This document shows positions 1 through 62,720 of a DNA stretch of 62,720 nt, one piece after another. A model generated the notes under the pieces. It had not been told where the DNA came from. It searched no databases and was given only the letters and a program-made list of their open reading frames with translations. The stretch spans positions 1 through 62,720 of the forward strand of contig CAZUDQ010000005.1 in NCBI GenBank assembly GCA_964619365.1. Direction: 5' to 3'. A program made the translations under genes and the position numbers. Position 1 is the stretch's first letter; every line of letters starts with the position of its first letter. This DNA is from an uncultured archaeon (GTDB lineage: Archaea; Altiarchaeota; Altiarchaeia; JAFGQM01).

Positions 1-3000
1 TTGTGATGTTAGCGTTGCCCCCACCAAGGATTCCTGCACCAGAGCTTGTAAAGAAGACAAATGCGGCAGAGTATGCATCTGTAATCGTCCCGCTCGCATT
101 TCCTGCAATCCCTCCAATCGCACTTGCACCAAGAACATTTGCTGCCGAGTAAACGTTTGTTAATTCGCAGTTTTCTGCGCGTCCGACAATTCCACCAAGT
201 GTGTTTGCACCAAGGACGTTTCCTAGGGCATAAGAATTTTCAATTGTTGTTCCTTGTGCCTCACCAACCATTCCACCAACATTTATTCCTCCTGAAACGT
301 TTGCGCTTGAAATACACTCTGTTATTGTGGCACCGCTCGCGTTTCCAATAAGGCCACCCGTACCATCAACCCCAGTTACTGCGGCACGCGACTCGCACTC
401 TTCAATTGTTGTTCCAATAGCAATACCTATTAGGCCGCCTGTGTCAGGGCCTCCTGAAACAAGCTCGCTTTGTGAGTAACATGAACTTACACTACCTCCT
501 TGTAGATATCCTGCAAGGCCTCCGATTATTCCTGAGCCACTCATGCGTCCTAGGGTGTTGCAATTTGTAATTTTGACGTCAACTGCATATGAGACTATTC
601 CACCAGAGTATGACTCGACGTCTATTCCTCCGGAGGTAGTTTCTGTTATTGTGCTTGAATTAACATCAGTTATGTTTGCGCGGTCTCCAATTGCATATAT
701 CCCACCAGCATAATGGGTTGCTGAAACTGACGCACTTGAACTTGAGTGAGTAATCTCTGAATCCGCTCCGTCGCCGGCAACTCCCCCTGCGTTGTTTGAG
801 GCGCTGACATCACCTGAAGTTATTATATATGAAAGGGTCGTTCCTCCTGCTTGTCCAGCAAGGACGCCTATGTTTCCAACGCCTGTTGCGTTGGCCTCAG
901 CAGTTATGTGCGATATTGTCGCACCGTATGCGTTTCCGACTAAGGCTCCGACATATGTTGCACCGATTACCTCTGCGTTTTCTATTGAGAGGTTTGTGAT
1001 ATTTCCTGAACCATTATGCGAGTAAAGGTTTCCGAAAAGTCCCTGATTGTCTTCTTCACGGTCTATTGTCAGGTCACTTAATGTGTGGCCAGCTCCGTCA
1101 AAGGTTCCTGTGAATGGGAAGTCGTTAGTCTCGTCGTAACATGAACCTGTGCAGTTTCCAATTGGGGTCCAGTTCGAGGCGCTTGAAAGGTCTAAGGAAG
1201 CGTTAAGGTCGTAGTCGCAGTGGAGGCACTCCCTTGCTGAGGAGAGGTCGGCGACTGTGTTAATTATACATGGATCGTTGGCTGTCCCCAATCCATCCAT
1301 TCCGTTTGGACATGGTGCATCAACTGTCAAGGTTCTAAGCTCCGTGACATTAGCGTTTCCTGAAGTATCATTACACCTTACATAATAAATATAATTTGTT
1401 TCGTCTGTTAAATTTATTACAGTATAGTTTGCCCATGTGTTATTATCTAAGTTATGGATCTGCATTGAGTAGTTTGTTGTTTCATGCGAAGATTCTTCAC
1501 TTTCAAGAGTAAAAGTTGGCTCGGGAGAAGAATATTTACGGACTTTTACGTTAACAGAATACGCCCTTGAAAACCAGTGGCCCAGATAATAGTCATACAA
1601 ATAGGTCTCGTCTGTATCTCCGCCCCCATATTTTACCCTACCCCCATTTTGATACCATCCAAAATATTGGTTTGTGCTAATTGGTAATTCTGTTGCTAAT
1701 GTGCCCGCGTTATATCCTGTTGATACAGTAAAACTTTCGGAGGTCTGAATTTGACTTGTTCCTATCGTGGGGAAAACATAGATTTTAAAATTGCTTCCCG
1801 AAGAACCAAAATATGCTCTCCAGCCCATAACTCTCCCATCAAAAGTTATTTCATCTTTTGCATTTGCTATTCTACCCAAATCTCCCGTATCTGTATTATC
1901 TCTGTCTATGGCGGGCCTGCCAAAGAAATCAAATGTAGCATTCTCATTACTCTCACTTGTCGCATTATCATTCCCATAGTACATATAGATATACGAAGTT
2001 GCGGTTGTAATATTATCATCAACTTTAGCCCAAATTGAGGCATTCTCTCCAGACGAACTACAATTTTCAATCCAATAGGGCAATTGAGTTGTATTGGAGT
2101 CATCAACAAATCTTATGTCATTACAGTTTCTTGACCAATTGAAGTTAGTTCCAACATTACTTGAATTCAAAATTATATTTGTTTGGTAATCTTGTTCTGT
2201 TGAGCCACTTGCTACGGATAAATTAATTTTTTGTCTGTGTGCAAAGGAGTCATTCCACCAGTCTGTGTAAGGCGTTCCGCCAGTAGTCCAACTCAAAACA
2301 CAGTCTGAAAGGTTCTCGTTTGACGTGACATTAATTTCTACACTGGTATTTGTCGTATTTGTGTCATTTGGGGGTGTCGGCAAGACAAATTCTATATGGG
2401 GGGGTGTTACAGCCTCAAGAATTGTAACATTCCAATGGCGAGTTTCTACAGTTGCACTTGAATCACTTAACAAGTCTGCATACGCAAAGAATTCATATGT
2501 TGAGCCTGCAGTCGCGTTAGGAACAACTTGCCAAGTCACGTTTTGACACTGACTCATGTTAAGTTCTATTGTCTGCGGGTTAGCACTTGTCGTGTAAAAC
2601 GGGCTTCCCGAACCATATGGTATAAGGCCTCCTTTTACCCAAGACGGAGGAACTGGAAGATTATTCAAAAGATAAGGATATTCGTCATTTAGTTCCTCTG
2701 AGATGTTCCATATTGTAGAGAAATCCCATCCGGCAGTCGTAAAAGTACTTTCGCTTTTCATTTGAGCCGTGGTTTTGCCGACCCCACACGCTGAAGATGA
2801 CTGGGCAGAACTTTGCGTATCCCAGAATGATTCTGTACAGGTTCCTACGTTTATGCCAACAAGACCACCTATGTCGTTAGTTCCACTGACATGGCCTGTT
2901 GAATAAGAGTTCTCTATAATGTGGGAATTATTCCCAACTAGACCAGCAACAGCAGTAACCCCACTGACTTGTCCTCTTGCATAGGAGTTATTTACCCTAC

Positions 3001-6000
3001 TATTCACACCATTTCCTATTAGTCCTCCGGTATTATTGCCTCCTGTGACTCTTCCTGTTGCGTAAGAACCTAATATTTGTGATTTGGCAGAAGGGCTAAG
3101 CCAGTCTGTGTTTGAATTACCTACAAGACCACCAACACCATTCTCCCCTGTGACTGCACCTGTTGCATAACAGTTTGAAACTATTGGATCATAGCTTAAT
3201 TTACCTACTAGTCCTCCGACATAACTTCCACCTGTTACTGTACCCGTTGCATGGCTATTTACTATATTTTCACTACTGGATCCTACTAGCCCACCTACTC
3301 GCTCGTCTCCACTGGTATTGCCTGTTGCATAAGAATTTAAAACCCCGCCACTTCCTTCATTTGAACCTAGTAAACCACCTACTCTGATTGCGCCTATAAC
3401 TTTTGCTGTGGAATAACAATCTTCTAAAATTGAGCTCGAACTTATTGACCGTGCAACCAGTCCTCCCACCATATCACTCGTACCGGTGACATTTCCTGTA
3501 GAATAAACATTTTGGACAATGGCTTGACCATATCCCAGTAATCCCGCCACGTAACCGTCTCCAGTAATATTCACATTTGTCAAACCGACATTTCTAAATT
3601 GGGCGGCGGACCAGGCATACGCAAACAACGCAATATGATCCTCGGTGGGTCTGTTGATATACAATCCATCTATTGTGTAGTTATATCCATCAAAGACTCC
3701 TATAAATTTACCTGAAGAATACGCACCGATAGGATCAAAGCCCGCGCCACTATGCCAATCCCCAGTCATAGAACAATCAATATCATGGAGAAGCCTATAA
3801 CTAGCCGAATAACTTACACTTGCAATATTTTCAAGACCAGTACAATTATGTATTAGATAATAACCTGCGTCCTGATTAACACACATTCCATTACCCGCAT
3901 CGCCACCATAGTCCGTGCAGTCTGAAGCTGGGTCAAGTGAAACATTAATCTCGCCACAGTCAATTTCTAAACAACAGACTTCAACAGAAACCTCATTTGT
4001 CTGGTTTATCGTCATATTCTGTTCTAAGGCAAAATTATTGACAATTATATTAAGGAATGTTCCGATTATTTCCAGATACCTAGTTCCAGTTGAATTACTG
4101 TTGCCTGAGGTATCAAATACTGTTGCGCTGTAAGTGTAGTTTCCTCTACTCAGATTGGATTCATTCGCATAAAAGTTCCAATTTGTCTCATTGCATTTTT
4201 TGAGGTTTGACCTGTAGAGGAGTAAAACCTCATCTGGATTTAAGGTCCTATTGTATATCCTCACCTCATCGATTGTTCCATTGAAATAATTATAGTTATA
4301 TGAACAACCAATTGTCCAGATGTCGGAGCCCCAAGCTGGAACAGATCCAGTTCTTTGGGCAGTAAAATTATTATCCATATATATTCTTTCAGTAGAACCA
4401 TCCCAAGTATAGACCATGCTATGCCAAACATCATTATCAATGGTGTATCCTGTATCAAACCCAGACCACCTATAAAGAGAGCCATCATCTGAAACTATAA
4501 GATACGTTCGTCTATCTCCCCCTCCGCTTTGACTTATTATAGACGCATATGTTCCAGTAGAAGGATTTCTTGCTTTTTTAACCCATAAGAATATACTATA
4601 ACTATTTACCAAACCAAGATTATCATTATCTGGAATTACAATCCTATTGTTAATGCCGTTAAACTCGTAAGCCCCTCCATAAACCCCTGCAGTCGCATTC
4701 CAAGTCGCACCCTCAACAGTTCCATCATTCCCGTGCCCACTCATATCAACAACATGAGTCAAATTCTCACCAAGAGCGGCGACATTGTCAAAATTATACA
4801 TCAGGACAAGCGACTCATCAAACAAGCTGTAATTAGTCCCATTCCAGTCGAAAGTAATGTTTGCTAGATACTCTTCAATGACACTAAGATTGATTTCCAC
4901 AGACGTGTTAGTCTGCGCACTGTCGTTGTCAGGTGTTGGAGGGACGAATTCTATTTCCGGACTCTTGTTCTCGACTATCGTGACGTTAAAGACACTTGAG
5001 GTATTCGAGATGCTTGAGTCTGCAAGGAGGTTTGCTTCTGAAAAGACGCTGTATGTTTCAAGAACGCCTCCTGTCACATTAGCGTGCAAAGGTATAATCT
5101 TTGTCTCCCCGCCTTCTCCCAGTGAGAAAACAAAGGGATTTGAGGAGTTTATTACAAACGGTGTTGCGGAAGCAGAGTCGTTCATCAAGTCAGAAGAGTA
5201 AGTGAAGAACGGACTACTAAGGTTTACTACTGTTGAAAAGAAAGTTCCTCCACCCATGCCCCACGGGTCATACGTAATACAGTCAAAGGAATAAACAGTC
5301 CTCCCAAGACGCTCTCTACTTGGACATAGGTACTGCACATCAAATCCTGTTACTGAACAAGGTCCATTAATCCCGGCTACGCCCTGTTCATCACAATAAG
5401 CGTCATTATAAACATAAGATTCCCCGCCATAACAATATTTGTTGGCGCCACTTGAGCCATAATACCACTGCCCTTCCCAGCTCTTATAACCTGGCTCATA
5501 TATATTATCGCAATCCATAGTGCAGACTGCATTTGCCGGGTCGCATTCCAGGGGTGCTCCACTGTGGTAATTTAGGCTTACGTTTACTGAGGAACAGTTA
5601 TTTAAGATACATGTTAGATTCAGTGTCAGGTTCAAATTTTCGTACTGGTTTACTCGTTTATTTGATGTGTTTACAAAATCTATTGAAAACGCAGGTATTG
5701 CGATAGTGACGTTCCTTGTTTCGCTCTGAGCTGATGCATCGAAGTTATCTACGGCAGTTAAATAATAACTATAAACTCCGTTAGACAAGTTTGTTTTTGC
5801 CTCATAGAAACTCCATATGGTGTCACTCAGATTCCTTAATTGACCGTAGTACAAGTCTTTGATTTCATCAACACTTAAGACTTTGTTGTAGACTCTGACC
5901 TCATCAATCGAGCCATTAAACCTGTATCCAAATGTATCTGCTGAACACCCTATACCAAAATTGGTTCCGTAGAAATTGATTGGTGATGAGGATATCGAGG

Positions 6001-9000
6001 GATTGTTTACCACCTCCACTCCGTCAAGGTAAAACCTTGCGATTTGGTTGGGTGCGTCCCAAGTGCCTACAATATGGTGCCAAACGTTTGCTTCGAAATT
6101 AATTGGGTACTGAAGGAGAGTCCCCATATCATGAGCGCCATAAGTTAATTGTCCCGATTGATATCTCATGTAATAACGGTGATACTGGGAGATAAAAACT
6201 TGCGTATAAGCTGGGTATGTGCCGTTTAGTTCACCTGCAGGGCGGAACCATAATGACATGCTGTTTGTACTCGCATTCATCATGTTTGTCGAGCGGAGGT
6301 AATTAGTCCCGTTAAATTCTATTGCGCCCCCAAACTTCCCACGCGCATTCCAGGCACCAGGCCCTATGTTTAGGACTTCGTGGCTGAAGTTGGCAAGGTT
6401 TTTAGTCATTAGACTGGGGTCATCAAAATTAAGGTTAAAGACTAAATCGCTGATTTCTGAATTAGAGTAATCCCTTGCTGGACAGGCGTCACCATGACCG
6501 CAGTCACAAGTCTGGTTTGCGTAATAAGTGCAAGTTGTTCCATTCCAGTTAAGTGTGGCATATGCTAGATTAGAACCGTTGATAGTAGCATTCAAATTCA
6601 AAAGAGATGCTCCAACTGTCGCACCATTATCTGGTGTGGGGAGAGTAAAGTTTATTTGAAAAGGTGGAAGGCCCTCTGTAACCTCGTAAGTCGTAAATCC
6701 AGTTACATTAAACCTGAACGTTCCTGTAGAATTATTATAACTTAGGACATTACACACAGGAGACTCGCACACTACAAAGGTTCCGTTATCATTGATGTCC
6801 TTCTGTATTATGGGAGTATAATTGAATGTTAAATTCCTTAAGGTTATATTTGAAGATTCGTTTAATCCCGGCAAATCTATTGAATCGACAAATGTATGGT
6901 TAAGGCTTATGTCTGCGTTAAGGCTTAAGTTTGCAAGTTCATACAATGTTTCCAGCCACGCAATCGTTCCGAATTCCTGCTCGATAGTAAGACGGGTGTT
7001 GTTATAGTTTAAGTTCGTGTCGGTAAATGAGTTATTGATTAAGACTAAGCTGTCTCCATCTCCTTTTATTATGGCATCAATACCTGGGTTTGTCCAAGTG
7101 AAATTTGATAAGTACGCCGTGTCACTTACTAAGATGTCTAATGGGTTGATTGCTCCGACTATGTTGTCTGCGTTTATCACTGAGAGATTTGAGAAGCTCC
7201 AGTCACTTGGGTTATTCGTGTTAAAGAAGGTCGTGTTAACACTTTCGTTGGCAATCCCTGTCGTGCCTTGGAACCTAAAGCCACCATAAATCTGGGCTGA
7301 GTTCTTGTTCTGGTCAACAAATATCAGGGTTCCTGTATCCCCTGGAGAAGCTGGATATGAACCACCTGCAACGCTTCCCTTAGTGACACTTGAGGATTGT
7401 GGACTTGTGAGTGTACTGGTGTTATAATAAACTGCGATTCTTCCGCCCGCGCCGCCACCTCCACCATAAAGGGTGGCAGAACCTCCGTTTCCGGCATCTG
7501 CTGAGAAATCTCCGCTACCGGCTAGCACATCTGTTATAACATAAATGGATCCGCCCGACCCAGCCCCACTTGCTCGACTAGTACTCCGACCATCTACGCC
7601 GTCTGCTGTAATACTACCGTCTAATGTCAATACATCTGTTATGTTAAGGGATATGGCCCCCCCTCCAGCGCCGCCAGGGTAATCAAATCCACCCCCACCA
7701 CCACTTCCAAGAATTGTTGGTGCTAATGATGAATCATAAACAACGCCCGCATAGCCTCCACCAGAATGACCTCCTTTGCCGCCAGCACCGCCATGGCCTG
7801 CCCCACCACCACTATAAGAACTGCCACCGCCTGCACCAGGTCCAGAACCGGCTGTTCTAGAAGCGCCGCCGGAATAACCTTTCCCGTCTGCTGAGATAGT
7901 GGAATCAGAATCAAGTACCAAATTAGTAGCTGTTATATTGGAATTTCCATAAAAATGTGAATTATTCAGGACAATGTCACTATCTAGTTGTATAGATATG
8001 GAATTAACTATTCTCTCAGAAGCACTCAAACTTGAATCTTTGACTGCCATAGCCCCCAGATTAAAATCAATTATGTCACTTGACCAACTGGAATTTGTTA
8101 AATTAAGATTATTTTCTACAGAAATACTCAAATTAGAAACTGCTTCGATTACATTGTCTGCATTCATAATCGTCAGGTTTGAGAAGTTCCAGTTGCTTGG
8201 GTCGTTCGTGTTAAAGAAGGTCGTGTTCACGCTTTCGTTGGCAATCCCGCTTGTTCCCTGGAACCTGAATCCCCCATAAATCTCTGCTGAGTTCTTGCTT
8301 TCGTCTACAAAGATTAGGGTTCCTGTGTTTCCTGGAGAAGCTGGATATGAACCACCTGCAACGCTTCCCTTAGTAACGCTTGATGATTGTGGGTTTGTGA
8401 GTGTACTACTGTTATAATAAACTGCGATTCTTCCACCCGCGCCGCCGCCTCCACCATAAAGGGTAGCAGAACCTCCATTTCCAGCATCTGCTGAGAAATC
8501 TCCGCCGCCAGTTAATACATCAGTTATAACATAAATGGATCCACCTGATCCACCCCCTGTTGCTCGACTAGTACTCCGACCATCTACGCCATCTGCTGTA
8601 ATCTTACCATCTAATGTTAAGACATTAGTTATATCAAGGAATATCGCTCCGCCTCCGGCTCCTCCAGCGTAATCACACCCCCCGCCTCCGCCACTTCCAA
8701 GGGTTGTTGGTGCTAATGATGAACCATAAATTATACCTCCGACCCCTCCAGAAGAATGTCCTCCGTGACCACCACTTCCACCATGACCGCCGCCTCCCCC
8801 ACTATACATGCCGCCGCCGCCAGCACCGGGTCCAGAACCGGCTGTTCTAGAAGCGCCACCGGAATAACCTTTCCCGTCTGCTGAAATGCTTGCCCCAGTA
8901 TCTATAGTCAAGACATTTGCAGTCAAGGCAATGGAATTATTTCCTGCGGTAGCCGAGTCAAAAGTCAAAACGGCGTTATTTGTTATCGTGACAACATCAC

Positions 9001-11851
9001 AGGTTTGATTTTGCGTCCATGTGGTATCTGTTGTTATTGTTAAGTTGCCGCCCGTATCCAGACAGTTTGGATATGGTATATACTCTATTGTAACGTTCCA
9101 GTGTTCTGTTTCGTTGCTGATACTTGGGTCACTTGAAAGGTTTGCAAATGCGAAGAATTCGTAAGTTGAATTGATGTCCCCTGTTGCATTAACACTCCAA
9201 GTGACGTTTTGGCACTGGCTTGCGTTAAGGTTTATAGTTTGAGGATTATCTGAGGTTGTATAAAACGGTGTTGCTCCGATTGTTGTGTTTATTAATCCTG
9301 TTTTTCCTGTTGCTGTAACTGTTGGAACTGGTGAGGAACCAGCTTTAACAGTCCAGGTAGTACATAAATCTGGCGTATCTACTTCGGGCTGCCCATAATA
9401 CATAAGACCTGCAAGAGAAGCTGTATCTCTCCGAATCTCCCAGTCCCACGAACCAGTCCAGTGTATAAGATAACCACTATCGTCATGGAGATAAAGAGGT
9501 TTTCCATAATAGGTTCCACTTTCAGTATAATGTCCATTAGCTGCTGCTGTTCCAGCTCCCGCAACTGTTATTCCATATTCGGGTGTTGGGTCTAAGGAAA
9601 CATTGATTTCGCCGCAGTTTGCATCAAGACAACAGACTTCTGTTGTCACATTGAAGAACTCGTTTTGTGTTGCGTTAAGATCGCCTGTGGGTGTTACTAA
9701 AGATATATTCACCCTCGGATTTGAGGGACTTGATGATGAAAACCCTTGTAAGTCTGGATAATTTGTCCCGTTGTTTGAATCATTCCAGGTGCTTGTGAAG
9801 TCCCAGGACTCTTCGGGCGAGTTTGAATAATTAAAGAAATAAGATATCGAAGTCTCAGCAGTGCAGCTAACTGGGGTCCCGTCCTTTATACATACATCTG
9901 GGTTACTAGCAGAGTTTAGCCAATATGCACCAATAATCTGTGCGCCAGAATCTATATAACCTGCTACAGCTCCTTTGTGAATAGATGTACACGAGATATT
10001 TGAAACAGTAAAGATATCTTTCATAGCCCAGCCACCATTGTTGCCACTTACTCCGCCGGCAACCCCACCTATATAATAATAGCCCGAGTTGAGTACTATT
10101 TTCCCTATGTTGTATACATTAGTCAGTCTACTGTTAAGGAGACGCCCTACAATACCTCCAATATTGCCATCATCCCCAAGACCTGTAAGATTGCCCGTAA
10201 AATAAATGTTTTCGGCATAAGCTCCTTCTAAATGACCTATAACACCGCCGAGGTTTGCTCCGTCATACGAATTAATATCTGCGTTTTCTACAAATACCCG
10301 GTTAACTGCGCCGTTATCGATGCGTCCTGCAAGTGCTCCAGTATATCCCTGACCATTAACAAAGGGACTACTAAGACCTAGGTCATAAACACTAAATCCA
10401 GTACTGGCATATCCAAATAATCCCTGATAGTCTTCATCATAATCATCTATCGTTAAATTAATAATAGTATGCCCACTACCGTTTAACTCTCCAGTAAATT
10501 TCGTTGAACTGCTTCCAATCGGACTAAATCCATCGGCATCATTCCATCTTTTTGAATCATTACAGTCAATGTTGTTTTCTAATCTGTAATATGCATCCAA
10601 ATCATCTTCCATAGTTTGTAAGCCACTGCAATTAACGAGTAAATATGGATTTTCACTTGTACCATTACCACTCAAGGTTGGATTGCCTGGTGGCGTTAAT
10701 CCGGGTTGCCTTAAAGTTGTAAAAGAAGCACTGTGTTCTTCCCAGACATAATCGCGATCAAACCCGATTAGGGGAGAATTATTCATGTTATAAAAATAGC
10801 TTTGGTTGGTTTTAGCTGTGCAGCTAACTGGGGTCCCATCTTTTACACATACATCTGGATTACTGGCAGAATTTAACCAGTATGTACGAAGAATACGTGC
10901 ATCAGAATCTATATAACCCGCTACAGCTCCTTTGTGAATAGATGTACACGAGATATTTGAAACAGTAAAGACATTTTTCATAGCCCGACCACCATTATTG
11001 CCACTTACTCCGCCGGCAACCCCCCCTATATAGTAATAACCCCCGTTTAATGTTATTCTTCCTATATTATACGCATTAGTCAGTCCACTGTTAAGCAATC
11101 GCCCTACAATACCTCCAATATTGCCATCAGCCCCAAGACCAGTCAGATTACCTGTAAAATAAATGTTTTCGGCAGAACTACCTTCTAAATGACCGATAAA
11201 ACCGCCGATGTTGGCTCCACTGGGTGAATTGACATCACCGTTTTCTACAAATACTCTGTTAACGGCACCGTTATCAATGCGTCCTGCAAGTGCCCCAGTA
11301 TATGCTTTACCATTAACAAACGGGTTGATAATGCCTAGATCGTAAACACTAAATCCAGTACTGGCATATCCAAATAATCCCACATAATCCTCAGTTGAGC
11401 GGTTTATGTAAAGAGCCGCTATTGTGTAACCCGAACCATTAATTGTTCCTGTGAATTTATTACTGTTATCGCCAATAGGGTCCAATCCGATTCCTGTTGT
11501 ATAATACGCGTCACAAAACGAGAAGTCAATATCGTTTTGGAGTTCGTAATCCCATGAAAGCTGGGTTCGCGTTAAATTTAAGTCATCACATGAGCAGATT
11601 GGATGTGGGCTTGTTCCTGCGTCCCAGCAGTCTGTTACCGAGTCGCCCATGAGGCCTGAAACGGGTTCTGTTTCATTCCCGGTTTCGTTTGACTCTGGAG
11701 GTGTGACAAAGTACTCATAAAGCTCGTCGTCACCCACGGCGGCACCTGATAAAGAAAACACGGTTAGGACTACAATTAGGAATGCTAATAACGATAATAC
11801 TAAATAGGCTTTTTTCTGCCGAGTTCCAGATATGATTTGGGCTTCCCCCAT
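1..11851 (-). CDS. Giant secreted/surface adhesin-like protein (>3,950 aa, 3' end outside window) with GLUG repeats, two LamG-like domains, a DUF2341-like domain, Gly-rich modules and Ig-like domains
   Basis: ATG at 11851 gives MGEAQIISGTRQKKAYLVLSLLAFLIVVLTVFSLSGAA (basic then hydrophobic signal). The same frame reads ...GNANIT at the left edge. The ORF track lists no ORF in this frame, consistent with no stop before the edge. Motifs: GGLVG/GGLIG repeats, WHHIVGTWD..FNGSIDEVRVYN, DIRFVD..LPYWIE, many N-x-S/T sequons. Confidence 0.93.
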   Translation of the reverse strand, partial: MGEAQIISGTRQKKAYLVLSLLAFLIVVLTVFSLSGAAVGDDELYEYFVTPPESNETGNETEPVSGLMGDSVTDCWDAGTSPHPICSCDDLNLTRTQLSWDYELQNDIDFSFCDAYYTTGIGLDPIGDNSNKFTGTINGSGYTIAALYINRSTEDYVGLFGYASTGFSVYDLGIINPFVNGKAYTGALAGRIDNGAVNRVFVENGDVNSPSGANIGGFIGHLEGSSAENIYFTGNLTGLGADGNIGGIVGRLLNSGLTNAYNIGRITLNGGYYYIGGVAGGVSGNNGGRAMKNVFTVSNISCTSIHKGAVAGYIDSDARILRTYWLNSASNPDVCVKDGTPVSCTAKTNQSYFYNMNNSPLIGFDRDYVWEEHSASFTTLRQPGLTPPGNPTLSGNGTSENPYLLVNCSGLQTMEDDLDAYYRLENNIDCNDSKRWNDADGFSPIGSSSTKFTGELNGSGHTIINLTIDDYDEDYQGLFGYASTGFSVYDLGLSSPFVNGQGYTGALAGRIDNGAVNRVFVENADINSYDGANLGGVIGHLEGAYAENIYFTGNLTGLGDDGNIGGIVGRLLNSRLTNVYNIGKIVLNSGYYYIGGVAGGVSGNNGGWAMKDIFTVSNISCTSIHKGAVAGYIDSGAQIIGAYWLNSASNPDVCIKDGTPVSCTAETSISYFFNYSNSPEESWDFTSTWNDSNNGTNYPDLQGFSSSSPSNPRVNISLVTPTGDLNATQNEFFNVTTEVCCLDANCGEINVSLDPTPEYGITVAGAGTAAANGHYTESGTYYGKPLYLHDDSGYLIHWTGSWDWEIRRDTASLAGLMYYGQPEVDTPDLCTTWTVKAGSSPVPTVTATGKTGLINTTIGATPFYTTSDNPQTINLNASQCQNVTWSVNATGDINSTYEFFAFANLSSDPSISNETEHWNVTIEYIPYPNCLDTGGNLTITTDTTWTQNQTCDVVTITNNAVLTFDSATAGNNSIALTANVLTIDTGASISADGKGYSGGASRTAGSGPGAGGGGMYSGGGGGHGGSGGHGGHSSGGVGGIIYGSSLAPTTLGSGGGGGCDYAGGAGGGAIFLDITNVLTLDGKITADGVDGRSTSRATGGGSGGSIYVITDVLTGGGDFSADAGNGGSATLYGGGGGAGGRIAVYYNSSTLTNPQSSSVTKGSVAGGSYPASPGNTGTLIFVDESKNSAEIYGGFRFQGTSGIANESVNTTFFNTNDPSNWNFSNLTIMNADNVIEAVSNLSISVENNLNLTNSSWSSDIIDFNLGAMAVKDSSLSASERIVNSISIQLDSDIVLNNSHFYGNSNITATNLVLDSDSTISADGKGYSGGASRTAGSGPGAGGGSSYSGGGAGHGGAGGKGGHSGGGYAGVVYDSSLAPTILGSGGGGGFDYPGGAGGGAISLNITDVLTLDGSITADGVDGRSTSRASGAGSGGSIYVITDVLAGSGDFSADAGNGGSATLYGGGGGAGGRIAVYYNTSTLTSPQSSSVTKGSVAGGSYPASPGDTGTLIFVDQNKNSAQIYGGFRFQGTTGIANESVNTTFFNTNNPSDWSFSNLSVINADNIVGAINPLDILVSDTAYLSNFTWTNPGIDAIIKGDGDSLVLINNSFTDTNLNYNNTRLTIEQEFGTIAWLETLYELANLSLNADISLNHTFVDSIDLPGLNESSNITLRNLTFNYTPIIQKDINDNGTFVVCESPVCNVLSYNNSTGTFRFNVTGFTTYEVTEGLPPFQINFTLPTPDNGATVGASLLNLNATINGSNLAYATLNWNGTTCTYYANQTCDCGHGDACPARDYSNSEISDLVFNLNFDDPSLMTKNLANFSHEVLNIGPGAWNARGKFGGAIEFNGTNYLRSTNMMNASTNSMSLWFRPAGELNGTYPAYTQVFISQYHRYYMRYQSGQLTYGAHDMGTLLQYPINFEANVWHHIVGTWDAPNQIARFYLDGVEVVNNPSISSSPINFYGTNFGIGCSADTFGYRFNGSIDEVRVYNKVLSVDEIKDLYYGQLRNLSDTIWSFYEAKTNLSNGVYSYYLTAVDNFDASAQSETRNVTIAIPAFSIDFVNTSNKRVNQYENLNLTLNLTCILNNCSSVNVSLNYHSGAPLECDPANAVCTMDCDNIYEPGYKSWEGQWYYGSSGANKYCYGGESYVYNDAYCDEQGVAGINGPCSVTGFDVQYLCPSRERLGRTVYSFDCITYDPWGMGGGTFFSTVVNLSSPFFTYSSDLMNDSASATPFVINSSNPFVFSLGEGGETKIIPLHANVTGGVLETYSVFSEANLLADSSISNTSSVFNVTIVENKSPEIEFVPPTPDNDSAQTNTSVEINLSVIEEYLANITFDWNGTNYSLFDESLVLMYNFDNVAALGENLTHVVDMSGHGNDGTVEGATWNATAGVYGGAYEFNGINNRIVIPDNDNLGLVNSYSIFLWVKKARNPSTGTYASIISQSGGGDRRTYLIVSDDGSLYRWSGFDTGYTIDNDVWHSMVYTWDGSTERIYMDNNFTAQRTGSVPAWGSDIWTIGCSYNYNYFNGTIDEVRIYNRTLNPDEVLLLYRSNLKKCNETNWNFYANESNLSRGNYTYSATVFDTSGNSNSTGTRYLEIIGTFLNIIVNNFALEQNMTINQTNEVSVEVCCLEIDCGEINVSLDPASDCTDYGGDAGNGMCVNQDAGYYLIHNCTGLENIASVSYSASYRLLHDIDCSMTGDWHSGAGFDPIGAYSSGKFIGVFDGYNYTIDGLYINRPTEDHIALFAYAWSAAQFRNVGLTNVNITGDGYVAGLLGYGQAIVQNVYSTGNVTGTSDMVGGLVARSISSSSILEDCYSTAKVIGAIRVGGLLGSNEGSGGVLNSYATGNTSGDERVGGLVGSSSENIVNSHATGTVTGGSYVGGLVGKLSYDPIVSNCYATGAVTGENGVGGLVGNSNTDWLSPSAKSQILGSYATGRVTGGNNTGGLIGNGVNSRVNNSYARGQVSGVTAVAGLVGNNSHIIENSYSTGHVSGTNDIGGLVGINVGTCTESFWDTQSSAQSSSACGVGKTTAQMKSESTFTTAGWDFSTIWNISEELNDEYPYLLNNLPVPPSWVKGGLIPYGSGSPFYTTSANPQTIELNMSQCQNVTWQVVPNATAGSTYEFFAYADLLSDSSATVETRHWNVTILEAVTPPHIEFVLPTPPNDTNTTNTSVEINVTSNENLSDCVLSWTTGGTPYTDWWNDSFAHRQKINLSVASGSTEQDYQTNIILNSSNVGTNFNWSRNCNDIRFVDDSNTTQLPYWIENCSSSGENASIWAKVDDNITTATSYIYMYYGNDNATSESNENATFDFFGRPAIDRDNTDTGDLGRIANAKDEITFDGRVMGWRAYFGSSGSNFKIYVFPTIGTSQIQTSESFTVSTGYNAGTLATELPISTNQYFGWYQNGGRVKYGGGDTDETYLYDYYLGHWFSRAYSVNVKVRKYSSPEPTFTLESEESSHETTNYSMQIHNLDNNTWANYTVINLTDETNYIYYVRCNDTSGNANVTELRTLTVDAPCPNGMDGLGTANDPCIINTVADLSSARECLHCDYDLNASLDLSSASNWTPIGNCTGSCYDETNDFPFTGTFDGAGHTLSDLTIDREEDNQGLFGNLYSHNGSGNITNLSIENAEVIGATYVGALVGNAYGATISHITAEANATGVGNIGVLAGQAGGTTLSYIITSGDVSASNNAGGVAGDGADSEITHSSSSASVSATHYAGGIYAIGDRANITDVNSSTITETTSGGIDVESYSGGIVSYAVDVKITNCNTLGRMSGSGIIGGLAGYLQGGSVSSCYSQSELVSGGPDTGGLIGIAIGTTIEECESRAAVTGVDGTGGLIGNASGATITECISSANVSGGINVGGMVGEAQGTTIENSYALGNVLGANTLGGIVGRAENCELTNVYSAANVLGASAIGGIAGNASGTITDAYSAAFVFFTSSGAGILGGGNANIT
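7160..8885 (-). repeat. Intragenic duplication of the Gly-rich module (about 8150-8885 and 7160-7895, offset 990 bp)
   Basis: Near-identical DNA, e.g. ggaataacctttcccgtctgctga at 8861 and 7871, and ctggatatgaaccacctgcaacgcttccct at 8341 and 7351. Confidence 0.9.
9855..11385 (-). repeat. Intragenic duplication of the N-terminal GLUG-like module (about 10815-11385 and 9855-10425, offset 957 bp)
   Basis: Near-identical DNA, e.g. ctggcatatccaaataatcc at 11361 and 10404, and gtgcagctaactggggtccc at 10818 and 9861. Confidence 0.9.
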
Positions 11852-11873
11852 ACTACGGAATATAACACCCTAA

Positions 11874-11890
11874 AGTATTAAAATGTTTCA
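11874..11890 (-). promoter_or_regulatory. Putative BRE/TATA promoter of the giant gene (probably leaderless mRNA)
   Basis: Minus strand reads GAAACATTTTAATA, with TTTTAATA 25-32 nt upstream of the ATG, the typical archaeal leaderless spacing. Confidence 0.45.
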
Positions 11891-12153
11891 TATCAGAACT
11901 TTTTTATTTTAAGGATGGGATAGCCTTGTCCTAAAGGGAGATAAGAGGATATACTCGCATACCCGATTGTTGATACTGCAAGAGTTTTTTGTAGCATAAA
12001 CGATCTGTTTTATATTAGGGGAAGTATGGGGGGTCTTGGCTAATTCATACTATCAAAGTATAACTATATCTTAGTAAGCTTCTCATGACGGCTTTTTATT
12101 GGTCGTCGTGATTATTTAGTTGAAAATAAGCACTTGTGGCTTTTACTTGTAAA

Positions 12154-13167
12154 ATGGTTGTACGAATCGGTATAAACGGCTTTGGAAGGACGGGGAGACT
12201 TGCTATGCGCGCGGCCCTTGGGCGTAAAGATGTAGAAGTTGTGATGGTTAACACTAGGACTGCAGACCCAGAGCAAATGGCATACCTTCTAAAATATGAT
12301 TCTGTGCACGGAATTCTTCCTGACGAGGTAAAGGCTGGAGATGGCTGCTTTTATGTCGGCGGCAAAAAAGTCATTCTTAATGGAGAGGCTGGAGAGCTTT
12401 CAAATATACCCTGGGGTGAAAACAAGGTTGATGTTGTTATTGAATCCACTGGCAAATTTAAAACTGGTCCGACGACACGTGGCCACCTTGAGGGGGGGGC
12501 AAAAAAGGTGATAATTTCGGCGCCTGGGAAGGAACTTGATAATACTATTGTCCTTGGAGTCAATGAGGATACTTACACGCCTGAGCAAAATATTGTTTCA
12601 AACGCATCATGCACGACAAACTGCCTTGCTCCTGTTGCAAAAGTCTTAAACGACGCTTTTGGAATTGAAAAGGGCTTTGCAACAACGATACATTCCTATA
12701 CTGGCGACCAGAGACTTCTTGATGGCTCGCACAAAAAGGACCTTAGACGAGCGCGCTCCGCGGCAATGTCAATGATTCCGACGTCAACTGGGGCGGCTAA
12801 AGCAACATGCCTAGTCATCCCGGAACTTAAAGGTAAACTTGACGGGGTTGCAATACGCGTTCCAACGCCGGATGTATCTATTGTTGACTTGGCCGCAAAA
12901 TTAACTAAGGAAACAACGGCTGAAGAGATCAATGCGACATTTAAGAGAGTCTCTGAAGGGAAACTTGCAGGGATAATCGCTTATTCGAAGGAGCCACTAG
13001 TTTCAGTGGATTACGTTTCAACGCCATACTCTGCGATAATCGATTCACAGCTAACTAGCGTTACTGGTGGAGACCTTGCAAAGGTATTTGCATGGTATGA
13101 CAACGAGATGGGCTACTCGACAAGACTCGTTGACCTCGCAACGTTCATGGCCAAAAAAGGTCTTTAA
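12154..13167 (+). CDS. gap: Glyceraldehyde-3-phosphate dehydrogenase, class I (bacterial type)
   Basis: GINGFGRTGR Rossmann motif, catalytic ASCTTNCL, WYDNEMGYS. The ATG at 12154 is preferred to the upstream GTG. Confidence 0.97.
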   Translation: MVVRIGINGFGRTGRLAMRAALGRKDVEVVMVNTRTADPEQMAYLLKYDSVHGILPDEVKAGDGCFYVGGKKVILNGEAGELSNIPWGENKVDVVIESTGKFKTGPTTRGHLEGGAKKVIISAPGKELDNTIVLGVNEDTYTPEQNIVSNASCTTNCLAPVAKVLNDAFGIEKGFATTIHSYTGDQRLLDGSHKKDLRRARSAAMSMIPTSTGAAKATCLVIPELKGKLDGVAIRVPTPDVSIVDLAAKLTKETTAEEINATFKRVSEGKLAGIIAYSKEPLVSVDYVSTPYSAIIDSQLTSVTGGDLAKVFAWYDNEMGYSTRLVDLATFMAKKGL

Positions 13168-13172
13168 GTCTA

Positions 13173-13943
13173 ATGATAGATTCACACTGTCACCTGAACT
13201 TTAGGAGTAAGTCTGAACTTTCTGCACTTGGTAAAGCAGGATACAAAGGTGCTGTGACTTGTGCGTATTTTCCTTTTTCTCCAAGTGGTCCAGCAACACT
13301 TATCGACCATTTTGAGCTTCTCCTTAGACGCTACTGTGATGATTTCTCGGGATTACAAGTGCGCTGCGCTTTAGGAATCCACCCGCGCTCAATTCCCAAA
13401 TGGGGCACTGAAGAAGTACTTGGAAAGCTTCCGGAGTTCCTTAGACAAGAAAAATGTGTGGCACTTGGAGAAGTTGGTCTTGAAACTGGAAGTGGAGAAG
13501 AAGTTGCGATACTTGCCGAGCAGCTTGATATCGCCACAAAAGAAAAAAAGCCTGTTGTAATGCACACGCCCCGCAAGAACAAACTTGAAGTCTTCAAGAA
13601 AGAAATTGATGCCATTTCTTCCTCAGATATCACTCCGGAAATGATAATTGCCGACCACATGGATTCAAGTACAATAGAACTTGCAATCAAGAATGGATTT
13701 AATGTGGGAGTAAGCGTAAATGAAGGGAAATTAAGTTCTAAGGAAGTGTTAGACTTACTTAAGGAAAACTATTCGTTGATTCAAGAATCGGACACCCGAG
13801 TCTTGCTAAATACAGACCTCGCATTTAGCTGCCAGAACCTTTTTGTCCTAAGGGACGCAATCTCAGAGCTAAAAGAGGCGGTTGACACAGATTTTATCGA
13901 GGCAATTTCCTACAAAAACGCAAGTGATATTTTTAACTTTTAA
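13173..13943 (+). CDS. TatD-family amidohydrolase/nuclease
   Basis: MIDSHCH, GIHP, ALGEVGL, MHTPRKNK, DH and NTD metal-ligand motifs. Confidence 0.85.
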   Translation: MIDSHCHLNFRSKSELSALGKAGYKGAVTCAYFPFSPSGPATLIDHFELLLRRYCDDFSGLQVRCALGIHPRSIPKWGTEEVLGKLPEFLRQEKCVALGEVGLETGSGEEVAILAEQLDIATKEKKPVVMHTPRKNKLEVFKKEIDAISSSDITPEMIIADHMDSSTIELAIKNGFNVGVSVNEGKLSSKEVLDLLKENYSLIQESDTRVLLNTDLAFSCQNLFVLRDAISELKEAVDTDFIEAISYKNASDIFNF

Positions 13944-13964
13944 TAAGTTAATATATCACTAGAA

Positions 13965-14669
13965 ATGAGCCCGCCGGCAAGAAAACCCAGAGCTAAGCAA
14001 GCTAAAGTCTCGCCAACAAAGACAATTGAATCTGTGCAAAGACCGAACGTAGAGCATATGTGGCTAAAAACTCGAGGACGATTAGACCGTATTGACAAAC
14101 ATTCCAAACAGCATACAGTAGTAGAAGACATAGGTCAAAAGAAGGCTATACTAAGAGAATTGGGCTTGCGAAATTATGCCACATTACACACTCACATTAT
14201 AAATCCTGAGATGAACTTGGATAGGAATCTCTCTGTGCGTGCTATGGGATTTAAGAATATGGACCGGACGTTTACACCAAATCTCCCGTCTTCTTCGGAT
14301 TTTAGAGATCTTCTCCAGAATTTTGGTGAAAGAACAAGCATAATCGCACAGACTCACCCAGAAACAGGAGAGGCTGCAGGTTTTTACTTCCTTAGAAAAA
14401 CTAAAAAAAGCCCCAGAATTCCTATAATGAGTAGGGGTAGTAAATCATCTATGATAAGGAGCATTGGTTACGAGACTCATCCTCAGGTCCGAAAAGTAAC
14501 TTCAGCAACCCAGGAGTACAATAACCGTTTAGAAAGATACTGGGAAATGGGCGACGCAGAGCGTTTTAAAGTTTTTGGGGACACACTTGATTCCCTTAAA
14601 TTACAGTTTAAAGCAAAACCAAGAAAAGGTTATAAGCATGTTCCAGGCCTTGGATTTGTCAAGAAATAA
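13965..14669 (+). CDS. Basic hypothetical protein with JAB/MPN+-like motif (paralogue 1)
   Basis: E...HTH...PSSSD; clearly homologous to the next ORF. Confidence 0.65.
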   Translation: MSPPARKPRAKQAKVSPTKTIESVQRPNVEHMWLKTRGRLDRIDKHSKQHTVVEDIGQKKAILRELGLRNYATLHTHIINPEMNLDRNLSVRAMGFKNMDRTFTPNLPSSSDFRDLLQNFGERTSIIAQTHPETGEAAGFYFLRKTKKSPRIPIMSRGSKSSMIRSIGYETHPQVRKVTSATQEYNNRLERYWEMGDAERFKVFGDTLDSLKLQFKAKPRKGYKHVPGLGFVKK

Positions 14670-14671
14670 AG

Positions 14672-15334
14672 ATGAGCCCTGCTCCAAAAAGCCATAAACC
14701 TGTTAAACGCACGCCGACAAAGCGTATTGAAAGCGTAAAGGATCCACATCTTGAAAGTGTTCACCTAAAATTTTCAGGGGAGCTCTTTGGCGTTAGCGCA
14801 AAGAGGGGACGTAGTGGTGTTAATGTAAATAAAAAAAAAGTAGATAAACTTGTCAATCAGCGTAGGATAGGAAAATCCATTTGGGATGCGACAGGGTATT
14901 CGACAGTACATACACACCCTCTAAAAGAAAGGATTGTGGATGATTTAGGTACTAAAAGACAAAATCCCACGTTACCATCCTCAGAAGACATAAACGAGTT
15001 CATGAATGATTTTGGTAGTCGATCGATGATTATTGCCCAAACGCACCCTAAATCCGGAAAAGTCGCAGGCTACTATTTTCTTAGAAAAACCTATGCTAGG
15101 CCAAAAGTTGTTATGCCTGAACACCCAACTCGTAGTTATATTGATATCGGTTTGGATGATTACAGACAGATTGAGGCTAGAGGGGGCAACGCAAGTAACT
15201 TAGAAAGAGAAGAATCCTTAAGAAAAGTAGCTGATAATCTTGGAATTCACCTAAGGACTGTTGTCAATAAGAAAGCAGGAACCTCTTTTGTCTATAAACC
15301 CGGCCGAGGTTTTGTCAGGACAGAGAGCAAGTGA
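14672..15334 (+). CDS. Basic hypothetical protein with JAB/MPN+-like motif (paralogue 2)
   Basis: E...HTHP...PSSED; shares IIAQTHPxxGxxAGxYFLRKT and PGxGFV with the previous ORF. Confidence 0.65.
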   Translation: MSPAPKSHKPVKRTPTKRIESVKDPHLESVHLKFSGELFGVSAKRGRSGVNVNKKKVDKLVNQRRIGKSIWDATGYSTVHTHPLKERIVDDLGTKRQNPTLPSSEDINEFMNDFGSRSMIIAQTHPKSGKVAGYYFLRKTYARPKVVMPEHPTRSYIDIGLDDYRQIEARGGNASNLEREESLRKVADNLGIHLRTVVNKKAGTSFVYKPGRGFVRTESK

Positions 15335-15399
15335 CCATCGCCCACTAGACTAATCTCCTTTTTTATTAATCCCCTCAAATTAAGCCTGCTACTTGGGGA

Positions 15400-18225
15400 A
15401 TGAAAGACATTATTATACGCGGAGCGCGGGAACATAATTTAAAGAACATAGACGTTGCCCTACCTCGCGACAAGGTAATTGTCATAACAGGTCTTTCCGG
15501 CTCAGGGAAAAGCACACTTGCATTTGACACTCTGTATGCTGAGGGGCAAAGAAGGTATGTGGAGTCGCTTTCAGCTTACGCCCGTCAGTTCCTTGGCCTT
15601 ATGAAAAAACCGGATGTAGATTCCATTGAGGGTCTTTCCCCTGCTATTTCAATTGAGCAAAAAACGACTTCTAAAAACCCGAGGTCAACCGTTGGCACGG
15701 TAACTGAGATTTATGATTATTTAAGGCTTCTTTTTGCAAGGGTGGGTAAGGCGCATTGCCCCGAACATGGAGTTTTGATTGAAGCCAGAAGCCCCCACAA
15801 AATCGCAGAGGTAGTAGCTAAGGATTTTCCAGAGGGGTGTATTATTCTTGCCCCTCTTGTGCGCCAGAAAAAAGGGACTTATGAGAGGCTTGCCCTTGAC
15901 TTAAAGCATGACGGCTTTTCCAGAATGCGGGTCAATGAAGAGATTATACGTACAGATGCGACACTTAATCTTGAACGCTACAAGAAACATGACATTGAAG
16001 TTGTTATTGACAGGCTTGAACTGATGGATAATGAGCGGCTTTCTGAAGCTGTCGAGCGCGCGGCAAAACTGGGGGAAGAGGGCCTCGTGCTTGTAGTGGA
16101 TAAAGAAAACGACCCAAAAAGCCTGATTAAGTATTCAACAAAGATGGCATGTCCTGTTTGCGGCATGTCCTTTGAAGAGCTTCAGCCCAGAATGTTTTCT
16201 TTTAACAGTCCCTTTGGCGCCTGCCCAGAGTGCCGCGGACTTGGGATAAAGATGGAATTGGATCCTGAGCTGATAATCCCTGATAAGAACCTTTCAATCG
16301 CAGAAGGTGCAATCAAGATTTACAGAAACGCAGTTGACGGCTGGCGTGGAACGCGGCTAGGCTCTCTTGCAAAACAATTTGGTTTTGATGCGCTGACTCC
16401 GATAAAAGATTTAAGTCCGGAGCAATATGATGTCGTAATGTATGGCAGCAACAAGGAGTTTACGGTTGACATGAAGTCAAAAAACGGCAAGAACCATTAT
16501 GTCTGGACAACCGAGTGGGAAGGTCTTATACCAGAATGTGAACGTTTATATAATCAAACCGAGTCTGACTACCGTCGCCATGAATCCGAGAAATTTATGA
16601 GGACTTCAGTCTGCCCAAAATGCAAAGGCAAAAGGCTAAAGGAGAAGGTTCTTGGAGTAACAATCGGGGACAAATCAATAATCGATGTAACAGACCTTTC
16701 GATAAAAGACTCGATAAAGTTCTTTGAAGAACTAAAGCTTTCTGAAAAGGACATCGGAATCGCAAAGCAGGTCTTAAAGGAAATCAAAGCCAGACTAATG
16801 TTTCTTGATGAAGTCGGTCTTTCGTATCTTAATCTTTCGCGCGCGGCAGGAACTCTATCTGGCGGTGAGGCACAAAGAATACGTCTTGCAACCCAGATTG
16901 GTGCAAACCTCATGGGCGTCTTGTATGTTCTTGACGAACCGTCAATTGGTCTTCACCAGCGCGACAATGAAAAGCTTATTGACACACTCCACCGCTTAAG
17001 AGACCTTGGAAACACACTTGTTGTTGTAGAACACGACGAAGACACAATAAGGCGCGCAGATTATGTAATTGATATGGGTCCTGGGGCAGGCATACACGGC
17101 GGAGATATTATCGCAAAAGGGACGCCCGAGCAGATTATGATGCATCCAGACTCCCTTACTGGAAAATACCTCTCCGGAGAACTTGAAATAAAGACGCCAA
17201 GTGAACGCAGGAGCGGACAGGGCAAGATAACAGTTAAAGGTTGCCGTGAAAACAATCTAAAAGGAATTGATGTCACAATACCAATAGGAACGCTAACTCT
17301 TATTACAGGGGTTTCAGGCTCTGGCAAATCATCTTTTGTATATGAAACGCTTTATCGAGTGATGATGCGGGAACTTCATACAAGCAGGGAAAAACCAGGT
17401 GCGCATGACAGCTTAGAAATAGAAGGCGAAATTGATAAGGTAATCGTAATAGACCAAAGCCCGATTGGAAAAACCCCGAGGAGCAACCCGGCAACATACA
17501 CCAAATTATTCGACGAGATAAGAAAGGTCTTTGCGGCAACAAAAGAGGCAAGAGTGCGAGGGTATAAACCTGGACGTTTCTCATTTAACGTTAAGGGCGG
17601 GCGCTGCGAAGCATGCTCTGGGGATGGTCTAATCAAAATAGAGATGAACTTCCTTCCTGATGTCTATGTGGAATGCGAAGAATGCAAGGGCAAAAGATAT
17701 AACAACGAGACTTTGGAAGTCAAATACAAAGGAAAAAACATCGCTGAAGTCCTTGACATGAGTGTTGAGGAAGCCCTTGAACTTTTTGATAATTATCCTC
17801 CGATAAAACGCAAGCTTGAACTCCTAAAGAAAGTTGGACTTGAATACATCAAACTCGGACAAAGCTCAACAACCCTTTCAGGCGGTGAGGCCCAAAGGAT
17901 AAAACTTACTCGCGAACTCTCAAAGAAAGGCACTGGAAGCACGCTCTACTTACTTGACGAACCGACAACAGGCCTTCATTTCCATGACGCAAAAAAACTG
18001 ATAAAAGTCCTTAATAGACTTGTAGACAAAGGAAACACCGTTGTTGTGATTGAACATAATCTTGACGTCATAAAAAGCGCCGACCACATCATTGACCTTG
18101 GTCCAGAAGGCGGTGATGGAGGTGGAGAGATAGTCGCGCAAGGTACTCCCGAACAAGTTGCAAAAAACAATAAAAGTTACACAGGGCACTTCCTTAGAAA
18201 ATCACTAAAACAAAAAAATAAATGA
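15400..18225 (+). CDS. uvrA: Excinuclease ABC subunit A
   Basis: [18 protein letters not shown], two LSGGEAQRI signatures, Zn fingers, GVSGSGKS. Confidence 0.98.
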
Positions 18226-19793
18226 ATCTTCCAAAGCTTCCAAAAGACCCGGGTTGTTACTTATATCGAGATAAGGCGGGAAAGATAATCTATATCGGGA
18301 AAGCAAAAAATCTGAATAATCGTATACGGAGTTATTTCTCCGGGACACATGACCCTAAGACTAAGGAGCTCGTAAAGCATATTGAATCAGTCGACTTTAT
18401 AATAACCGATACTGAAGCTGAAGCCTTGATACTCGAATCGAATCTTGTCAAAAAACATCAGCCAAAATACAATATAGACTTAAAGGATGCAAAAGGATTT
18501 GCGTATATCAAAATAACTAATGAGGAATTCCCAAGACTCGTTATTGCTAGGGGAAAACCTACTAGCAAAAAAGGGGAAGGGCTCTTTGGACCTTTTACAA
18601 ATGCCGCCGCGCGCGACTTTGCACTTCATGCCCTAAGAAAAGCATTTGGCATAAGGACATGCTCGCGCATGCCAAAAAAACCGTGCCTGAAAAAGGACAT
18701 GGGTTTATGTTCTGCGCCTTGTGTGGGCAATATAAAACAGGGAGATTATATCACAGCTGTAAGGCAGGCCGAAGCCGTGCTCCTCGGAAAGAGTGAGGAA
18801 CTAAGCGAACAGCTCAGTGTTGAAATGATGCAGGCTTCAGAGAACAAGGATTTTGAGCGCGCGATACTCTTAAGGGAGCGCATATCCGCAATAAAGTCCC
18901 TTTCAGAGCGGCAGAAGATGGAGCGCCGGGGAAAACATAATGAAGACGTGATATTCTGGGAACTGCGCGAGGGTCTTTGTTACTTACTTTTGTTTAATGT
19001 AAGAAAGGGCATCCTTGAAGCAAAGCAGGAATTTGTATTTCCTGCAATCGGGGATTTTTTCGATTCGTTCTTATTCCAATTTTATTCTGATGCAAAAGAC
19101 ATGCCAAAAGAACTTATATTACAAAAATCCCCAGAGACAGACTTGGAAACTGTACTTAAGGGACTTAAAGGTTCTAAAGTCAGGATTACCGTACCAAAAA
19201 CTGGAGTAAAGAAAAAGCTTCTTGACTTAGCAAGGGCTAATCTTGAGGCAAGCTTTTTTTCAGGTGAATCAAGCATCGCAGAATTAAAGGATGCAATTGG
19301 TTTAAAGACTGTGCCTGAGGTTATAGAATGCTTTGACATCTCGCATTTGGGCGGGACTGAAACTGTTGCTTCAATGGTCTCTTTTCTCAAGGGCAAGCCC
19401 AATAAGGCAGCTTACAGGCGCTTTAAGATACGGGAAACAAAGGGTGTTGATGACTTTAAATCCATTTCTGAAGTCGTTAGTAGGCGTTACTCTCGCCTCT
19501 TAAAAGAAAACTCCAATATGCCTGATTTGATACTTATTGACGGCGGAAAGGGACAACTATCCTCGGCAGACTCTGCACTCAAAGAACTTAGCCTGGATAT
19601 ACCTTTGGCAAGTATTGCAAAACGTGAGGAAGAAATATTTATCAGGGGACAAAAAGAGCCCATAATCCTTCCCATGAAAAGCAAGGCACTACACCTCTTG
19701 CAAAGCATAAGGGATGAAGCGCACAGATTTGCGATAAACTACCAGAAAAAACGGCGCGATATGCAGATGAAAGAAGAGTTTTTAGAACTATGA
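18222..19793 (+). CDS. uvrC: Excinuclease ABC subunit C
   Basis: GIY-YIG N-terminus ([14 protein letters not shown]), [22 protein letters not shown]. The C-terminal HhH domain appears absent. Confidence 0.96.
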
Positions 19794-21745
19794 TTGAATC
19801 AAAATTTGAACTGGTAACAGATTATAAGCCTAAGGGCAGCCAGCCTGAAGCAATAAAAGCTCTTGTTAAGGGCATAAACGAAAAGGACAATTTTCAGACA
19901 CTTCTTGGCGTGACAGGTTCTGGAAAGACTTTTACTATTGCCAATGTCATTGCAAAAACGAACAAAACGACTCTTGTCCTTGCGCACAATAAGACCTTGG
20001 CCGCACAACTCTATTCAGAATTAAAGGAGCTTTTCCCAAATAACCGTGTTGAGTTCTTTGTCTCATATTATGACTATTACCAGCCGGAGTCCTATGTTCC
20101 TGCACGAGACCAGTATATAGAAAAGGATTCTTCTGTCAATCCCCGTCTTGAGATGATGCGCCACGCTGCAACTGCTTCTCTTCTTTCAAGAAAAGATACA
20201 ATTGTTGTAGCCTCAGTCTCTGCCATATACAGCGTGGGGGATCCAAAAGATTATCTTGGCATGAGTTTTGACCTTGAAGTCGGCAACGCGATTGGAAGGC
20301 GAAACTTGATTGAAAAATTGGTTTCAGTCCAGTATGAACGAAACGAGATGGATCTTGCACCTGGAAGATTCAGAGCTAAAGGCGACACGATAGAATTCAT
20401 CCCAGGCTACTCCCAAAACCCGATTAGAATAGAGCTTTTTGGGGATGAGATAGAACGCATCGCAGAGCTTGATAAGATAACTGGGGATGTTATAGAGGAA
20501 TTTAAGTACTTTCATGTGTTTGCCGCAAAGCACTTTGTCGTGCCTGAGGAAAAGCTAAAGCGCTCAATGTCGGCAATCAGAAAGGAACTTGAACAAAGGC
20601 TTCCCGAGCTTTCCCCTCTTGAAGCACACAGACTAAAACAAAGAACAGAATTTGACCTTGAGATGATTGAGGAGATTGGATTTTGCAAGGGCATAGAAAA
20701 CTATTCTATGCATCTTGAAGGGCGAAACCCCAGTCAAAAACCATACTGCCTTCTTGACTACTTCCCTAAGGATTTTCTTCTCGTGGTTGATGAAAGCCAC
20801 CAGACAATCCCGCAAATCCATGGCATGTATAAAGGCGACCGCAGTCGAAAAAGCACTCTTGTGGACTATGGTTTCCGTTTGCCCTCTGCTCTTGCTAATC
20901 GTCCTTTAAAGTTTGAGGAGTTTGAAAAATATGCAAAGAACACAACAACAATCTTTGTTTCGGCGACTCCTGGGAAATACGAGCGTGAAATTAGTAAAAA
21001 TATTGTCGAACAAATAATCCGTCCGACAGGCCTTCTTGATCCTGTTGTTGTGGTGCGCCCGGCAGAAAAAAGGATGGCTGACCTTAAGTGCGAGCTTGAT
21101 TCTGTGATTAAGCGGGGAGATAGAGCGCTTGTTACAACTATTACAAAACGTCTGGCCGAAGAATTAAGCGAGTACTTGGCTGAAAAAGGAATCAAAACAA
21201 GATATCTTCACTCTGAAATCGAAACACTGGAGCGCAGCGAGATAATAAGGGAACTTCGCCTTGGGCGCTTTGACGTTCTTGTCGGGATAAATCTTCTAAG
21301 GGAGGGCCTTGATATTCCTGAGGTTGGCTTCATCGGGATTCTTGATGCGGATAAAGAAGGTTTCCTGCGCGATGAAAAAAGCCTTATACAGATAATCGGG
21401 CGGGCAGCACGAAACGCCAATTCAAAAGTCGTCCTGTATGCTGACAGGTACACAGATTCTATGAAGGCTGCCCTCCTTGAGACAAAACGGCGCAGGAGAC
21501 TTCAGAAAAAGTTCAACAAGGAACACGGCATCACGCCCACAACAATAGTAAAACCAGTTAAGGAAAAAGTGGTGGAGATAAAAGATATCAAACATATACC
21601 TAAGGCTGAGGCCGCAAATACTATAATCGAACTTGAGATGCAAATGCAGACTGCAGCAGAAAATCTTGAATTTGAGCGGGCAATAGAGCTTCGTGACCGC
21701 GCGCGCGCACTAAAAGAAAGGATTGGATACTCAGACGGAGATTAG
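19790..21745 (+). CDS. uvrB: Excinuclease ABC subunit B
   Basis: GVTGSGKT, SYYDYYQPE, VDESH, GINLLREGLD, C-terminal UVR domain. Confidence 0.98.
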   Translation: MIESKFELVTDYKPKGSQPEAIKALVKGINEKDNFQTLLGVTGSGKTFTIANVIAKTNKTTLVLAHNKTLAAQLYSELKELFPNNRVEFFVSYYDYYQPESYVPARDQYIEKDSSVNPRLEMMRHAATASLLSRKDTIVVASVSAIYSVGDPKDYLGMSFDLEVGNAIGRRNLIEKLVSVQYERNEMDLAPGRFRAKGDTIEFIPGYSQNPIRIELFGDEIERIAELDKITGDVIEEFKYFHVFAAKHFVVPEEKLKRSMSAIRKELEQRLPELSPLEAHRLKQRTEFDLEMIEEIGFCKGIENYSMHLEGRNPSQKPYCLLDYFPKDFLLVVDESHQTIPQIHGMYKGDRSRKSTLVDYGFRLPSALANRPLKFEEFEKYAKNTTTIFVSATPGKYEREISKNIVEQIIRPTGLLDPVVVVRPAEKRMADLKCELDSVIKRGDRALVTTITKRLAEELSEYLAEKGIKTRYLHSEIETLERSEIIRELRLGRFDVLVGINLLREGLDIPEVGFIGILDADKEGFLRDEKSLIQIIGRAARNANSKVVLYADRYTDSMKAALLETKRRRRLQKKFNKEHGITPTTIVKPVKEKVVEIKDIKHIPKAEAANTIIELEMQMQTAAENLEFERAIELRDRARALKERIGYSDGD

Positions 21746-21765
21746 GGCACGTATGAACCCTCAGT

Positions 21766-22395
21766 ATGACCCAACTACCCAATACGCATAATTATTACAA
21801 AATGAAAGAAGAGAATATTGAAAGTAACGAGTATCATTTATGTAAAAATGAATCTGGATTCATTTCGTTGACCGTAGATAGTTGGAAAAAAATGCGAGAA
21901 AAAATATCAACTGAAGGAGATTATGCATTGGTTGGGATATCAAACATTAGGGAGTTAGAATCCCTTGATATCGAGTTTAACCACATATCAAATTTAGAGC
22001 CTTTACAAAAATTGAAAAAATTAAAGGAATTAATCATTCGGTATACTGAGATAAGCGACTTTTCCCCACTTTCTTCTTTACCCTCCCTAGAAATTCTAAA
22101 TCTAGAAGGAACAGCAATCAAAGATTTAAGACCTCTCTCAAGATTAAAAAACCTAAAATATCTTGATCTCTCTGAAACAAAAGTTTCTGATCTATCTCCT
22201 TTATCTAGTTTAGAGAATCTTGAAGATATCATACTTTTTGATTGTTGGGAAAGTGGATTGGATATTTCCCCTCTAAAGAAGCTTAAAAAACTGAAGAAGT
22301 TATACATCTGGCCCAATAAATCTAGAGAGCATCAAATTGAAGAATTAAATAAAAGATCGCCTAACTTAGAAATCTTACCCCCACTAAAAAATTAA
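21766..22395 (+). CDS. Leucine-rich repeat protein (internalin/SDS22-like 22-aa repeats)
   Basis: About 5 repeats of LxxLxxLxxLxLxxxxIxDLxPL; AT-rich gene. Confidence 0.85.
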   Translation: MTQLPNTHNYYKMKEENIESNEYHLCKNESGFISLTVDSWKKMREKISTEGDYALVGISNIRELESLDIEFNHISNLEPLQKLKKLKELIIRYTEISDFSPLSSLPSLEILNLEGTAIKDLRPLSRLKNLKYLDLSETKVSDLSPLSSLENLEDIILFDCWESGLDISPLKKLKKLKKLYIWPNKSREHQIEELNKRSPNLEILPPLKN

Positions 22396-22402
22396 ATTCC
22401 TG

Positions 22403-22537
22403 ATGAAACAAAACAACCTCTTTTGGATCTCCGTAGTCATTATCGCCATCCCCCTAGTCTCTTTTGCCGCAGCTGAAGAAGCTAAAGAATCTGGACAAGA
22501 AGAAACAGGCGAGCTTAAGGAAACATCTGAGTATTAA
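22403..22537 (+). CDS. Small 44-aa ORF with signal-peptide-like N-terminus and acidic tail
   Basis: Manual translation MKQNNLFWISVVIIAIPLVSFAAAEEAKESGQEETGELKETSEY*; starts 7 nt after the LRR stop; below the ORF-track cutoff. Confidence 0.45.
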   Translation: MKQNNLFWISVVIIAIPLVSFAAAEEAKESGQEETGELKETSEY

Positions 22538-22764
22538 GGCCAAAGCTTTTAACACTCGCATATGCGAGTCTTGCTTTCTTAGAAATACTTGATCTTTTTG
22601 CTTTTTAGGCTTGCCATACAAAATATCTCTACGTGATGAAAGCATTATTACCCAGTCACTGAGATTTTTTCTGTGATGAGACGGGTAGCTACTGATTTTC
22701 AAAGCATTTGAAAAGTCGGACAACACTCATTACTAAAATACTAACAATCATTTTTGTGGGAACT

Positions 22765-25700
22765 GTGGATGTAAAAACTTACTTTGCGGAGCTTGAGGAA
22801 AAGGTAGGAACTCAGTATAAAATAGCTGGGCAGGCCCGTAAAAAAGGATTTGACCCTTCAACCAAAGTCGAGCCAAAGGCGACAAAGAACATGGCTGAGC
22901 GCGTTGAAGGTCTTGTCGGACCAATAGGCGTTGCCAAGCTGATTAAGGATGCCCAGGACCAAAAAATCCCCCGTGAAAAAATAATCCAGAGTACGATAGA
23001 CTGGATATTAAACGAAAAAAGCCTTGATTTAACAAAGGAGCAAAGAGTCGAGCAGGCCCTCCGGACGGCAATGGCTATTCAGACTGAAGGTGTAGTCTCG
23101 GCTCCGCTTGAAGGTATATCACAAGTAAAGATTGAGGAGAACCCCGATGGGTCGCAATATCTTGGTGTCTACTACGCCGGACCAATAAGAGCGGCAGGAG
23201 GTACTGCTGCAGCCCTTTCTGTATTATACGGTGATTATATTAGGAAAAGGGTGGGTATATCAGACTACAGACCTACTGAGGACGAGATTGAAAGATATAA
23301 AGAGGAAATCCACATCTATCATAAGCGTATTGTAAGGCTCCAGTACTTCCCGACTGACGCCCAGATAGAGATGATTGTAAGAAACGTCCCAGTCTGCATA
23401 AATGGAGACCCCACAGAAAAAATTGAGGTTGATGTCCATAAGAATTTGCCCCGTGTTAAAACAAACCGTATTAGGGGAGGCTTATGTCTGGTAATCGGGG
23501 AGGGTATTGCCCAAAAAGCAAAAAAGGTCCTGAAAACTGCGGAAAAAATGGGTGTTGACTGGTCGTTTCTTTCTGATATAAAAAAGGCTGGTGTGCAGGA
23601 CGGCTCAAAACAAAAGACAGGCAAAAAGACAATAGAGCCGAATCCAAAGTTTCTTGATGATATCGTTGCGGGAAGGCCTATATTTGCATACCCCATGCGC
23701 CCGGGTGGCTGGCGCTTAAGGTATGGACGGAGCAATACCTGTGGTGTCGCTTCAAAAGCCATACACCCCGCATGTATGGAAGTACTTGATGAGTTTCCAG
23801 TTCTAGGAACCCAGCTTAGGATTGAACGCCCTGGAAAAGGAACTGTTGCAACTCCTTGTTCTGAGATAGAGCCGCCTGTGATAAAAGACAAATTTGGAAG
23901 TGTGATAAAGGTTGAAACGGTCGAGGAGGCAAAAAAGCTAAGGGAAACTACTGTTGAAATCCTCTCGCTTGGTGACATGCTTATACCTTTCGGGGATTTT
24001 TTAAACTACAATGAAACGCTTGCACCCTCAGGCTATGTTGAAGAATGGTGGGAAGAAGAGTACAAAACTGCAGGTGGCACGGAATTTGACTTTCCTGACA
24101 TAAGGGCTGGACGAGTCATGCAGGATATTCCAGCCAAAAAGGCAATTGAAATCTCGCGCGAACTTGATATTCCATTACATCCAAAATATACATACTCTTG
24201 GCATGACATTTCTGTAAGGGAAGTAAAACTCCTTATTTCCTGGCTGGAATCATCCATTCTAAATTATGACTCTGAATCAGACATGCTTGAAATCACCCTT
24301 GATGCCCGGCACAGGGAAGCAAAGCGCGCTCTTGAATTACTGCTAATTCCACATACTGTAAGTAAAGATGGGAAAACACTTAAGATTAAGGATTATGGTA
24401 CTGGACTTCTTCTATCACTTGGAATAATAAGCCCTGACGAGCTTAAATCCCTTAACTTTGACTCGGCTAAGGAGAAAGTAGAAGGTCTGGCTGACGAAGA
24501 AGATGGGCTTTTTGCAATAAACGTCCTTTCACCAATAAAGGTTATGAAAAAAACTGGTTGTTATATCGGAGCAAGGATGGGGCGGCCCGAAAAGGCAAAG
24601 GAGCGTATGATGACACCAGCGCCACACGTACTCTTCCCTATCAAAGACTATGGCACCAATATCAGAAGCTTAAACAAAGTCGTTTCAAACACAGAAAGCG
24701 CGGTTATATCCTGTGAAGTCGCAGATATGAAATGTCCGAATTGCGGGAAACAGACATACCTCACAAAATGCCCTGAATGCGACACTAGGACAGAAGTACA
24801 GTATCATTGCAACACTTGCGGGTATAAAGGAAAAGATAAGCTTTGCCCGAAATGCAAGAAACGTGCGGATGGATACCGTGAGCAAGATGTGGCAGTACGT
24901 GCGCTTTATGAAAAAGCAAACTCGATAGTCCATCAAAGGTCAAACACCATACTTAAAGCCGTAAAGGGAATGATGTCTGCTGATAAGATTCCTGAACCCC
25001 TCCTTAAAGGCATACTCAGGGTAAATAACGGCGTTTACGTCTTTAAAGATGGAACAATTCGTTATGATGCAACTGATGTCCCAACAACACATTTTAGGCC
25101 AATTGATATCAACACTAGTGTAGAGCGTGTAAAATCCCTGGGTTATGGAACAGATATTTACGGAGAGCCTCTTGTCAACGGCGAACAGATACTTGAGATA
25201 TTCGTTCAGGACATCATTGTTCCAACACATTCTTTGGGCTACTTAACAGGGATTTGCAACTTTGTTGATGACGAACTTAAGCATTTGTATGGTATGGACG
25301 CCTTCTACAACATAAAGTCACCGGATGATATTGTGGGACAGCTTGTTGCAGGTCTTGCCCCACACACTTCAGCCGCAACAATCGGTAGGATAATCGGGCA
25401 TTGTGAAATGAAGGCGATTCTTGCCCATCCGTTCTGGCACTGTGCAAAACGAAGGAATTGTGATGGGGATGAAGACGCGATAATGATACTTATGGACGCC
25501 CTCCTTAATTTTTCCTTTTCTTATCTGCCAAGTTCAAGAGGTGGAAGAATGGACGCGCCCCTTGTCATAAACACGGTTCTTGATCCAAAAGAAGTCGATG
25601 ACGAAGCCCATAACATGGAAAGGGTTTATAGGTATCCTCTTGAATTCTACCAAAAGACTCTTGAAATGGCGGCGGCAAAAGATGTTGCAAAAATGATTGA

Positions 25701-26205
25701 CACAGTTGAAGGCCACCTTGAAGACCCTTCAGTTTATCATTTAGGTCTTACCCACTTCTCATCATGGGCAGGCGTACCTACAAAATCACGTTATGTGACT
25801 CTTGGCGAGATGAGTGAAAAGACAGATATCGAACTTAAGCTTTGTAAAAGAATCCGCGCGGCAGATGAATCAGACGTTGCAAAAAGGATAATCGAGTCAC
25901 ACTTGATAAGAGATACTTACGGTAACCTGCGCGCTTTTGCAAGACAAAAGATCAGATGCGTTAAATGCAACGCCAAGTACAGACGCGTTCCGCTTCTTGG
26001 AAAATGCGATAAATGTGGGGGCAAATTACTTCTTACGGTTTCTGAAGGGACTGTCACAAAATATGTGCCCTTGACAAAAAAAATAGTAGACGAATATGTT
26101 GAAAGCGAGTACATACGGCAGAGAATAGAACTTTTGGGCGGGGAAATAAAATCCGTCTTTGAAAACGACAGGGTCAAGCAATTCTCACTTTCAGATTTTG
26201 CGTAA
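22765..26205 (+). CDS. polC: DNA polymerase D large subunit DP2
   Basis: YAGPIRAAGGT, GGWRLRYGRS, GARMGRPEKA, AKRRNCDGDED, Zn fingers, C-terminal PIP-like QFSLSDF. Probable start is GTG 22765 (the track starts at 22708). Confidence 0.96.
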   Translation: MDVKTYFAELEEKVGTQYKIAGQARKKGFDPSTKVEPKATKNMAERVEGLVGPIGVAKLIKDAQDQKIPREKIIQSTIDWILNEKSLDLTKEQRVEQALRTAMAIQTEGVVSAPLEGISQVKIEENPDGSQYLGVYYAGPIRAAGGTAAALSVLYGDYIRKRVGISDYRPTEDEIERYKEEIHIYHKRIVRLQYFPTDAQIEMIVRNVPVCINGDPTEKIEVDVHKNLPRVKTNRIRGGLCLVIGEGIAQKAKKVLKTAEKMGVDWSFLSDIKKAGVQDGSKQKTGKKTIEPNPKFLDDIVAGRPIFAYPMRPGGWRLRYGRSNTCGVASKAIHPACMEVLDEFPVLGTQLRIERPGKGTVATPCSEIEPPVIKDKFGSVIKVETVEEAKKLRETTVEILSLGDMLIPFGDFLNYNETLAPSGYVEEWWEEEYKTAGGTEFDFPDIRAGRVMQDIPAKKAIEISRELDIPLHPKYTYSWHDISVREVKLLISWLESSILNYDSESDMLEITLDARHREAKRALELLLIPHTVSKDGKTLKIKDYGTGLLLSLGIISPDELKSLNFDSAKEKVEGLADEEDGLFAINVLSPIKVMKKTGCYIGARMGRPEKAKERMMTPAPHVLFPIKDYGTNIRSLNKVVSNTESAVISCEVADMKCPNCGKQTYLTKCPECDTRTEVQYHCNTCGYKGKDKLCPKCKKRADGYREQDVAVRALYEKANSIVHQRSNTILKAVKGMMSADKIPEPLLKGILRVNNGVYVFKDGTIRYDATDVPTTHFRPIDINTSVERVKSLGYGTDIYGEPLVNGEQILEIFVQDIIVPTHSLGYLTGICNFVDDELKHLYGMDAFYNIKSPDDIVGQLVAGLAPHTSAATIGRIIGHCEMKAILAHPFWHCAKRRNCDGDEDAIMILMDALLNFSFSYLPSSRGGRMDAPLVINTVLDPKEVDDEAHNMERVYRYPLEFYQKTLEMAAAKDVAKMIDTVEGHLEDPSVYHLGLTHFSSWAGVPTKSRYVTLGEMSEKTDIELKLCKRIRAADESDVAKRIIESHLIRDTYGNLRAFARQKIRCVKCNAKYRRVPLLGKCDKCGGKLLLTVSEGTVTKYVPLTKKIVDEYVESEYIRQRIELLGGEIKSVFENDRVKQFSLSDFA

Positions 26206-26247
26206 AATCATTTATCTGCCTGCATGCTAAAATAAGGGATTAAAACG

Positions 26248-27291
26248 ATGGCACTTTTTGACAACATGCTTCAGGAAAATGAATCGCTCTTCTCCGACTG
26301 GGAAATCCTTGATTTTGATTTTCTCCCTCCAGAAGTGCCTTACCGTGAGAACCAAACTTCATATATTGCAGAATGCATAAAACCGCTTGCCCGTGGGGAA
26401 CGCGGAAAAGCCCTTCTTGTTTCAGGTGCCCCAGGTATTGGAAAAACAACATCAGTAAAATACGTCTTCTCGCAACTTGAAGAAGCGACTAGTGAGGTCA
26501 GGCCGGTTTTTGTGAACTGCTGGAAGAAGCAGACGACAAATAATATTCTTTCTGATATTGCAAGACAAGTCGGCGTCATAGGCACCCAGTTTAAGAGCAA
26601 CGAAGACCTTTGGGAACACATTTATAAGGCTATTTCACGCTTTAAGGGAATTGCAATAGCACTTGACGAAATAGACCAGGCAAAGGAGTATGACTTCCTC
26701 TATCAGCTTGCAGAGAACTTAAAGAGTTTTACCCTCATCATGATTACAAATGAGAAAGACTTTCTCTCAAAGATAGACAGAAGGATTTCTTCTCGCTTAA
26801 CACCTGAAGAACTTGCATTCCCACCCTACAAAAAATGGGAAATTGAAGGCATTCTTGACCAAAGGCGAAAACTTGCATTTATGCCTGGCTGCTGGACAAG
26901 TGAAGCTTTTGAGCTTGTCGTAGACAAAACCGCATCAAGGGGGGATATCAGAACCGGCCTCATACTCATGCGCGAATCTGCAAGAGAAGCTGAAAGGGAA
27001 GCATCGCGCGTGATTAAAGTAAATCACGTCATGGCATGCAAGGCAAGCATAATAGATGAAAAATCAACTGAGCTTGATGAACGGGAACAATCCATAATCG
27101 AAATAATAAAGGAAAAGCCTGGAATCGAATCCGGAGAGCTTTCGCGCGAGCTTTCAGGGAAGGGCTTTGAAACGCCGGACTCGACATTCCGCAGGGTTGT
27201 TGGAAAATTAGACAAAGGCAGTTATATCTTCCGCGAACAGACAAGCACAAAAAGCGGCGGAAAGACCATGAAGCACTTTATTGACGAATGA
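26248..27291 (+). CDS. cdc6: Cdc6/Orc1-family AAA+ ATPase
   Basis: DFDFLPPEVPYRE, GAPGIGKT, VNCW, LDEID, FPPY, GDIR, C-terminal winged helix. Confidence 0.88.
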   Translation: MALFDNMLQENESLFSDWEILDFDFLPPEVPYRENQTSYIAECIKPLARGERGKALLVSGAPGIGKTTSVKYVFSQLEEATSEVRPVFVNCWKKQTTNNILSDIARQVGVIGTQFKSNEDLWEHIYKAISRFKGIAIALDEIDQAKEYDFLYQLAENLKSFTLIMITNEKDFLSKIDRRISSRLTPEELAFPPYKKWEIEGILDQRRKLAFMPGCWTSEAFELVVDKTASRGDIRTGLILMRESAREAEREASRVIKVNHVMACKASIIDEKSTELDEREQSIIEIIKEKPGIESGELSRELSGKGFETPDSTFRRVVGKLDKGSYIFREQTSTKSGGKTMKHFIDE

Positions 27292-27300
27292 GCTTGACTT

Positions 27301-28257
27301 ATGGAAACTCAAAAAAAGCTTGGGGGCTGTTCCAGGTGTAAAAATGAGGCGATAATAGAACTCCCCTATGTTTCAGAAAAGCTTTGCGGCACTTGTTTTA
27401 TCAAATTCTTTGAAAAAAGAGTAAGGCGTACAATAAGGAGGCATGACCTGCTTGACCCTTGTGATAAAACAGCTATTGCACTTTCAGGCGGCAAAGACTC
27501 AATGGCAGTACTGAGCATACTTGCCGGGCTATCAAAGAAGGCCCCAAAATCTGAACTTTTTGCAATAATCGTAAACGAAGGCTATCCCGGATATCGTGAC
27601 TCGCTACTTAAAACTGCTGAAGAATATTGTAAACGACTTGGAGTGCCTCTTCATGTGATAGAGTTCAAAAGTGAATTTGGCCTCACAATTCCTGAAATAA
27701 TTGATAAGACTAAGGAAAAAGAACTCACAATGCCTCCCTGTAGTTATTGCGGAGTTTTCAGGCGGCATCTTTTAAACCTCAAAGCGCGTGAACTAGGAGC
27801 TACAAAAATCGTTACAGGACATAATCTTGATGATGAATGCCAGACGGGCCTTATGAACTTTTTAAGGGGGGATGCCCTTAAAATCGGCAGGTCTGGTGCT
27901 CTAGTGGGTGCTATTTCTGACGCGGGTTTTGTCCCAAGGATAAAACCTTTAAGGGATACTCCTGAGGATGAAATAGAATTATATACAAAACTTCTGGAAA
28001 TCCCGACGGCCTATGGTAAATGCCCTTATGCACGCGACTCGATAAGGACTCGTTTGGGAGAATTCTTAAAGTCATTTGAAAGTGATTATCCAGGAACTAG
28101 GTACCAGACGCTCTCTTCAATAGACGGGCTTTCAAAATTCTTAAAAGAAAGTCTTGTAGAAAATAAAGTTACTCTTGAAAAATGTGAGACCTGTGGCGAA
28201 CCGAGCTCAAGAGGGATTTGCCAATTCTGCCAACTCAAATCAGACATAGGCTTATGA
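27301..28257 (+). CDS. tRNA 2-thiolation protein (Ncs6/TtuA, TIGR00269 family)
   Basis: N- and C-terminal CxxC Zn fingers, PP-loop SGGKDS, CSYCGVFRR, GHNLDD, RIKPL, CPY. Confidence 0.92.
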   Translation: METQKKLGGCSRCKNEAIIELPYVSEKLCGTCFIKFFEKRVRRTIRRHDLLDPCDKTAIALSGGKDSMAVLSILAGLSKKAPKSELFAIIVNEGYPGYRDSLLKTAEEYCKRLGVPLHVIEFKSEFGLTIPEIIDKTKEKELTMPPCSYCGVFRRHLLNLKARELGATKIVTGHNLDDECQTGLMNFLRGDALKIGRSGALVGAISDAGFVPRIKPLRDTPEDEIELYTKLLEIPTAYGKCPYARDSIRTRLGEFLKSFESDYPGTRYQTLSSIDGLSKFLKESLVENKVTLEKCETCGEPSSRGICQFCQLKSDIGL

Positions 28258-28350
28258 ATTTTGCTTCATTTTAGAACGTTTTTAAAGGGAGACCAGTAAG
28301 TTTTAAGCAATATTTGGAATAGAATAAATCCTATTTTACACTACATTAAA

Positions 28351-30795
28351 ATGCCTAAAGCAGATTACATAGATTGGTTCGCAGAAATCGGGATTAAAGA
28401 CGTGCCAAAAGTCGGCGGCAAGAACGCAAGCCTCGGTGAGATGTATCGTAAACTCACAGGAAAGGGCGTAAACATACCAAACGGCTTTGCAATAACCGCT
28501 CAGGCTTACAGATATCTCATAAAGGAAGCTGGGATTGGCGATGAAATTAAAAAAATCCTAAGTGATCTTGATACTGGCAATATCTCAAACCTTCGTGAAA
28601 GGGGGCATAAAGTCAGAAAGGCAATCGTCGAAGCCGAGTTCCCGGAAGACTTAAAGACTGCTATTTTTGAGGCATATAAAAAACTGTGCAAAGAATACGG
28701 AGAAAACACAGATGTTGCAGTTCGTTCTTCGGCGACCGCCGAGGACTTGCCTGACGCATCATTTGCAGGACAACAGGAAACTTATCTTAATATAAGGGGA
28801 GAATATGCTCTTATTGACGCATGCAAGAAATGCTTTGCATCACTTTTTACAGACCGCGCCATCTCATATCGTCAGGACAAGAATTTTGACCATTTCGCAG
28901 TCGCACTTTCAATCGGTGTGCAAAAAATGGTCAGGTCGGATAAAGCTGCATCCGGCGTTATGTTCTCGATAGATACTGAGTCAGGTTTCCGCAACGCCGT
29001 TCTTGTCGCCGCGGCTTACGGCCTTGGGGAAAATGTAGTTCAGGGAGCAGTAAATCCAGATGAATTTTATGTCTTTAAGCCCACATTAAAACAAGGATTT
29101 AAACCAATCATATCAAAGAAGGTCGGCTCCAAAGAAATGCGTATGGTGTATTCTGAAGGGGGGTCTAAAAACCCAATAAAAAATATCCCTGTGCCATCGG
29201 TAGAACAACGCAAATTCGCAATAAGCGATGATGAAGTCTTAAGGCTTGCCAAATGGGCCTGCATCATTGAAGACCACTACAAAAAACCCATGGACATGGA
29301 ATGGGCAAAAGACGGGATAAGTGGGAAACTCTTTATTGTTCAGGCCAGGCCAGAAACCGTCCAAAGCCAAAAAGACGTTTCAGTGTATGACGAATATTCT
29401 ATCGGAAAGCGTGGGCGCATCCTTATCCAAGGACAAAGCGTGGGAGCAAAGATAGGTGCTGGAAAAGTAAATGTCATTAAAAGCTCGCATGAGATGGACC
29501 AGTTTAAACCGGGAAGCGTTCTTGTAACAGATATGACAGACCCTGACTGGGAACCAATAATGAAGATTGCTTCGGCGATTGTCACAAACAGGGGGGGGCG
29601 AACTTGCCACGCGGCCATTGTATCGCGCGAACTTGGAATACCTTGTGTTGTTGGGACAATAAGTGCTACCGACACCTTAAAAGAAAGGCAGGAAATAACA
29701 GTGTCTTGTGCCGAAGGTGAAGAGGGTTTTGTTTATGAAGGGCTTGTCGACTACAAAATAAAAAAGATAAACTTAAAGAAGATTCCTGCAACAAAGACAA
29801 AAATAATGCAGATTCTTGGAAACCCTGAGCAGGCTTTTGAAACCTCGTTTTTGCCGAGTGACGGTGTTGGCCTTGCACGTGAGGAATTCATAATAACAAG
29901 CGACATCAAAGTGCATCCACTCGCCCTTCTTAACTACAAGAAGCTAAAGGCGAACCGTGCTAATGCCGCCCTGATTAAAGGCATAGATGCCCTGACCTTG
30001 GGTTATGACGACAAGGCAGAATTCTTTGTTGACAAATTAGCCCAGGGCGTTGGCATGATTGCAGGGGCGTTCTATCCAAAGGATGTCATTTTGCGATTTA
30101 GCGACTTTAAGAGCAACGAGTACGCAAATCTTGTTGGAGGGAGCATATTCGAGCCAAAGGAAGATAACCCCATGATAGGATGGCGTGGCGCTTCAAGATA
30201 CTATTCGCCGTTGTATGAGCCCGCTTTTGCACTTGAGTGTGTTGCGATAAAAAAGGTGCGCGAAGAATATGGCCTCACAAACCTTAAGGTCATGGTACCA
30301 TTTTGCAGGACGGTTGAAGAGGGCAAAAAGGTCGTTGCGACTATGAAAAAGTACGGACTCACCAAAGGAAAAGACGGTCTTGAGGTATATGTCATGTGCG
30401 AGATTCCCTCAAATGTTATTCTGGCCGAGGAGTTTTGCAAGGTCTTTGACGGCTTTTCAATAGGCTCAAACGACCTGACGCAACTAACCCTAGGGCTTGA
30501 CCGCGATTCAGAGCTTGTGCATCACATCTATGATGAACGCAACCAGGCTGTAAAAACACTTGTGGCAGAGGTCATAAAAGTCGCAAAGAAAAACAAGCGC
30601 AAGATAGGCATCTGCGGACAGGCACCATCAGACTTCCCGGACTTTGCAAAGTTCCTGGTACAATGTGGTATTGACTCTATAGCGCTAAACCCAGATACAG
30701 TCATTAAAACCCGCCTTGTTATTGCAAAGGAAGAAGACGCTCTAAAGAATAAAAAAAAGGGTAAGAAATCTAAGAAAAAGGCAAAAAAGAACTAG
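28351..30795 (+). CDS. ppsA: Phosphoenolpyruvate synthase
   Basis: VGGKNASLGEM, AVRSSATAEDLPDASFAGQQET, phospho-His GGRTCHAAIVSRE, FSIGSNDLTQ. Confidence 0.97.
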   Translation: MPKADYIDWFAEIGIKDVPKVGGKNASLGEMYRKLTGKGVNIPNGFAITAQAYRYLIKEAGIGDEIKKILSDLDTGNISNLRERGHKVRKAIVEAEFPEDLKTAIFEAYKKLCKEYGENTDVAVRSSATAEDLPDASFAGQQETYLNIRGEYALIDACKKCFASLFTDRAISYRQDKNFDHFAVALSIGVQKMVRSDKAASGVMFSIDTESGFRNAVLVAAAYGLGENVVQGAVNPDEFYVFKPTLKQGFKPIISKKVGSKEMRMVYSEGGSKNPIKNIPVPSVEQRKFAISDDEVLRLAKWACIIEDHYKKPMDMEWAKDGISGKLFIVQARPETVQSQKDVSVYDEYSIGKRGRILIQGQSVGAKIGAGKVNVIKSSHEMDQFKPGSVLVTDMTDPDWEPIMKIASAIVTNRGGRTCHAAIVSRELGIPCVVGTISATDTLKERQEITVSCAEGEEGFVYEGLVDYKIKKINLKKIPATKTKIMQILGNPEQAFETSFLPSDGVGLAREEFIITSDIKVHPLALLNYKKLKANRANAALIKGIDALTLGYDDKAEFFVDKLAQGVGMIAGAFYPKDVILRFSDFKSNEYANLVGGSIFEPKEDNPMIGWRGASRYYSPLYEPAFALECVAIKKVREEYGLTNLKVMVPFCRTVEEGKKVVATMKKYGLTKGKDGLEVYVMCEIPSNVILAEEFCKVFDGFSIGSNDLTQLTLGLDRDSELVHHIYDERNQAVKTLVAEVIKVAKKNKRKIGICGQAPSDFPDFAKFLVQCGIDSIALNPDTVIKTRLVIAKEEDALKNKKKGKKSKKKAKKN

Positions 30796-30823
30796 AGATA
30801 AAACTTAAAAGGATCTTAATAGT

Positions 30824-31513
30824 TTATTTTGTCTTTATGCTTATTCCCTTTGCGCTTATTGAAAACGCATGAATTTTATCGTCATGGCAAGTCTCACGCA
30901 TTTTTAGGACTTCGATTTGCCTTGTACGTTTGTCGCCTTTCTTCGGGTGATAAAGATAGATTATTCCGTCTGCCGCGGATTCGCCCATGCCAAGATGCTC
31001 GCCAAGTTCATCTTTTTGCGCATCAACTTCCATTGTAAAGAGTGCTGTTGCGCCCTGTTTTTTTATCCATGAGACAAGCTCTAAAATATGGTGGCGTTTT
31101 TCAAACGCATCTTTACCCACAAGGTCAAAACTTATTATTGAATCAACAATTACGCGTTTTATATTCATAGATTTAACAATAGTCCCGATTTCTCCAAATC
31201 CAGCTTCTACTGTATTTATCATTTCTATTGCAGGAACCCTGATTACTTTTAGGATCTTTTTTTCGACAAGCCCTGAGAAATTCCACCCATATATATCGCC
31301 CTCCTTTATTATTTCCTGAGGGTCCTGGTCAAATGTGATATAAAGACCTGGCTCTCCGTCTTTTGCGCCCTCTGCTAAAAACTGCATTGCAAAAGTAGAT
31401 TTGCCGGTCCCATAACCTCCACAAAGAAGCGTAACGCTGCCTTCGATAAAACCTCCTGCGAGCATAGAATCTACTCCAGGAATACCACTCTTTATGCGTT
31501 TTGGCTTCTCCAT
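30824..31513 (-). CDS. KaiC-like (RecA superfamily) single-domain ATPase
   Basis: SGIPGVDSMLAGG, GGYGTGKS, IVDS, ADGIIYL, VLKMR. Confidence 0.9.
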   Translation of the reverse strand: MEKPKRIKSGIPGVDSMLAGGFIEGSVTLLCGGYGTGKSTFAMQFLAEGAKDGEPGLYITFDQDPQEIIKEGDIYGWNFSGLVEKKILKVIRVPAIEMINTVEAGFGEIGTIVKSMNIKRVIVDSIISFDLVGKDAFEKRHHILELVSWIKKQGATALFTMEVDAQKDELGEHLGMGESAADGIIYLYHPKKGDKRTRQIEVLKMRETCHDDKIHAFSISAKGISIKTK

Positions 31514-31569
31514 TTTTTAGGACGTTCTCATTTAGTTAGGCGTATATTTCAGGCACAGGGGTTAAAAAG

Positions 31570-32016
31570 GTGATTTATAATAAAAACGGCCAGGCGGCAA
31601 TAGAACTTCTTATTATGCTTTCAGTAGGGCTTGTAGTACTCACAGCAGTCTTTATTATGGGCGAGGACAGACTCTCTTGGGCTGAAGATACAGTTTCAGA
31701 AAGCAAGGTCAAAATAAGTCTTGGTAAGCTTGCAAACGCCGCTGATTTTGTGTATTCGCAATCTGTTGGGGCTGCAAGTGAAATAAATCTCGCACTTACA
31801 GGAGACGTAAAGGAAGTCGTTATTGGGGATGCGAGCGATTATACTATGTTTCGAAGTAATCACACAATAACGATTATTAGAGAAGTTGGTGGTGAGATTT
31901 ATGATAATTGGATTGCAACAGCCCCACTCCTTAAAGGCTCGATAAATGCAACGCGCGGCAGTCCGCAGGTAAGGCTGACAAATATGGGGGATTTTGTTCA
32001 AATTGAGCTCGTATAA
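31570..32016 (+). CDS. Type IV pilin-like protein (class III signal peptide)
   Basis: KNG^QAAIELL followed by a hydrophobic helix. Confidence 0.8.
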   Translation: MIYNKNGQAAIELLIMLSVGLVVLTAVFIMGEDRLSWAEDTVSESKVKISLGKLANAADFVYSQSVGAASEINLALTGDVKEVVIGDASDYTMFRSNHTITIIREVGGEIYDNWIATAPLLKGSINATRGSPQVRLTNMGDFVQIELV

Positions 32017-32452
32017 CAAGCTTGGTATATCAAGGGGCAAAAAAGGGCAACTCACTGTTGATATGATAATAACAATCATATTCTTAGGTCTCCTTGCAGT
32101 CATTCTTTTCAGTCAATTTATTGAGGAGCAAGACGTCGCATTTGAAATTATGGATAAACTTAGTCTTGATGATATAGCAGATATGCTTGAGGATAAAATT
32201 GCTGGGGTAAGTGTGATGGGTGATGGCGCGAATGTTCCGCTTAATCTGCCTGCAAGAAGTCTAACGGGTATTGAATACAATCTTACAATAATCGGAAATA
32301 GCGCACTTATCAGGTCGGGAAACGACTCTGCAAACGCCTATGCAAGATTTGCAACAGATGCGTGGGAAATGCCCACACCCATTCATCTTGAGCCGGGAGA
32401 ATATTTAATAAAGAACACTAATGGGCTTTTATCATTTACTAAAACATTATGA
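31994..32452 (+). CDS. Type IV pilin-like protein (class III signal peptide); start uncertain
   Basis: KKG^QLTVD followed by a hydrophobic helix. Confidence 0.75.
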   Translation: MFKLSSYNKLGISRGKKGQLTVDMIITIIFLGLLAVILFSQFIEEQDVAFEIMDKLSLDDIADMLEDKIAGVSVMGDGANVPLNLPARSLTGIEYNLTIIGNSALIRSGNDSANAYARFATDAWEMPTPIHLEPGEYLIKNTNGLLSFTKTL

Positions 32453-32955
32453 TGCGACTCTTTGGAAGAAGGAAAGGGCAGATTGAAATGCTTGATTTCA
32501 TTGCAGGAGCCTTTATATTTATGAGTGCGCTGCTTCTTGTAATCTGGGTTTGGAACCTCTCAGGGGAGACTATTTGGAGCTTTGAGGAAACACTTGATTT
32601 AAAGCACAGGTCTCTTGCCGCAATAAACACTCTTTCAATGACGCCTGGGTTCCCCACCAATTGGGAAGACGAATCCAATTTTAGCGCAAACCCGCCTCAA
32701 GCAATAGGTCTTGTTACAAGTGCGTATGAATTTTCAGAGGACAAGCTTGACGCTCTAGAATCACTTGATTACAATACTACAAGGGAGATACTGGGTCTTG
32801 CCAGAGAAGACTTTTGGCTTGGCATAATGGATGAGGAAGAGAATGTCAAGTTCAGTTACGGCGTTCCAAACAGCGGTCCTGCAGTACTTGAAAGGCTTGG
32901 GATATATGATGGAGAAGTAGTAAGATTCATATTGGCATTAAAATCTTATGATTAA
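32449..32955 (+). CDS. Minor pilin-like protein (class III signal peptide)
   Basis: RRKG^QIEMLDF followed by a hydrophobic helix; TPGFPTNWE...IGL motif. Confidence 0.78.
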   Translation: MMRLFGRRKGQIEMLDFIAGAFIFMSALLLVIWVWNLSGETIWSFEETLDLKHRSLAAINTLSMTPGFPTNWEDESNFSANPPQAIGLVTSAYEFSEDKLDALESLDYNTTREILGLAREDFWLGIMDEEENVKFSYGVPNSGPAVLERLGIYDGEVVRFILALKSYD

Positions 32956-32975
32956 TTACAAATTTAGTAGAATAG

Positions 32976-33443
32976 ATGGCAATTGCAATAATAACACTTG
33001 ATGCGATAATCGCAGCGACTCTTTCAGCAATACTAATAGCTGCCGCAGTAGACCTTCTTGGGCAAAGAGAAATGGAAAAGCAGGACATACTCTTACAATA
33101 TGGTTACAGCCTTCTTGCGGCGTCTGATAAAAGCGGGACACTCGCACAAATAACAGAATTCAATTCAAGTGAGTTTAAGGATATGCTGCAGCTTGTGCCA
33201 GAACATATATGCATAGAGGCTGAATTATATTTAGAAAACGGCTCGATATTTTACCATGCGGACAATTACAATGAAAGCCAGATTGGAAAATCAACAGGCT
33301 GTAGGTTAAACCGGCAATACGGCAAGCTTCCTGAAATAGTCACAGCGTCAAGAACCGTTGTAAATGAAGGTGACATCTATCCGGCACTTATTAAATTATG
33401 GTATAAAGACTACCTTCGGGAGTCTGAGGGGATTTCAATATGA
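32976..33443 (+). CDS. Minor pilin-like membrane-anchored protein
   Basis: N-terminal ITLDAIIAA hydrophobic helix in the pilin cluster; no basic leader. Confidence 0.6.
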   Translation: MAIAIITLDAIIAATLSAILIAAAVDLLGQREMEKQDILLQYGYSLLAASDKSGTLAQITEFNSSEFKDMLQLVPEHICIEAELYLENGSIFYHADNYNESQIGKSTGCRLNRQYGKLPEIVTASRTVVNEGDIYPALIKLWYKDYLRESEGISI

Positions 33444-34264
33444 AAAGACGGGGATATATCTTCACGATTTCAATAGCCTTTCTAATGGCGGCAGTATTGC
33501 TTCTTGCATCATTTTTTGCAACAAGGGTTGAAACACTTGATATCTCCCCCCAAAAGCTTGCTATGAGCTTTGATGATATAGAATCCGATATAGCAGACTT
33601 AATGGGAATTTCTGGGGAATATAAGGCTGTGGGAAATTCCAGCAGGATTATAGTACGATACAATGCCTCATCTTTTGATACTGCGTCTGATGTCAATAAC
33701 TATGTGCACTATACAGAAAGTAAAAATGCGTCCATTTTTCGCGCTTCAAATGCAAGCTTCATAAACGAAGGCTGGGACTTTGATATTATCCCTTATAACT
33801 TCACAGGAAATTTCCTTACGCCAGACAAGACATACCTTATACTTTACCCAAGAACAATTGAGGGGTATGAGGCTCTCGAACATGAAAGCTTACACTTAAA
33901 TCTTGCCGGAGCGCCAACCAACATAACTGAAAATATAGTTGGAGGAGATATGAACTTCTCCTTAGCATTAGAATGGCCAGGAGGTTCGTTTTACAGGAAC
34001 AATATAAACATCTCGATTACAGAAGAAAGCAACTGGACCTTTACAGGGTCAATGAACGTGCTCACTATCCGCGTGGGTGAAGTAGAAGGAAAATATGGTG
34101 CTCTTGGCGTGTATATTCCTTGTGAAGATTGTGCCGAAGTAGAAATCACTTTGCAGTTTGACAATCCCGCTCCGGCTGGGGCAATATCTGACTTCCGCTT
34201 GAATCTAAGCGACATTGCGGGCAAAACAAGTATTGAGCGTGATATTTGGTTTATTAAGGATTAA
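33440..34264 (+). CDS. Pilin-like protein (class III signal peptide)
   Basis: MKRRG^YIFTIS followed by a hydrophobic helix; many N-glycosylation sequons. Confidence 0.72.
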   Translation: MKRRGYIFTISIAFLMAAVLLLASFFATRVETLDISPQKLAMSFDDIESDIADLMGISGEYKAVGNSSRIIVRYNASSFDTASDVNNYVHYTESKNASIFRASNASFINEGWDFDIIPYNFTGNFLTPDKTYLILYPRTIEGYEALEHESLHLNLAGAPTNITENIVGGDMNFSLALEWPGGSFYRNNINISITEESNWTFTGSMNVLTIRVGEVEGKYGALGVYIPCEDCAEVEITLQFDNPAPAGAISDFRLNLSDIAGKTSIERDIWFIKD

Positions 34265-34299
34265 ACATTTATTTACTATTACTATTCTATAGGGGTAAA

Positions 34300-36192
34300 A
34301 TGGCACAGGTATTGACTAGGGCTGACGCCCTCTTAAAAGAGCTAACGAAGGGGGATAAGAAGCTTAGCATTCCAAAAGCAGCAGAGCTTCTTGGGATAGA
34401 AGACACGGTGGATGTTGAGAAGCTGGCAAAGTATCTCAAAGAATATGTTGAAATACAGTACCCTGCAAACATCCTTTCAAGCCCTTACTTAAAACTGATA
34501 AAGGAACTGCCTGAATATGTGCCCGCTCAAATCCCAAACGGCTCGCTTATTGATGAATATGACGTCAATGCAGATGGTATAACATACCACACAAGGATAA
34601 TTAAGGAAGAAGAAGAGCTAGTTCCAAGCTATTTTGCAGACTACCCCCACTTAGGCCCCGGGACAAGTGCAATAATAACAGGTCTGGCTGAAGAACTGAC
34701 AAAGAGAGTACCAATTGCGGTTGATGATATAGCGGATCAGCGCAAGATGATGCGCATAAAAAAGCTCTTTGCAATAGAAAGTCAAAAGATAGTCAATGAG
34801 ACATTTAACCAGGATATCAAACGGGATCATAGCTTGGGCGAAACACTTTCTGGTTTTCTGCTACATAATTGTTATGGCCTTGGGATACTTGAACTTCCAT
34901 TACATGACAACTTCCTTGAAGAAGTGTGTATAGACAATGCAAGGGAACCTGTCGCGGCATATCACATAACGCGAGGATGGGTAAAAACAAATTTCTTCAT
35001 TAAAAACGAGGAAGCAATTTACAATTTAGCATCTCAAATCGGAAGAAAATCGGGTACGAATATAACAAACCTCACTCCGATAATGGATGCCCAGTTAATA
35101 AGCGGAGATCGTGCAAATGCTACGCTTTTTCCCGTATCTTCTTTTGGTAATACGATAACAATAAGGCGTTTTGCAAGAGTACCTTGGACCATTGTAAGCC
35201 TGATTAAAGAAAGTGCAGGTACAATCTCCCCTGAGATGGGAGCATTACTCTGGCTTTGTATGCAATATGAGCTAAATGTCGTAGTAACCGGAGGTACTGC
35301 ATCCGGAAAGACGAGTATGCTAAACTCAATATGTGCTCTTGTCCCCTCAAATCAAAGGATAATCTCGATTGAAGAGACCCGTGAGATAGAACTCCCTGAA
35401 TACTTAACATGGAACTGGATTCCCATGGTTACGCGAAATGCAAACTCTGAAGGGAAGGGAGAAGTCACAATGCTTGACCTTCTTGCAAACTCATTAAGGA
35501 TGAGGCCTGACCGGGTCATTATGGGGGAAGTAAGACGACGGGAGGAGGCTGAAGTCCTCTTTGAAGCCATGCACACAGGACACTCTGTTTATTCTACAAT
35601 CCACGCAGACACATCTCAGCATCTAATCAGGCGCCTGACTAAGCCGCCGTTTTCCCTTCCCGAAGAAGAACTTGAGGCTGTTGACCTTATAGTCGTACAG
35701 TTCAGAGACCGCAGGCGAGGACTCAGGCGAACAATAGAAATCGCCGAACTCAAGCGTGATGAAACTGCCGCAGAATTAACCATCAATTATTTATACAGAT
35801 GGGATCCGCGAACAGACAAGTTTGAAAAGTTAAACGAGCCAAGGCACTTATACGAGAAGATTAATCTTTACACGGGCATGGACTATAGTGAGATTAAAGA
35901 AGATTTAGCTCAAAAAACAGAGATACTAAGCGAACTTGCAAAAAAGGACATAATTGAAATAAACGAAGTCGGTGAAATCATAAATACTTATTATGCTGAC
36001 AAAAAGAGGGTATCAGAAAAGATAAAGAGTATGTCGCCCAAAGAAAAAGTACAAGAGACTAAAGCTCCAAAAAAACAAGAAGAAAAAAAGGCTGTTGTTA
36101 TTAAGAAACCTGTTGTGAAAAAAACTGTCCCAAAGAAAAAAGCAAGCGTTAAAAAGATAGCAAATGCAAAGGGACAAAAGAAAAAGAAATAA
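34300..36192 (+). CDS. Type IV pilus assembly ATPase (TadA/ArlI/VirB11 family)
   Basis: TITIRRF, GGTASGKT, SIEETREI, LRMRPDRVIMGEVR, TGH..STIHA; Lys-rich C-terminal tail. Confidence 0.93.
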   Translation: MAQVLTRADALLKELTKGDKKLSIPKAAELLGIEDTVDVEKLAKYLKEYVEIQYPANILSSPYLKLIKELPEYVPAQIPNGSLIDEYDVNADGITYHTRIIKEEEELVPSYFADYPHLGPGTSAIITGLAEELTKRVPIAVDDIADQRKMMRIKKLFAIESQKIVNETFNQDIKRDHSLGETLSGFLLHNCYGLGILELPLHDNFLEEVCIDNAREPVAAYHITRGWVKTNFFIKNEEAIYNLASQIGRKSGTNITNLTPIMDAQLISGDRANATLFPVSSFGNTITIRRFARVPWTIVSLIKESAGTISPEMGALLWLCMQYELNVVVTGGTASGKTSMLNSICALVPSNQRIISIEETREIELPEYLTWNWIPMVTRNANSEGKGEVTMLDLLANSLRMRPDRVIMGEVRRREEAEVLFEAMHTGHSVYSTIHADTSQHLIRRLTKPPFSLPEEELEAVDLIVVQFRDRRRGLRRTIEIAELKRDETAAELTINYLYRWDPRTDKFEKLNEPRHLYEKINLYTGMDYSEIKEDLAQKTEILSELAKKDIIEINEVGEIINTYYADKKRVSEKIKSMSPKEKVQETKAPKKQEEKKAVVIKKPVVKKTVPKKKASVKKIANAKGQKKKK

Positions 36193-36202
36193 ATCTTAAG
36201 AG

Positions 36203-37054
36203 ATGGGTAAAAAGTCAATCAGCCGTTTAAAGGGACTTGGAAGAAAACTGCGCTTTCTTGCACCAGGCATCGAAACAGAATTCATCAGAGCAAAAAATGA
36301 TAAGGATGCTGATAGTTACCGCGCCGCTTGCCTCATAGACTCACTCGCAATCGCGGTGATTGCAGGAGCACTTGTTTTTACATTCATATTTTTTGTAAGC
36401 CATGCTTTTGGCAATGCATTTATGCTTGGTTTGGGAATCGGTATGCTTCTTTTTTTCATACTCTTTATGGTGCTACTAAAACAACCAAAGATAACACTTG
36501 GAAAACGCAGTGAAAAAATCGATAAGGATCTTGTTTATGCGTTAAAGGATATCTTATTATCCCTTTCTTCAGGGCTTTCAATGTACTCTGCAATCTCGCT
36601 TGCTTCAAAAAGTGAATATGGTTATGTCTCAGATGACTTTGCAACTGTTGTTAAACATTCCAACACGGGGATGTCGCTACAAGATGCTCTTGAGGATCTT
36701 GCGATAACAACGCCCTCTGAACACTTTCAAAACGCGCTTTGGCAGATAATAAACACTTCAAAATCGGGGGCTGATGTCGAAGCGGTTCTTCACTCACTTA
36801 TCGAAGGCCTTACCTCAGAACAGCGCTCAAATATCCAAAAGTACTCAAACGAGTTAAATGTAATAACTCTTGTCTATATGCTTGTTGCAGTAGCAATACC
36901 CGCAATTGTCGTCACACTTTTAATCGTCCTTAATGCATTTGGATCGACAGGAGTAAATGAATTCCTTTTTGTCGCATTCATAGTGCTTAGTGCTGTTGTC
37001 CAAATAGCAATACTTGGGCTTGTCAGAAGCAGGAGGCCTGTTGTTCACGTTTAA
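36203..37054 (+). CDS. Type IV pilus membrane platform protein (TadB/TadC, T2SS-F family)
   Basis: TM pairs flanking an LSSGLSMYSAI...GMSLQDALEDL domain; follows the ATPase. Confidence 0.85.
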   Translation: MGKKSISRLKGLGRKLRFLAPGIETEFIRAKNDKDADSYRAACLIDSLAIAVIAGALVFTFIFFVSHAFGNAFMLGLGIGMLLFFILFMVLLKQPKITLGKRSEKIDKDLVYALKDILLSLSSGLSMYSAISLASKSEYGYVSDDFATVVKHSNTGMSLQDALEDLAITTPSEHFQNALWQIINTSKSGADVEAVLHSLIEGLTSEQRSNIQKYSNELNVITLVYMLVAVAIPAIVVTLLIVLNAFGSTGVNEFLFVAFIVLSAVVQIAILGLVRSRRPVVHV

Positions 37055-37056
37055 AG

Positions 37057-38040
37057 ATGAAAGGAGCATTTATCGCATTAGGAAAGATATACCCAAAGGG
37101 GATACGCAAGAAACTTGATGAAACGATCAGTTATGCCGGATGGGAGACTCATGCTGAAGAATGGGCTGGAAGATTTGTTCTTTTCCAGTTGATAATAGTC
37201 TTAATAGGTCTTCTCATCTGGAGAATTAATTGGATTCTTCCATTTGATATAATCTGGTTTATCTTAGCTATCTCAGTTACCCTTGTAGTACTTGAGGTTT
37301 TGGTATTTTACGTACCATATTACGCAGGAGAGAAACGGGCACGTTTTGTCGAAAGTGTGCTCCCAAGCTTCTATCAATTAATGGCATCATACTTAAGATC
37401 GGGGATGACTCCATATCAGGCACTAAAAGCGACATCAAAACCTCAATTTGGAATACTCGAGGATGAAATTCAGATTGCAACATCTAAAGGAATGGGTACA
37501 GAATCCTTTAGTGACGCACTTCTTGGCATGTCACGAAATATCCATTCTGAAAATCTAAAGCGAACAACAGAGCTTATGGTGCGGGGGATGGATAATGGTG
37601 GCTCGCTTTCGCGTCTGCTTGAAGAAAGTGCAACCAACCTGATTGAAAACGAATCTATGAGAAAACAGGTTATAGCATCCAGCAAAACGTACTCTATGAT
37701 GGTGATTTTTGCAGTTCTTGTGGGAACCCCGCTTTTGCTCTCGATTGCGCAACTCTTCAATGTAAAGCTCCTTGAAATCGCAGAAGGGGCAAGTACTGGA
37801 GGTGCTGCGGCAGCAAGGGCAAGTATGGGGATGCTTGCAGGCTCAAGTGCCCTTGACCCTGCGTTCCTTACATACTCTGGAATCGCAATAATAGCAATCA
37901 CTGCACTTATTTCAAGTTTCCTTGTTGCAGTGATTGCAACAGGGAAAATGAAGCATGGAATAAAATACGCAATAGTCTTCATTCCAGTCGCTCTTGCCCT
38001 CTATTTTGGATTCACAGCAGCATTATCCACCATACTCTAA
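37057..38040 (+). CDS. Type IV pilus membrane platform protein (TadC/ArlJ-like)
   Basis: LPSFYQLMASYLRSGMTPYQAL, GGSLSRLLE, multiple TM helices. Confidence 0.87.
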   Translation: MKGAFIALGKIYPKGIRKKLDETISYAGWETHAEEWAGRFVLFQLIIVLIGLLIWRINWILPFDIIWFILAISVTLVVLEVLVFYVPYYAGEKRARFVESVLPSFYQLMASYLRSGMTPYQALKATSKPQFGILEDEIQIATSKGMGTESFSDALLGMSRNIHSENLKRTTELMVRGMDNGGSLSRLLEESATNLIENESMRKQVIASSKTYSMMVIFAVLVGTPLLLSIAQLFNVKLLEIAEGASTGGAAAARASMGMLAGSSALDPAFLTYSGIAIIAITALISSFLVAVIATGKMKHGIKYAIVFIPVALALYFGFTAALSTIL

Positions 38041-38077
38041 GTTTTTATTTACTGACACATCAATAATAAGCCTAAAA

Positions 38078-38533
38078 ATGGATAGAAAAGCCCAAGCTTC
38101 AACAGAATACCTAGTCATTCTAGCAGTAGTGATAGTTGTTGCCGTGGTTGTTGTAGGTCTTCTCGGAGGCTTCCTTGACTTCGGCGGAGAGATAGACGAC
38201 AGTCAGAGTAAGATGTACTGGGAAGATATGCGCCCAGATATCGGGATAACCTTCCAGCAGATGGATTCAGAAGGGGATGATGCCCTTGCGATAATCAACA
38301 ATCAGGATTATCCGATTGAGATAAAAGAGATAACAATAGGTGGTAACTCCGTAGGGTTCAATAACACCATACTCCGTCCAGGTCAAGAACTAAAAAAGGT
38401 TCGTGGGGAATGGAGCAACTGTGAAGAAGGCGAATCATACAGTTATGAAGTATCATTCCTTTATGTAAACGAGGAATACAACGTGACAAGCGTCTTTACA
38501 GGAACTCAGGACATTTTAGGTAGATGCCAGTAA
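38078..38533 (+). CDS. Type IV pilin (DUF361-type class III signal)
   Basis: MDRKA^QASTEYLVILAVVIVVAVVVVGLLGGF; ATG at 38078. Confidence 0.85.
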   Translation: MDRKAQASTEYLVILAVVIVVAVVVVGLLGGFLDFGGEIDDSQSKMYWEDMRPDIGITFQQMDSEGDDALAIINNQDYPIEIKEITIGGNSVGFNNTILRPGQELKKVRGEWSNCEEGESYSYEVSFLYVNEEYNVTSVFTGTQDILGRCQ

Positions 38534-38567
38534 GGCGTCTTCCCATTTTATTTTTTTCCTAATTTCT

Positions 38568-38942
38568 TTACATATGGGCAAGATAGAAACTAATTAGCCC
38601 AAAGACTAAAAGGATTGCACCAACCATAAGCCAGACAAGACCTGATATAGGGTCTGTTGATAAAACATATGTCTTTTCTGCACAGGTTCCTGATGGCATG
38701 CATGTAGTGTTGACAATTGATATATAATCAATCTGACCTTCTGAGCCGGATGTGGTCTCTGAAAAAGAGATGGTCTCAGAAATATTAAGCGACTCGTTAA
38801 TGTAGCTTGAAACGGACTCCGAAACGCTTACAAAGTCATTGTAACTCTCATAAGACATTATAAATGCAAACATAGAAAAGGCGACAAGAAGAGCGCCGGC
38901 ACCCCATATTATTGCGGCTCCAGCTCCGCCTTTTGTTCTCAT
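38568..38942 (-). CDS. Hypothetical two-TM membrane protein
   Basis: Hydrophobic segments at both ends with a Ser-rich, sequon-containing loop; 1-nt gap to the upstream kinase gene. Confidence 0.65.
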   Translation of the reverse strand: MRTKGGAGAAIIWGAGALLVAFSMFAFIMSYESYNDFVSVSESVSSYINESLNISETISFSETTSGSEGQIDYISIVNTTCMPSGTCAEKTYVLSTDPISGLVWLMVGAILLVFGLISFYLAHM

Positions 38943-38943
38943 C

Positions 38944-39900
38944 TTATTTTTTTCCTCCGATTGACGTTTTTATGACAAGCTCGCTCTTTTCCGAAAGTGC
39001 CATGGCAACTTCATCTTGAGTTTTTGAATCAGGAGTCAAAGCCAGCATGTATCCACCCTGACCGCCTCCTGTGAGCTTAGCGCCAAGAGCGCCTGCCTTC
39101 TTTGCAATCTTACAAAAATCATCAAGTTCCTTGCATGAAACGCCTATTTCCTGAAGCATCTTATGGTTCTCATCCATCAAATGGCCGACACTTTCCCAGT
39201 TGGCACTCTTAAGTGCCGGAAGCGCTTTTCCATAAAGCTCGGAATACCCATAGAAGATCTTTTCGAACTTTTTCTCGTTTGCCTCTTTTCGCTCACGTAC
39301 TCCATCTACAATCGCCTTTGTATCAACAGGTATCCCAGTATTTGCCATGACAATTCCAACCGAACCATCAAGATCCAGTTGATTTATCTGGTTTCCGTCC
39401 TCTGTGCGCTTAAAAGTAATAAGAGAGCCGTATGTTGCACATGTATTGTCAAGTCCTGACGGATTGCCATGATACCCGCGCTCGCCCTGGTATGCAATAT
39501 CATTTATCTCCGCTTCACTTAAGTCAAGGACAAAGAACTTAGATATCGCGCGCGCAATCGCTGCACACGCTGCAGCTGAAGCCCCGACGCCTGATGCCGC
39601 AATAAGATTGCCCGCAAGTTCTACTTCAATGCCTTGGGCGTCCCAGCAGACCTTCTTTATCGCATCTTTTATGTAATTTAAGCTATCCTGAAACTGGCTT
39701 TCTTTCTTTGCTTTATAACCTTCTACTGCAGGTCTGTTGTCAATAACAAAAAGGCCGGGTTCTTCACTCTTTTTAGCTGTTGCAGTCGTCATGCGCGAAA
39801 TACCTCCTGCTATTCCAGGAAGTCCATAAACTACAAAATGCTCGCCAAATAGTATCGCCTTACCGTAACCGTAACCGTCAATCCCTGATGTTATTTCCAT
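38944..39900 (-). CDS. mvk: Mevalonate kinase (GHMP kinase)
   Basis: GYGKAILFGEHFVVYG, ASGVGASAA, ERGYHGNPSGLDN, GAKLTGGGQGG. Confidence 0.88.
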   Translation of the reverse strand: MEITSGIDGYGYGKAILFGEHFVVYGLPGIAGGISRMTTATAKKSEEPGLFVIDNRPAVEGYKAKKESQFQDSLNYIKDAIKKVCWDAQGIEVELAGNLIAASGVGASAAACAAIARAISKFFVLDLSEAEINDIAYQGERGYHGNPSGLDNTCATYGSLITFKRTEDGNQINQLDLDGSVGIVMANTGIPVDTKAIVDGVRERKEANEKKFEKIFYGYSELYGKALPALKSANWESVGHLMDENHKMLQEIGVSCKELDDFCKIAKKAGALGAKLTGGGQGGYMLALTPDSKTQDEVAMALSEKSELVIKTSIGGKK

Positions 39901-40041
39901 TCTGTTCTATTCCCACTCTAAAAAGGGCTTTTTAAGTATTTCTAACTTGGATTATTTCTCTGAAGAATAGATAAAAATCGCGTTTGGGGAGGTCACTAAG
40001 ATATTCTAATGGATGAGTTCGAGCTCTTTTTTATTTTTGCA

Positions 40042-40854
40042 TTATTTTCTTGTCATGTGAAGGCGCTTTCTTCCCTTTAAACCAAGCTTCCGTTTTGCTC
40101 CGGCCCATTGTTTTCTAATATCCCTGGACAAAAATTTCGTTCGCATAAATCTTGTTTTTTTAAGAAACTCATTGGCTTCAATAATTTCTACAAATGCCAT
40201 TTTTGGACCTTGTGCGATTTTTCGGTCCCTAAACTGGTCCCCAAATCCAAATCCTTTGTATTGGCCTTCTTTTAGACCCCATTTTTTCAAGACTTCACGT
40301 GTCGCAATACTTTTATCGATTCCTACTGGCGCTATATCAAAACCGCGTTTTGTCGAACTTACATGAATTTTTCCAGTCATGCCCATCTCTGCAAGCGCAT
40401 TATCAATTAGTCCCCGCGTTCTGTTCGTATTGGCAGGCGTTGGTATTTTACTGCCTTCTGCGCGCGGGCTGTTAATCTTTATTGTCACCAGATGATTTTC
40501 CACGTCAGGAAGGAGATTTATGCCTTCTTTCTTAGCATTTGAGTGGATCTTAGCAAGAATCTGCTCGCGACTGCCTTTGAAAGTATTGGCTTCGGGAGAA
40601 AACACCTTTCCGTTTTTTTTGATTTCGTACAGTCCAAATTCTCCAAAAATAGGGACTTTTCCAACGAGACCATGTTTTTCCATTAAAGGCATTACATCTT
40701 CTCGGACTCTAGTCTCTGTATTTGCAGTTGCCAGTGCAAGCTTGATGCCGCGATCATGCATCTTTTTTATTCTTCTGACTACCCGTTCATCAACCGACCT
40801 GTCAATAGTAAGAACATCGTCAATATCGCTTATAATGATTCGCTTAGATATCAT
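40042..40854 (-). CDS. HAD-superfamily hydrolase (subfamily II-like), basic
   Basis: DIDDVL motif I, LATAN motif II, DIAPVGIDK motif III, FGDQFRD motif IV. Confidence 0.8.
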   Translation of the reverse strand: MISKRIIISDIDDVLTIDRSVDERVVRRIKKMHDRGIKLALATANTETRVREDVMPLMEKHGLVGKVPIFGEFGLYEIKKNGKVFSPEANTFKGSREQILAKIHSNAKKEGINLLPDVENHLVTIKINSPRAEGSKIPTPANTNRTRGLIDNALAEMGMTGKIHVSSTKRGFDIAPVGIDKSIATREVLKKWGLKEGQYKGFGFGDQFRDRKIAQGPKMAFVEIIEANEFLKKTRFMRTKFLSRDIRKQWAGAKRKLGLKGRKRLHMTRK

Positions 40855-40944
40855 GTTTTCTTTATTTATCTATCCTTATGGGTATAAAAAAGGGATGGAA
40901 AACAAAAAATATGAAGAGGAGTTACTACTAAGTGATAAAAAGAA

Positions 40945-41015
40945 AGCAGGGAGAGGGAATTGAACCCCCGTCTACCGGTCTGCAGCCGGTTGCATGGCCA
41001 CTGTGCTACCCCTGC
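40945..41015 (-). tRNA. tRNA-Cys(GCA)
   Basis: GCAGGGGTAGCACAGTGGCCATGCAACCGGCT-GCA-GACCGGTAGACGGGGGTTCAATTCCCTCTCCCTGCT folds into a cloverleaf; U discriminator; CCA not encoded. Confidence 0.93.
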
Positions 41016-41104
41016 TTAAAAATAGGAAAAAAGTGCTGGATATTTAGATAAGTTCACTATTAAAATCAACCCAGATTATAAAGAAATTATAAAAAAGTCT
41101 TTTA

Positions 41105-42406
41105 TCAGATTTTTGCTACGTCCCCATTCCTCAAAAGGTGCACGTCCCGATTAAGCTTGTATCCCTCTTCTTCGGCAAAGTCCACGTAGTTTCCAAGCAT
41201 GCCTATCCCCCCGTGAGCTGGGATTATGTGTTCTGGGTTAAGCATCTTTAAAAGGCGCCTGTGCTCCTCGCGATTTGCGTGCCCTGAAACGTGCACATTA
41301 TCATAAATCCTTGCGCCAAGTCTTCTTATCTTATCACACATCTGACTCTTGTTTGCGATATTGACGTCAGTCGGTATAGTGCTTGACGAGAATACTACTG
41401 AGTCCCCTGTAGTAAGGCTGAACTTAAGATCGCCACTTGCAATTCTCGAAAGGACAGCTCTTGGCTCGCCCTGGTGTCCTGTTGTCATAAGGAAATATTC
41501 GTCCCTGTTCCTTGCGACTTTTGCAAGAGCAGAATCCAGATTCTTTGGAACAATTACAGTTCCATCCGGGATATCAAGAAGACCCAGTTCCTTTCCAAGA
41601 GTGCAATTTGCAAGATAGCTGTTTCCTGCAATAATAATCTTTCTCCCAAGCTTATGCGCTTCTGTGACAAGCGCCTGAACACGTTCGATGTGTGTTGAAA
41701 ATGTCGTTGCTAAAATGAGCCCACCTTCTTCGTGTGCATAAGAAAGAGTATCTCGTATCATTGCCCGCGCGACTTTTTCTGAAGGACACTTACCCTCTCG
41801 ATTGACATCAAGCGCCTCGACAACAAGAGCTTTTACGCCCTGATTGCCAATAGACTTTAACTTTGAATAGTTTGTTTTTGCGACTTTTGAATGGTCGTCA
41901 AACTTAAAATCACAAGCATAGACCAAATCGCCGCCTGGCGTGTGAAGATTTATCATTGATGCCTGTGGAATCGAATGCGTCACCTGCACAAGCTCTGCTG
42001 AGAGCTTTGGGGTGACCTGTATCCTTTGTCCATACTGGACATCAGAGATACGGTCGAGCATATCCCTAGGCATGCGTTTGCGAATCAGGCCTGCCGCATA
42101 TTTTGTTGAGAAAATTTGTGCGGGGTGGCTTCGTATGTACCGTTCAAGAGCACCTATGTGATCAAGATGGCCGTGTGAGACCAAAAAGCCGTCTATCTGT
42201 CCTTTTCCACGAATATCGGGTATTGCGCCGATATCTAAAAGCTCCTTGTCTGTTATCTTGTCAAGGTCTTTTTTCGAGTTACCGTAATACAGTAAATAGG
42301 AGTCTAATTTTATTCCACAGTCGAGAGCCAGTTGGGCATCTCCTGCGCGAACTAATGTCATGTTGCGGCCGACTCCGTCGTAGCCACCTACTGCTTCAAT
42401 TTCCAT
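41105..42406 (-). CDS. rnj: Ribonuclease J (metallo-beta-lactamase/beta-CASP)
   Basis: AVGGYDGVGRNMT, SHGHLDHIGA, THSIP, DFKFD, TGHQGEP, HVSGHA, PAHG. Confidence 0.93.
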   Translation of the reverse strand: MEIEAVGGYDGVGRNMTLVRAGDAQLALDCGIKLDSYLLYYGNSKKDLDKITDKELLDIGAIPDIRGKGQIDGFLVSHGHLDHIGALERYIRSHPAQIFSTKYAAGLIRKRMPRDMLDRISDVQYGQRIQVTPKLSAELVQVTHSIPQASMINLHTPGGDLVYACDFKFDDHSKVAKTNYSKLKSIGNQGVKALVVEALDVNREGKCPSEKVARAMIRDTLSYAHEEGGLILATTFSTHIERVQALVTEAHKLGRKIIIAGNSYLANCTLGKELGLLDIPDGTVIVPKNLDSALAKVARNRDEYFLMTTGHQGEPRAVLSRIASGDLKFSLTTGDSVVFSSSTIPTDVNIANKSQMCDKIRRLGARIYDNVHVSGHANREEHRRLLKMLNPEHIIPAHGGIGMLGNYVDFAEEEGYKLNRDVHLLRNGDVAKI

Positions 42407-42455
42407 TGTATTCTTGTTTTCCCTTTTGAAAACCTCGTTTATTCTTGAATAATTA

Positions 42456-43499
42456 TTATGATTTTTTTGTTTCTATCCATTCACTTGCCTTGCCCATGAT
42501 TCGCACGTCCGCATGCTTAAGGTCGGATAGTTTTTTTGAGCCTGTGAGGAACATCGCAAGTTTTAGCTCATCTGCCATTTGGCGCAGGTATGCTGTGGCC
42601 CCTTCCTCACCGTCTGAATCAAGCGCCCTTAGAAGCGGGAGTGCGACACCGACAAGGTCTGCACCCAGCGCAATTGCCTTTGCGGCATCAATTCCGTTTC
42701 TTATGCCGCCTGAGGCGATTTTTGGACAATTTATGTCCTTAAGTTCAAGAAGCGAGAACGCCGTTGGTATTCCCCATTCCTCAAACATCTCAGAAAGCTC
42801 TGCCATCTCACCTTCTGCGCGGAAACCTTCTATTCGGTCCCATGATGTGCCCCCATAACCACCAATATCAATTCCATATACGCCCGCTTCAAGTAGTTTT
42901 TTGGCAGTCTTCTCTGAGATTCCACACCCCACTTCCTTAGCAATTACTGGGACTCCAACAGATTCACAGACCTCTTTGATTTTTGGGGAAAGATTTGAAA
43001 AGTTAGTGTCGCCTTCCGGCTGTATTGCTTCCTGCAATGGATTTAAGTGTAGGGCAAGGGCATCAGCATTTATCATGTCAACTGCGGCGCGTGCCTCTTT
43101 TACCCCATAATTATAGTTTAATTGTACTGCGCCAAGATTCCCGATGACGAGGGTCTTTTTTGCAGGTGCCTTGATGACTGAATAGGTCTCTTCAAGGGAA
43201 TGATCCTCAAGTGCCGGCCTTTGGCTTCCGACTTCAAAACCTAAGCCTAATTCGCCTGCAACGCCTGCCAATGCAGCATTTATCGTCATAGCTTCTTCAG
43301 TGCCGCCAGTCATTGCCTCGATTAAGAACGGGGCGCGAAGTTTCTTCTTAAGGAAACTGCATGACAAATCCACTTTATGGAGATCAATTTCCGGCAATGC
43401 CTCATGGACAAAAGATATGTATTCAAAACCGCTCGAACCTACTTCGATGTCTTCTTCCAATGCTATCTTTATATGGTCGCTTTTACGATCTTTGCTCAT
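42456..43499 (-). CDS. fni: Type 2 isopentenyl-diphosphate delta-isomerase
   Basis: RKSDHI, AMTGG, VGSQR, HLNPLQEAIQPEGD, KEVGCG, GGTSW, ASGGIRNG. Confidence 0.96.
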   Translation of the reverse strand: MSKDRKSDHIKIALEEDIEVGSSGFEYISFVHEALPEIDLHKVDLSCSFLKKKLRAPFLIEAMTGGTEEAMTINAALAGVAGELGLGFEVGSQRPALEDHSLEETYSVIKAPAKKTLVIGNLGAVQLNYNYGVKEARAAVDMINADALALHLNPLQEAIQPEGDTNFSNLSPKIKEVCESVGVPVIAKEVGCGISEKTAKKLLEAGVYGIDIGGYGGTSWDRIEGFRAEGEMAELSEMFEEWGIPTAFSLLELKDINCPKIASGGIRNGIDAAKAIALGADLVGVALPLLRALDSDGEEGATAYLRQMADELKLAMFLTGSKKLSDLKHADVRIMGKASEWIETKKS

Positions 43500-44425
43500 T
43501 TTGGGTTTGGGGGGCTTAATTCAACTCGAGCACCAATTTGCCCGATTTTTACATCCTTTATTTTAGTGCCCAATCCTTTTAAAGCTTTTTTAATGTCAGA
43601 TTCGGCCGATTCCGGGGTCAATACCAATATTGCACCCCCAGTTCCGGCACCGCAGACTTTTGCGCCCAAGGCTCCATTTTCGCGTGCTGTCAGTACCATT
43701 CTATCAAGTTCTTTGCCACTAAGCCCCATATTTAAGAGTAAATCATGGTTGGCATCCATAGCCTCGCCAAGAGTGTTTAAGTCACCTGATTCAAGTGCGC
43801 GCCGGCCCTTTTTAACGATACTTTCTGACTCAGACAGGAAATCTTTGAATGCCTGGGGATTATCCACCCGTATCCTCTCGACTCTTGCAATCTGCTCTTT
43901 GCTCGATTTTTGGGATTTTCCGTACGCTACCATGAATTTTGGCATTTCTTTTAAGGAGATTTTCTCACCCCCGCCATTTTGATATTCTATAACACCACCC
44001 ATAATTGATGTGAATGTGTCAAGCCCACTGCTTTTGCCGTGAACCTTTGATTCTAAGTTTTGAGCCATTTTCTGCAAGACTCGGGTGTCCGATTCTTGAA
44101 GGCATCGCCCTGATTTTGTGCATTCTGCAAATAATTGGGATTCTGTCCCCATTGCAGCGCAAAGCGCAACAGAGACTGCCGCAGAACTTCCAAGACCAAT
44201 ACCTACTGGAATCTGGCTTGAAATATCAATTTTCCACATGCCCCCAAACTTGGCTATTGCTTCATTAGGAAGAACTTTATCACTTGAGCGTATTAGCTTG
44301 GTTTCGGATTTTTCCACACTTACAAATACCCTCTCTTCTAAGGAAAATGCGATTGCTGGGTTCCCATATAAAGAAGTATGCTCGCCCAGGATTATCGCTT
44401 TTCCTGGAGCAGAAAAAGATACCAT
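43496..44425 (-). CDS. Mevalonate kinase family GHMP kinase (archaeal-type position)
   Basis: APGKAIILGEH, IPVGIGLGSSAA, HGKSSGLD, GAKVCGAGTGG. Probable ATG at 44425; overlaps fni by 4 nt. Confidence 0.85.
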   Translation of the reverse strand: MVSFSAPGKAIILGEHTSLYGNPAIAFSLEERVFVSVEKSETKLIRSSDKVLPNEAIAKFGGMWKIDISSQIPVGIGLGSSAAVSVALCAAMGTESQLFAECTKSGRCLQESDTRVLQKMAQNLESKVHGKSSGLDTFTSIMGGVIEYQNGGGEKISLKEMPKFMVAYGKSQKSSKEQIARVERIRVDNPQAFKDFLSESESIVKKGRRALESGDLNTLGEAMDANHDLLLNMGLSGKELDRMVLTARENGALGAKVCGAGTGGAILVLTPESAESDIKKALKGLGTKIKDVKIGQIGARVELSPPNPK

Positions 44426-44438
44426 TGATATTGTTTGA

Positions 44439-46334
44439 TTAATTGCTGCCGACAAATTTCGGTCGTATTGAAAGCTCGCGTGCTAAAGGAAGCGGTTTAT
44501 ATGGCATATCCCCTGTGATTTCCCTTATCTCTGAGACAAGAGCGTCCACTGTCATCTCTCGCTTCTCTTTTTCGCCCCTGAGGCTCACTGCAATCTTGCC
44601 TGACGCTTCTTCATTATCACCGATTACAATTGTATAGGGCACCCAGTCCTTTCCTGCAGAACGAACCTTCTTTCCAAGTGTAAGGTCGCGGTCATCAATA
44701 TCTGCCCGTATTCTCTTTCCTGAAAGCTCTGCCACAAGCTTCTCTGAATATACGAGGTTCTTTTCAGAAACCGGTATGACACGCAACTGAGTCGGCGCCA
44801 GCCAAAGAGGGAATGATGCTGTCCCGCCTTTCTTTGATACCATATAGGCTTTTTCAAGAAGGGCATATATGTTGCGCTCTATGGCGCCCGATGGTGAAAG
44901 ATGCATTATAAGGGGATACTTCTCCTTGCCGTCTGAATCAACATAGGTTATGCCATAAGTCTCGGCGTTCTCAACATCGATTTGGTCTGTTGAAAGGGCT
45001 GAAGCCTTGCCAAGTGCGTCAATGAAATTAAGCTCGTACTTCATCATGAAATAAAAGAAGCGCGAGTCCCACATCTCAACAAGGATGGGCTTGCCCCATT
45101 TCTTAACAAGGCCTGTGACAAACTCCTTATGCTCCAAATAAAAGTCCTTGACTATCCTTAAACCCATCTCTATATCGTTTTCCGGGTCGATTCCAACCTT
45201 GGAGAGAATTGAGTTTGCAAGCTCGAATCTCTTTGCCATTTCAGTCTTTGCCATCTCAAAATCAGAGACAAACGCGTGGCAGTCAGGCATTGTAAATGAC
45301 CTTAATCGTCTAAGGCCGGTTAATTCCCCTCTTTTTTCAACCCTGAAACTGTATTTTGTAAGCTCATATAAGCGTAATGGGAGGTTCTTATAGGATATTG
45401 TGGCGTCATGTGCCATTAAAAATTGGCCAAAGCACGCTGCAAAGCGCAAGAATACCTTCTTGTTCGGCGTTTCAATCGTATACTGGCGAGCTGGGAAACG
45501 ATTCATATACTTTTTCAGGCTGGAATGGTCAAAATCATACATTATAGGCGTTTCTACTTCCATTGCACCATATTCTGCCATCTCGCGGTTGACAAGATCC
45601 TCAATTAGGCCCTTAATCAGGCGGCCTTTTGGATAATATCTTAAGTTTCCGGGATCGCTTCCGGGTTCATAATCAACAAGCTCGTGCCTTTGCATGAGTT
45701 CAACATGCGGCGGGGCAATTGGTGCCACGCGGTTCTTTGAGAACTCATACTCTGCGAAAATCTTTAAATTAGGGTATTTTGAATAATCAAATGAATCTGT
45801 GTCATGAAGCTCGCCGTCCGGAGTCAGGACCTTCCAGACCGACTTCATCTTCTCTTCGGATTTTAGCGCCTCGGACTCGTCGGCTTTTGCCGGCTCCTTA
45901 GAAAGCTCTTCAATCAGGATTTCGCGTGAAAGTTCTGACATCGGGTGCCCTTTTACGTGAATCTTAAAGGATTTATACCAACCAAAAGGCGCCTTTATGA
46001 CAGGAACACCCAGTTGTGAGGCTTCAGTAAATACGAGGTCAAGAACTTTTTTCCCGACATCGGGGGATGAAAGATTTGATGAGAGATGGGCGTAGGGATA
46101 AACTACAATCTCCTTCGCGCCGACTTTTCCTAAGATATCAGCCATTTCAGAAGCGGCTTTCTTTGCAACAGCTTCCTCCTTACCTTCGTCAGGTTTCTCA
46201 ACGGCGATAAATGCGACAAGAGCGTTTTTGGCTGAGCCTTCCTTTTCCTGAATAGAAAGTTCGGGAGCACTCTTAAGCGCTTTTTTTGTCGCGACAAAGG
46301 AAAAGTCCTCCACATGATTAAAAAGTATCTTCAT
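44439..46334 (-). CDS. thrS: Threonyl-tRNA synthetase, archaeal type
   Basis: N-terminal editing domain (YPYAHLS, APFGWYK), LRFAACFGQF, FTMPDCH, HLSPSGAIER. Confidence 0.96.
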   Translation of the reverse strand: MKILFNHVEDFSFVATKKALKSAPELSIQEKEGSAKNALVAFIAVEKPDEGKEEAVAKKAASEMADILGKVGAKEIVVYPYAHLSSNLSSPDVGKKVLDLVFTEASQLGVPVIKAPFGWYKSFKIHVKGHPMSELSREILIEELSKEPAKADESEALKSEEKMKSVWKVLTPDGELHDTDSFDYSKYPNLKIFAEYEFSKNRVAPIAPPHVELMQRHELVDYEPGSDPGNLRYYPKGRLIKGLIEDLVNREMAEYGAMEVETPIMYDFDHSSLKKYMNRFPARQYTIETPNKKVFLRFAACFGQFLMAHDATISYKNLPLRLYELTKYSFRVEKRGELTGLRRLRSFTMPDCHAFVSDFEMAKTEMAKRFELANSILSKVGIDPENDIEMGLRIVKDFYLEHKEFVTGLVKKWGKPILVEMWDSRFFYFMMKYELNFIDALGKASALSTDQIDVENAETYGITYVDSDGKEKYPLIMHLSPSGAIERNIYALLEKAYMVSKKGGTASFPLWLAPTQLRVIPVSEKNLVYSEKLVAELSGKRIRADIDDRDLTLGKKVRSAGKDWVPYTIVIGDNEEASGKIAVSLRGEKEKREMTVDALVSEIREITGDMPYKPLPLARELSIRPKFVGSN

Positions 46335-46371
46335 TTAGTTCACCTGGAATAAGATAAATCTCGTATAGTAT

Positions 46372-46417
46372 AAAAAGAAAATAAAAAAGGTTGGGGTTTG
46401 AAATTCTCAAAGCCCCA
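46372..46417 (-). terminator. Hairpin plus U-tract terminator between the 132-aa hypothetical gene and thrS
   Basis: Minus strand TGGGG-C-TTTGA-GAATT-TCAAA-CCCCA followed by ACCTTTTTTATTTTTCTTTTT. Confidence 0.55.
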
Positions 46418-46424
46418 TAGTTTA

Positions 46425-46823
46425 TTATTGTTTCTCGCCAAGACTGACTGAAGGCAGTTGGAGAGGTGCTGGAAGCTGGAGGGACTTTGCGAGTATTGTC
46501 GCTTCAATCAGGCCGCGCCTGAGAATGAAGTTTGATACTTCCCTAAGACCTTCACCTTTGAGGGCGATAGTCTTTTTGCCCTTCTCTTCCTTTTCCTCAC
46601 ATTTGTCAGCAAGGCTTTCGGTAAAGTAGGTCAGGGTGCCCTCTAAATCAATCTTTCCAATATCGACGTAGTCGGCCTTAAAGGCCCACTTAACATCAAG
46701 CATATTAGAATTCTTTTTTGTGACATCAGAAAACGAAAAGTTTTCTTTGACATCAATATTTTCAGCGTCTCTCTTGTCTACCTTTGCATCGATCCTATCG
46801 ATTTTGTATGCTGTAATTCCCAT
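46425..46823 (-). CDS. Hypothetical protein (132 aa)
   Basis: Clean ATG ORF co-oriented with its neighbours; ends in LQLPAPLQLP. Confidence 0.75.
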   Translation of the reverse strand: MGITAYKIDRIDAKVDKRDAENIDVKENFSFSDVTKKNSNMLDVKWAFKADYVDIGKIDLEGTLTYFTESLADKCEEKEEKGKKTIALKGEGLREVSNFILRRGLIEATILAKSLQLPAPLQLPSVSLGEKQ

Positions 46824-46917
46824 TTTGCACCCTAAAGGTTTGTTGGATAATTTGAGATTTGTTCTTATTAAATAGATAATGAGAAATAGATAATAATATT
46901 AAATAGTTAAAGGCGTG

Positions 46918-47751
46918 TCATCTAAATTCTACTGAGGCGTATCCAACAACGGAAGTTTGGTCTCCAGTGACATCTCCGGAAGTCATATACGCTATTTCCT
47001 TGGCTGATTTTACGCCCATATCCTTTGCGGCAATAATACTTGGCGCGGCGGCAGAATACCCACACATTGATATATTGTTTTTGGCAATGGTTGAAAAGAG
47101 TCCGGGAACATCCATTTTAATGAGCTCTTTTATTGCAAGGGAGTCGTTTTCCTTAGCAAGGCTTGCCGGCACGTAATGGCTCATATCACTTGATGCGACA
47201 ATAGCCGAATCTTTAGGGAGGACTTTTGCCAGTGTGTGCCCAAGTTCTGTACACGCCGAAAGGAACTCGTCATCAGGATAATATCCTTTAATACATATCG
47301 GTATTATTTTAAATCCGGGGGGGAGCACAGTTTGGAGGAAAGGTAACTGCACTTCAATAGAATGTTCGCCTAAATGGGCAGTCTCATCCAGTTCTACGCG
47401 AGAAGAGAGTTCTGTTAGTTTGCGACATGCCTTTGTATCAACACTCACTCGCCCAAGGGGGGTTTCCCAAGCGTCTGCGGATGAAACTGCAAAGTCAGCG
47501 CCAAGCCCAGTATGGTTAGGACCCAAAATGGCGACAGTTTTCACATCAGGAAAAAGGTAATATGCCTTTGCGGCAACATATCCAGAGTAGATATAGCCTG
47601 CGTGAGGCATGAGAAACGCTTTGGCGTTTTCTGCTTTCCGTTTAGATAACTCTAGTCCCCAATAAGAAAAAAGTTCAAAAATAAGAGACTCAAGCTCCCT
47701 TTTCTCAGCAGGATAAAACGCACCTGCAACTGTTGGGAGCCGTATGTCCAC
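46918..47751 (-). CDS. MEMO1-family protein (AmmeMemoRadiSam B)
   Basis: VAGAFYP, PHAGYIYSG, GPNHTG, EHSIEVQLPFLQ, ASSDMSHY, SMCG, VVGYAS. Confidence 0.93.
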   Translation of the reverse strand: MDIRLPTVAGAFYPAEKRELESLIFELFSYWGLELSKRKAENAKAFLMPHAGYIYSGYVAAKAYYLFPDVKTVAILGPNHTGLGADFAVSSADAWETPLGRVSVDTKACRKLTELSSRVELDETAHLGEHSIEVQLPFLQTVLPPGFKIIPICIKGYYPDDEFLSACTELGHTLAKVLPKDSAIVASSDMSHYVPASLAKENDSLAIKELIKMDVPGLFSTIAKNNISMCGYSAAAPSIIAAKDMGVKSAKEIAYMTSGDVTGDQTSVVGYASVEFR

Positions 47752-47761
47752 TGTGTCTTGT

Positions 47762-48706
47762 CTAGGCCTTGTTAAACTTTGACGCAGTTGGTGCCGTCTT
47801 TTTAGACTGTATTAAGGTCTCAATCCGCTTTGTCGGGCGAATTTGTGAGGTGTATGCCTCAAGAGGCTCTGGTGCGTCATCAGTTTCCTTTAGTTCTCCA
47901 CGCTCAATAAGGCACTGTTTTGTAAGTAGCCAAAATGCAAGCGATATGGATTGCTTACCCTTGTTGTTTAAAGGTATGACAAGATCAATGTTTCTTGTAA
48001 GTGCGTTTGAATCACAGATACCGATTACTGGAATCCCGACACGCGCAGCTTCTCTTAGTGCCTGTTTATCGGCAATTGGGTCTGCTACAAGCATTATCTT
48101 TGGTTCCCTGAAATTTCCTTCCTGTGGGTTTGTAAATGTTCCGGGGCGGAAACGGCCTGAGATATATTTGACACCTGTATTCTCTGCAAATTTCCTAACC
48201 GGCCTTTTGGCATATGCCCTTGAACCGACAACAAGAATGTCTTCCTTGTCAAAGTTTGCAAGCATCTTTGCAGCAATGCGCAAACGCTCGTCAACTGAAT
48301 TAAGTGAAAATATGCTTAGCCTGTCATCTCTTACTGTGTAAATGAATTTCTTCATGTTACCTGTGCGGTAAGTAAGACCTATGTGCACACCACTTTTAAG
48401 ATATGTCTCGGGATCGCAAAGAAGTTTTCTTCCTTCTGTTGCAGCAATGTATTCCTTTGCCTCATCAGGGATTTCTTCGACTTCTTCTACTTCTTCGGGT
48501 TCTACGTCTTCTTTTATTTTGTCCTTTGCGGAATCCTCCTCCGCGGGAAGGGCATCTTTTTTAGACTCGACAATTTCCTCTTTGCTTTCTTTTTTAGTGG
48601 ATTTTGCAGTCTTTTCTGCCTTGGACGTCTTAGCCTCAGCTTTTTTAATTTCTTCGGCTGCGACCTCGATGATTTCTTCTTCCGCCTTTTTCTTATCTTC
48701 TGCCAT
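47762..48706 (-). CDS. rps2: 30S ribosomal protein S2 with long acidic N-terminal extension
   Basis: YLKSGVHIG, GRFRPGTFTNP, NIDLVIPLNNKG. Confidence 0.95.
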   Translation of the reverse strand: MAEDKKKAEEEIIEVAAEEIKKAEAKTSKAEKTAKSTKKESKEEIVESKKDALPAEEDSAKDKIKEDVEPEEVEEVEEIPDEAKEYIAATEGRKLLCDPETYLKSGVHIGLTYRTGNMKKFIYTVRDDRLSIFSLNSVDERLRIAAKMLANFDKEDILVVGSRAYAKRPVRKFAENTGVKYISGRFRPGTFTNPQEGNFREPKIMLVADPIADKQALREAARVGIPVIGICDSNALTRNIDLVIPLNNKGKQSISLAFWLLTKQCLIERGELKETDDAPEPLEAYTSQIRPTKRIETLIQSKKTAPTASKFNKA

Positions 48707-48713
48707 TTTACTT

Positions 48714-48890
48714 TTAGCTTCGCTTTACAACTATCGGAATAACGTCCTCGCTTAATTCGAGTTCAGCTATCTCAACGGGGCTACGAACCCCTTTTTTGAG
48801 CTTTTTTAAGAGGACTGGGGCACCAAGAGATATTTGGAGCGCGCGTGCTCCAAGGAGCCTAGTCTTCTCATACTTGTTTAATGCTTCCAT
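48714..48890 (-). CDS. rpoK: RNA polymerase subunit K (Rpo6), 58 aa
   Basis: Manual translation MEALNKYEKTRLLGARALQISLGAPVLL...PVEIAELELSEDVIPIVVKRS*; below the ORF-track cutoff. Confidence 0.93.
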   Translation of the reverse strand: MEALNKYEKTRLLGARALQISLGAPVLLKKLKKGVRSPVEIAELELSEDVIPIVVKRS

Positions 48891-48906
48891 TTTTTTAAAT
48901 TGAAGG

Positions 48907-48981
48907 TGGGACCGCGGAGATTCGAACTCCGGTCACCGGCTCCCCGAGCCGAGAGGATAAACCTGGCTACCCTACGGTCCC
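48907..48981 (-). tRNA. tRNA-Pro(GGG) with atypical C33
   Basis: GGGACCGTAGGGTAGCCAGGTTTATCCTC-TCGGC-TCGGGGA-GCCGG-TGACCGGAGTTCGAATCTCCGCGGTCCCA; lies between rpoN and rpoK. Confidence 0.9.
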
Positions 48982-49028
48982 AAAAAAGCCGATATTGGAG
49001 TTAAAAAACCTCGGAAAAAACTTCTCCC

Positions 49029-49223
49029 TTATTTGGTATAAAGAAGAAGGTCGTCCATCAAGTCAGCATGCGTCAGAAGCATTCTTCTGCAACAGTACCT
49101 CTCTAGGCCTAGGTCATCCATGACCTTGCCAGGGTTTTCACCCGCCTCCACTCTCTTGCTGTATTCTTCCCACAACTGGCCAACAGGCTTGCCGCAGGTA
49201 AAACAGCGAACTGGGATTATCAT
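49029..49223 (-). CDS. rpoN: RNA polymerase subunit N (Rpo10)
   Basis: [12 protein letters not shown]...RYCCRRML; ATG at 49223. Confidence 0.96.
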
Positions 49224-49224
49224 C

Positions 49225-49662
49225 TTAACGGTATGACTTCTGACGCTTAGCGCGTGGACCTTTCGAGCTCTTTGATGGCTTGTGGGGCTCAGTACGTCGT
49301 GAGTCACCAGATACTAAAGACCTGTCATAAGCTACAATCCTCTCGCGAAGTTCTTCGTCCTTTTTTGATTTGGCGGCATATGTAATAAGTGCACGAGTAA
49401 CTGCAGTCCTTATCGCATTTACTTGTCCGCTCGAACCGCCACCCTTTACAGAGACTTTGATATCAAGCTCTTCAATATTTACAAGGTCACCTGCAATCAT
49501 TAAAGGCTCTTTTATCCTTAGGCGAAGTATCGCATCACCATAGTTCTCAAGAGGCACAGAATTTATCCTGAAGCTACCTTTCCCGGGAACTATTGTCGCT
49601 CGGGCAACAGCAGTCTTCCTCTTACCTGCCTCGTGGGCAATCTGCTTTTTCTTTTCACTCAT
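49225..49662 (-). CDS. rps9: 30S ribosomal protein S9
   Basis: [16 protein letters not shown]-terminal [11 protein letters not shown]. Confidence 0.97.
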
Positions 49663-50126
49663 TCTGATTTGCCTCCTAAGTATTTACAAAGTTCACCAAT
49701 TGTGACAAAATAGTCATAGTGTCCGACCATTCCTTTTGTGTCTTGTAATGTGACTTTATTTAAATCTACCTGTTCTTTTTTGAGTATTGTTAACTCGGGC
49801 CTACCCTTGTAAACCATAATCTTTGAAAATGCCTCAATACCCTTTGGTTTTGTATAAGGGAGCATACCACGTATAACGCGCCTTAAGAATCTATCTGGGT
49901 TCTTTGGACGCTTCGGACCGTACCTGCGCGGGTTCGTGTGGCTTTTTGCTGAAAAACGCGTTTTCATATCAGCAAAGATTGCATCAGGTTTTCCGGATAT
50001 TAGTGCTTTTTCGGCATTGAATATGACAACATTCTCGCCGTTAAGTCCCTGTTTAGCTGCAAATGCGGCAAGCTTACCCATTGTAAGGCCATCGGCGTCA
50101 ATGACTATCTTTTGTTTCGCACTCAT
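49659..50126 (-). CDS. rpl13: 50S ribosomal protein L13
   Basis: VIDADGLTMGKLAA, NAEKALISG, RRVIRGMLPY. Confidence 0.95.
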   Translation of the reverse strand: MSAKQKIVIDADGLTMGKLAAFAAKQGLNGENVVIFNAEKALISGKPDAIFADMKTRFSAKSHTNPRRYGPKRPKNPDRFLRRVIRGMLPYTKPKGIEAFSKIMVYKGRPELTILKKEQVDLNKVTLQDTKGMVGHYDYFVTIGELCKYLGGKSE

Positions 50127-50479
50127 TTTAGTATTATGATATTTGACCCTTTTGGGTTCTTCTTGACAAGCTCTTCAAAGGAGAGTATTTTGCCTTTTGC
50201 GTCTTCTATCTTCGTGCGAGCTGCAGTTGACATTTTAAAACATGCCACTGTGACTTCATGGTCGAGCTCGCCGCCTGCGAGTATTTTGCCCGCGACTACG
50301 ACTGTATCCTTAGCTTTAGTGAACTTGTTTATCTTATCGATATTCACTTCAGCACGGCCCTTGCGGCTCTTCGCAAGATCCTTTGCAACGCGAGCCCATA
50401 AGGCCTGCCCTTTGCCCTCCTTCCTGAGGTAATCTATGAGAGATACCCGTGTTGGGTCCCCATACTTGGTTCCTTCCAT
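50123..50479 (-). CDS. rpl18e: 50S ribosomal protein L18e
   Basis: LWARVAKDL, VNIDKI, VVVAGKILAGG, NPKGSN. Confidence 0.95.
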   Translation of the reverse strand: MEGTKYGDPTRVSLIDYLRKEGKGQALWARVAKDLAKSRKGRAEVNIDKINKFTKAKDTVVVAGKILAGGELDHEVTVACFKMSTAARTKIEDAKGKILSFEELVKKNPKGSNIIILK

Positions 50480-50493
50480 TGTGTTAGCGTGAT

Positions 50494-50579
50494 TGGTGCG
50501 GGGGACGAGGTTCGAACTCGCGTAGGCCTAAGCCACTAGGCCCTCAACCTAGCCCGTTTGACCACTCCGGCACCCCCGC
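50494..50579 (-). tRNA. tRNA-Leu(GAG)
   Basis: GCGGGGGTGCCGGAGTGGTCAAACGGGCTAGGTT-GAG-GGCCTAGTGGCTTAGGCCTACGCGAGTTCGAACCTCGTCCCCCGCACCA; long variable arm, encoded CCA. Confidence 0.95.
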
Positions 50580-50613
50580 AAAAAAGGTGCACGTTTATTA
50601 TTTGCTTAGGTGA

Positions 50614-50643
50614 CGCGGTTTTTCGGCAATCGAAAAGACCGCG
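50614..50643. other. Stem-loop between rpoD and tRNA-Leu
   Basis: cgcgg-ttttt-cg gcaat cg-aaaa-g-a-ccgcg inverted repeat. Confidence 0.5.
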
Positions 50644-50655
50644 CTTGTTATACTT

Positions 50656-51258
50656 TTATTTTGTCAAAGACCCCTCGAGAATCTTTGTTTTTTCTTCTAA
50701 AGCGAGAAGCGCCTTATCAAGAACCTCCCTTGCAGACATATTGTTAAAAGACTCGACAAAGAATTCGAATTCATCGTCTGCTTTTTGTCCATATGAACAT
50801 ATAGCGCACTGGTATTTTGCATGTTCTGTTATGAATCCTAAGCCTGCTGTCATTTCCATCTTGAGCTTTTGGCCCTCGCGAAGTTTGACTATTGGAATAT
50901 TATCGTATATGGGTTTTATCTTTGGGTCACTTGACTTTATGTCACCAGAGTATACAGTACCAGGACCTTCCTTCTCAAGAAGAAGACTGCACTCATAACG
51001 AGCATCACCCGGCTTGTATTTATCGTCCTTAATCTGGTAAGTCTTAAGATCTGTAGATAACGGAATAAGGCCTATTCTCTGTGCAATCATCTCTTCATAA
51101 AGGATTGATGAATTCTCATAGAGGGTTATTGTCTTTACTGCCATTGCAGGCACATAAGACATAACAGCACGCCTTATGGCATTTGCTTTTGTGTAATCGA
51201 TACCTTTTATGGTAAACTCTATACGCCCCTTACCCTCTTTTGTGAATTTGATATCCAT
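50656..51258 (-). CDS. rpoD: RNA polymerase subunit D (Rpo3)
   Basis: ANAIRR, ENSSILYEEMIAQRIGLIPL, GPGTVYSGDI, PIVKL, HAKY; ATG at 51258. Confidence 0.95.
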   Translation of the reverse strand: MDIKFTKEGKGRIEFTIKGIDYTKANAIRRAVMSYVPAMAVKTITLYENSSILYEEMIAQRIGLIPLSTDLKTYQIKDDKYKPGDARYECSLLLEKEGPGTVYSGDIKSSDPKIKPIYDNIPIVKLREGQKLKMEMTAGLGFITEHAKYQCAICSYGQKADDEFEFFVESFNNMSAREVLDKALLALEEKTKILEGSLTK

Positions 51259-51265
51259 TTTAGCC

Positions 51266-51934
51266 TTATACACGTCTTCCACGCTTTCCGCCCGGTGGTT
51301 TGCACCCTCCATGGGGAATCGGCGTTACGTCTTCAATCTTTCTTATCTTTATGCCTGAACGTGAAAGCATCTTAATGACTGCTGATGCCGCACGACCTGG
51401 GCTCTTCTGACCCCTGTGGCCGCCTTTGCCTCTAAGTAAGACATCGACTTTTGTGAAACCACGGTCTTTAAGTTCAGTTGCAACACGCTTTGCGAGCTGA
51501 CCGCCTGCAAAAGGCGATTTTTCCTCACGACCCGTCTTTGCAACCATCCCACCCATAGCCTGTGCCAAAGTTTCAGCACCAGACAAATCAGTTACTGTGA
51601 TAATAGTGTTATTCTTTGAGGCATGTACATGCACTAATGCTATCATTTCGGAGGTCTGTGGAGTCGCAAGCTGTGTTGGCTTCTCCTCTTTTTCCTTGAT
51701 GATACCCTCTTTTACCTGATCAACAAGACTTTTACTGACCGAGTCCTCAGAAGCGTCCTTTGCCTCTGTTTTCCCTTCAGATTTTTCTTTCTTTTCGGGC
51801 GTCTTTTTTGCTTCGGCTTTCTTTGGGGCCGCCTTGGAAACTTCCTTTGCGACTTCCTTTACTGTCGGTTCGACTGTGGTTTCTTCAACCTTGGTCTCTT
51901 CGACCTTTGCGTCCTTTGCCTTCTTTGCAACCAT
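51266..51934 (-). CDS. rps11: 30S ribosomal protein S11 with about 95-aa charged N-terminal extension
   Basis: HASKNNTIITVTDLSGAET, IEDVTPIPHGG, GGKRGRRV. Confidence 0.95.
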   Translation of the reverse strand: MVAKKAKDAKVEETKVEETTVEPTVKEVAKEVSKAAPKKAEAKKTPEKKEKSEGKTEAKDASEDSVSKSLVDQVKEGIIKEKEEKPTQLATPQTSEMIALVHVHASKNNTIITVTDLSGAETLAQAMGGMVAKTGREEKSPFAGGQLAKRVATELKDRGFTKVDVLLRGKGGHRGQKSPGRAASAVIKMLSRSGIKIRKIEDVTPIPHGGCKPPGGKRGRRV

Positions 51935-51943
51935 CTTTTAAAA

Positions 51944-52873
51944 TTATTCTTCAGCCGGAGGCTTTGCCTCTACTGCTTTGTCTTCCACTTCGGCTTCTTC
52001 AACTTTGGGTTCTGCGGCCTTAGGCTCTTTTGGAGCTTCCTTGACCTCCGCAGTCTCTTCAGCTACTGCCTTAGGCTCTTTGACTACAGCTTCAGGCTCT
52101 TTTGGAGCTTCCTTGACCTCCGCAGTCTTTTCAGCTACAGCTTCTTTAACTTCAGGTTCTGCGGCCTTAGGCTCTTTTGGAGCTTCGGCTTTTGGAGCTT
52201 CCTTGACCTCTGCAGCCTCTTTGACTACAGCTTCAGGCTCTTTTGGAGCTTCGGCTTTTGGAGCTTCCTTGACCTCTGCAGTCTTTTCAGCTACAGCTTC
52301 TTTAACTTCAGGTTCTGCGGCCTTAGGCTCTTTTGGAGCTTCTTCTACTGCTTTGTCTTCTGTTGAAGCCTTTTTCTCAACACGTCTTGCAGGGTGATCG
52401 ATATCTCCCATCTTTGAACCAGCATAATACTCAATTGCTGCTGCTTCTTCGAGAGTTAACGTGTGCCCGGGAGCCGTCATCCTACGACCTGCTACTGCAA
52501 TATGTCCATGAACAATTGCCTGGCGTGCCTGTTTTATAGTAAGTGTCAGTCCTTGTTTAAATGTTGCCGTCTGGAGTCTGCGATCAAGAATATTTTCAAC
52601 TGAGATATCAAGAATATCTTCAAGCTTTGCTCCATCCTTTAGGAGACCTGTACGTATAAGCCTCTTGATAAGGTCGGTTTGGGTTTTCTCATCAGGTACT
52701 GCAAGAAGTTTTCTTGCAAGTCCTCTTATTCGCGCAACTTCACTTTTTGCTTTCCAAAGTTCACGCATATTCTTTAGACCATATGCATAAACCAAGTCAC
52801 TTTCACCGTCCCTGCCCTTGAACATGTGGCTGGGGGTGCTATACTTTCGCCTTTGTTTTTTTGGCTGACCCAT
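51944..52873 (-). CDS. rps4: 30S ribosomal protein S4 with about 140-aa repetitive E/K/A/P C-terminal tail
   Basis: MGQPKKQRRKYSTP, YGLKNMRELWKA, LDRRLQT, ARQAIVHGHI. Confidence 0.95.
   Translation of the reverse strand: MGQPKKQRRKYSTPSHMFKGRDGESDLVYAYGLKNMRELWKAKSEVARIRGLARKLLAVPDEKTQTDLIKRLIRTGLLKDGAKLEDILDISVENILDRRLQTATFKQGLTLTIKQARQAIVHGHIAVAGRRMTAPGHTLTLEEAAAIEYYAGSKMGDIDHPARRVEKKASTEDKAVEEAPKEPKAAEPEVKEAVAEKTAEVKEAPKAEAPKEPEAVVKEAAEVKEAPKAEAPKEPKAAEPEVKEAVAEKTAEVKEAPKEPEAVVKEPKAVAEETAEVKEAPKEPKAAEPKVEEAEVEDKAVEAKPPAEE
52010..52345 (-). repeat. In-frame tandem repeats in the rps4 tail
   Basis: Recurrent ttttggagcttccttgacctc and ggttctgcggccttaggctc units encoding AEVKEAPK and EPKAAEP. 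Confidence 0.85.
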
Positions 52874-52889
52874 CTTAATTTATTTAATT

Positions 52890-53369
52890 TTAATGTTTCT
52901 TCCTCTTGACACCGACAGCAGTTGTACCACGTCCGGTGGACTTCGTTCTTTGGCCACGGTGTTTTAAGCCGCGGGCTTCCCTTAGTCCCCTAAAGGACTT
53001 TGTTTCGCCCAGGACATCAAAGTCCTGCTTCTTTGCGAAGTCAAGGTCAGATGTTTTAAGGTGAATATCTTCTCCAGTCTCAAGGTCTTTTCTTCTGTTA
53101 AACATCCATACGGGGATACCTAGTGAGCCAGGTGCGTCTATCGCATTTTCTATTGTAAGTATTTGGGGATCTGTGAGTATGCCCAGTTTCTCGTTTGGGT
53201 TTATGTCTAGCTTTCTTAGGATTGCATGCGCAAGGTTGTTACCGACACCTTTTACACAGGCCACTCCTGTCAACATACTCTTTGAGCCGTCAATATCAGT
53301 TCCGTGTATTCTGATCATTGATACGGCTTTCTTCTCATCGCCTTTTCCGGGGTTTTGGTTCTCTGCCAT
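52890..53369 (-). CDS. rps13: 30S ribosomal protein S13
   Basis: IRIHGTDIDG, VKGVG, WMFNRRKD, RGQRTKSTGR. Confidence 0.96.
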   Translation of the reverse strand: MAENQNPGKGDEKKAVSMIRIHGTDIDGSKSMLTGVACVKGVGNNLAHAILRKLDINPNEKLGILTDPQILTIENAIDAPGSLGIPVWMFNRRKDLETGEDIHLKTSDLDFAKKQDFDVLGETKSFRGLREARGLKHRGQRTKSTGRGTTAVGVKRKKH

Positions 53370-53653
53370 TGTTGATTCGAAACTTTAAGCTTGCTTTGTC
53401 CGATGGCGCCGCCGTACTATTGCGTGCCGACTGCGTGCCAGTTTCAAAGAGGCTCGCCGGCCAAAACAAGAAAACGTTTATGTAAATTACGGGAATTTAG
53501 AAGCTTCCGCTATAAAAAGGTCACACAAATTGGGCTTTGTCTAAATAAGGTAAAATTATAATGTTTATAGTCAAAAACTGTTGGTTTAATACTAATCCAT
53601 ATAACAAATATAGAAAGATACTTTTAAATATCAAGGCATTAAGCTTAGTCGTT

Positions 53654-54136
53654 ATGGCACAATTTGAAACAATTAGGGCTTTTTGGCAAGTTATGAGCCT
53701 TTCGAGCACCCGTTACCTGCTCGGTCTTGTCGTGCTTCTTCTTCTTGTTGGGACCTTCATCTTCATGGAGATTGAAAAGAGCCAGGGACTAACTGCTCTT
53801 GACTGGAGTTATTTCTGCGTCGTAAGCCTCCTTACAATAGGCTACGGGGACATAGCACCACAAACAGAAATGGGAAGAGCTATAGCGATAATTTATCTTG
53901 TCGTAGGTGTTGGGATACTTCTCGGATTTGTGCAGATAATATTTTCACAGACCATCAAAACTCGCCTTGAAATGCATGAGAACGACAAGTCTAGAAGTGA
54001 AAGAAGCCTGATAAGAAGCGCAACTGCAGACGCTATCCGCCATGCTGAATGCGTAATAAAAAGTAATAGCAGGCGCCCGGTAAATGCTATCCGGCGCAAG
54101 AAAAATCAGGGCGAAGTAAAAAAAAACAAGGAATAG
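53654..54136 (+). CDS. Two-TM KcsA-like potassium channel
   Basis: TM-pore-TM with TIGYGD selectivity filter; ATG at 53654 preferred. Confidence 0.9.
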   Translation: MAQFETIRAFWQVMSLSSTRYLLGLVVLLLLVGTFIFMEIEKSQGLTALDWSYFCVVSLLTIGYGDIAPQTEMGRAIAIIYLVVGVGILLGFVQIIFSQTIKTRLEMHENDKSRSERSLIRSATADAIRHAECVIKSNSRRPVNAIRRKKNQGEVKKNKE

Positions 54137-54137
54137 C

Positions 54138-54473
54138 TTAGTATGTTCCTATTCCTTTTTCGTTCTTTGTCTTCTCAATCGCACTAAGGATTGACTTTTT
54201 TGGAACGTTTCCAACAATTCTTCCCACTTCTTCTCCAGAGTTAAAGAGGACAATACACGGGATTGACATGACGCCAAACTTTACTGAATTGTTCTTTGCG
54301 ATGTCCACATTGACTTTCCCTAACGGGACTTCTGCTTCATCACACGCTTCCTGAATCACAGGGGCAAGCATCTTGCATGGTCCGCACCAGGGTGCCCAGA
54401 AATCAACCACACAAACATTGTTGTTGTTCACAAAACTATCAAAGGTATCATCATTTAGGTCCATTTTACTCAA
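54138..54473 (-). CDS. trxA: Thioredoxin
   Basis: DFWAPWCGPCK, VMSIP. Confidence 0.95.
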   Translation of the reverse strand: MSKMDLNDDTFDSFVNNNNVCVVDFWAPWCGPCKMLAPVIQEACDEAEVPLGKVNVDIAKNNSVKFGVMSIPCIVLFNSGEEVGRIVGNVPKKSILSAIEKTKNEKGIGTY

Positions 54474-54510
54474 GTTATTTTTTTCCTTGGTCTACAAAAA
54501 TAGGCTAGAG

Positions 54511-55308
54511 ATGGATTTGGGGGAACTCCTTAGGCAATGGAGAGTGGAAAAGGGGGAAGGCGCGCTTTCGCATCTTAAAAATGGATTTTACGACGAGGCA
54601 CGCAGTCTTGCAAATAGTCCTGACCCTTACGAAGCAAAAAAGGCAAGAGAGATTTATGAGGATGTCCTTCGCATGCGCCAAAGAAAGATACTAATGGCGG
54701 CCCTCACCCAATTAAGGGGAGGCGAAGCCCCTGATGGACTTATTGAAATAGAAAAACTCGCTTATAGGAGGATTTATTCTGTTCTTGACGGCATGCGTGA
54801 CGGTGTAGTCTATGATGACGATGTCGAAATCGAGGATGAGAGTGGCCTGCTGCTTGGAAACAGTGCCGATGCACAGACAGTTCCTGAAGGGCAGGGAACA
54901 CTTATTAAAGAGGCTGAGCCTGTAGAGGTGCCCAGCGAAGAAAAGGCAACTGAAGTCAAAGAGAGTGAAAGGATAGAAACTGTAGAAGTAGTAGAGGAAA
55001 CTGTAGAGCCTTCAGGAGAAGATGTTCCTTCAGAGGAGGATACGCCTTCACAAGAAGAATCGGTAAAGGATGCTGTTAATGAAGTTCCTGCTAAAGTCTC
55101 TGATGAGGATGAGTTAGGCCTTCGCACAGTCAAATTCGTACGGGGAATCCCTTCATTCATAGGACCCGATCTTTCAACATTAGGACCTTTTGAAGACGGA
55201 GAGGAAATAGAGCTTGACCCAGATGTCGCAGCCATACTTATTGCCAATGGGGCAGCAATGGACTTAGATACTGGGGATGGGAACGCAGACATAAATGAGG
55301 ATGACTAA
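54511..55308 (+). CDS. GINS complex subunit (Gins15/Gins51 type) with long acidic linker
   Basis: A-domain (EK..L..L...FY, R.RKI) and B-domain (IPSFIGPDLSTLGPF...A.ILI..G.A); lies upstream of L44e as in the conserved archaeal cluster. Confidence 0.8.
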   Translation: MDLGELLRQWRVEKGEGALSHLKNGFYDEARSLANSPDPYEAKKAREIYEDVLRMRQRKILMAALTQLRGGEAPDGLIEIEKLAYRRIYSVLDGMRDGVVYDDDVEIEDESGLLLGNSADAQTVPEGQGTLIKEAEPVEVPSEEKATEVKESERIETVEVVEETVEPSGEDVPSEEDTPSQEESVKDAVNEVPAKVSDEDELGLRTVKFVRGIPSFIGPDLSTLGPFEDGEEIELDPDVAAILIANGAAMDLDTGDGNADINEDD

Positions 55309-55363
55309 GGTATTTATATAAGGTCTATCAAAATAGCCCGTTAAAATACTTTACTATTTAAAG

Positions 55364-55645
55364 ATGAAAATCACCGAGGAAGTAAAGGCCTATTGTAAGA
55401 AGTGTGGAAAGCACACAAAGCACAAGGTCAAAAAGGACAAGAAAGGAAAAGCCTCGCCCATGAGCTGGGGTCAGCGTCAATACGCACGCGTAAAAAAAGG
55501 TCACGGCAGCAAAAGACGTGGTGAGAAAGAAATCATGAAGGTCAACAAAGGCGGTAATTTCCGTCTTGCTTGTGGAGAGTGCGGACAAAGCCATTTGAGG
55601 GCATATGACCGAGGCAAAAAAGAGCCAGAAATCACCAAAGGATAA
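55364..55645 (+). CDS. rpl44e: 50S ribosomal protein L44e
   Basis: YCKKCGKHTKHKV, WGQRQ, CGECG. Confidence 0.92.
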   Translation: MKITEEVKAYCKKCGKHTKHKVKKDKKGKASPMSWGQRQYARVKKGHGSKRRGEKEIMKVNKGGNFRLACGECGQSHLRAYDRGKKEPEITKG

Positions 55646-56105
55646 ACCTAAACTGGTTTCTGGAGAAAGGAAGCGTGAAGTGCAAAGGATAATCCTCGCA
55701 ACGCTTCCAGTCATTCTTTCTGTATTACTTTTATTTTTCCCTGAGCTTGGGCTTTCAATCTTCCCGCTCGCCTTATTCTTCGCCCTTGGAGCACTCATAG
55801 GCGCTATGGGTCATTATATGTGGATAGGTACATTACTTGAAGAACATGAGTTCTACGAAAAATACTATAATGACTATGTGAATTCGCCTGGAAACAACAA
55901 TGTGGCCCAGATAAAGACCCACGCGAGAAATCATCTGTCGCTTTATATCTACGGAATAATCGTCGCTGTTGCGATAATTTCAGTATTCATCTATTTCGGC
56001 CTAAATCAGAATTATCTCATGCCTTTGATGCTGGGTTCTCTTGAAGGTGTTCCGATAAGCGTATACCTTATTCTTGGGACAATACATCCAAACAGGATAA
56101 AATAG
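55605..56105 (+). CDS. Hypothetical multi-pass membrane protein
   Basis: About 4 hydrophobic helices; overlaps the 3' end of L44e, so the start is uncertain. Confidence 0.65.
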   Translation: MTEAKKSQKSPKDKPKLVSGERKREVQRIILATLPVILSVLLLFFPELGLSIFPLALFFALGALIGAMGHYMWIGTLLEEHEFYEKYYNDYVNSPGNNNVAQIKTHARNHLSLYIYGIIVAVAIISVFIYFGLNQNYLMPLMLGSLEGVPISVYLILGTIHPNRIK

Positions 56106-56107
56106 GA

Positions 56108-56254
56108 ATGGAGAAAAAATACTTCAGATGCAGTGTATGTGGGGATATCCACTTTGGAATAGCCGGCCCGGCACTCTGCCCGACTTGCCAAAAGAAAAAC
56201 ACCTACGTAGAGATAGATGAGAAAGAGGCGATTTTTGCAATGAACCTCAGATAA
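56108..56254 (+). CDS. Small rubredoxin-like protein (48 aa)
   Basis: Manual translation MEKKYFRCSVCGDIHFGIAGPALCPTCQKKNTYVEIDEKEAIFAMNLR*; two CxxC motifs; TAATG overlap with the next gene. Confidence 0.8.
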   Translation: MEKKYFRCSVCGDIHFGIAGPALCPTCQKKNTYVEIDEKEAIFAMNLR

Positions 56255-56520
56255 TGGAAAAATCTGAAATAATCTCTCTTTGGGAAAAATTCGCTAAGGA
56301 AAAGGGCGTGTCCTTAAATCCTGATAAAAAACAGGTTGAAGCTATTGCAACAGGCGTCCTTAAGAACGAAAAGGAAAGGGGTTATCGCTTCTGTCCATGC
56401 CGTTTTAATGACGGCACAAATGCGAGCATGGTTGCAAACCTTTGTCCATGTGATTTTGAATCCCAGGACGTCTGGAAAACGCAAGGGAGATGTTGGTGCG
56501 GGCTTTTTGTTAAAACTTAA
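56254..56520 (+). CDS. Ferredoxin:thioredoxin reductase catalytic-subunit-like protein
   Basis: LNPD, GYRFCPCR, CPC, GRCWCGLFV. Confidence 0.88.
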   Translation: MEKSEIISLWEKFAKEKGVSLNPDKKQVEAIATGVLKNEKERGYRFCPCRFNDGTNASMVANLCPCDFESQDVWKTQGRCWCGLFVKT

Positions 56521-56563
56521 ATTAAATAAATTTCTTTTTCTTGTCCTTGTCGTAAAATAAGCT

Positions 56564-58300
56564 ATGCCCGAAGTCGTAGGTTTTGTACATGGAGAAGTCA
56601 AGCCCACATCATTTGATATTCTTGTTGAAAACAAGAGACTTGCCGAAAACGGAGTTTACATAAAAATCCACCACGAGATGTACGGCTGGGTATTGGGTCA
56701 AATTTCATATATCAGGCGAAACTGGGACGACAGGCGCGGAGTGGAAAAAATTCTCGCAAGAGTGCGTATCATTGGTTATAAAGACGCCCAGGGCATAATC
56801 CGACTCCCAAAGACGCCATTTAAGCCTGAAGAAAGAGTATTTCGCGCACATCAGGCCCTTACAAAAAGCATATTAGGCCTTGACAACTGCGGCGCCGCGG
56901 GACTTTATGTGGGGACTCTTGACGGCGAAGATGGCATAAAGGTCTTTTTAGACGCAAATAAGCTCATCCAAAAACACTTATCTGTACTTGCAAAAACAGG
57001 TGCGGGAAAATCATACACAGTAGGCGTCCTTTTAGAAGAGCTTGCAGACAAGGAAGTACCTTGTGTCATAATAGACCCACATGGTGAGTACTATTCTCTT
57101 AAGGTGCCCAACAATAATCCAAAAGATATGGAAAAGTTCGCGCGCTTTGGCGTTTCCCCAAAAGGCTTTGGGAATGTAATGGAATATACACCCGACCTTT
57201 CAATAAACCCGCGCGCAGACCATGAGTTTAAGCTTTCAGACAAGAATATGGAGGCAAGAGAGATTCTTGACATCCTCCCAGTCTCAGTTACCGCAGGTCA
57301 GCAGGCCCTGTTATACCAAGCTGTAAATGAATTAAAAGGCGCCATTTCAGGCGATTATAACCTTGAATATATCATCGGGCACTTGCAGCTTTCAGACACT
57401 AACGCAAAGTGGGGGCTTATTGCTGGCATGCAATCTCTTCTTGACACAAACATATTCTCCAGTGACAGCGTAACCCTTGAAGATATCGCCAAAAAGGGTC
57501 AGATGACAATAATCAATTTAAAAGGCATAAAGCCCGAGATGCAGGAGCTTGTTGTCGCAAAGCTCGCAAAAGATCTTTTTGCTGCAAGAAAGCAGGATAA
57601 AGTGCCTGCATTTTTCATGCTTATTGAAGAAGCACACAGGTTCTGCCCTGAACGGGGTGTCGGAACCGCGATGAGCCTTCCAATCCTGCGGACAGTAGCT
57701 GCCGAAGGGCGAAAGTTTGGCATGGGGCTTGGAATTGTCACACAGCGTCCGGCAAAGGTTGATAAAAACGTTCTTTCTCAGGCAAACACCCAGATAATAC
57801 TTAAGGTCACAAACCCCAACGACATAAATGCGATATCAAAAAGCCTTGAGAATTTCACACCGGAACTCGAGGACATGATGAAAAACCTCGTTATGGGAAC
57901 GGCACTTCTTTCTTCAGAAAACCTTGAGCGGCCAGTTTTAACAAATATTCGCGTCAGACGCTCAATGCACGGCGGGGCGGCTGTCGACCTCATAAAGACC
58001 CGCGCTGCCAGTAAAGGGATAATAGTTCCTAAGAAATCCAGTCCACCTGCTCAAGAGGAAAAATCGGAAGGGATTGGGGCAAACATCATAAAAAAGGTGC
58101 CATTTGTCGGTAATAAGGACTCAAATAAATCTGACGCGCCAATAAGCCAGGAGGCTCGCGAAAGGGAAGAATGGAAGGAGAACCTAACGCCCGATGAGAT
58201 GGACTATCTTAAGGCAGAAAAAAAGACTGGCATAACTGTGCGCTCAAGATTTATCTATAAGATAAAGGGATTCTTTATTGAAGAGGACGAAGATTTCTAA
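56564..58300 (+). CDS. HerA/DUF87-family helicase-like ATPase
   Basis: N-terminal HAS-barrel-like region, HLSVLAKTGAGKS, IDPHGEY, IEEAHRF, EGRKFG, TQRPAK. Confidence 0.9.
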   Translation: MPEVVGFVHGEVKPTSFDILVENKRLAENGVYIKIHHEMYGWVLGQISYIRRNWDDRRGVEKILARVRIIGYKDAQGIIRLPKTPFKPEERVFRAHQALTKSILGLDNCGAAGLYVGTLDGEDGIKVFLDANKLIQKHLSVLAKTGAGKSYTVGVLLEELADKEVPCVIIDPHGEYYSLKVPNNNPKDMEKFARFGVSPKGFGNVMEYTPDLSINPRADHEFKLSDKNMEAREILDILPVSVTAGQQALLYQAVNELKGAISGDYNLEYIIGHLQLSDTNAKWGLIAGMQSLLDTNIFSSDSVTLEDIAKKGQMTIINLKGIKPEMQELVVAKLAKDLFAARKQDKVPAFFMLIEEAHRFCPERGVGTAMSLPILRTVAAEGRKFGMGLGIVTQRPAKVDKNVLSQANTQIILKVTNPNDINAISKSLENFTPELEDMMKNLVMGTALLSSENLERPVLTNIRVRRSMHGGAAVDLIKTRAASKGIIVPKKSSPPAQEEKSEGIGANIIKKVPFVGNKDSNKSDAPISQEAREREEWKENLTPDEMDYLKAEKKTGITVRSRFIYKIKGFFIEEDEDF

Positions 58301-59094
58301 GAGAGCTGCTCCATTAGAGTAATAAGCGTCCTTGCCGCAGTTACACTGGTTATATTCCCCTTGTCGTAAGGGGGGCTTGTCTCGACTATATCAAAACCCA
58401 CGATATTCTTGATTTTCTTAAGTTCGCGAGTCAGTTCCTGGATTATTATCCCGCCAGGTTCAGGTGTCCCGACGCCGGGGCAGTGTCCAGGTTCAATAAC
58501 ATCCATGTCTATTGAAATGTAAGTGGGCTTTTTAGAATCAAGTTTTTTTGGAAGGAGTTTTGCCTGGGCTTTTTCCTCATCAGTTCCAGTCCTGACTCCG
58601 AATTGCACGATACTTGCTGTTGCGTCCTCAAAGACTCGGCGCATGACCGTTGTATGACTCCATTTTTCCCCCAGGTATTCGTCCATGAGGTCGGGATGAG
58701 CGTCAAAATGTGCGACCTGTAAATCTTTATGCACCCCTGCAAGGAGCTTTATCGGGATATATGATGCGGAATGCTCACCCCCCAGGGTTATTGGGATTAT
58801 GTTCTTGTTTTCTTCGAGGATTTGGGTTAATTCCAGTTCCTGTCGGCGCATAGTCTCAATGAGGTTACAGGGTGCGCAAACTAAGTTGCCGGCATCAAAA
58901 AAGCCTGAATTACTCCAGAACGATTCGGGTTTGTCAAGTTCAAGGAACTCACGGCGTATCTGGTAGGGACCTTCCTTAGTCCCTGCGCGATAACTGCAGG
59001 TAGAATCAAAGGGAAAGCCCAAAATGGCAAATTTTGAATCGTTTAGGCTGCGCGTTTCTTCGAGAACCAGGTTCTTGTCAAGATATATTCCCAT
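58297..59094 (-). CDS. speB: Agmatinase / arginase-family ureohydrolase
   Basis: GFPFDST, LGGEHS, FDAHPD, SIDMDV, PGVGTPEPGG, FDIVE. Confidence 0.9.
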   Translation of the reverse strand: MGIYLDKNLVLEETRSLNDSKFAILGFPFDSTCSYRAGTKEGPYQIRREFLELDKPESFWSNSGFFDAGNLVCAPCNLIETMRRQELELTQILEENKNIIPITLGGEHSASYIPIKLLAGVHKDLQVAHFDAHPDLMDEYLGEKWSHTTVMRRVFEDATASIVQFGVRTGTDEEKAQAKLLPKKLDSKKPTYISIDMDVIEPGHCPGVGTPEPGGIIIQELTRELKKIKNIVGFDIVETSPPYDKGNITSVTAARTLITLMEQLS

Positions 59095-59167
59095 AGTTGT
59101 AATTGGTAGTTTTTTGTCCTTTGCTTAAAAAATAGATTTATAGCTCTTATTATACTCCTTAAGTAAC

Positions 59168-60139
59168 TTATGGCTTCTCTAATACATACACTCTTCTGGT
59201 AAGGGATTTGTGAACGTAAATATCATATTCCCCAATGGCCTTGAATCCAACACTCGCATATGCGATTCTTGCATCATGAGGGAGTGCCATTACAAGTCGG
59301 CCGCCTGATTTTAAGGCATTATATGCCGATGCAATGAATTTTGAGTACAAGTCTAAAAGCTCACGGTTAAACATCTTTGAAGCGCGCGCATACGGTGGGT
59401 CTGAGACTATGGCGTCAAGCTCCCTGTCTGGTATCTCTGTGGCATCCCCCTCTTCGAGTTTGGCAGACAAGCCATAATAAGAAAGGTTCTTGTTTGAACC
59501 ATAAAGCATCTTTTTGTCAAGATCGCGGCCTATTGCCTTAAAGCCTATCTCCTTGGCTTCAATCAAAATTGAGCCTGAACCGCAGAAAGGGTCAAGGACG
59601 CATCCGCCTTTTGGTATTGCCGCAAGATTAAGAAAGAGGCGCGCAAGCTTTGGAGAAAGGGAAAGTGGATGGAAAAACGGACGGGCGTTGGGGTCGCGCG
59701 AGGAAAAATCACTTGAACCTATACGATTTGTGGATACTACTATTGTGTCGCCAAATGAAATGCAGTATACAGGGATTTTTGGGTCGTTTAAGGATACTCC
59801 TGCATGGACTGATTCATAGATTATCTCGCCAAGTTCCCGCTCTTTTTTCGAATTGTTGGGAAATCCTTTTGTGCGAACGCAGAAGGTATCGGATTTTTTA
59901 ATACCTATATCTAATAATACCTCGCTTATAGTGTTTGGGGACGCAAGTTTACAATCCAAAAAAGCCTCGTGTGAAAAGGATATTTGCGATACTGTCTCCT
60001 TGGGCACATTATTTTCAATGAGGAGAAGATTGTCATTCTTGGCGATTTTTTTGGGACACTTGCCAATAGAGGCATACAATGCGTCGATTTCCCCTTCTGC
60101 AAGGGCGGAGCACTCACCACTGAGCACAAAAGCAATCAT
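59168..60139 (-). CDS. tRNA m2G10 methyltransferase (Trm11/TrmG10, THUMP + SAM domain)
   Basis: RPFFHPLSLSPKLAR, LDPFCGSGS, DPPY, VHKSLTR. Confidence 0.9.
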   Translation of the reverse strand: MIAFVLSGECSALAEGEIDALYASIGKCPKKIAKNDNLLLIENNVPKETVSQISFSHEAFLDCKLASPNTISEVLLDIGIKKSDTFCVRTKGFPNNSKKERELGEIIYESVHAGVSLNDPKIPVYCISFGDTIVVSTNRIGSSDFSSRDPNARPFFHPLSLSPKLARLFLNLAAIPKGGCVLDPFCGSGSILIEAKEIGFKAIGRDLDKKMLYGSNKNLSYYGLSAKLEEGDATEIPDRELDAIVSDPPYARASKMFNRELLDLYSKFIASAYNALKSGGRLVMALPHDARIAYASVGFKAIGEYDIYVHKSLTRRVYVLEKP

Positions 60140-60159
60140 AATTAAAAAAACACTGGTAA

Positions 60160-62082
60160 ATGGCAGCTAACGAGAAAAAAATAAAGATTGAAATCAAGAA
60201 GAAGGATGAGAAGTCCGCAATAGAGCTTAATTCCTGGGAAGATTTTAGGACTACTTCTGAGATTGAAGTCCCAAAATTACTTGTTGACCAAATAATAGGC
60301 CAGGAGGACGCTGTCGAAATAATAACAAAGGCTGCCGCGCAAAGAAGAAACGTACTTTTAATCGGAGAACCTGGAACCGGAAAAAGCCTTCTTGGAAAAG
60401 CTATGTCAGAACTTCTGCCGGAAAAGGACCTTCAGGATGTTCTTGTTGTACCTAATCATGAAGACGAAGATAATCCTAAAATAAAGGTTGTCAAAGCTGG
60501 AGAAGGCTTGCAGGTGATGAAAAAGGCACGCTCGATAAACGGCCCTGGTGCCGGAAGCGGAATGTTTCTTACGATATTTTCCTTTGTCCTCCTCATGTAC
60601 CCATGGGTGCTTTACTGGATAACTGATATTGACCCTGTAATAATCGGCGCACAGATGATTGTTTCAATCGCCCTTGTCGCACTTATGGTCGTTGCACAAA
60701 AACTTGTAAAACAGGACAAGGCTGAACTTCCAAAACTTTTAATAAATAATGCCGGCGTTAAAAAACCGCCCTTTATCGAGGCAACAGGCGCGCACGCCGG
60801 AGCCCTACTTGGTGATGTCAAGCACGACCCCTTGCAATCAGGAGGTTTGGGGACACCAGCCCACAGAAGAGTAATCCCAGGACTTATACACAAGGCAAAT
60901 AAAGGAGTCCTTTTCATTGACGAGATAGGGACCATGGACTTAAAAGTCCAGCACGACCTCCTTTCAGCCATGCAGAATAAGAAGACAGCAATAACTGGGC
61001 GCAGTGAAATGAGTTCAGGTGCTATGGTCGTTACAGAACCTGTGCCCTGCGACTTTGTATTTATCGCGGCAGGAAACGCTGAGGTCTTAAAACACCTTCA
61101 CCCGGCGCTTCGCTCAAGGATACAGGGTTATGGTTATGAAGTATGGATGAAAAACACCATTCCAGACACAGATGACGCTAGAAAGCGTCTTGTGCAGTTT
61201 GTCGCTCAGGAAATCAAGAATGATGAGAAGATTCCGGACTTTTCAAAGGACGCTGTCGGTCAGATTATCCGTGAGGCTAAAAGAAGGGCTGGGCGAAAAG
61301 GAAGGCTCACACTACGTTTCCGTGAACTCGGCGGTCTTGTAAGGGCGGCTGGAGACTTAGCCGTAAAGAGAAATCATAAGATAGTATCAAAAAAGGATGT
61401 TAATGATGCAATGCGCGCATCCCGCACTCTTGAGGCTCAGGCGGCCGACCAGTACATAGAGTCAAGAAAGGAGTATGAAGTCATTAGAACTAAGGGGTCT
61501 GAGATAGGTCGTGTGAACGGTCTTGCAGTAATCGGCAACCGAGGTGGAATCGTCCTTCCGATAGCAGCCGAGTCAGTCCCGGCTTCAAGCCGAAATGAAG
61601 GTCGCGTTTTTGCAACAGGAAAATTGGGCGAAATAGCAACTGAGGCGGTCCAGAACGTTTCTGCCATAATCAAGAAATACGTTGGAAAGAACATCCGTGA
61701 TTATGATATACACATACAGTTCCTCCAGAGTTATGATGGAGTTGAAGGTGACTCAGCTTCAGTCTCTGTTGCCGTTGCAACACTCTCTGCCATTGAGGAC
61801 GTTCCCATACGTCAGGATGTCGCGATGACAGGCTCCCTTGACGTTCGCGGCGAAGTACTCCCTGTCGGGGGCATAACACCAAAAGTAGAAGCTGCAATAG
61901 AAGCTGGGGTAAAAAAGGTAATAATACCTGAGGCAAACCGCGGGGATCTTGTCCTTGACCTGAATAAGGAAGGCAAGATAAAAGTCGTCTACGCAAAGAC
62001 AATAGCTGATGTCTTAAAAGAAGGTCTTGTCGGCGGGGACAAAGTTCTTAAAAAAATCAGGAAGCAAGAACTACTAAATTAA
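60160..62082 (+). CDS. lonB: Archaeal membrane-anchored Lon protease (LonB)
   Basis: GEPGTGKS, two TM helices inserted in the AAA domain, FIDEI, GDSAS catalytic Ser, PVGGITPK. Confidence 0.96.
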
Positions 62083-62141
62083 GTTCATTAAGTCATGTGT
62101 AAACGAGACTTAGGCTTAGAAAAAACAAAATGATATCTTCC

Positions 62142-62720
62142 TTAGAATATTGCTAAGGGGAATACCTGAAGCACAACCCAAATAAGAAGGACTATAATTA
62201 TAATTACTAGGACATTACCAAACATACCTACGCTAAAAAGACTTGCAGTCCCTCCAGCAAATCCTTTCATGTTCTTCTCAAACTTTTCACCAGCAAGAAG
62301 CTCGTCTTTTATCGCGTCCCTTTGCTTTGTTTTGAGTTCTCCTTCGGGGGAATCCAAAAATTTCTTAAAAAGATCTTGTTTATATTTGCTAAACTGCTCC
62401 TGAGTCATGTCGCCCCTTTCCACCATAACCTTGGCTTTATGGAGTTCTCCGTCGATATATGCGGCTGGACCTTGTGCATTAGGATGCTCATGAGAAATTG
62501 TTGCCACATGCTTTTTGGCTTGTTCGATAGCGCGCTTTTCAGTAGCCACCTTGCTGTTTGCTGCGTGGTTTTTTGCCGCCATTTCTGGAGTATATACTGC
62601 GGAGTTTATTTTATGCTGCGTGGGTTTTTTTACTTTTAGTGTAATATCTGGCTTTTGCGTTGGAAAGCTTTTTTTCTGGAATTTTTTGGGCTTGTCAAAG
62701 CTTTTTTTCTGGAATTTTTT
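62142..62720 (-). CDS. Hypothetical C-terminally membrane-anchored protein (5' end probably outside window)
   Basis: The frame of the 62142-62582 ORF stays open to 62720 (KKFQKKSFDKPKKFQKKSFPTQKP...TPE-MAAK); C-terminal TM helix. Confidence 0.65.
   Translation of the reverse strand, partial: KKFQKKSFDKPKKFQKKSFPTQKPDITLKVKKPTQHKINSAVYTPEMAAKNHAANSKVATEKRAIEQAKKHVATISHEHPNAQGPAAYIDGELHKAKVMVERGDMTQEQFSKYKQDLFKKFLDSPEGELKTKQRDAIKDELLAGEKFEKNMKGFAGGTASLFSVGMFGNVLVIIIIVLLIWVVLQVFPLAIF

What the first reader, a model, noticed from the sequence alone, without database searches (positions are those of the whole stretch)
1325..9720. Nested architecture: split Ig-like scaffold domains carrying swappable passenger domains at a fixed loop
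Seen: scaffold A occurs three times as N-half VCCLxxxCGEINVSLDP and C-half (K)xGLIxxxxGxxPFYTTSxNPQTIxLNxSQCQNVTW...TYEFFAxAxL; the middle copy is more diverged. Each copy has a different insert at the LDP^KxGL junction: a ~93-aa unknown domain (~9306-9586), a Cys-rich ~120-aa domain (~5205-5570) and a ~430-aa GLUG domain (~2640-3928). Scaffold B also occurs three times, as IxFxxPTPxN...W ^ ...NLxxxxYxY...DxxxxxxxxxxRxxxI, with inserts of LamG (~5850-6450), LamG (~4220-4810) and DUF2341-like (~1510-2270). The DUF2341-like domain seems to carry its own insert. Inference: an Ig-like stalk displays interchangeable binding domains as side branches, a cassette-style adhesin diversification system that I do not recall being described explicitly.
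Basis: partly seen in the sequence, partly recalled or inferred. Interest (0 to 1): 0.78.

Follow-up and report, generated by a model that had tools for sequence, protein, structure and literature searches.

The report
Archaeal adhesin with split carrier domains
A giant surface protein of a small-genome archaeon is a stalk of antibody-like domains, each opened at one fixed loop to carry a different probable binding module, which is an archaeal version of the split domains already described in bacterial giant adhesins.

Summary
The finding lies inside one minus-strand ORF (window 2-11851, 3950 aa, cut by the contig end).

**Scaffold A** (about 120 aa):
- It occurs three times here, split at LDP|KxGL by a 94-aa domain, a 124-aa Cys-rich domain and a 431-aa GLUG module.
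- An AlphaFold2 model places both halves (pLDDT above 90) in one CARDB/MG-like beta-sandwich.
- In the 150 best homologues, local HMMs found 271 N-C pairs. Fourteen are contiguous or nearly so, and 257 carry inserts that fall, with the four own-genome copies, into 69 BLAST clusters.
- A paralogue in the same genome has 74-76% identical halves but a GLUG module where this gene has the 94-aa domain.

**Scaffold B** (Ig-like):
- It carries LamG, LamG and a DUF2341-like cargo.
- Its two halves are predicted to interlock.

My searches found no archaeal case in print. This scan has noted the same design before on other DNA (e1-5121064, e1-4969324, e1-2776749).

A role in adhesion, and active cassette exchange, are inferred and not shown. 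I class it as a new variant of a known kind, of moderate interest.

The parts
11732..11809 (-). N-terminal hydrophobic segment (aa 15-40), a probable signal or membrane anchor
   Evidence: Read from the translation. No predictor was run, so this is inferred.
9722..11617 (-). Two in-line GLUG modules (aa 79-396 and 397-710)
   Evidence: The two modules are 59-84% identical to each other. Pfam Glug motif.
9587..9721 (-). Scaffold A copy 1, N-half (aa 711-755), ending in SLDP
   Evidence: pLDDT above 90 in model m47aedfee41f5.
9305..9586 (-). Cargo of A1: a 94-aa domain with no Pfam family
   Evidence: No Pfam hit. The same domain stands alone, as two tandem copies, in the 197-aa protein P0130. 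It was modelled at pLDDT below 50, so its fold is unknown.
9083..9304 (-). Scaffold A copy 1, C-half (aa 850-923), starting KTGL
7076..8986 (-). Two Gly-rich repeat modules (aa 956-1262 and 1281-1592), not part of the nested units
   Evidence: About 80% identical to each other. Weak NCBIfam AgmC_N match, far below its cut-off.
6521..6667 (-). Scaffold B copy 1, N-half (aa 1729-1777)
5825..6520 (-). Cargo of B1: a LamG (Laminin_G_3) domain, preceded by a short Cys-rich stretch
   Evidence: Pfam best stretch aa 1849-1998. Local LamG HMM, E 1.8e-49.
5699..5824 (-). Scaffold B copy 1, C-half (aa 2010-2051)
5567..5698 (-). Scaffold A copy 2, N-half (aa 2052-2095), the diverged copy
5195..5566 (-). 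Cargo of A2: a 124-aa Cys-rich domain with no Pfam family
   Evidence: No Pfam hit and no Atlas hit. It belongs to one of the two largest insert clusters: 29 members, 28 of them in 15 homologous proteins plus this copy.
4970..5194 (-). Scaffold A copy 2, C-half (aa 2220-2294)
4811..4966 (-). Scaffold B copy 2, N-half (aa 2296-2347)
4190..4810 (-). Cargo of B2: a LamG domain
   Evidence: Model residues 52-252 match ConA-like lectin domains: 5hon_B at Z 18.8, 177 aligned; CBM40 4c1w_A at Z 17.1.
4064..4189 (-). Scaffold B copy 2, C-half (aa 2555-2596)
   Evidence: Weak Pfam Big_13 match, 24 bits against a cut-off of 27.
3929..4063 (-). Scaffold A copy 3, N-half (aa 2597-2641), ending in SLDP
2636..3928 (-). 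Cargo of A3: a 431-aa GLUG module
   Evidence: Pfam Glug best stretch aa 2874-2901. It is 31-33% identical to the in-line GLUG modules.
2414..2635 (-). Scaffold A copy 3, C-half (aa 3073-3146), starting KGGL
2261..2407 (-). Scaffold B copy 3, N-half (aa 3149-3197)
1481..2260 (-). Cargo of B3: a DUF2341-like part (about 110 aa) followed by about 155 aa of unknown kind
   Evidence: Pfam DUF2341 at aa 3242-3310. Homologues match only cargo residues 1-111. The second part has no Pfam hit.
1319..1480 (-). Scaffold B copy 3, C-half (aa 3458-3511)
2..1318 (-). Further in-line GLUG modules (aa 3512-3950). The gene is cut here by the contig end.
   Evidence: Glug motif, 7 stretches. 78% identical to the paralogue on contig C12.

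Best explanation
The gene encodes a giant, N-terminally anchored, sequon-rich surface protein of a small-genome archaeon. Its relatives lie mostly in DPANN-type archaea.

**Shown.**
- The protein contains two kinds of small beta-sandwich 'carrier' domains.
- Scaffold A has a CARDB/MG-like fold, is about 120 aa long and is in no Pfam family.
- Scaffold B has a canonical Ig-like strand pairing.
- Each is opened at one fixed loop and holds a complete passenger domain. In A the junction motif is LDP|KxGL, after the fourth strand. In B the opening is after the fifth strand.
- Five such units abut directly, in the order B1-A2-B2-A3-B3, over aa 1729-3511. A sixth unit, A1, lies upstream.

**Inferred.**
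- The carriers form the axis of a fibre.
- The passengers stick out sideways as binding heads. They are LamG lectin-like domains, GLUG modules, a DUF2341-like domain, a Cys-rich domain and a 94-aa domain.
- These heads recognise the surface of a host or partner cell, or a substrate, as in the split domains of bacterial RTX adhesins.
- Scaffold and cargo have separate histories, so cargo has been exchanged many times during evolution, or the scaffolds have been homogenised. The conserved halves could serve as the flanks for recombination.
For: **One fold from two halves, scaffold A.**
- The AF2 model of aa 705-930, made with 12 empty homologues as its alignment, has mean block pLDDT of 90-98 over residues 11-50 and 151-220. 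The insert is below 50.
- In an all-against-all VIA-align search, single domains align across model residues 4-222: 5jpm_B at Z 10.9, rmsd 3.0, 106 aligned; 3idu_A CARDB at Z 10.3, rmsd 2.6, 102 of 116.

**One fold from two halves, scaffold B.**
- Complex prediction on the two B2 halves without the LamG scored 0.61, against 0.01 for the best of 3 controls. That mark was reached by 58 of 80 solved complexes and 2 of 110 mismatched pairs.
- The runs agree in at least 97% of their contacts, and the partner's pLDDT is at least 81.
- The least-error contacts pair chain 1 residues 23-29 with chain 2 residues 11-17, and chain 1 residues 37-41 with chain 2 residues 26-32.
- This pass may partly reflect likeness to solved Ig folds.

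**Empty and filled forms, scaffold A.**
- The A1 segment finds 998 representative proteins at E of 1e-3 or less.
- In the best 150, local HMMs find 273 N-halves and 287 C-halves, giving 271 ordered pairs.
- The gap is 5 aa or less in 12 pairs, 7 aa in one, 31 aa in one, and 94 to about 1000 aa in the other 257.
- In 31 named genome loci there are 41 pairs, of which 2 are empty.

**Varied cargo.**
- 261 inserts fall into 69 BLAST clusters.
- Pfam names in the insert ranges: DUF2341+Laminin_G_3, Fibrinogen_C, Laminin_G_3, FG-GAP and DUF5128 propeller. CBM_4_9, BNR and NIDO match only weakly. Many have no family.

**Same site, different cargo between paralogues.**
- The contig C12 gene has A halves 74-76% identical to A1 but a 376-aa GLUG module in place of the 94-aa domain.

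**Scaffold and cargo are decoupled.**
- Of 119 pairs of C-halves that are 70% or more identical, 95 carry inserts of different clusters. One pair within a single protein is 100% identical.
- On a FastTree of 275 C-halves the cargo label needs 171 changes. The minimum possible is 69. The mean of 200 shuffles is 224, with a range of 209-232.

**Passengers are autonomous domains.**
- The 94-aa domain stands alone in P0130.
- LamG and GLUG also occur in line in the same genome.

**Surface and lectin character.**
- There are 153 N-x-S/T sequons in 3950 aa.
- The LamG model's best matches are carbohydrate-binding domains.
- DPANN giant LamG/Ig surface proteins are proposed host-attachment factors (PMC10266531, passages read).

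**Not an assembly chimera.** All 12 junctions are bridged by contigs.
Against: - No binding, localisation or expression data exist. No RNA holder was listed.
- The A1 passenger was modelled at pLDDT below 50, so its fold and its geometry relative to the stalk are unknown.
- I could not inspect coordinates. 'One sandwich' for A therefore rests on alignment ranges, and for B on a complex prediction that can pass by resemblance to solved Ig folds.
- The scaffold-B statistics in homologues are weaker. Of 76 pairs, 32 have gaps above 1000 aa; these are probably mis-pairings in which the N-half HMM missed its partner. Only 2 empties were seen.
- The C-half tree rests on about 75 columns and is poorly resolved, which inflates the number of label changes.
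- Between this gene's own copies the DNA is 47-79% identical, with identical runs of at most 36 bases. Contigs of four runs showed no alternative joints. So there is no sign of ongoing switching.
- The C-terminus is missing, so any anchoring or secretion signal there is unknown.
Confidence: 0.78

Rival explanations
1. The nested architecture is real but static. It would be an old, vertically inherited set of scaffold-cargo fusions plus concerted evolution (gene conversion) of the scaffold halves, and not a system that exchanges cargo to vary specificity.
For: - The cargo label changes less often on the scaffold tree than in any shuffle: 171 against 209-232. So cargo and scaffold are partly co-inherited.
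- Own copies share at most 36 identical bases.
- There were no alternative joints in the contigs of 4 runs. Contigs drop rare variants.
Against: - Of 119 scaffold pairs that are 70% or more identical, 95 carry unrelated cargo, including pairs from different proteins at 80-89% identity.
- Collinear paralogues differ in cargo at the same socket.
- Homogenisation alone does not explain why 69 cargo clusters all sit at one junction.
Confidence: 0.3
2. The architecture is real but the protein is not a cell-cell adhesin. It could be a cell-envelope or sheath component, or a polysaccharide-capturing or polysaccharide-processing fibre whose lectin-like modules bind polymers in the environment.
For: - The best structural matches of the LamG cargo are carbohydrate-binding domains of glycoside hydrolases and sialidases.
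- No host is known for this organism.
- The genome encodes several other LamG-rich giants.
Against: - Pfam and NCBIfam found no catalytic domain in the 3950 aa.
- Relatives are concentrated in small-genome archaea labelled Woesearchaeota, Nanoarchaeota, Pacearchaeota and the like. Their giant LamG/Ig proteins are proposed attachment factors (PMC10266531).
Confidence: 0.15
3. The 'halves' are just conserved linker or mini-domain sequences flanking each module of a repeated cassette. They would not be parts of one fold.
For: The halves always travel with a module between them in this gene, and the junction motifs LDP and KxGL look like linkers.
Against: - Contiguous forms of about 120 aa with no module exist.
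- Both halves align together to single solved beta-sandwich domains.
- The B halves are predicted to interlock with about 145 contacts, against a control score of 0.01.
Confidence: 0.04
4. The arrangement is an assembly artefact, produced by mis-joining of repeats in a metagenome-assembled genome.
For: - The gene contains 80-90% identical repeats.
- Contigs show loose ends at window 6633 and 7807, and a depth dip at 7147-7543.
Against: - All 12 half/insert junctions are bridged by contigs. Ten of them are bridged by runs other than the likely source, with 0 differences.
- The same architecture recurs in 148-149 of 150 homologues from other assemblies.
Confidence: 0.02

Closest known systems
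Split domains of Gram-negative RTX adhesins (AhLap of Aeromonas hydrophila, FrhA of Vibrio cholerae, MpIBP). Sources: PMC12077191, passages read; PMC10865825, listing and abstract only; Graham et al. 2024, Proteins 92:933, seen only as a citation and not held.
   Same: - An Ig-like beta-sandwich in a fibrillar giant surface protein is interrupted by a complete domain that 'buds' sideways.
- Several such units lie in one protein, each with a different cargo (CBM, vWFA, beta-roll there; LamG, GLUG, DUF2341-like and others here).
- Further nesting inside a cargo is described there.
   Different: - Archaeal host.
- No RTX repeats in the 3950 aa available.
- Unrelated scaffold sequences with no Pfam family.
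- Different insertion point: here after the 4th strand (A) or the 5th strand (B), while in AhLap's second split domain the passenger follows the first strand.
- Five units abut directly instead of sitting among extender domains near a distal tip.
- Scaffold A is almost always occupied: 257 of 271 pairs.
CARDB domain (PDB 3idu, Pyrococcus furiosus PF1109) and the complement/alpha-2-macroglobulin MG domains (5jpm_B, 8cem_B)
   Same: The fold of the joined scaffold A halves. Z is 10.3-10.9 over 102-106 aligned residues.
   Different: - There is no sequence-level match. No CARDB hit at E of 0.1 or less for the whole protein, and none among the families listed for A1 and 12 empty homologues.
- There is no PDB relative by profile.
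- Z values of 9-11 are shared by many unrelated beta-sandwiches in the same list, so this names a fold class and not a family.
Giant LamG/Ig-rich surface proteins of DPANN archaea (nanohaloarchaeal giant or 'SPEARE' proteins and LamG proteins; PMC10266531, passages read)
   Same: - Small-genome archaea.
- N-terminal signal.
- Thousands of residues of Ig-like and LamG domains.
- A proposed role in attachment to a host.
   Different: - The passages read describe tandem domains and a VirB4-like ATPase domain. They do not describe nested or split carrier domains.
- No ATPase domain was found here in the part available.
- The proteome here is not strongly acidic, with a median pI of 5.8.
Nested domains of Gram-positive pilus tip adhesins such as RrgA. 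This is recalled from memory; no call was made.
   Same: An adhesive domain inserted into an Ig-like stalk domain.
   Different: Those are pilin subunits with isopeptide bonds and sortase signals. This was not tested here.

Membership tests
RTX-adhesin split domains (functional class) | A beta-sandwich domain interrupted by a complete passenger domain, with both halves forming one fold | tested here: met
   - Scaffold A: model and VIA-align ranges 4-222.
- Scaffold B: LamG at model residues 52-252, and halves predicted to interlock at 0.61 against 0.01 for the best control.
- Empty forms exist in homologues.
RTX-adhesin split domains (functional class) | [quoted passage not shown] | tested here: not met
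   - There is no RTX/HemolysinCabind hit in the 3950 aa at E of 0.1 or less.
- The genome is archaeal: PolD large subunit, LonB and a FlaI-like ATPase are in the window.
- The C-terminus is missing, so a signal there cannot be excluded.
RTX-adhesin split domains (functional class) | The passenger binds a ligand on a target surface | not testable with these tools
   There are only fold-level hints. The best matches of the LamG model are carbohydrate-binding domains.
CARDB (Pfam PF07705) | A match to the family profile | tested here: not met
   The whole protein has no CARDB hit at E of 0.1 or less. CARDB is not among the families listed for A1 and 12 empty homologues; only scattered single-member hits at E of 0.008 or more appeared. 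The fold is similar.
Laminin_G_3 (PF13385), for the cargo of B1 and B2 | A match above the gathering score, and a ConA-like jelly-roll fold | tested here: met
   137 bits against a cut-off of 27.6, 2 stretches. 5hon_B at Z 18.8, 177 aligned.
DUF2341 (PF10102), for the cargo of B3 | A match above the gathering score | tested here: met
   72.1 bits against a cut-off of 23.4, at aa 3242-3310, profile positions 1-68 of 84. The following 155 or so residues are unassigned.
GLUG motif (PF07581), for the cargo of A3 and the in-line modules | A match above the gathering score | tested here: met
   56.3 bits against a cut-off of 20.5, 6 stretches. 7 stretches in aa 3513-3950.
Big_13 (PF19077), for scaffold B | A match above the gathering score | tested here: not met
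   24.0 bits against a cut-off of 27, and only over the C-half, aa 2551-2588. A paralogue scores 22.5 bits. A split domain is hard for a linear profile to score, so relatedness is not excluded.

The most novel reading that the evidence does not exclude
Scaffold A would be a dedicated 'socket' domain family of small-genome (DPANN-type) archaea.

- It is absent from Pfam and present in at least 998 representative proteins.
- About 95% of its copies are occupied, at an invariant LDP|KxGL junction.
- Its conserved halves would act as homology arms, through which dozens of cargo families (69 or more BLAST clusters) are exchanged within genes, between genes and between lineages.
- This would give host-dependent archaea a re-programmable set of surface recognition heads.
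- The family may itself move laterally. It is missing from 7 of 7 genomes of the organism's own family (63-87% complete), while the best relatives carry labels of other DPANN groups.
Probability: 0.3. Interest if true: 0.72.

Novelty: new variant of a known kind. Interest (0 to 1): 0.5.

Why it matters
How ultra-small, host-dependent archaea recognise and hold their partners is an open question.

- **Finding the binding heads.** In a multi-thousand-residue protein, whatever buds from a socket is a candidate ligand-binding domain. This is the same criterion now used for RTX adhesins (PMC12077191).
- **A catalogue of candidates.** The socket yields cargo families that are mostly unnamed and can be expressed and tested.
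- **Convergence.** The split-domain display solution has arisen, or spread, outside Gram-negative RTX adhesins, with unrelated scaffolds.
- **A possible tool.** The socket is a natural loop-insertion site that tolerates cargo from about 94 to about 1000 aa, which may interest protein engineers.

Tried and rejected
- **** (too many residues) and **** (wrong frame) were slips. They were corrected.
- the stand-alone homologue of the 94-aa domain (P0130) was misaligned by MAFFT. I dropped that row, and A2 (13 rows) was used for the fold. As a result the insert had no alignment and was modelled at pLDDT below 50, so its fold is unknown.
- A single C-half was used instead.
- **Foldseek on the A1 model** gave only weak, high-rmsd rows. 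The VIA-align wide search was used instead.
- **Fold searches with the B2 model** were filled by the LamG domain, so they say nothing about the scaffold B fold. The halves were tested with complex prediction instead.
- **Pfam found nothing** for the 94-aa cargo, the Cys-rich cargo or the second part of the B3 cargo.
- **The Atlas gave no usable hit** for the B3 cargo or the Cys-rich cargo (one search was a length slip).
- **A profile of scaffold A against PDB sequences** gave only chance-level rows, at E of 0.6 or more.
- **No RNA holder was listed** for the gene.
- **Contigs of four runs** showed no joints or alternative forms at the sockets. Contigs drop rare variants, so this does not exclude them.
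- **Literature searches.** 'split domain' + archaea found 24 papers; none of the 12 listed is relevant. DPANN/giant/surface protein/LamG and nested domain/Ig-like/archaeal/adhesin found no description of split carrier domains in archaea. Subscription journals and supplements were not searchable.
- **Graham et al. 2024** is not held.
- **The search of earlier findings** by place and by sequence gave nothing.
- **Rejected reading: a halophilic 'salt-in' nanohaloarchaeon.** The median pI of 588 ORFs is 5.8.
Full report
**What is there.**

The finding lies within a single open reading frame on the minus strand, window 2-11851. It is 3950 residues long and runs off the start of the contig, so the C-terminus is missing. 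The window also encodes an archaeal DNA polymerase II large subunit, a LonB protease and a FlaI-like ATPase. The genome held for it is 1.21 Mb in 17 contigs and 85% complete. The protein starts with a hydrophobic segment (aa 15-40). It has 153 N-x-S/T sequons and a pI of 4.2. Pfam sees Laminin_G_3 (E 6.9e-40, two stretches), DUF2341 (aa 3242-3310), six GLUG motifs and a sub-threshold Big_13 match.

**Check of the observation.**

- The scaffold A N-halves align with each other, and so do the C-halves.
- The A1 and A3 C-halves are 64% identical. The middle copy is 36-42% identical to the others.
- The segments between the halves are unrelated.

HMMs of the halves, run on all 3285 frames of 80 aa or more in the genome, hit only these three copies and one copy in a 3874-aa paralogue on contig C12. 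Domain E-values ranged from 5e-21 to 6e-43.

Scaffold B halves are found three times here and once in the C12 gene. They are also found three times and twice in two further giants on contig C2, and as orphan halves in three shorter frames.

The five units B1-A2-B2-A3-B3 abut directly over aa 1729-3511. Contigs of four public salt-lake metagenome runs bridge all 12 half/insert junctions. Ten of these are bridged by a run other than the probable source. The architecture is therefore not an assembly chimera.

**Do the halves make one domain?**

*Scaffold A.* I aligned aa 705-930 with 12 homologues in which the halves are contiguous. The alignment is clean, and the 94-aa insert falls in a single gap between SLDP and KTGL.
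- The AlphaFold2 model has block-mean pLDDT of 90-98 in both halves and below 50 in the insert, which had no alignment.
- In an exhaustive structural search, single domains of about 100 residues align across model residues 4-222, that is, across both halves with the insert trimmed. Examples are the complement C4 MG domain (Z 10.9, rmsd 3.0, 106 aligned) and the CARDB domain 3idu_A (Z 10.3, rmsd 2.6, 102 of 116).
- Many other beta-sandwiches score Z 9-10, so this names a fold class and not a family.
- No Pfam family matches the scaffold, and there is no PDB relative by sequence profile.

*Scaffold B.* The model of aa 2296-2597 (21-row alignment, pTM 0.74) shows a ConA-like jelly roll at residues 52-252. 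Its best matches are 5hon_B (Z 18.8) and CBM40 4c1w_A (Z 17.1). These matches filled the hit lists, so I tested the scaffold by giving its two halves, without the LamG, to complex prediction.
- The score was 0.61, against 0.01 for the best of three controls. That mark was reached by 58 of 80 solved complexes and 2 of 110 mismatched pairs.
- The runs agree in at least 97% of contacts, and the partner's pLDDT is at least 81.
- The least-error contacts pair N-half residues 23-29 with C-half residues 11-17, and N-half residues 37-41 with C-half residues 26-32. I read this as the B-E and C-F pairings of an Ig-like sandwich.
- This pass may owe something to the model's memory of Ig folds. It supports one fold from two halves but does not prove it.

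**Empty and filled versions elsewhere.**

The A1 segment finds 998 representative proteins at E of 1e-3 or less, and 73 at 1e-30 or less. I analysed the best 150 with the half HMMs.
- There are 273 N-halves in 148 proteins and 287 C-halves in 149 proteins.
- These give 271 ordered pairs, with 16 C-halves unpaired.
- The gap is 5 aa or less in 12 pairs, 7 aa in one and 31 aa in one. It is 94 to about 1000 aa in the other 257.
- The junction is fixed. In 242 of 257 filled pairs the N-half alignment reaches the last HMM position, and in 236 of 257 the C-half starts at positions 1-3.
- The commonest N-half ends are SLDP (141) and TLDP (59). The commonest restarts are KSGL, KGGL and KTGL.

A scan of species-representative genomes gave 31 loci.
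- Ten are labelled Woesearchaeota and three Nanoarchaeota.
- Micrarchaeota, Pacearchaeota, Nanohaloarchaea, Nanobdellati, Altiarchaeota and Bathyarchaeia have one each.
- Six are labelled 'archaeon', five 'uncultured Methanosarcinales' and one Patescibacteria.
- They contain 41 pairs, of which two are empty.

In the organism's own phylum, 19 of 61 genomes (its own included) have the C-half. None of the 7 other genomes of its own family does; these are 63-87% complete.

**The cargo.**

The 257 inserts plus the four from this genome fall into 69 BLAST clusters (E below 1e-6, 40% coverage).

Pfam on cluster representatives and on ten further proteins gives the following:
- **Matches above cut-off:** DUF2341+Laminin_G_3, Fibrinogen_C (twice), Laminin_G_3, FG-GAP repeats and a DUF5128 propeller.
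- **Weak matches:** CBM_4_9, BNR and NIDO.
- **No family:** several large clusters, including the one that holds this gene's Cys-rich cargo (29 members).

The 94-aa cargo of A1 is an autonomous domain. P0130, a 197-aa protein, consists of two copies of it.

GLUG and LamG modules occur both in line and nested in this genome. Three scaffold B copies in the contig C2 giants hold two tandem LamG domains. One homologue (P0023) appears to have a fibrinogen-like domain in scaffold B; this is my reading of the sequence printed and no family search was run on it.

In homologues, scaffold B is mostly LamG-filled: 32 of 76 pairs have gaps of 200-250 aa, and two are empty. Another 32 pairs have gaps above 1000 aa, which I take to be mis-pairings. 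The B statistics are therefore weaker than those for A.

**Are the cargoes interchangeable?**

- The C12 paralogue is collinear with this gene. Blocks are 49-78% identical, and its A halves are 74-76% identical to A1. Its socket nevertheless holds a 376-aa GLUG module, which is 44% identical to that protein's own N-terminal module.
- The C12 paralogue also lacks the A2-B2-A3-B3 block.
- Across the homologues, 95 of 119 pairs of C-halves that are 70% or more identical carry cargo of different clusters. These include a 100% identical pair within one protein and pairs from different proteins at 80-89% identity.
- On a FastTree of 275 C-halves the cargo label needs 171 changes. The minimum is 69, and 200 shuffles give 209-232.

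Scaffold and cargo thus have largely separate histories. This could come from exchange of cargo, from homogenisation of the scaffolds, or from both, and the short alignment inflates the count. I found no sign of ongoing switching. Own copies share runs of at most 36 identical bases, and no alternative joints appear in the contigs.

**How it most likely works.**

Shown:
- The carriers are split beta-sandwiches with a fixed socket.
- The cargoes are complete domains of many kinds.

Inferred:
- The carriers form the axis of a surface fibre.
- The cargoes project sideways as binding heads, so that one protein displays at least six different heads plus in-line GLUG modules.
- The function is attachment to a partner cell or to a polymer.

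The lectin-type matches of the LamG model fit this reading. So does the proposal that LamG/Ig giants of DPANN archaea mediate host attachment (PMC10266531, passages read). Nothing here demonstrates it.

**Comparison with what is known.**

The device is described explicitly for Gram-negative RTX adhesins. [quoted passage not shown] A cargo's emergence from a split domain is used as the criterion to find ligand-binding domains, and further nesting is noted in a vWFA domain (PMC12077191, passages read).

This protein works like that but is not a member of that family.
- It is archaeal.
- It has no RTX repeats in the part available.
- Its scaffolds have no detectable sequence relation to any curated family.
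- The insertion loops differ.
- Scaffold A is a carrier in about 95% of its copies.

My literature searches found no archaeal description. Subscription journals and supplements could not be searched.

This scan has reported the same design before on other DNA: the same LDP socket in e1-5121064, other DPANN giants in e1-4969324 and e1-2776749, a Patescibacteria case in e1-2041898 and a Marine Group II case in e1-2625115. Those are unchecked notes. I formed my reading before seeing them.

**Verdict.**

The claim that the design is undescribed is not correct. I class this as a new variant of a known kind, of moderate interest. Its value lies in the size and near-obligate occupancy of the scaffold A family, the breadth of unnamed cargo, and the handle it gives on host recognition by small-genome archaea.

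Noticed in passing
window 6668-7075 (aa 1593-1728), just upstream of scaffold B1: There is a weak match to the C-terminal part of the Nup98-96 autopeptidase S59 profile: E 0.0019, 18.8 bits against a cut-off of 28.4, profile positions 80-147 of 148. Two homologous giants (P0031, P0126) give similar sub-threshold S59 hits. A shared beta-sandwich, or an autoproteolytic site, is possible.
   Followed up: no
G000 contig C11:2628-4022 (L011), aa 40-125: A short frame begins with a signal-like segment and then contains only the tail of a LamG domain plus a scaffold B C-half (E 5e-12). It looks like a truncated remnant of a nested unit, or a product of recombination.
   Followed up: partly
window 6633 and 7807; depth bin 7147-7543: Contigs of runs X1 and X3 have loose ends at these places, and X1 depth drops to 0.84 in one bin. 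All of this lies within the 80-90% identical Gly-rich repeats. The assembly may be ambiguous there, or there may be repeat-number variants.
   Followed up: no
G000 and the genomes of its phylum: Scaffold A is absent from all 7 other genomes of the organism's own family (63-87% complete). It is present in 18 of the 53 genomes of other families in the phylum. The closest named relatives carry labels of other DPANN groups. The family is therefore patchy, which could reflect lateral transfer or poor assembly of giant repeat genes.
   Followed up: partly
G000 contigs C2:44082-56906 (L008) and C2:18528-27467 (L009): There are two more giant genes, of 4275 and 2980 aa. They have seven LamG domains each, FG-GAP repeats, DUF285 and a beta-helix. 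Several of the LamG domains are nested, singly or as tandem pairs, in scaffold B. Giant surface genes take up a large share of this 1.2-Mb genome.
   Followed up: partly
Scaffold A N-half, aa 741-747 of P0001 (window about 9611-9631) and the same columns in homologues: Two Cys residues and a Gly (C-x4-C-G) are invariant in A1 and in all 12 empty homologues. This is probably a disulfide-clamped hairpin just before the socket strand.
   Followed up: no
window 12136-13167 and 15400-21745: A bacterial-type (type I) GAPDH and a full UvrA/UvrC set lie next to the giant gene in this archaeal genome.
   Followed up: no

Follow-up and report, generated by a model that had tools for sequence, protein, structure and literature searches.

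A tandem pair of predicted soluble JAMM/MPN+ proteins from a rare and divergent archaeal clade

Introduction

JAMM/MPN+ enzymes form the metalloprotease arm of ubiquitin-like signaling, and the HxH-x7-S-x2-D spacing is treated as their signature. In the solved JAMM enzymes two His and the Asp hold one Zn2+, the Glu activates a water molecule, and the Ser stabilizes the reaction intermediate. The window analyzed here, a stretch of archaeal DNA of 62,720 nt, contains two adjacent genes for proteins that had been predicted to be uncharacterized JAB/MPN+-like paralogues with an enlarged HxH-to-Ser spacer. The locus therefore raises the question whether these proteins belong to the JAMM/MPN+ superfamily and, if so, what kind of target they might act on.

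The archaeal nature of the window is evident from genes for PolD DP2, Cdc6, an archaeal ThrRS editing domain, and LonB, and it also holds two GHMP-family kinases of the mevalonate-pathway type. A TtuA/NcsA-type PP-loop gene is present at 27301-28257. The genome has a size of 1.2 Mb in 17 contigs and is 85% complete; its small size and the relatives of the protein family point to a DPANN-like organism.

Results

Two adjacent paralogues with a full set of predicted catalytic residues

Both open reading frames are present on the forward strand at the predicted positions, downstream of a TatD-family gene (gap of 21 nt) and upstream of uvrA (gap of 65 nt). The second gene starts 2 nt past the stop codon of the first, and because of this short distance the two are most likely co-transcribed. 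The features of the locus are as follows, the catalytic residues being predicted from alignment columns:

13965..14669, + strand: paralogue A (P0001, 234 aa), predicted divergent JAMM/MPN+ domain protein, soluble form
14052-14054, + strand: predicted catalytic E30 of P0001
14187-14189 and 14193-14195, + strand: predicted catalytic H75 and H77 of P0001
14289-14291 and 14298-14300, + strand: predicted catalytic S109 and D112 of P0001
14672..15334, + strand: paralogue B (P0002, 220 aa), predicted divergent JAMM/MPN+ domain protein, soluble form
14753-14755, + strand: predicted catalytic E28 of P0002
14909-14911 and 14915-14917, + strand: predicted catalytic H80 and H82 of P0002
14978-14980 and 14987-14989, + strand: predicted catalytic S103 and D106 of P0002
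15359..15370, + strand: T6 run followed by ATTAAT, between the stop codon of paralogue B (15332-15334) and the start of uvrA (15400); possibly the end of the transcript of the pair and/or a TATA-like element for uvrA

The paralogy of the two proteins was confirmed by BLASTP (30% identity over 241 columns, E 4e-25). As tandem copies are only 30% identical, the duplication is probably old and both copies have been kept. All motifs that had been quoted for the pair are found in both copies, i.e., MSP followed by a K/R/P-rich tail, (S/T)PTKxIESV, YxTxHTH, PxLPSSxD, FGxRxxIIAQTHPxxGxxAGxYFLRKT, and a terminal PGxGFV. The description as highly basic is likewise correct, with isoelectric points of 10.38 (P0001) and 10.16 (P0002) compared to a median of 7.6 for 22 neighboring proteins of the window. 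The GC content of the pair (0.41) is near that of the genome (0.43), and therefore any transfer would not have been recent.

The proteins belong to a rare family with invariant residues and a variable spacer

When P0002 was compared exhaustively with 1.84 billion cluster representatives by phmmer, 120 proteins were retrieved at E<=1e-3, ten of them at E<=1e-10 (best 1.4e-17) and none at E<=1e-30. A word-indexed homologue search with P0001 found no protein beyond P0001 itself, and the same kind of search with alignment A1 yielded 17 proteins, none of which has a functional name. Among the family proteins with sources shown none carries a functional name or a precomputed Pfam domain, and the few named members are annotated as "hypothetical protein" of Candidatus Pacearchaeota. 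The family alignment comprises 123 sequences, namely 115 of the 120 phmmer matches, P0002, and seven proteins from the word-indexed search; the fragments P0062 and P0109 as well as the long or fused forms P0015, P0024, and P0097 were left out.

The original prediction had made itself dependent on the conservation of the metal-site residues in homologues, and Glu28, His80, His82, and Asp106 (P0002 numbering) are indeed invariant in 123/123 members; the similarity clearly exceeds chance. Ser103 is present in 115 members and is replaced by Thr in four and by Tyr, Ala, Met, or Cys in one each. Further highly conserved positions are Lys139 (121/123), Pro102 (118/123), and Glu20 (114/123), and the middle residue of HxH is Thr in 102 of the 123 members.

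The distance between the second His and the Ser ranges from 6 to 59 residues, and the canonical JAMM spacing of exactly seven occurs in ten of the 123 members. Spacers of 31 residues in P0001 and of 20 in P0002 verify that they are longer than usual and unequal between the copies. The window copies thus lack the canonical H-x-H-x7-S-x2-D spacing and retain its S-x2-D part. In the alignment, the long variable spacer is a hot-spot of insertions across the whole family, and the E...HxH-x7-S-x2-D motif is canonical apart from it. The clade is marked by these 0 to about 50 extra residues in a normally fixed loop, an N-terminal SPxExIES, an IAQ..TGKV.GY..LRKTK strand pair, and a strongly basic surface; the median isoelectric point of the family is 9.57, with values above 9 for 103 of 117 proteins.

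The family is rare and its distribution is patchy. It was found in one of 61 genomes of the phylum, namely the source genome itself, and in its full-length form in six of 401 genomes sampled from the class to which a Pacearchaeota genome belongs. A further 23 genomes of that class encode the C-terminal membrane module described below, on unrelated N-terminal domains. A match of 73 residues in genome G028 (E 0.0067) was disregarded as weak, and a search of genome contigs with P0003, the nearest relative of the pair, revealed no related loci.

Profile comparisons and a structural model point to the JAMM/MPN+ superfamily

Scans of P0001 and P0002 against Pfam and NCBIfam gave nothing relevant even at E<=10. 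In the family, nine of the 123 members had sub-threshold matches to Prok-JAB (PF14464) at E<=1, the best with an E-value of 7.5e-4 and 19.8 bits, compared to a gathering cut-off of 25 bits. The Pfam thresholds of Prok-JAB and JAB (PF01398) were reached by no member, and P0001 and P0002 matched neither at E<=10. Prok-JAB matches on the HxH..SxxD stretch were obtained for eight of the ten members with a spacer of seven. Similarly, both spacer-7 members that were scanned touched JAB models of PADLOC, and P0001 and P0002 had no JAB match in the PADLOC scan. A match of P0002 to Cas11a (PADLOC, E 7e-4, 18 bits) was taken as chance.

For a profile-profile comparison, a control alignment was built from 23 canonical Prok-JAB proteins encoded in the class of the source genome. 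With hhalign, the family matched this profile with a probability of 63% and an E-value of 6.9e-5 over 24 columns, and HTHP..PSxxDxxxF of the family was placed onto HSHP..PSxxDLxFF of the canonical proteins. After trimming the profile to the domain the probability was 79% and the E-value 1.5e-5 over 96 columns, with the upstream Glu one residue out of register with the Glu of the canonical P-x-E-F. Searching PDB sequences with a profile retrieved no JAMM protein.

A structural model of P0002 was generated with AF2, and the pLDDT was 36.5 from the single sequence and 88.4 with the 123-row alignment (pTM 0.85). The MPN fold, which had been proposed as a check, was recovered in so far as the model resembles MPN entries, with all PDB matches of Foldseek above an E-value of 1e-3; among the rows listed, 44 of 49 were MPN-domain entries as read from their titles, including CSN5, Rpn11, AMSH, JAMM1, BRCC36, Npl4, and BubCD. 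In the model, the strand 76-83 ends with H80 and H82, the long helix 104-112 opens with S103 and D106, and E28 immediately precedes the strand 30-34. This placement is that of solved JAMM enzymes and gives indirect evidence that the residues may cluster at one Zn site.

Because the fold match, the invariant E/HxH/S/D residues, and the profile-profile alignment onto archaeal Prok-JAB agree, membership of the family in the JAMM/MPN+ (JAB) superfamily is supported, as far as sequence and model reach, and the predicted identity stands. The missing Pfam and NCBIfam matches and the low Prok-JAB scores likewise support the earlier claim of a new JAB subfamily, which is covered by no curated family model and is not a new kind of system.

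MPN domains commonly pair, and the presence of two tandem genes 2 nt apart with 30% identity, together with Rpn8-Rpn11 entries among the fold matches of the model, could indicate an MPN-MPN heterodimer of paralogues comparable to Rpn8-Rpn11 or CSN5-CSN6, with one copy serving chiefly as scaffold or regulator. However, all five catalytic positions are kept in both copies, unlike in MPN- scaffolds. In addition, five of the six family-bearing genomes of the class mentioned above list one full-length copy and no second, and the extra match in the sixth, G396, covers the C-terminal module only. We regard such a division of labor as very improbable.

The carrier genomes lack detectable ubiquitin-like partner systems

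It had been noted that the pair has no ubiquitin-system neighbors, and this holds on a larger scale. Pfam scans detected no E1, E2, or Ubl genes in the whole window, and the source genome (85% complete) has no ThiS/MoaD, no ubiquitin, and no eukaryote-type JAB, and ThiF-type E1 matches only below the cut-off. In five other carrier genomes, which are incomplete, neither ThiF (0/5) nor ThiS (0/5) was found above the cut-off, and no Ubl or E1 gene neighbors the homologue in five homologous loci. In none of the six carrier genomes, all of them incomplete, was an E1/Ubl detected, and this speaks against an endogenous cycle of the SAMP type. The source genome does encode one separate canonical Prok-JAB (40.2 bits), as do 33 of 41 genomes searched in the same class.

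These results bear on the comparison with the closest known systems, the archaeal JAMM1 desampylases (P. furiosus JAMM1, PDB 5ld9/5lda; Haloferax HvJAMM1) and Prok-JAB proteins (PF14464). By analogy to them, P0001 and P0002 might be Ubl-specific isopeptidases or processing enzymes of the desampylase/DUB type, acting on SAMP/ThiS/ubiquitin-like conjugates of the archaeon or of a host. Yet every family member scores below the Pfam threshold (best 19.8 versus 25 bits), the HxH-to-Ser loop is extended by an insertion (window copies: 20 and 31 residues), the N-terminal SPxExIES and a C-terminal beta-hairpin are added, most members also have a membrane hairpin, and the isoelectric point is about 10. 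To our knowledge, an insertion in the HxH-x7-S loop has not been seen in Ubl-cleaving enzymes. A desampylase system would include a Ubl and an E1 in the same genome, which were not detected in the six incomplete carrier genomes, and the source genome already has a canonical Prok-JAB. A Ubl-directed function of the pair is thus rather improbable.

The vicinity of uvr genes is specific for one genome

The position between TatD and uvrA had been taken to allow a role in DNA repair, and a RadC-like repair accessory that is linked to the downstream UvrABC genes would fit this arrangement. The comparison with other genomes argues otherwise. Between TatD and PolD DP2 there is a slot of variable content, and in the window it holds P0001, P0002, uvrA, uvrC, uvrB, and a gene for an LRR protein. 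In the relative G006 the order is GAPDH-TatD-DP2, with DP2 directly after TatD, and in the relative G002 the slot contains two genes that were named by eye as phoU-like and phosphate-transporter-like. UvrA is encoded in 31 of the 61 genomes of the phylum, 30 of which do not contain the pair, and the gene for the closest UvrA (75% identical, in G002) has a divergent gene upstream and no such pair.

Five loci with full-length homologues exhibited no conserved gene neighborhood, and in none of the five do uvr genes lie beside the homologue. Instead, the neighbors are a lactate-dehydrogenase-like trio; PolD DP2 and TctA; LysRS and a Dam methylase; ribonucleotide reductase, thioredoxin, and RpoB; and enolase and ribosomal protein S2. 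The T-run and TATA-like element would moreover separate the pair from uvrA. RadC (PF04002; Chlorobium RadC, PDB 2qlc), whose JAB domain is often accompanied by an N-terminal HhH region, scores below the Ubl-cleaving JAMM enzymes, and none of the 17 members scanned has a RadC match in Pfam. The proposed involvement in repair is therefore not upheld, and we consider a RadC-like function as very doubtful.

Most members carry a predicted membrane module, and a minority is apparent cargo of secreted carriers

A hydrophobic C-terminal module is present in 103 of the 123 members. It consists of LE, a hydrophobic stretch, the pattern S-S-N-[IL]-T-G-N-[AV]-I-G-N-L-x3-[TS]-S-N-x-I-G, a second hydrophobic stretch, and a K/R-rich end, and can be read as a two-helix membrane hairpin. 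According to the positive-inside rule, this hairpin would place both the JAMM domain and the basic tip on the cytoplasmic side. The module is missing in 20 members, including P0001, P0002, and P0003; six of the 20 are shorter than 200 aa and may be fragments. P0001 and P0002 end directly after a conserved GxGF[IVL]KK-like hairpin, and so does P0003. A tree was calculated from 120 rows, i.e., 117 members of at least 200 aa and the domains of three fused forms. It groups P0001, P0002, and P0003 into one clade (SH-aLRT 96) with no resolved order inside, and loss of the anchor requires at least three events on well-supported branches.

Several family members are fused to other regions, with the E/HxH/SxxD residues intact. 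P0024 contains a helical N-terminal extension of 180 residues. P0015 and P0132 (378 and 383 aa, Candidatus Pacearchaeota) begin with a hydrophobic segment, which is followed by the C-terminal portion of a PT-HINT domain (PF07591, E 2e-11) and, at the extreme C-terminus, by the JAMM-like domain. P0097, with 1382 aa, likewise ends in the JAMM-like domain, after a signal-peptide-like start and a long N-terminal region; it groups with P0015 in the tree (SH-aLRT 90). On the Pacearchaeota contig L094 the P0132 gene is located two genes upstream of a gene of 1165 codons for a secreted-type protein, whose end resembles the N-terminal half of a HINT domain and to which the N-terminal part of P0097 is homologous (E 4e-10). 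Thus, two homologue clusters seem, from their domain organization, to be C-terminal cargo of secreted, HINT-associated carriers, which is a polymorphic-toxin architecture. A dedicated search for further, longer fused forms found none, which is weak evidence.

The structural model points in a similar direction. A comparison with a viral structure library gave 18 matches at E<=1e-3 (best 2.6e-6, 194 columns), which comprise the C-terminal regions of phage "minor capsid proteins" as well as proteins from giant viruses, and the best of these are better than the best PDB matches. The survey of Zhang et al. (2012; PMC3482391) describes two divergent JAB clades in polymorphic toxins, Tox-JAB-1 and Tox-JAB-2, with the motif "E, H[ST]H, S, D", and proposes them to be nucleases rather than peptidases. 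It counts MuF capsid proteins among the carriers of toxins and reports that Tox-JAB-2 occurs in giant viruses. The likeness to Tox-JAB-2 (DUF4329, PF14220) and Tox-JAB-1 (PF15659) thus comprises a divergent JAB domain with a prevailing HTH, a location as extreme C-terminal cargo of secreted carriers in some homologues (in one case behind a HINT fragment), and a resemblance of the model to domains from the carriers and hosts named in the survey. An Atlas feature search also gave clusters of DUF4329 (0.86) and Toxin-JAB1 (0.85), which are leads only.

The pair may therefore encode toxins or effectors of a conflict system, with a Tox-JAB-like warhead that is possibly a nuclease. The soluble proteins would then be effectors or orphan toxin cassettes, their targets competitors or the host of a symbiont-like archaeon, and the basic, proline-rich N-terminal tail would serve delivery. 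Such a tail was found on 30 of the 1039 ORFs of the genome, and 19 of 20 scanned tail-bearing ORFs had no Pfam family.

Several observations stand against this explanation. Neither a signal peptide nor HINT, RHS, or another carrier is present in the window copies, and the gene that follows them is uvrA instead of a small immunity-like gene; two intact toxins without a visible immunity gene would be harmful to the cell itself. Immunity genes were not identified for the homologues with carriers either, and the carrier architecture is confined to P0015/P0132 and P0097. In contrast to Tox-JAB proteins, which are bacterial or viral, the family is archaeal, and 103 of the 123 members are stand-alone and membrane-anchored. 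The five homologous loci lie amid housekeeping genes, unlike conflict islands. In a Pfam scan of P0001, P0002, and 15 further members, no match to PF14220 or PF15659 was obtained at E<=10. The HINT and carrier fusions are thus real but minority evidence, and a toxin function of the pair itself is unlikely. The earlier suggestion that the tail is a targeting or export signal of symbiont effectors stands in part and as a lead only: the secreted-carrier cargo in two clusters and the recurrence of the tail in the genome are in agreement with it, and the missing signal peptide, HINT domain, and immunity-like neighbor of the window copies are not.

Discussion

Taken together, P0001 and P0002 are probably soluble, Zn-dependent JAMM/MPN+ hydrolases of a rare archaeal clade, with a complete motif and a target that is not an endogenous Ubl conjugate. 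By analogy to solved enzymes, one Zn2+ would be coordinated by the HTH histidines together with the SxxD aspartate, with the upstream Glu activating the metal-bound water and the Ser stabilizing the tetrahedral intermediate. Most members of the clade would reside at the cytoplasmic face of the membrane through their C-terminal two-helix hairpin, and P0001 and P0002, which lack it, are most likely cytoplasmic. We infer that the bond cut is probably a peptide or isopeptide bond, in a target outside an endogenous E1/Ubl system. The high positive charge (isoelectric point of about 10) suggests that this target is associated with a polyanion, i.e., nucleic acid, the ribosome, or the membrane.

Among the further JAMM proteins of prokaryotes, Cap3 of CBASS and the bacterial Ubl-deubiquitinases (BubCD; PDB 9ild, 8tyy, 9ea4) differ from the pair in their context, since CD-NTase, E1/E2, and Bub genes are missing from the window as well as from the five homologous loci, and in their profiles, since P0001 and P0002 had no PADLOC JAB match. 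A description of the clade was not found in the literature covered, which excludes subscription journals, and the Tox-JAB-2/DUF4329 literature found consists of bacterial T6SS/Rhs work and the 2012 survey.

A more far-reaching possibility is that the pair represents host-directed effectors of a symbiotic archaeon. A DPANN-specific soluble JAB protein would be passed into the partner cell and would strip Ubl-type conjugates or cut nucleic acid there, the "MSPxPK / MPKPKP" tail, which about 30 proteins without other annotation share, would act as a novel signal for translocation or sorting, and the HINT-associated homologues would be the contact-dependent version. We judge this idea to be improbable.

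Irrespective of the target, the preferred assignment as JAMM/MPN+ hydrolases has consequences for the view on this superfamily. The clade retains all catalytic residues and yet tolerates 0 to about 50 additional residues in the loop whose length has served as a signature. It occurs in genomes without a detected E1/Ubl, mostly in membrane-tethered form, and at least one recruitment as secreted toxin-like cargo has taken place. An immediate gain is an annotation for about 120 protein clusters that had neither a functional name nor a domain. If the enzymes are active, they would exemplify a role of a JAMM enzyme without ubiquitin-like partners, which would bear on the widespread "orphan" prokaryotic JAB proteins and on the proposed nuclease-type JAB toxins, and they would give access to the cell biology of DPANN archaea, about which little is known.

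The TatD-PolD DP2 interval and other features of the window

The interval between TatD and PolD DP2, in which the JAB-like pair of the window is located, differs between relatives (window 13944-22700 versus the compared loci L080 and L081). In the window it contains the JAB-like pair, followed by uvrA, uvrC, uvrB, and a gene for an LRR protein (21766-22395), which has a GC content of 0.316 versus 0.43 for the genome. Of two relatives, G006 has nothing between TatD and PolD DP2, and G002 has two genes, which were named by eye as phoU-like and phosphate-transporter-like.

Additional features of the window

2-11851, - strand, giant open-ended ORF of at least 3950 codons
30824-31513, strand opposite to the T2SSE/T2SSF cluster, KaiC-like ATPase
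34300-36192, within cluster 31994-38533, T2SSE-type ATPase
36203-38040, within cluster 31994-38533, two T2SSF-type membrane proteins

The giant ORF contains the domains Laminin_G_3, GLUG, DUF2341, and Big_13, and probably encodes a giant surface protein. The cluster at 31994-38533 probably represents an archaeal type IV filament locus; in this cluster no Pfam family was found for the four ORFs before and the one ORF after the T2SSE/T2SSF genes.

Terminal modules of the JAB-like family

In genomes of the class that includes a Pacearchaeota genome, many unrelated N-terminal domains of cytoplasmic appearance carry one shared, conserved membrane module at the C-terminus. In 23 of the 401 sampled genomes of this class the match to the family profile was confined to this module, and carriers include loci L048-L071 (class around G061) as well as proteins P0129-P0131. 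The module consists of LE, a hydrophobic helix, a short loop with NxT/S sequons (SSN[IL]TGN[AV]IGNL..TSNxIG), a second helix, and KKK. It looks like a common tail-anchor or sorting module.

A further domain combination was found on a Candidatus Pacearchaeota contig.

L094:7001-8152, gene that opens with a C-terminal HINT half-domain and continues with the JAB-like domain
L094:8956-12453, secreted-type gene of 1165 codons

The two genes are close to one another, and the end of the secreted-type gene has the appearance of an N-terminal HINT half-domain. This archaeal locus (L094:7001-12453) is reminiscent of polymorphic-toxin loci whose C-terminal cassette can be exchanged.

A basic, proline-rich N-terminal tail

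For the window's own genome (G000), a crude set of 1039 ATG-initiated ORFs of at least 100 aa was scanned for N-terminal tails, defined as at least six K/R, at most two D/E, and at least three P within the first 22 residues. Such a basic, Pro-rich start ('MPKPKP..', 'MSPxPKK..') is present on 30 of these ORFs; the corresponding counts were 2, 0, and 1 in internal 22-residue windows, and 9 at the C-terminus.

Examples of stretches with tailed ORFs

C1:189487-191104, stretch of G000
C4:69830-71223, stretch of G000
C13:15851-16722, stretch of G000
Window 13965-15334, + strand, JAB-like pair

The 30 tailed ORFs belong to many unrelated families, with only five paralogue pairs, four of them tandem, and they tend to group on contigs C1, C4, and C13. 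A Pfam family was absent in 19 of the 20 tailed ORFs that were scanned. The basic, Pro-rich tail may serve as a signal for sorting or targeting, or may bind nucleic acids.
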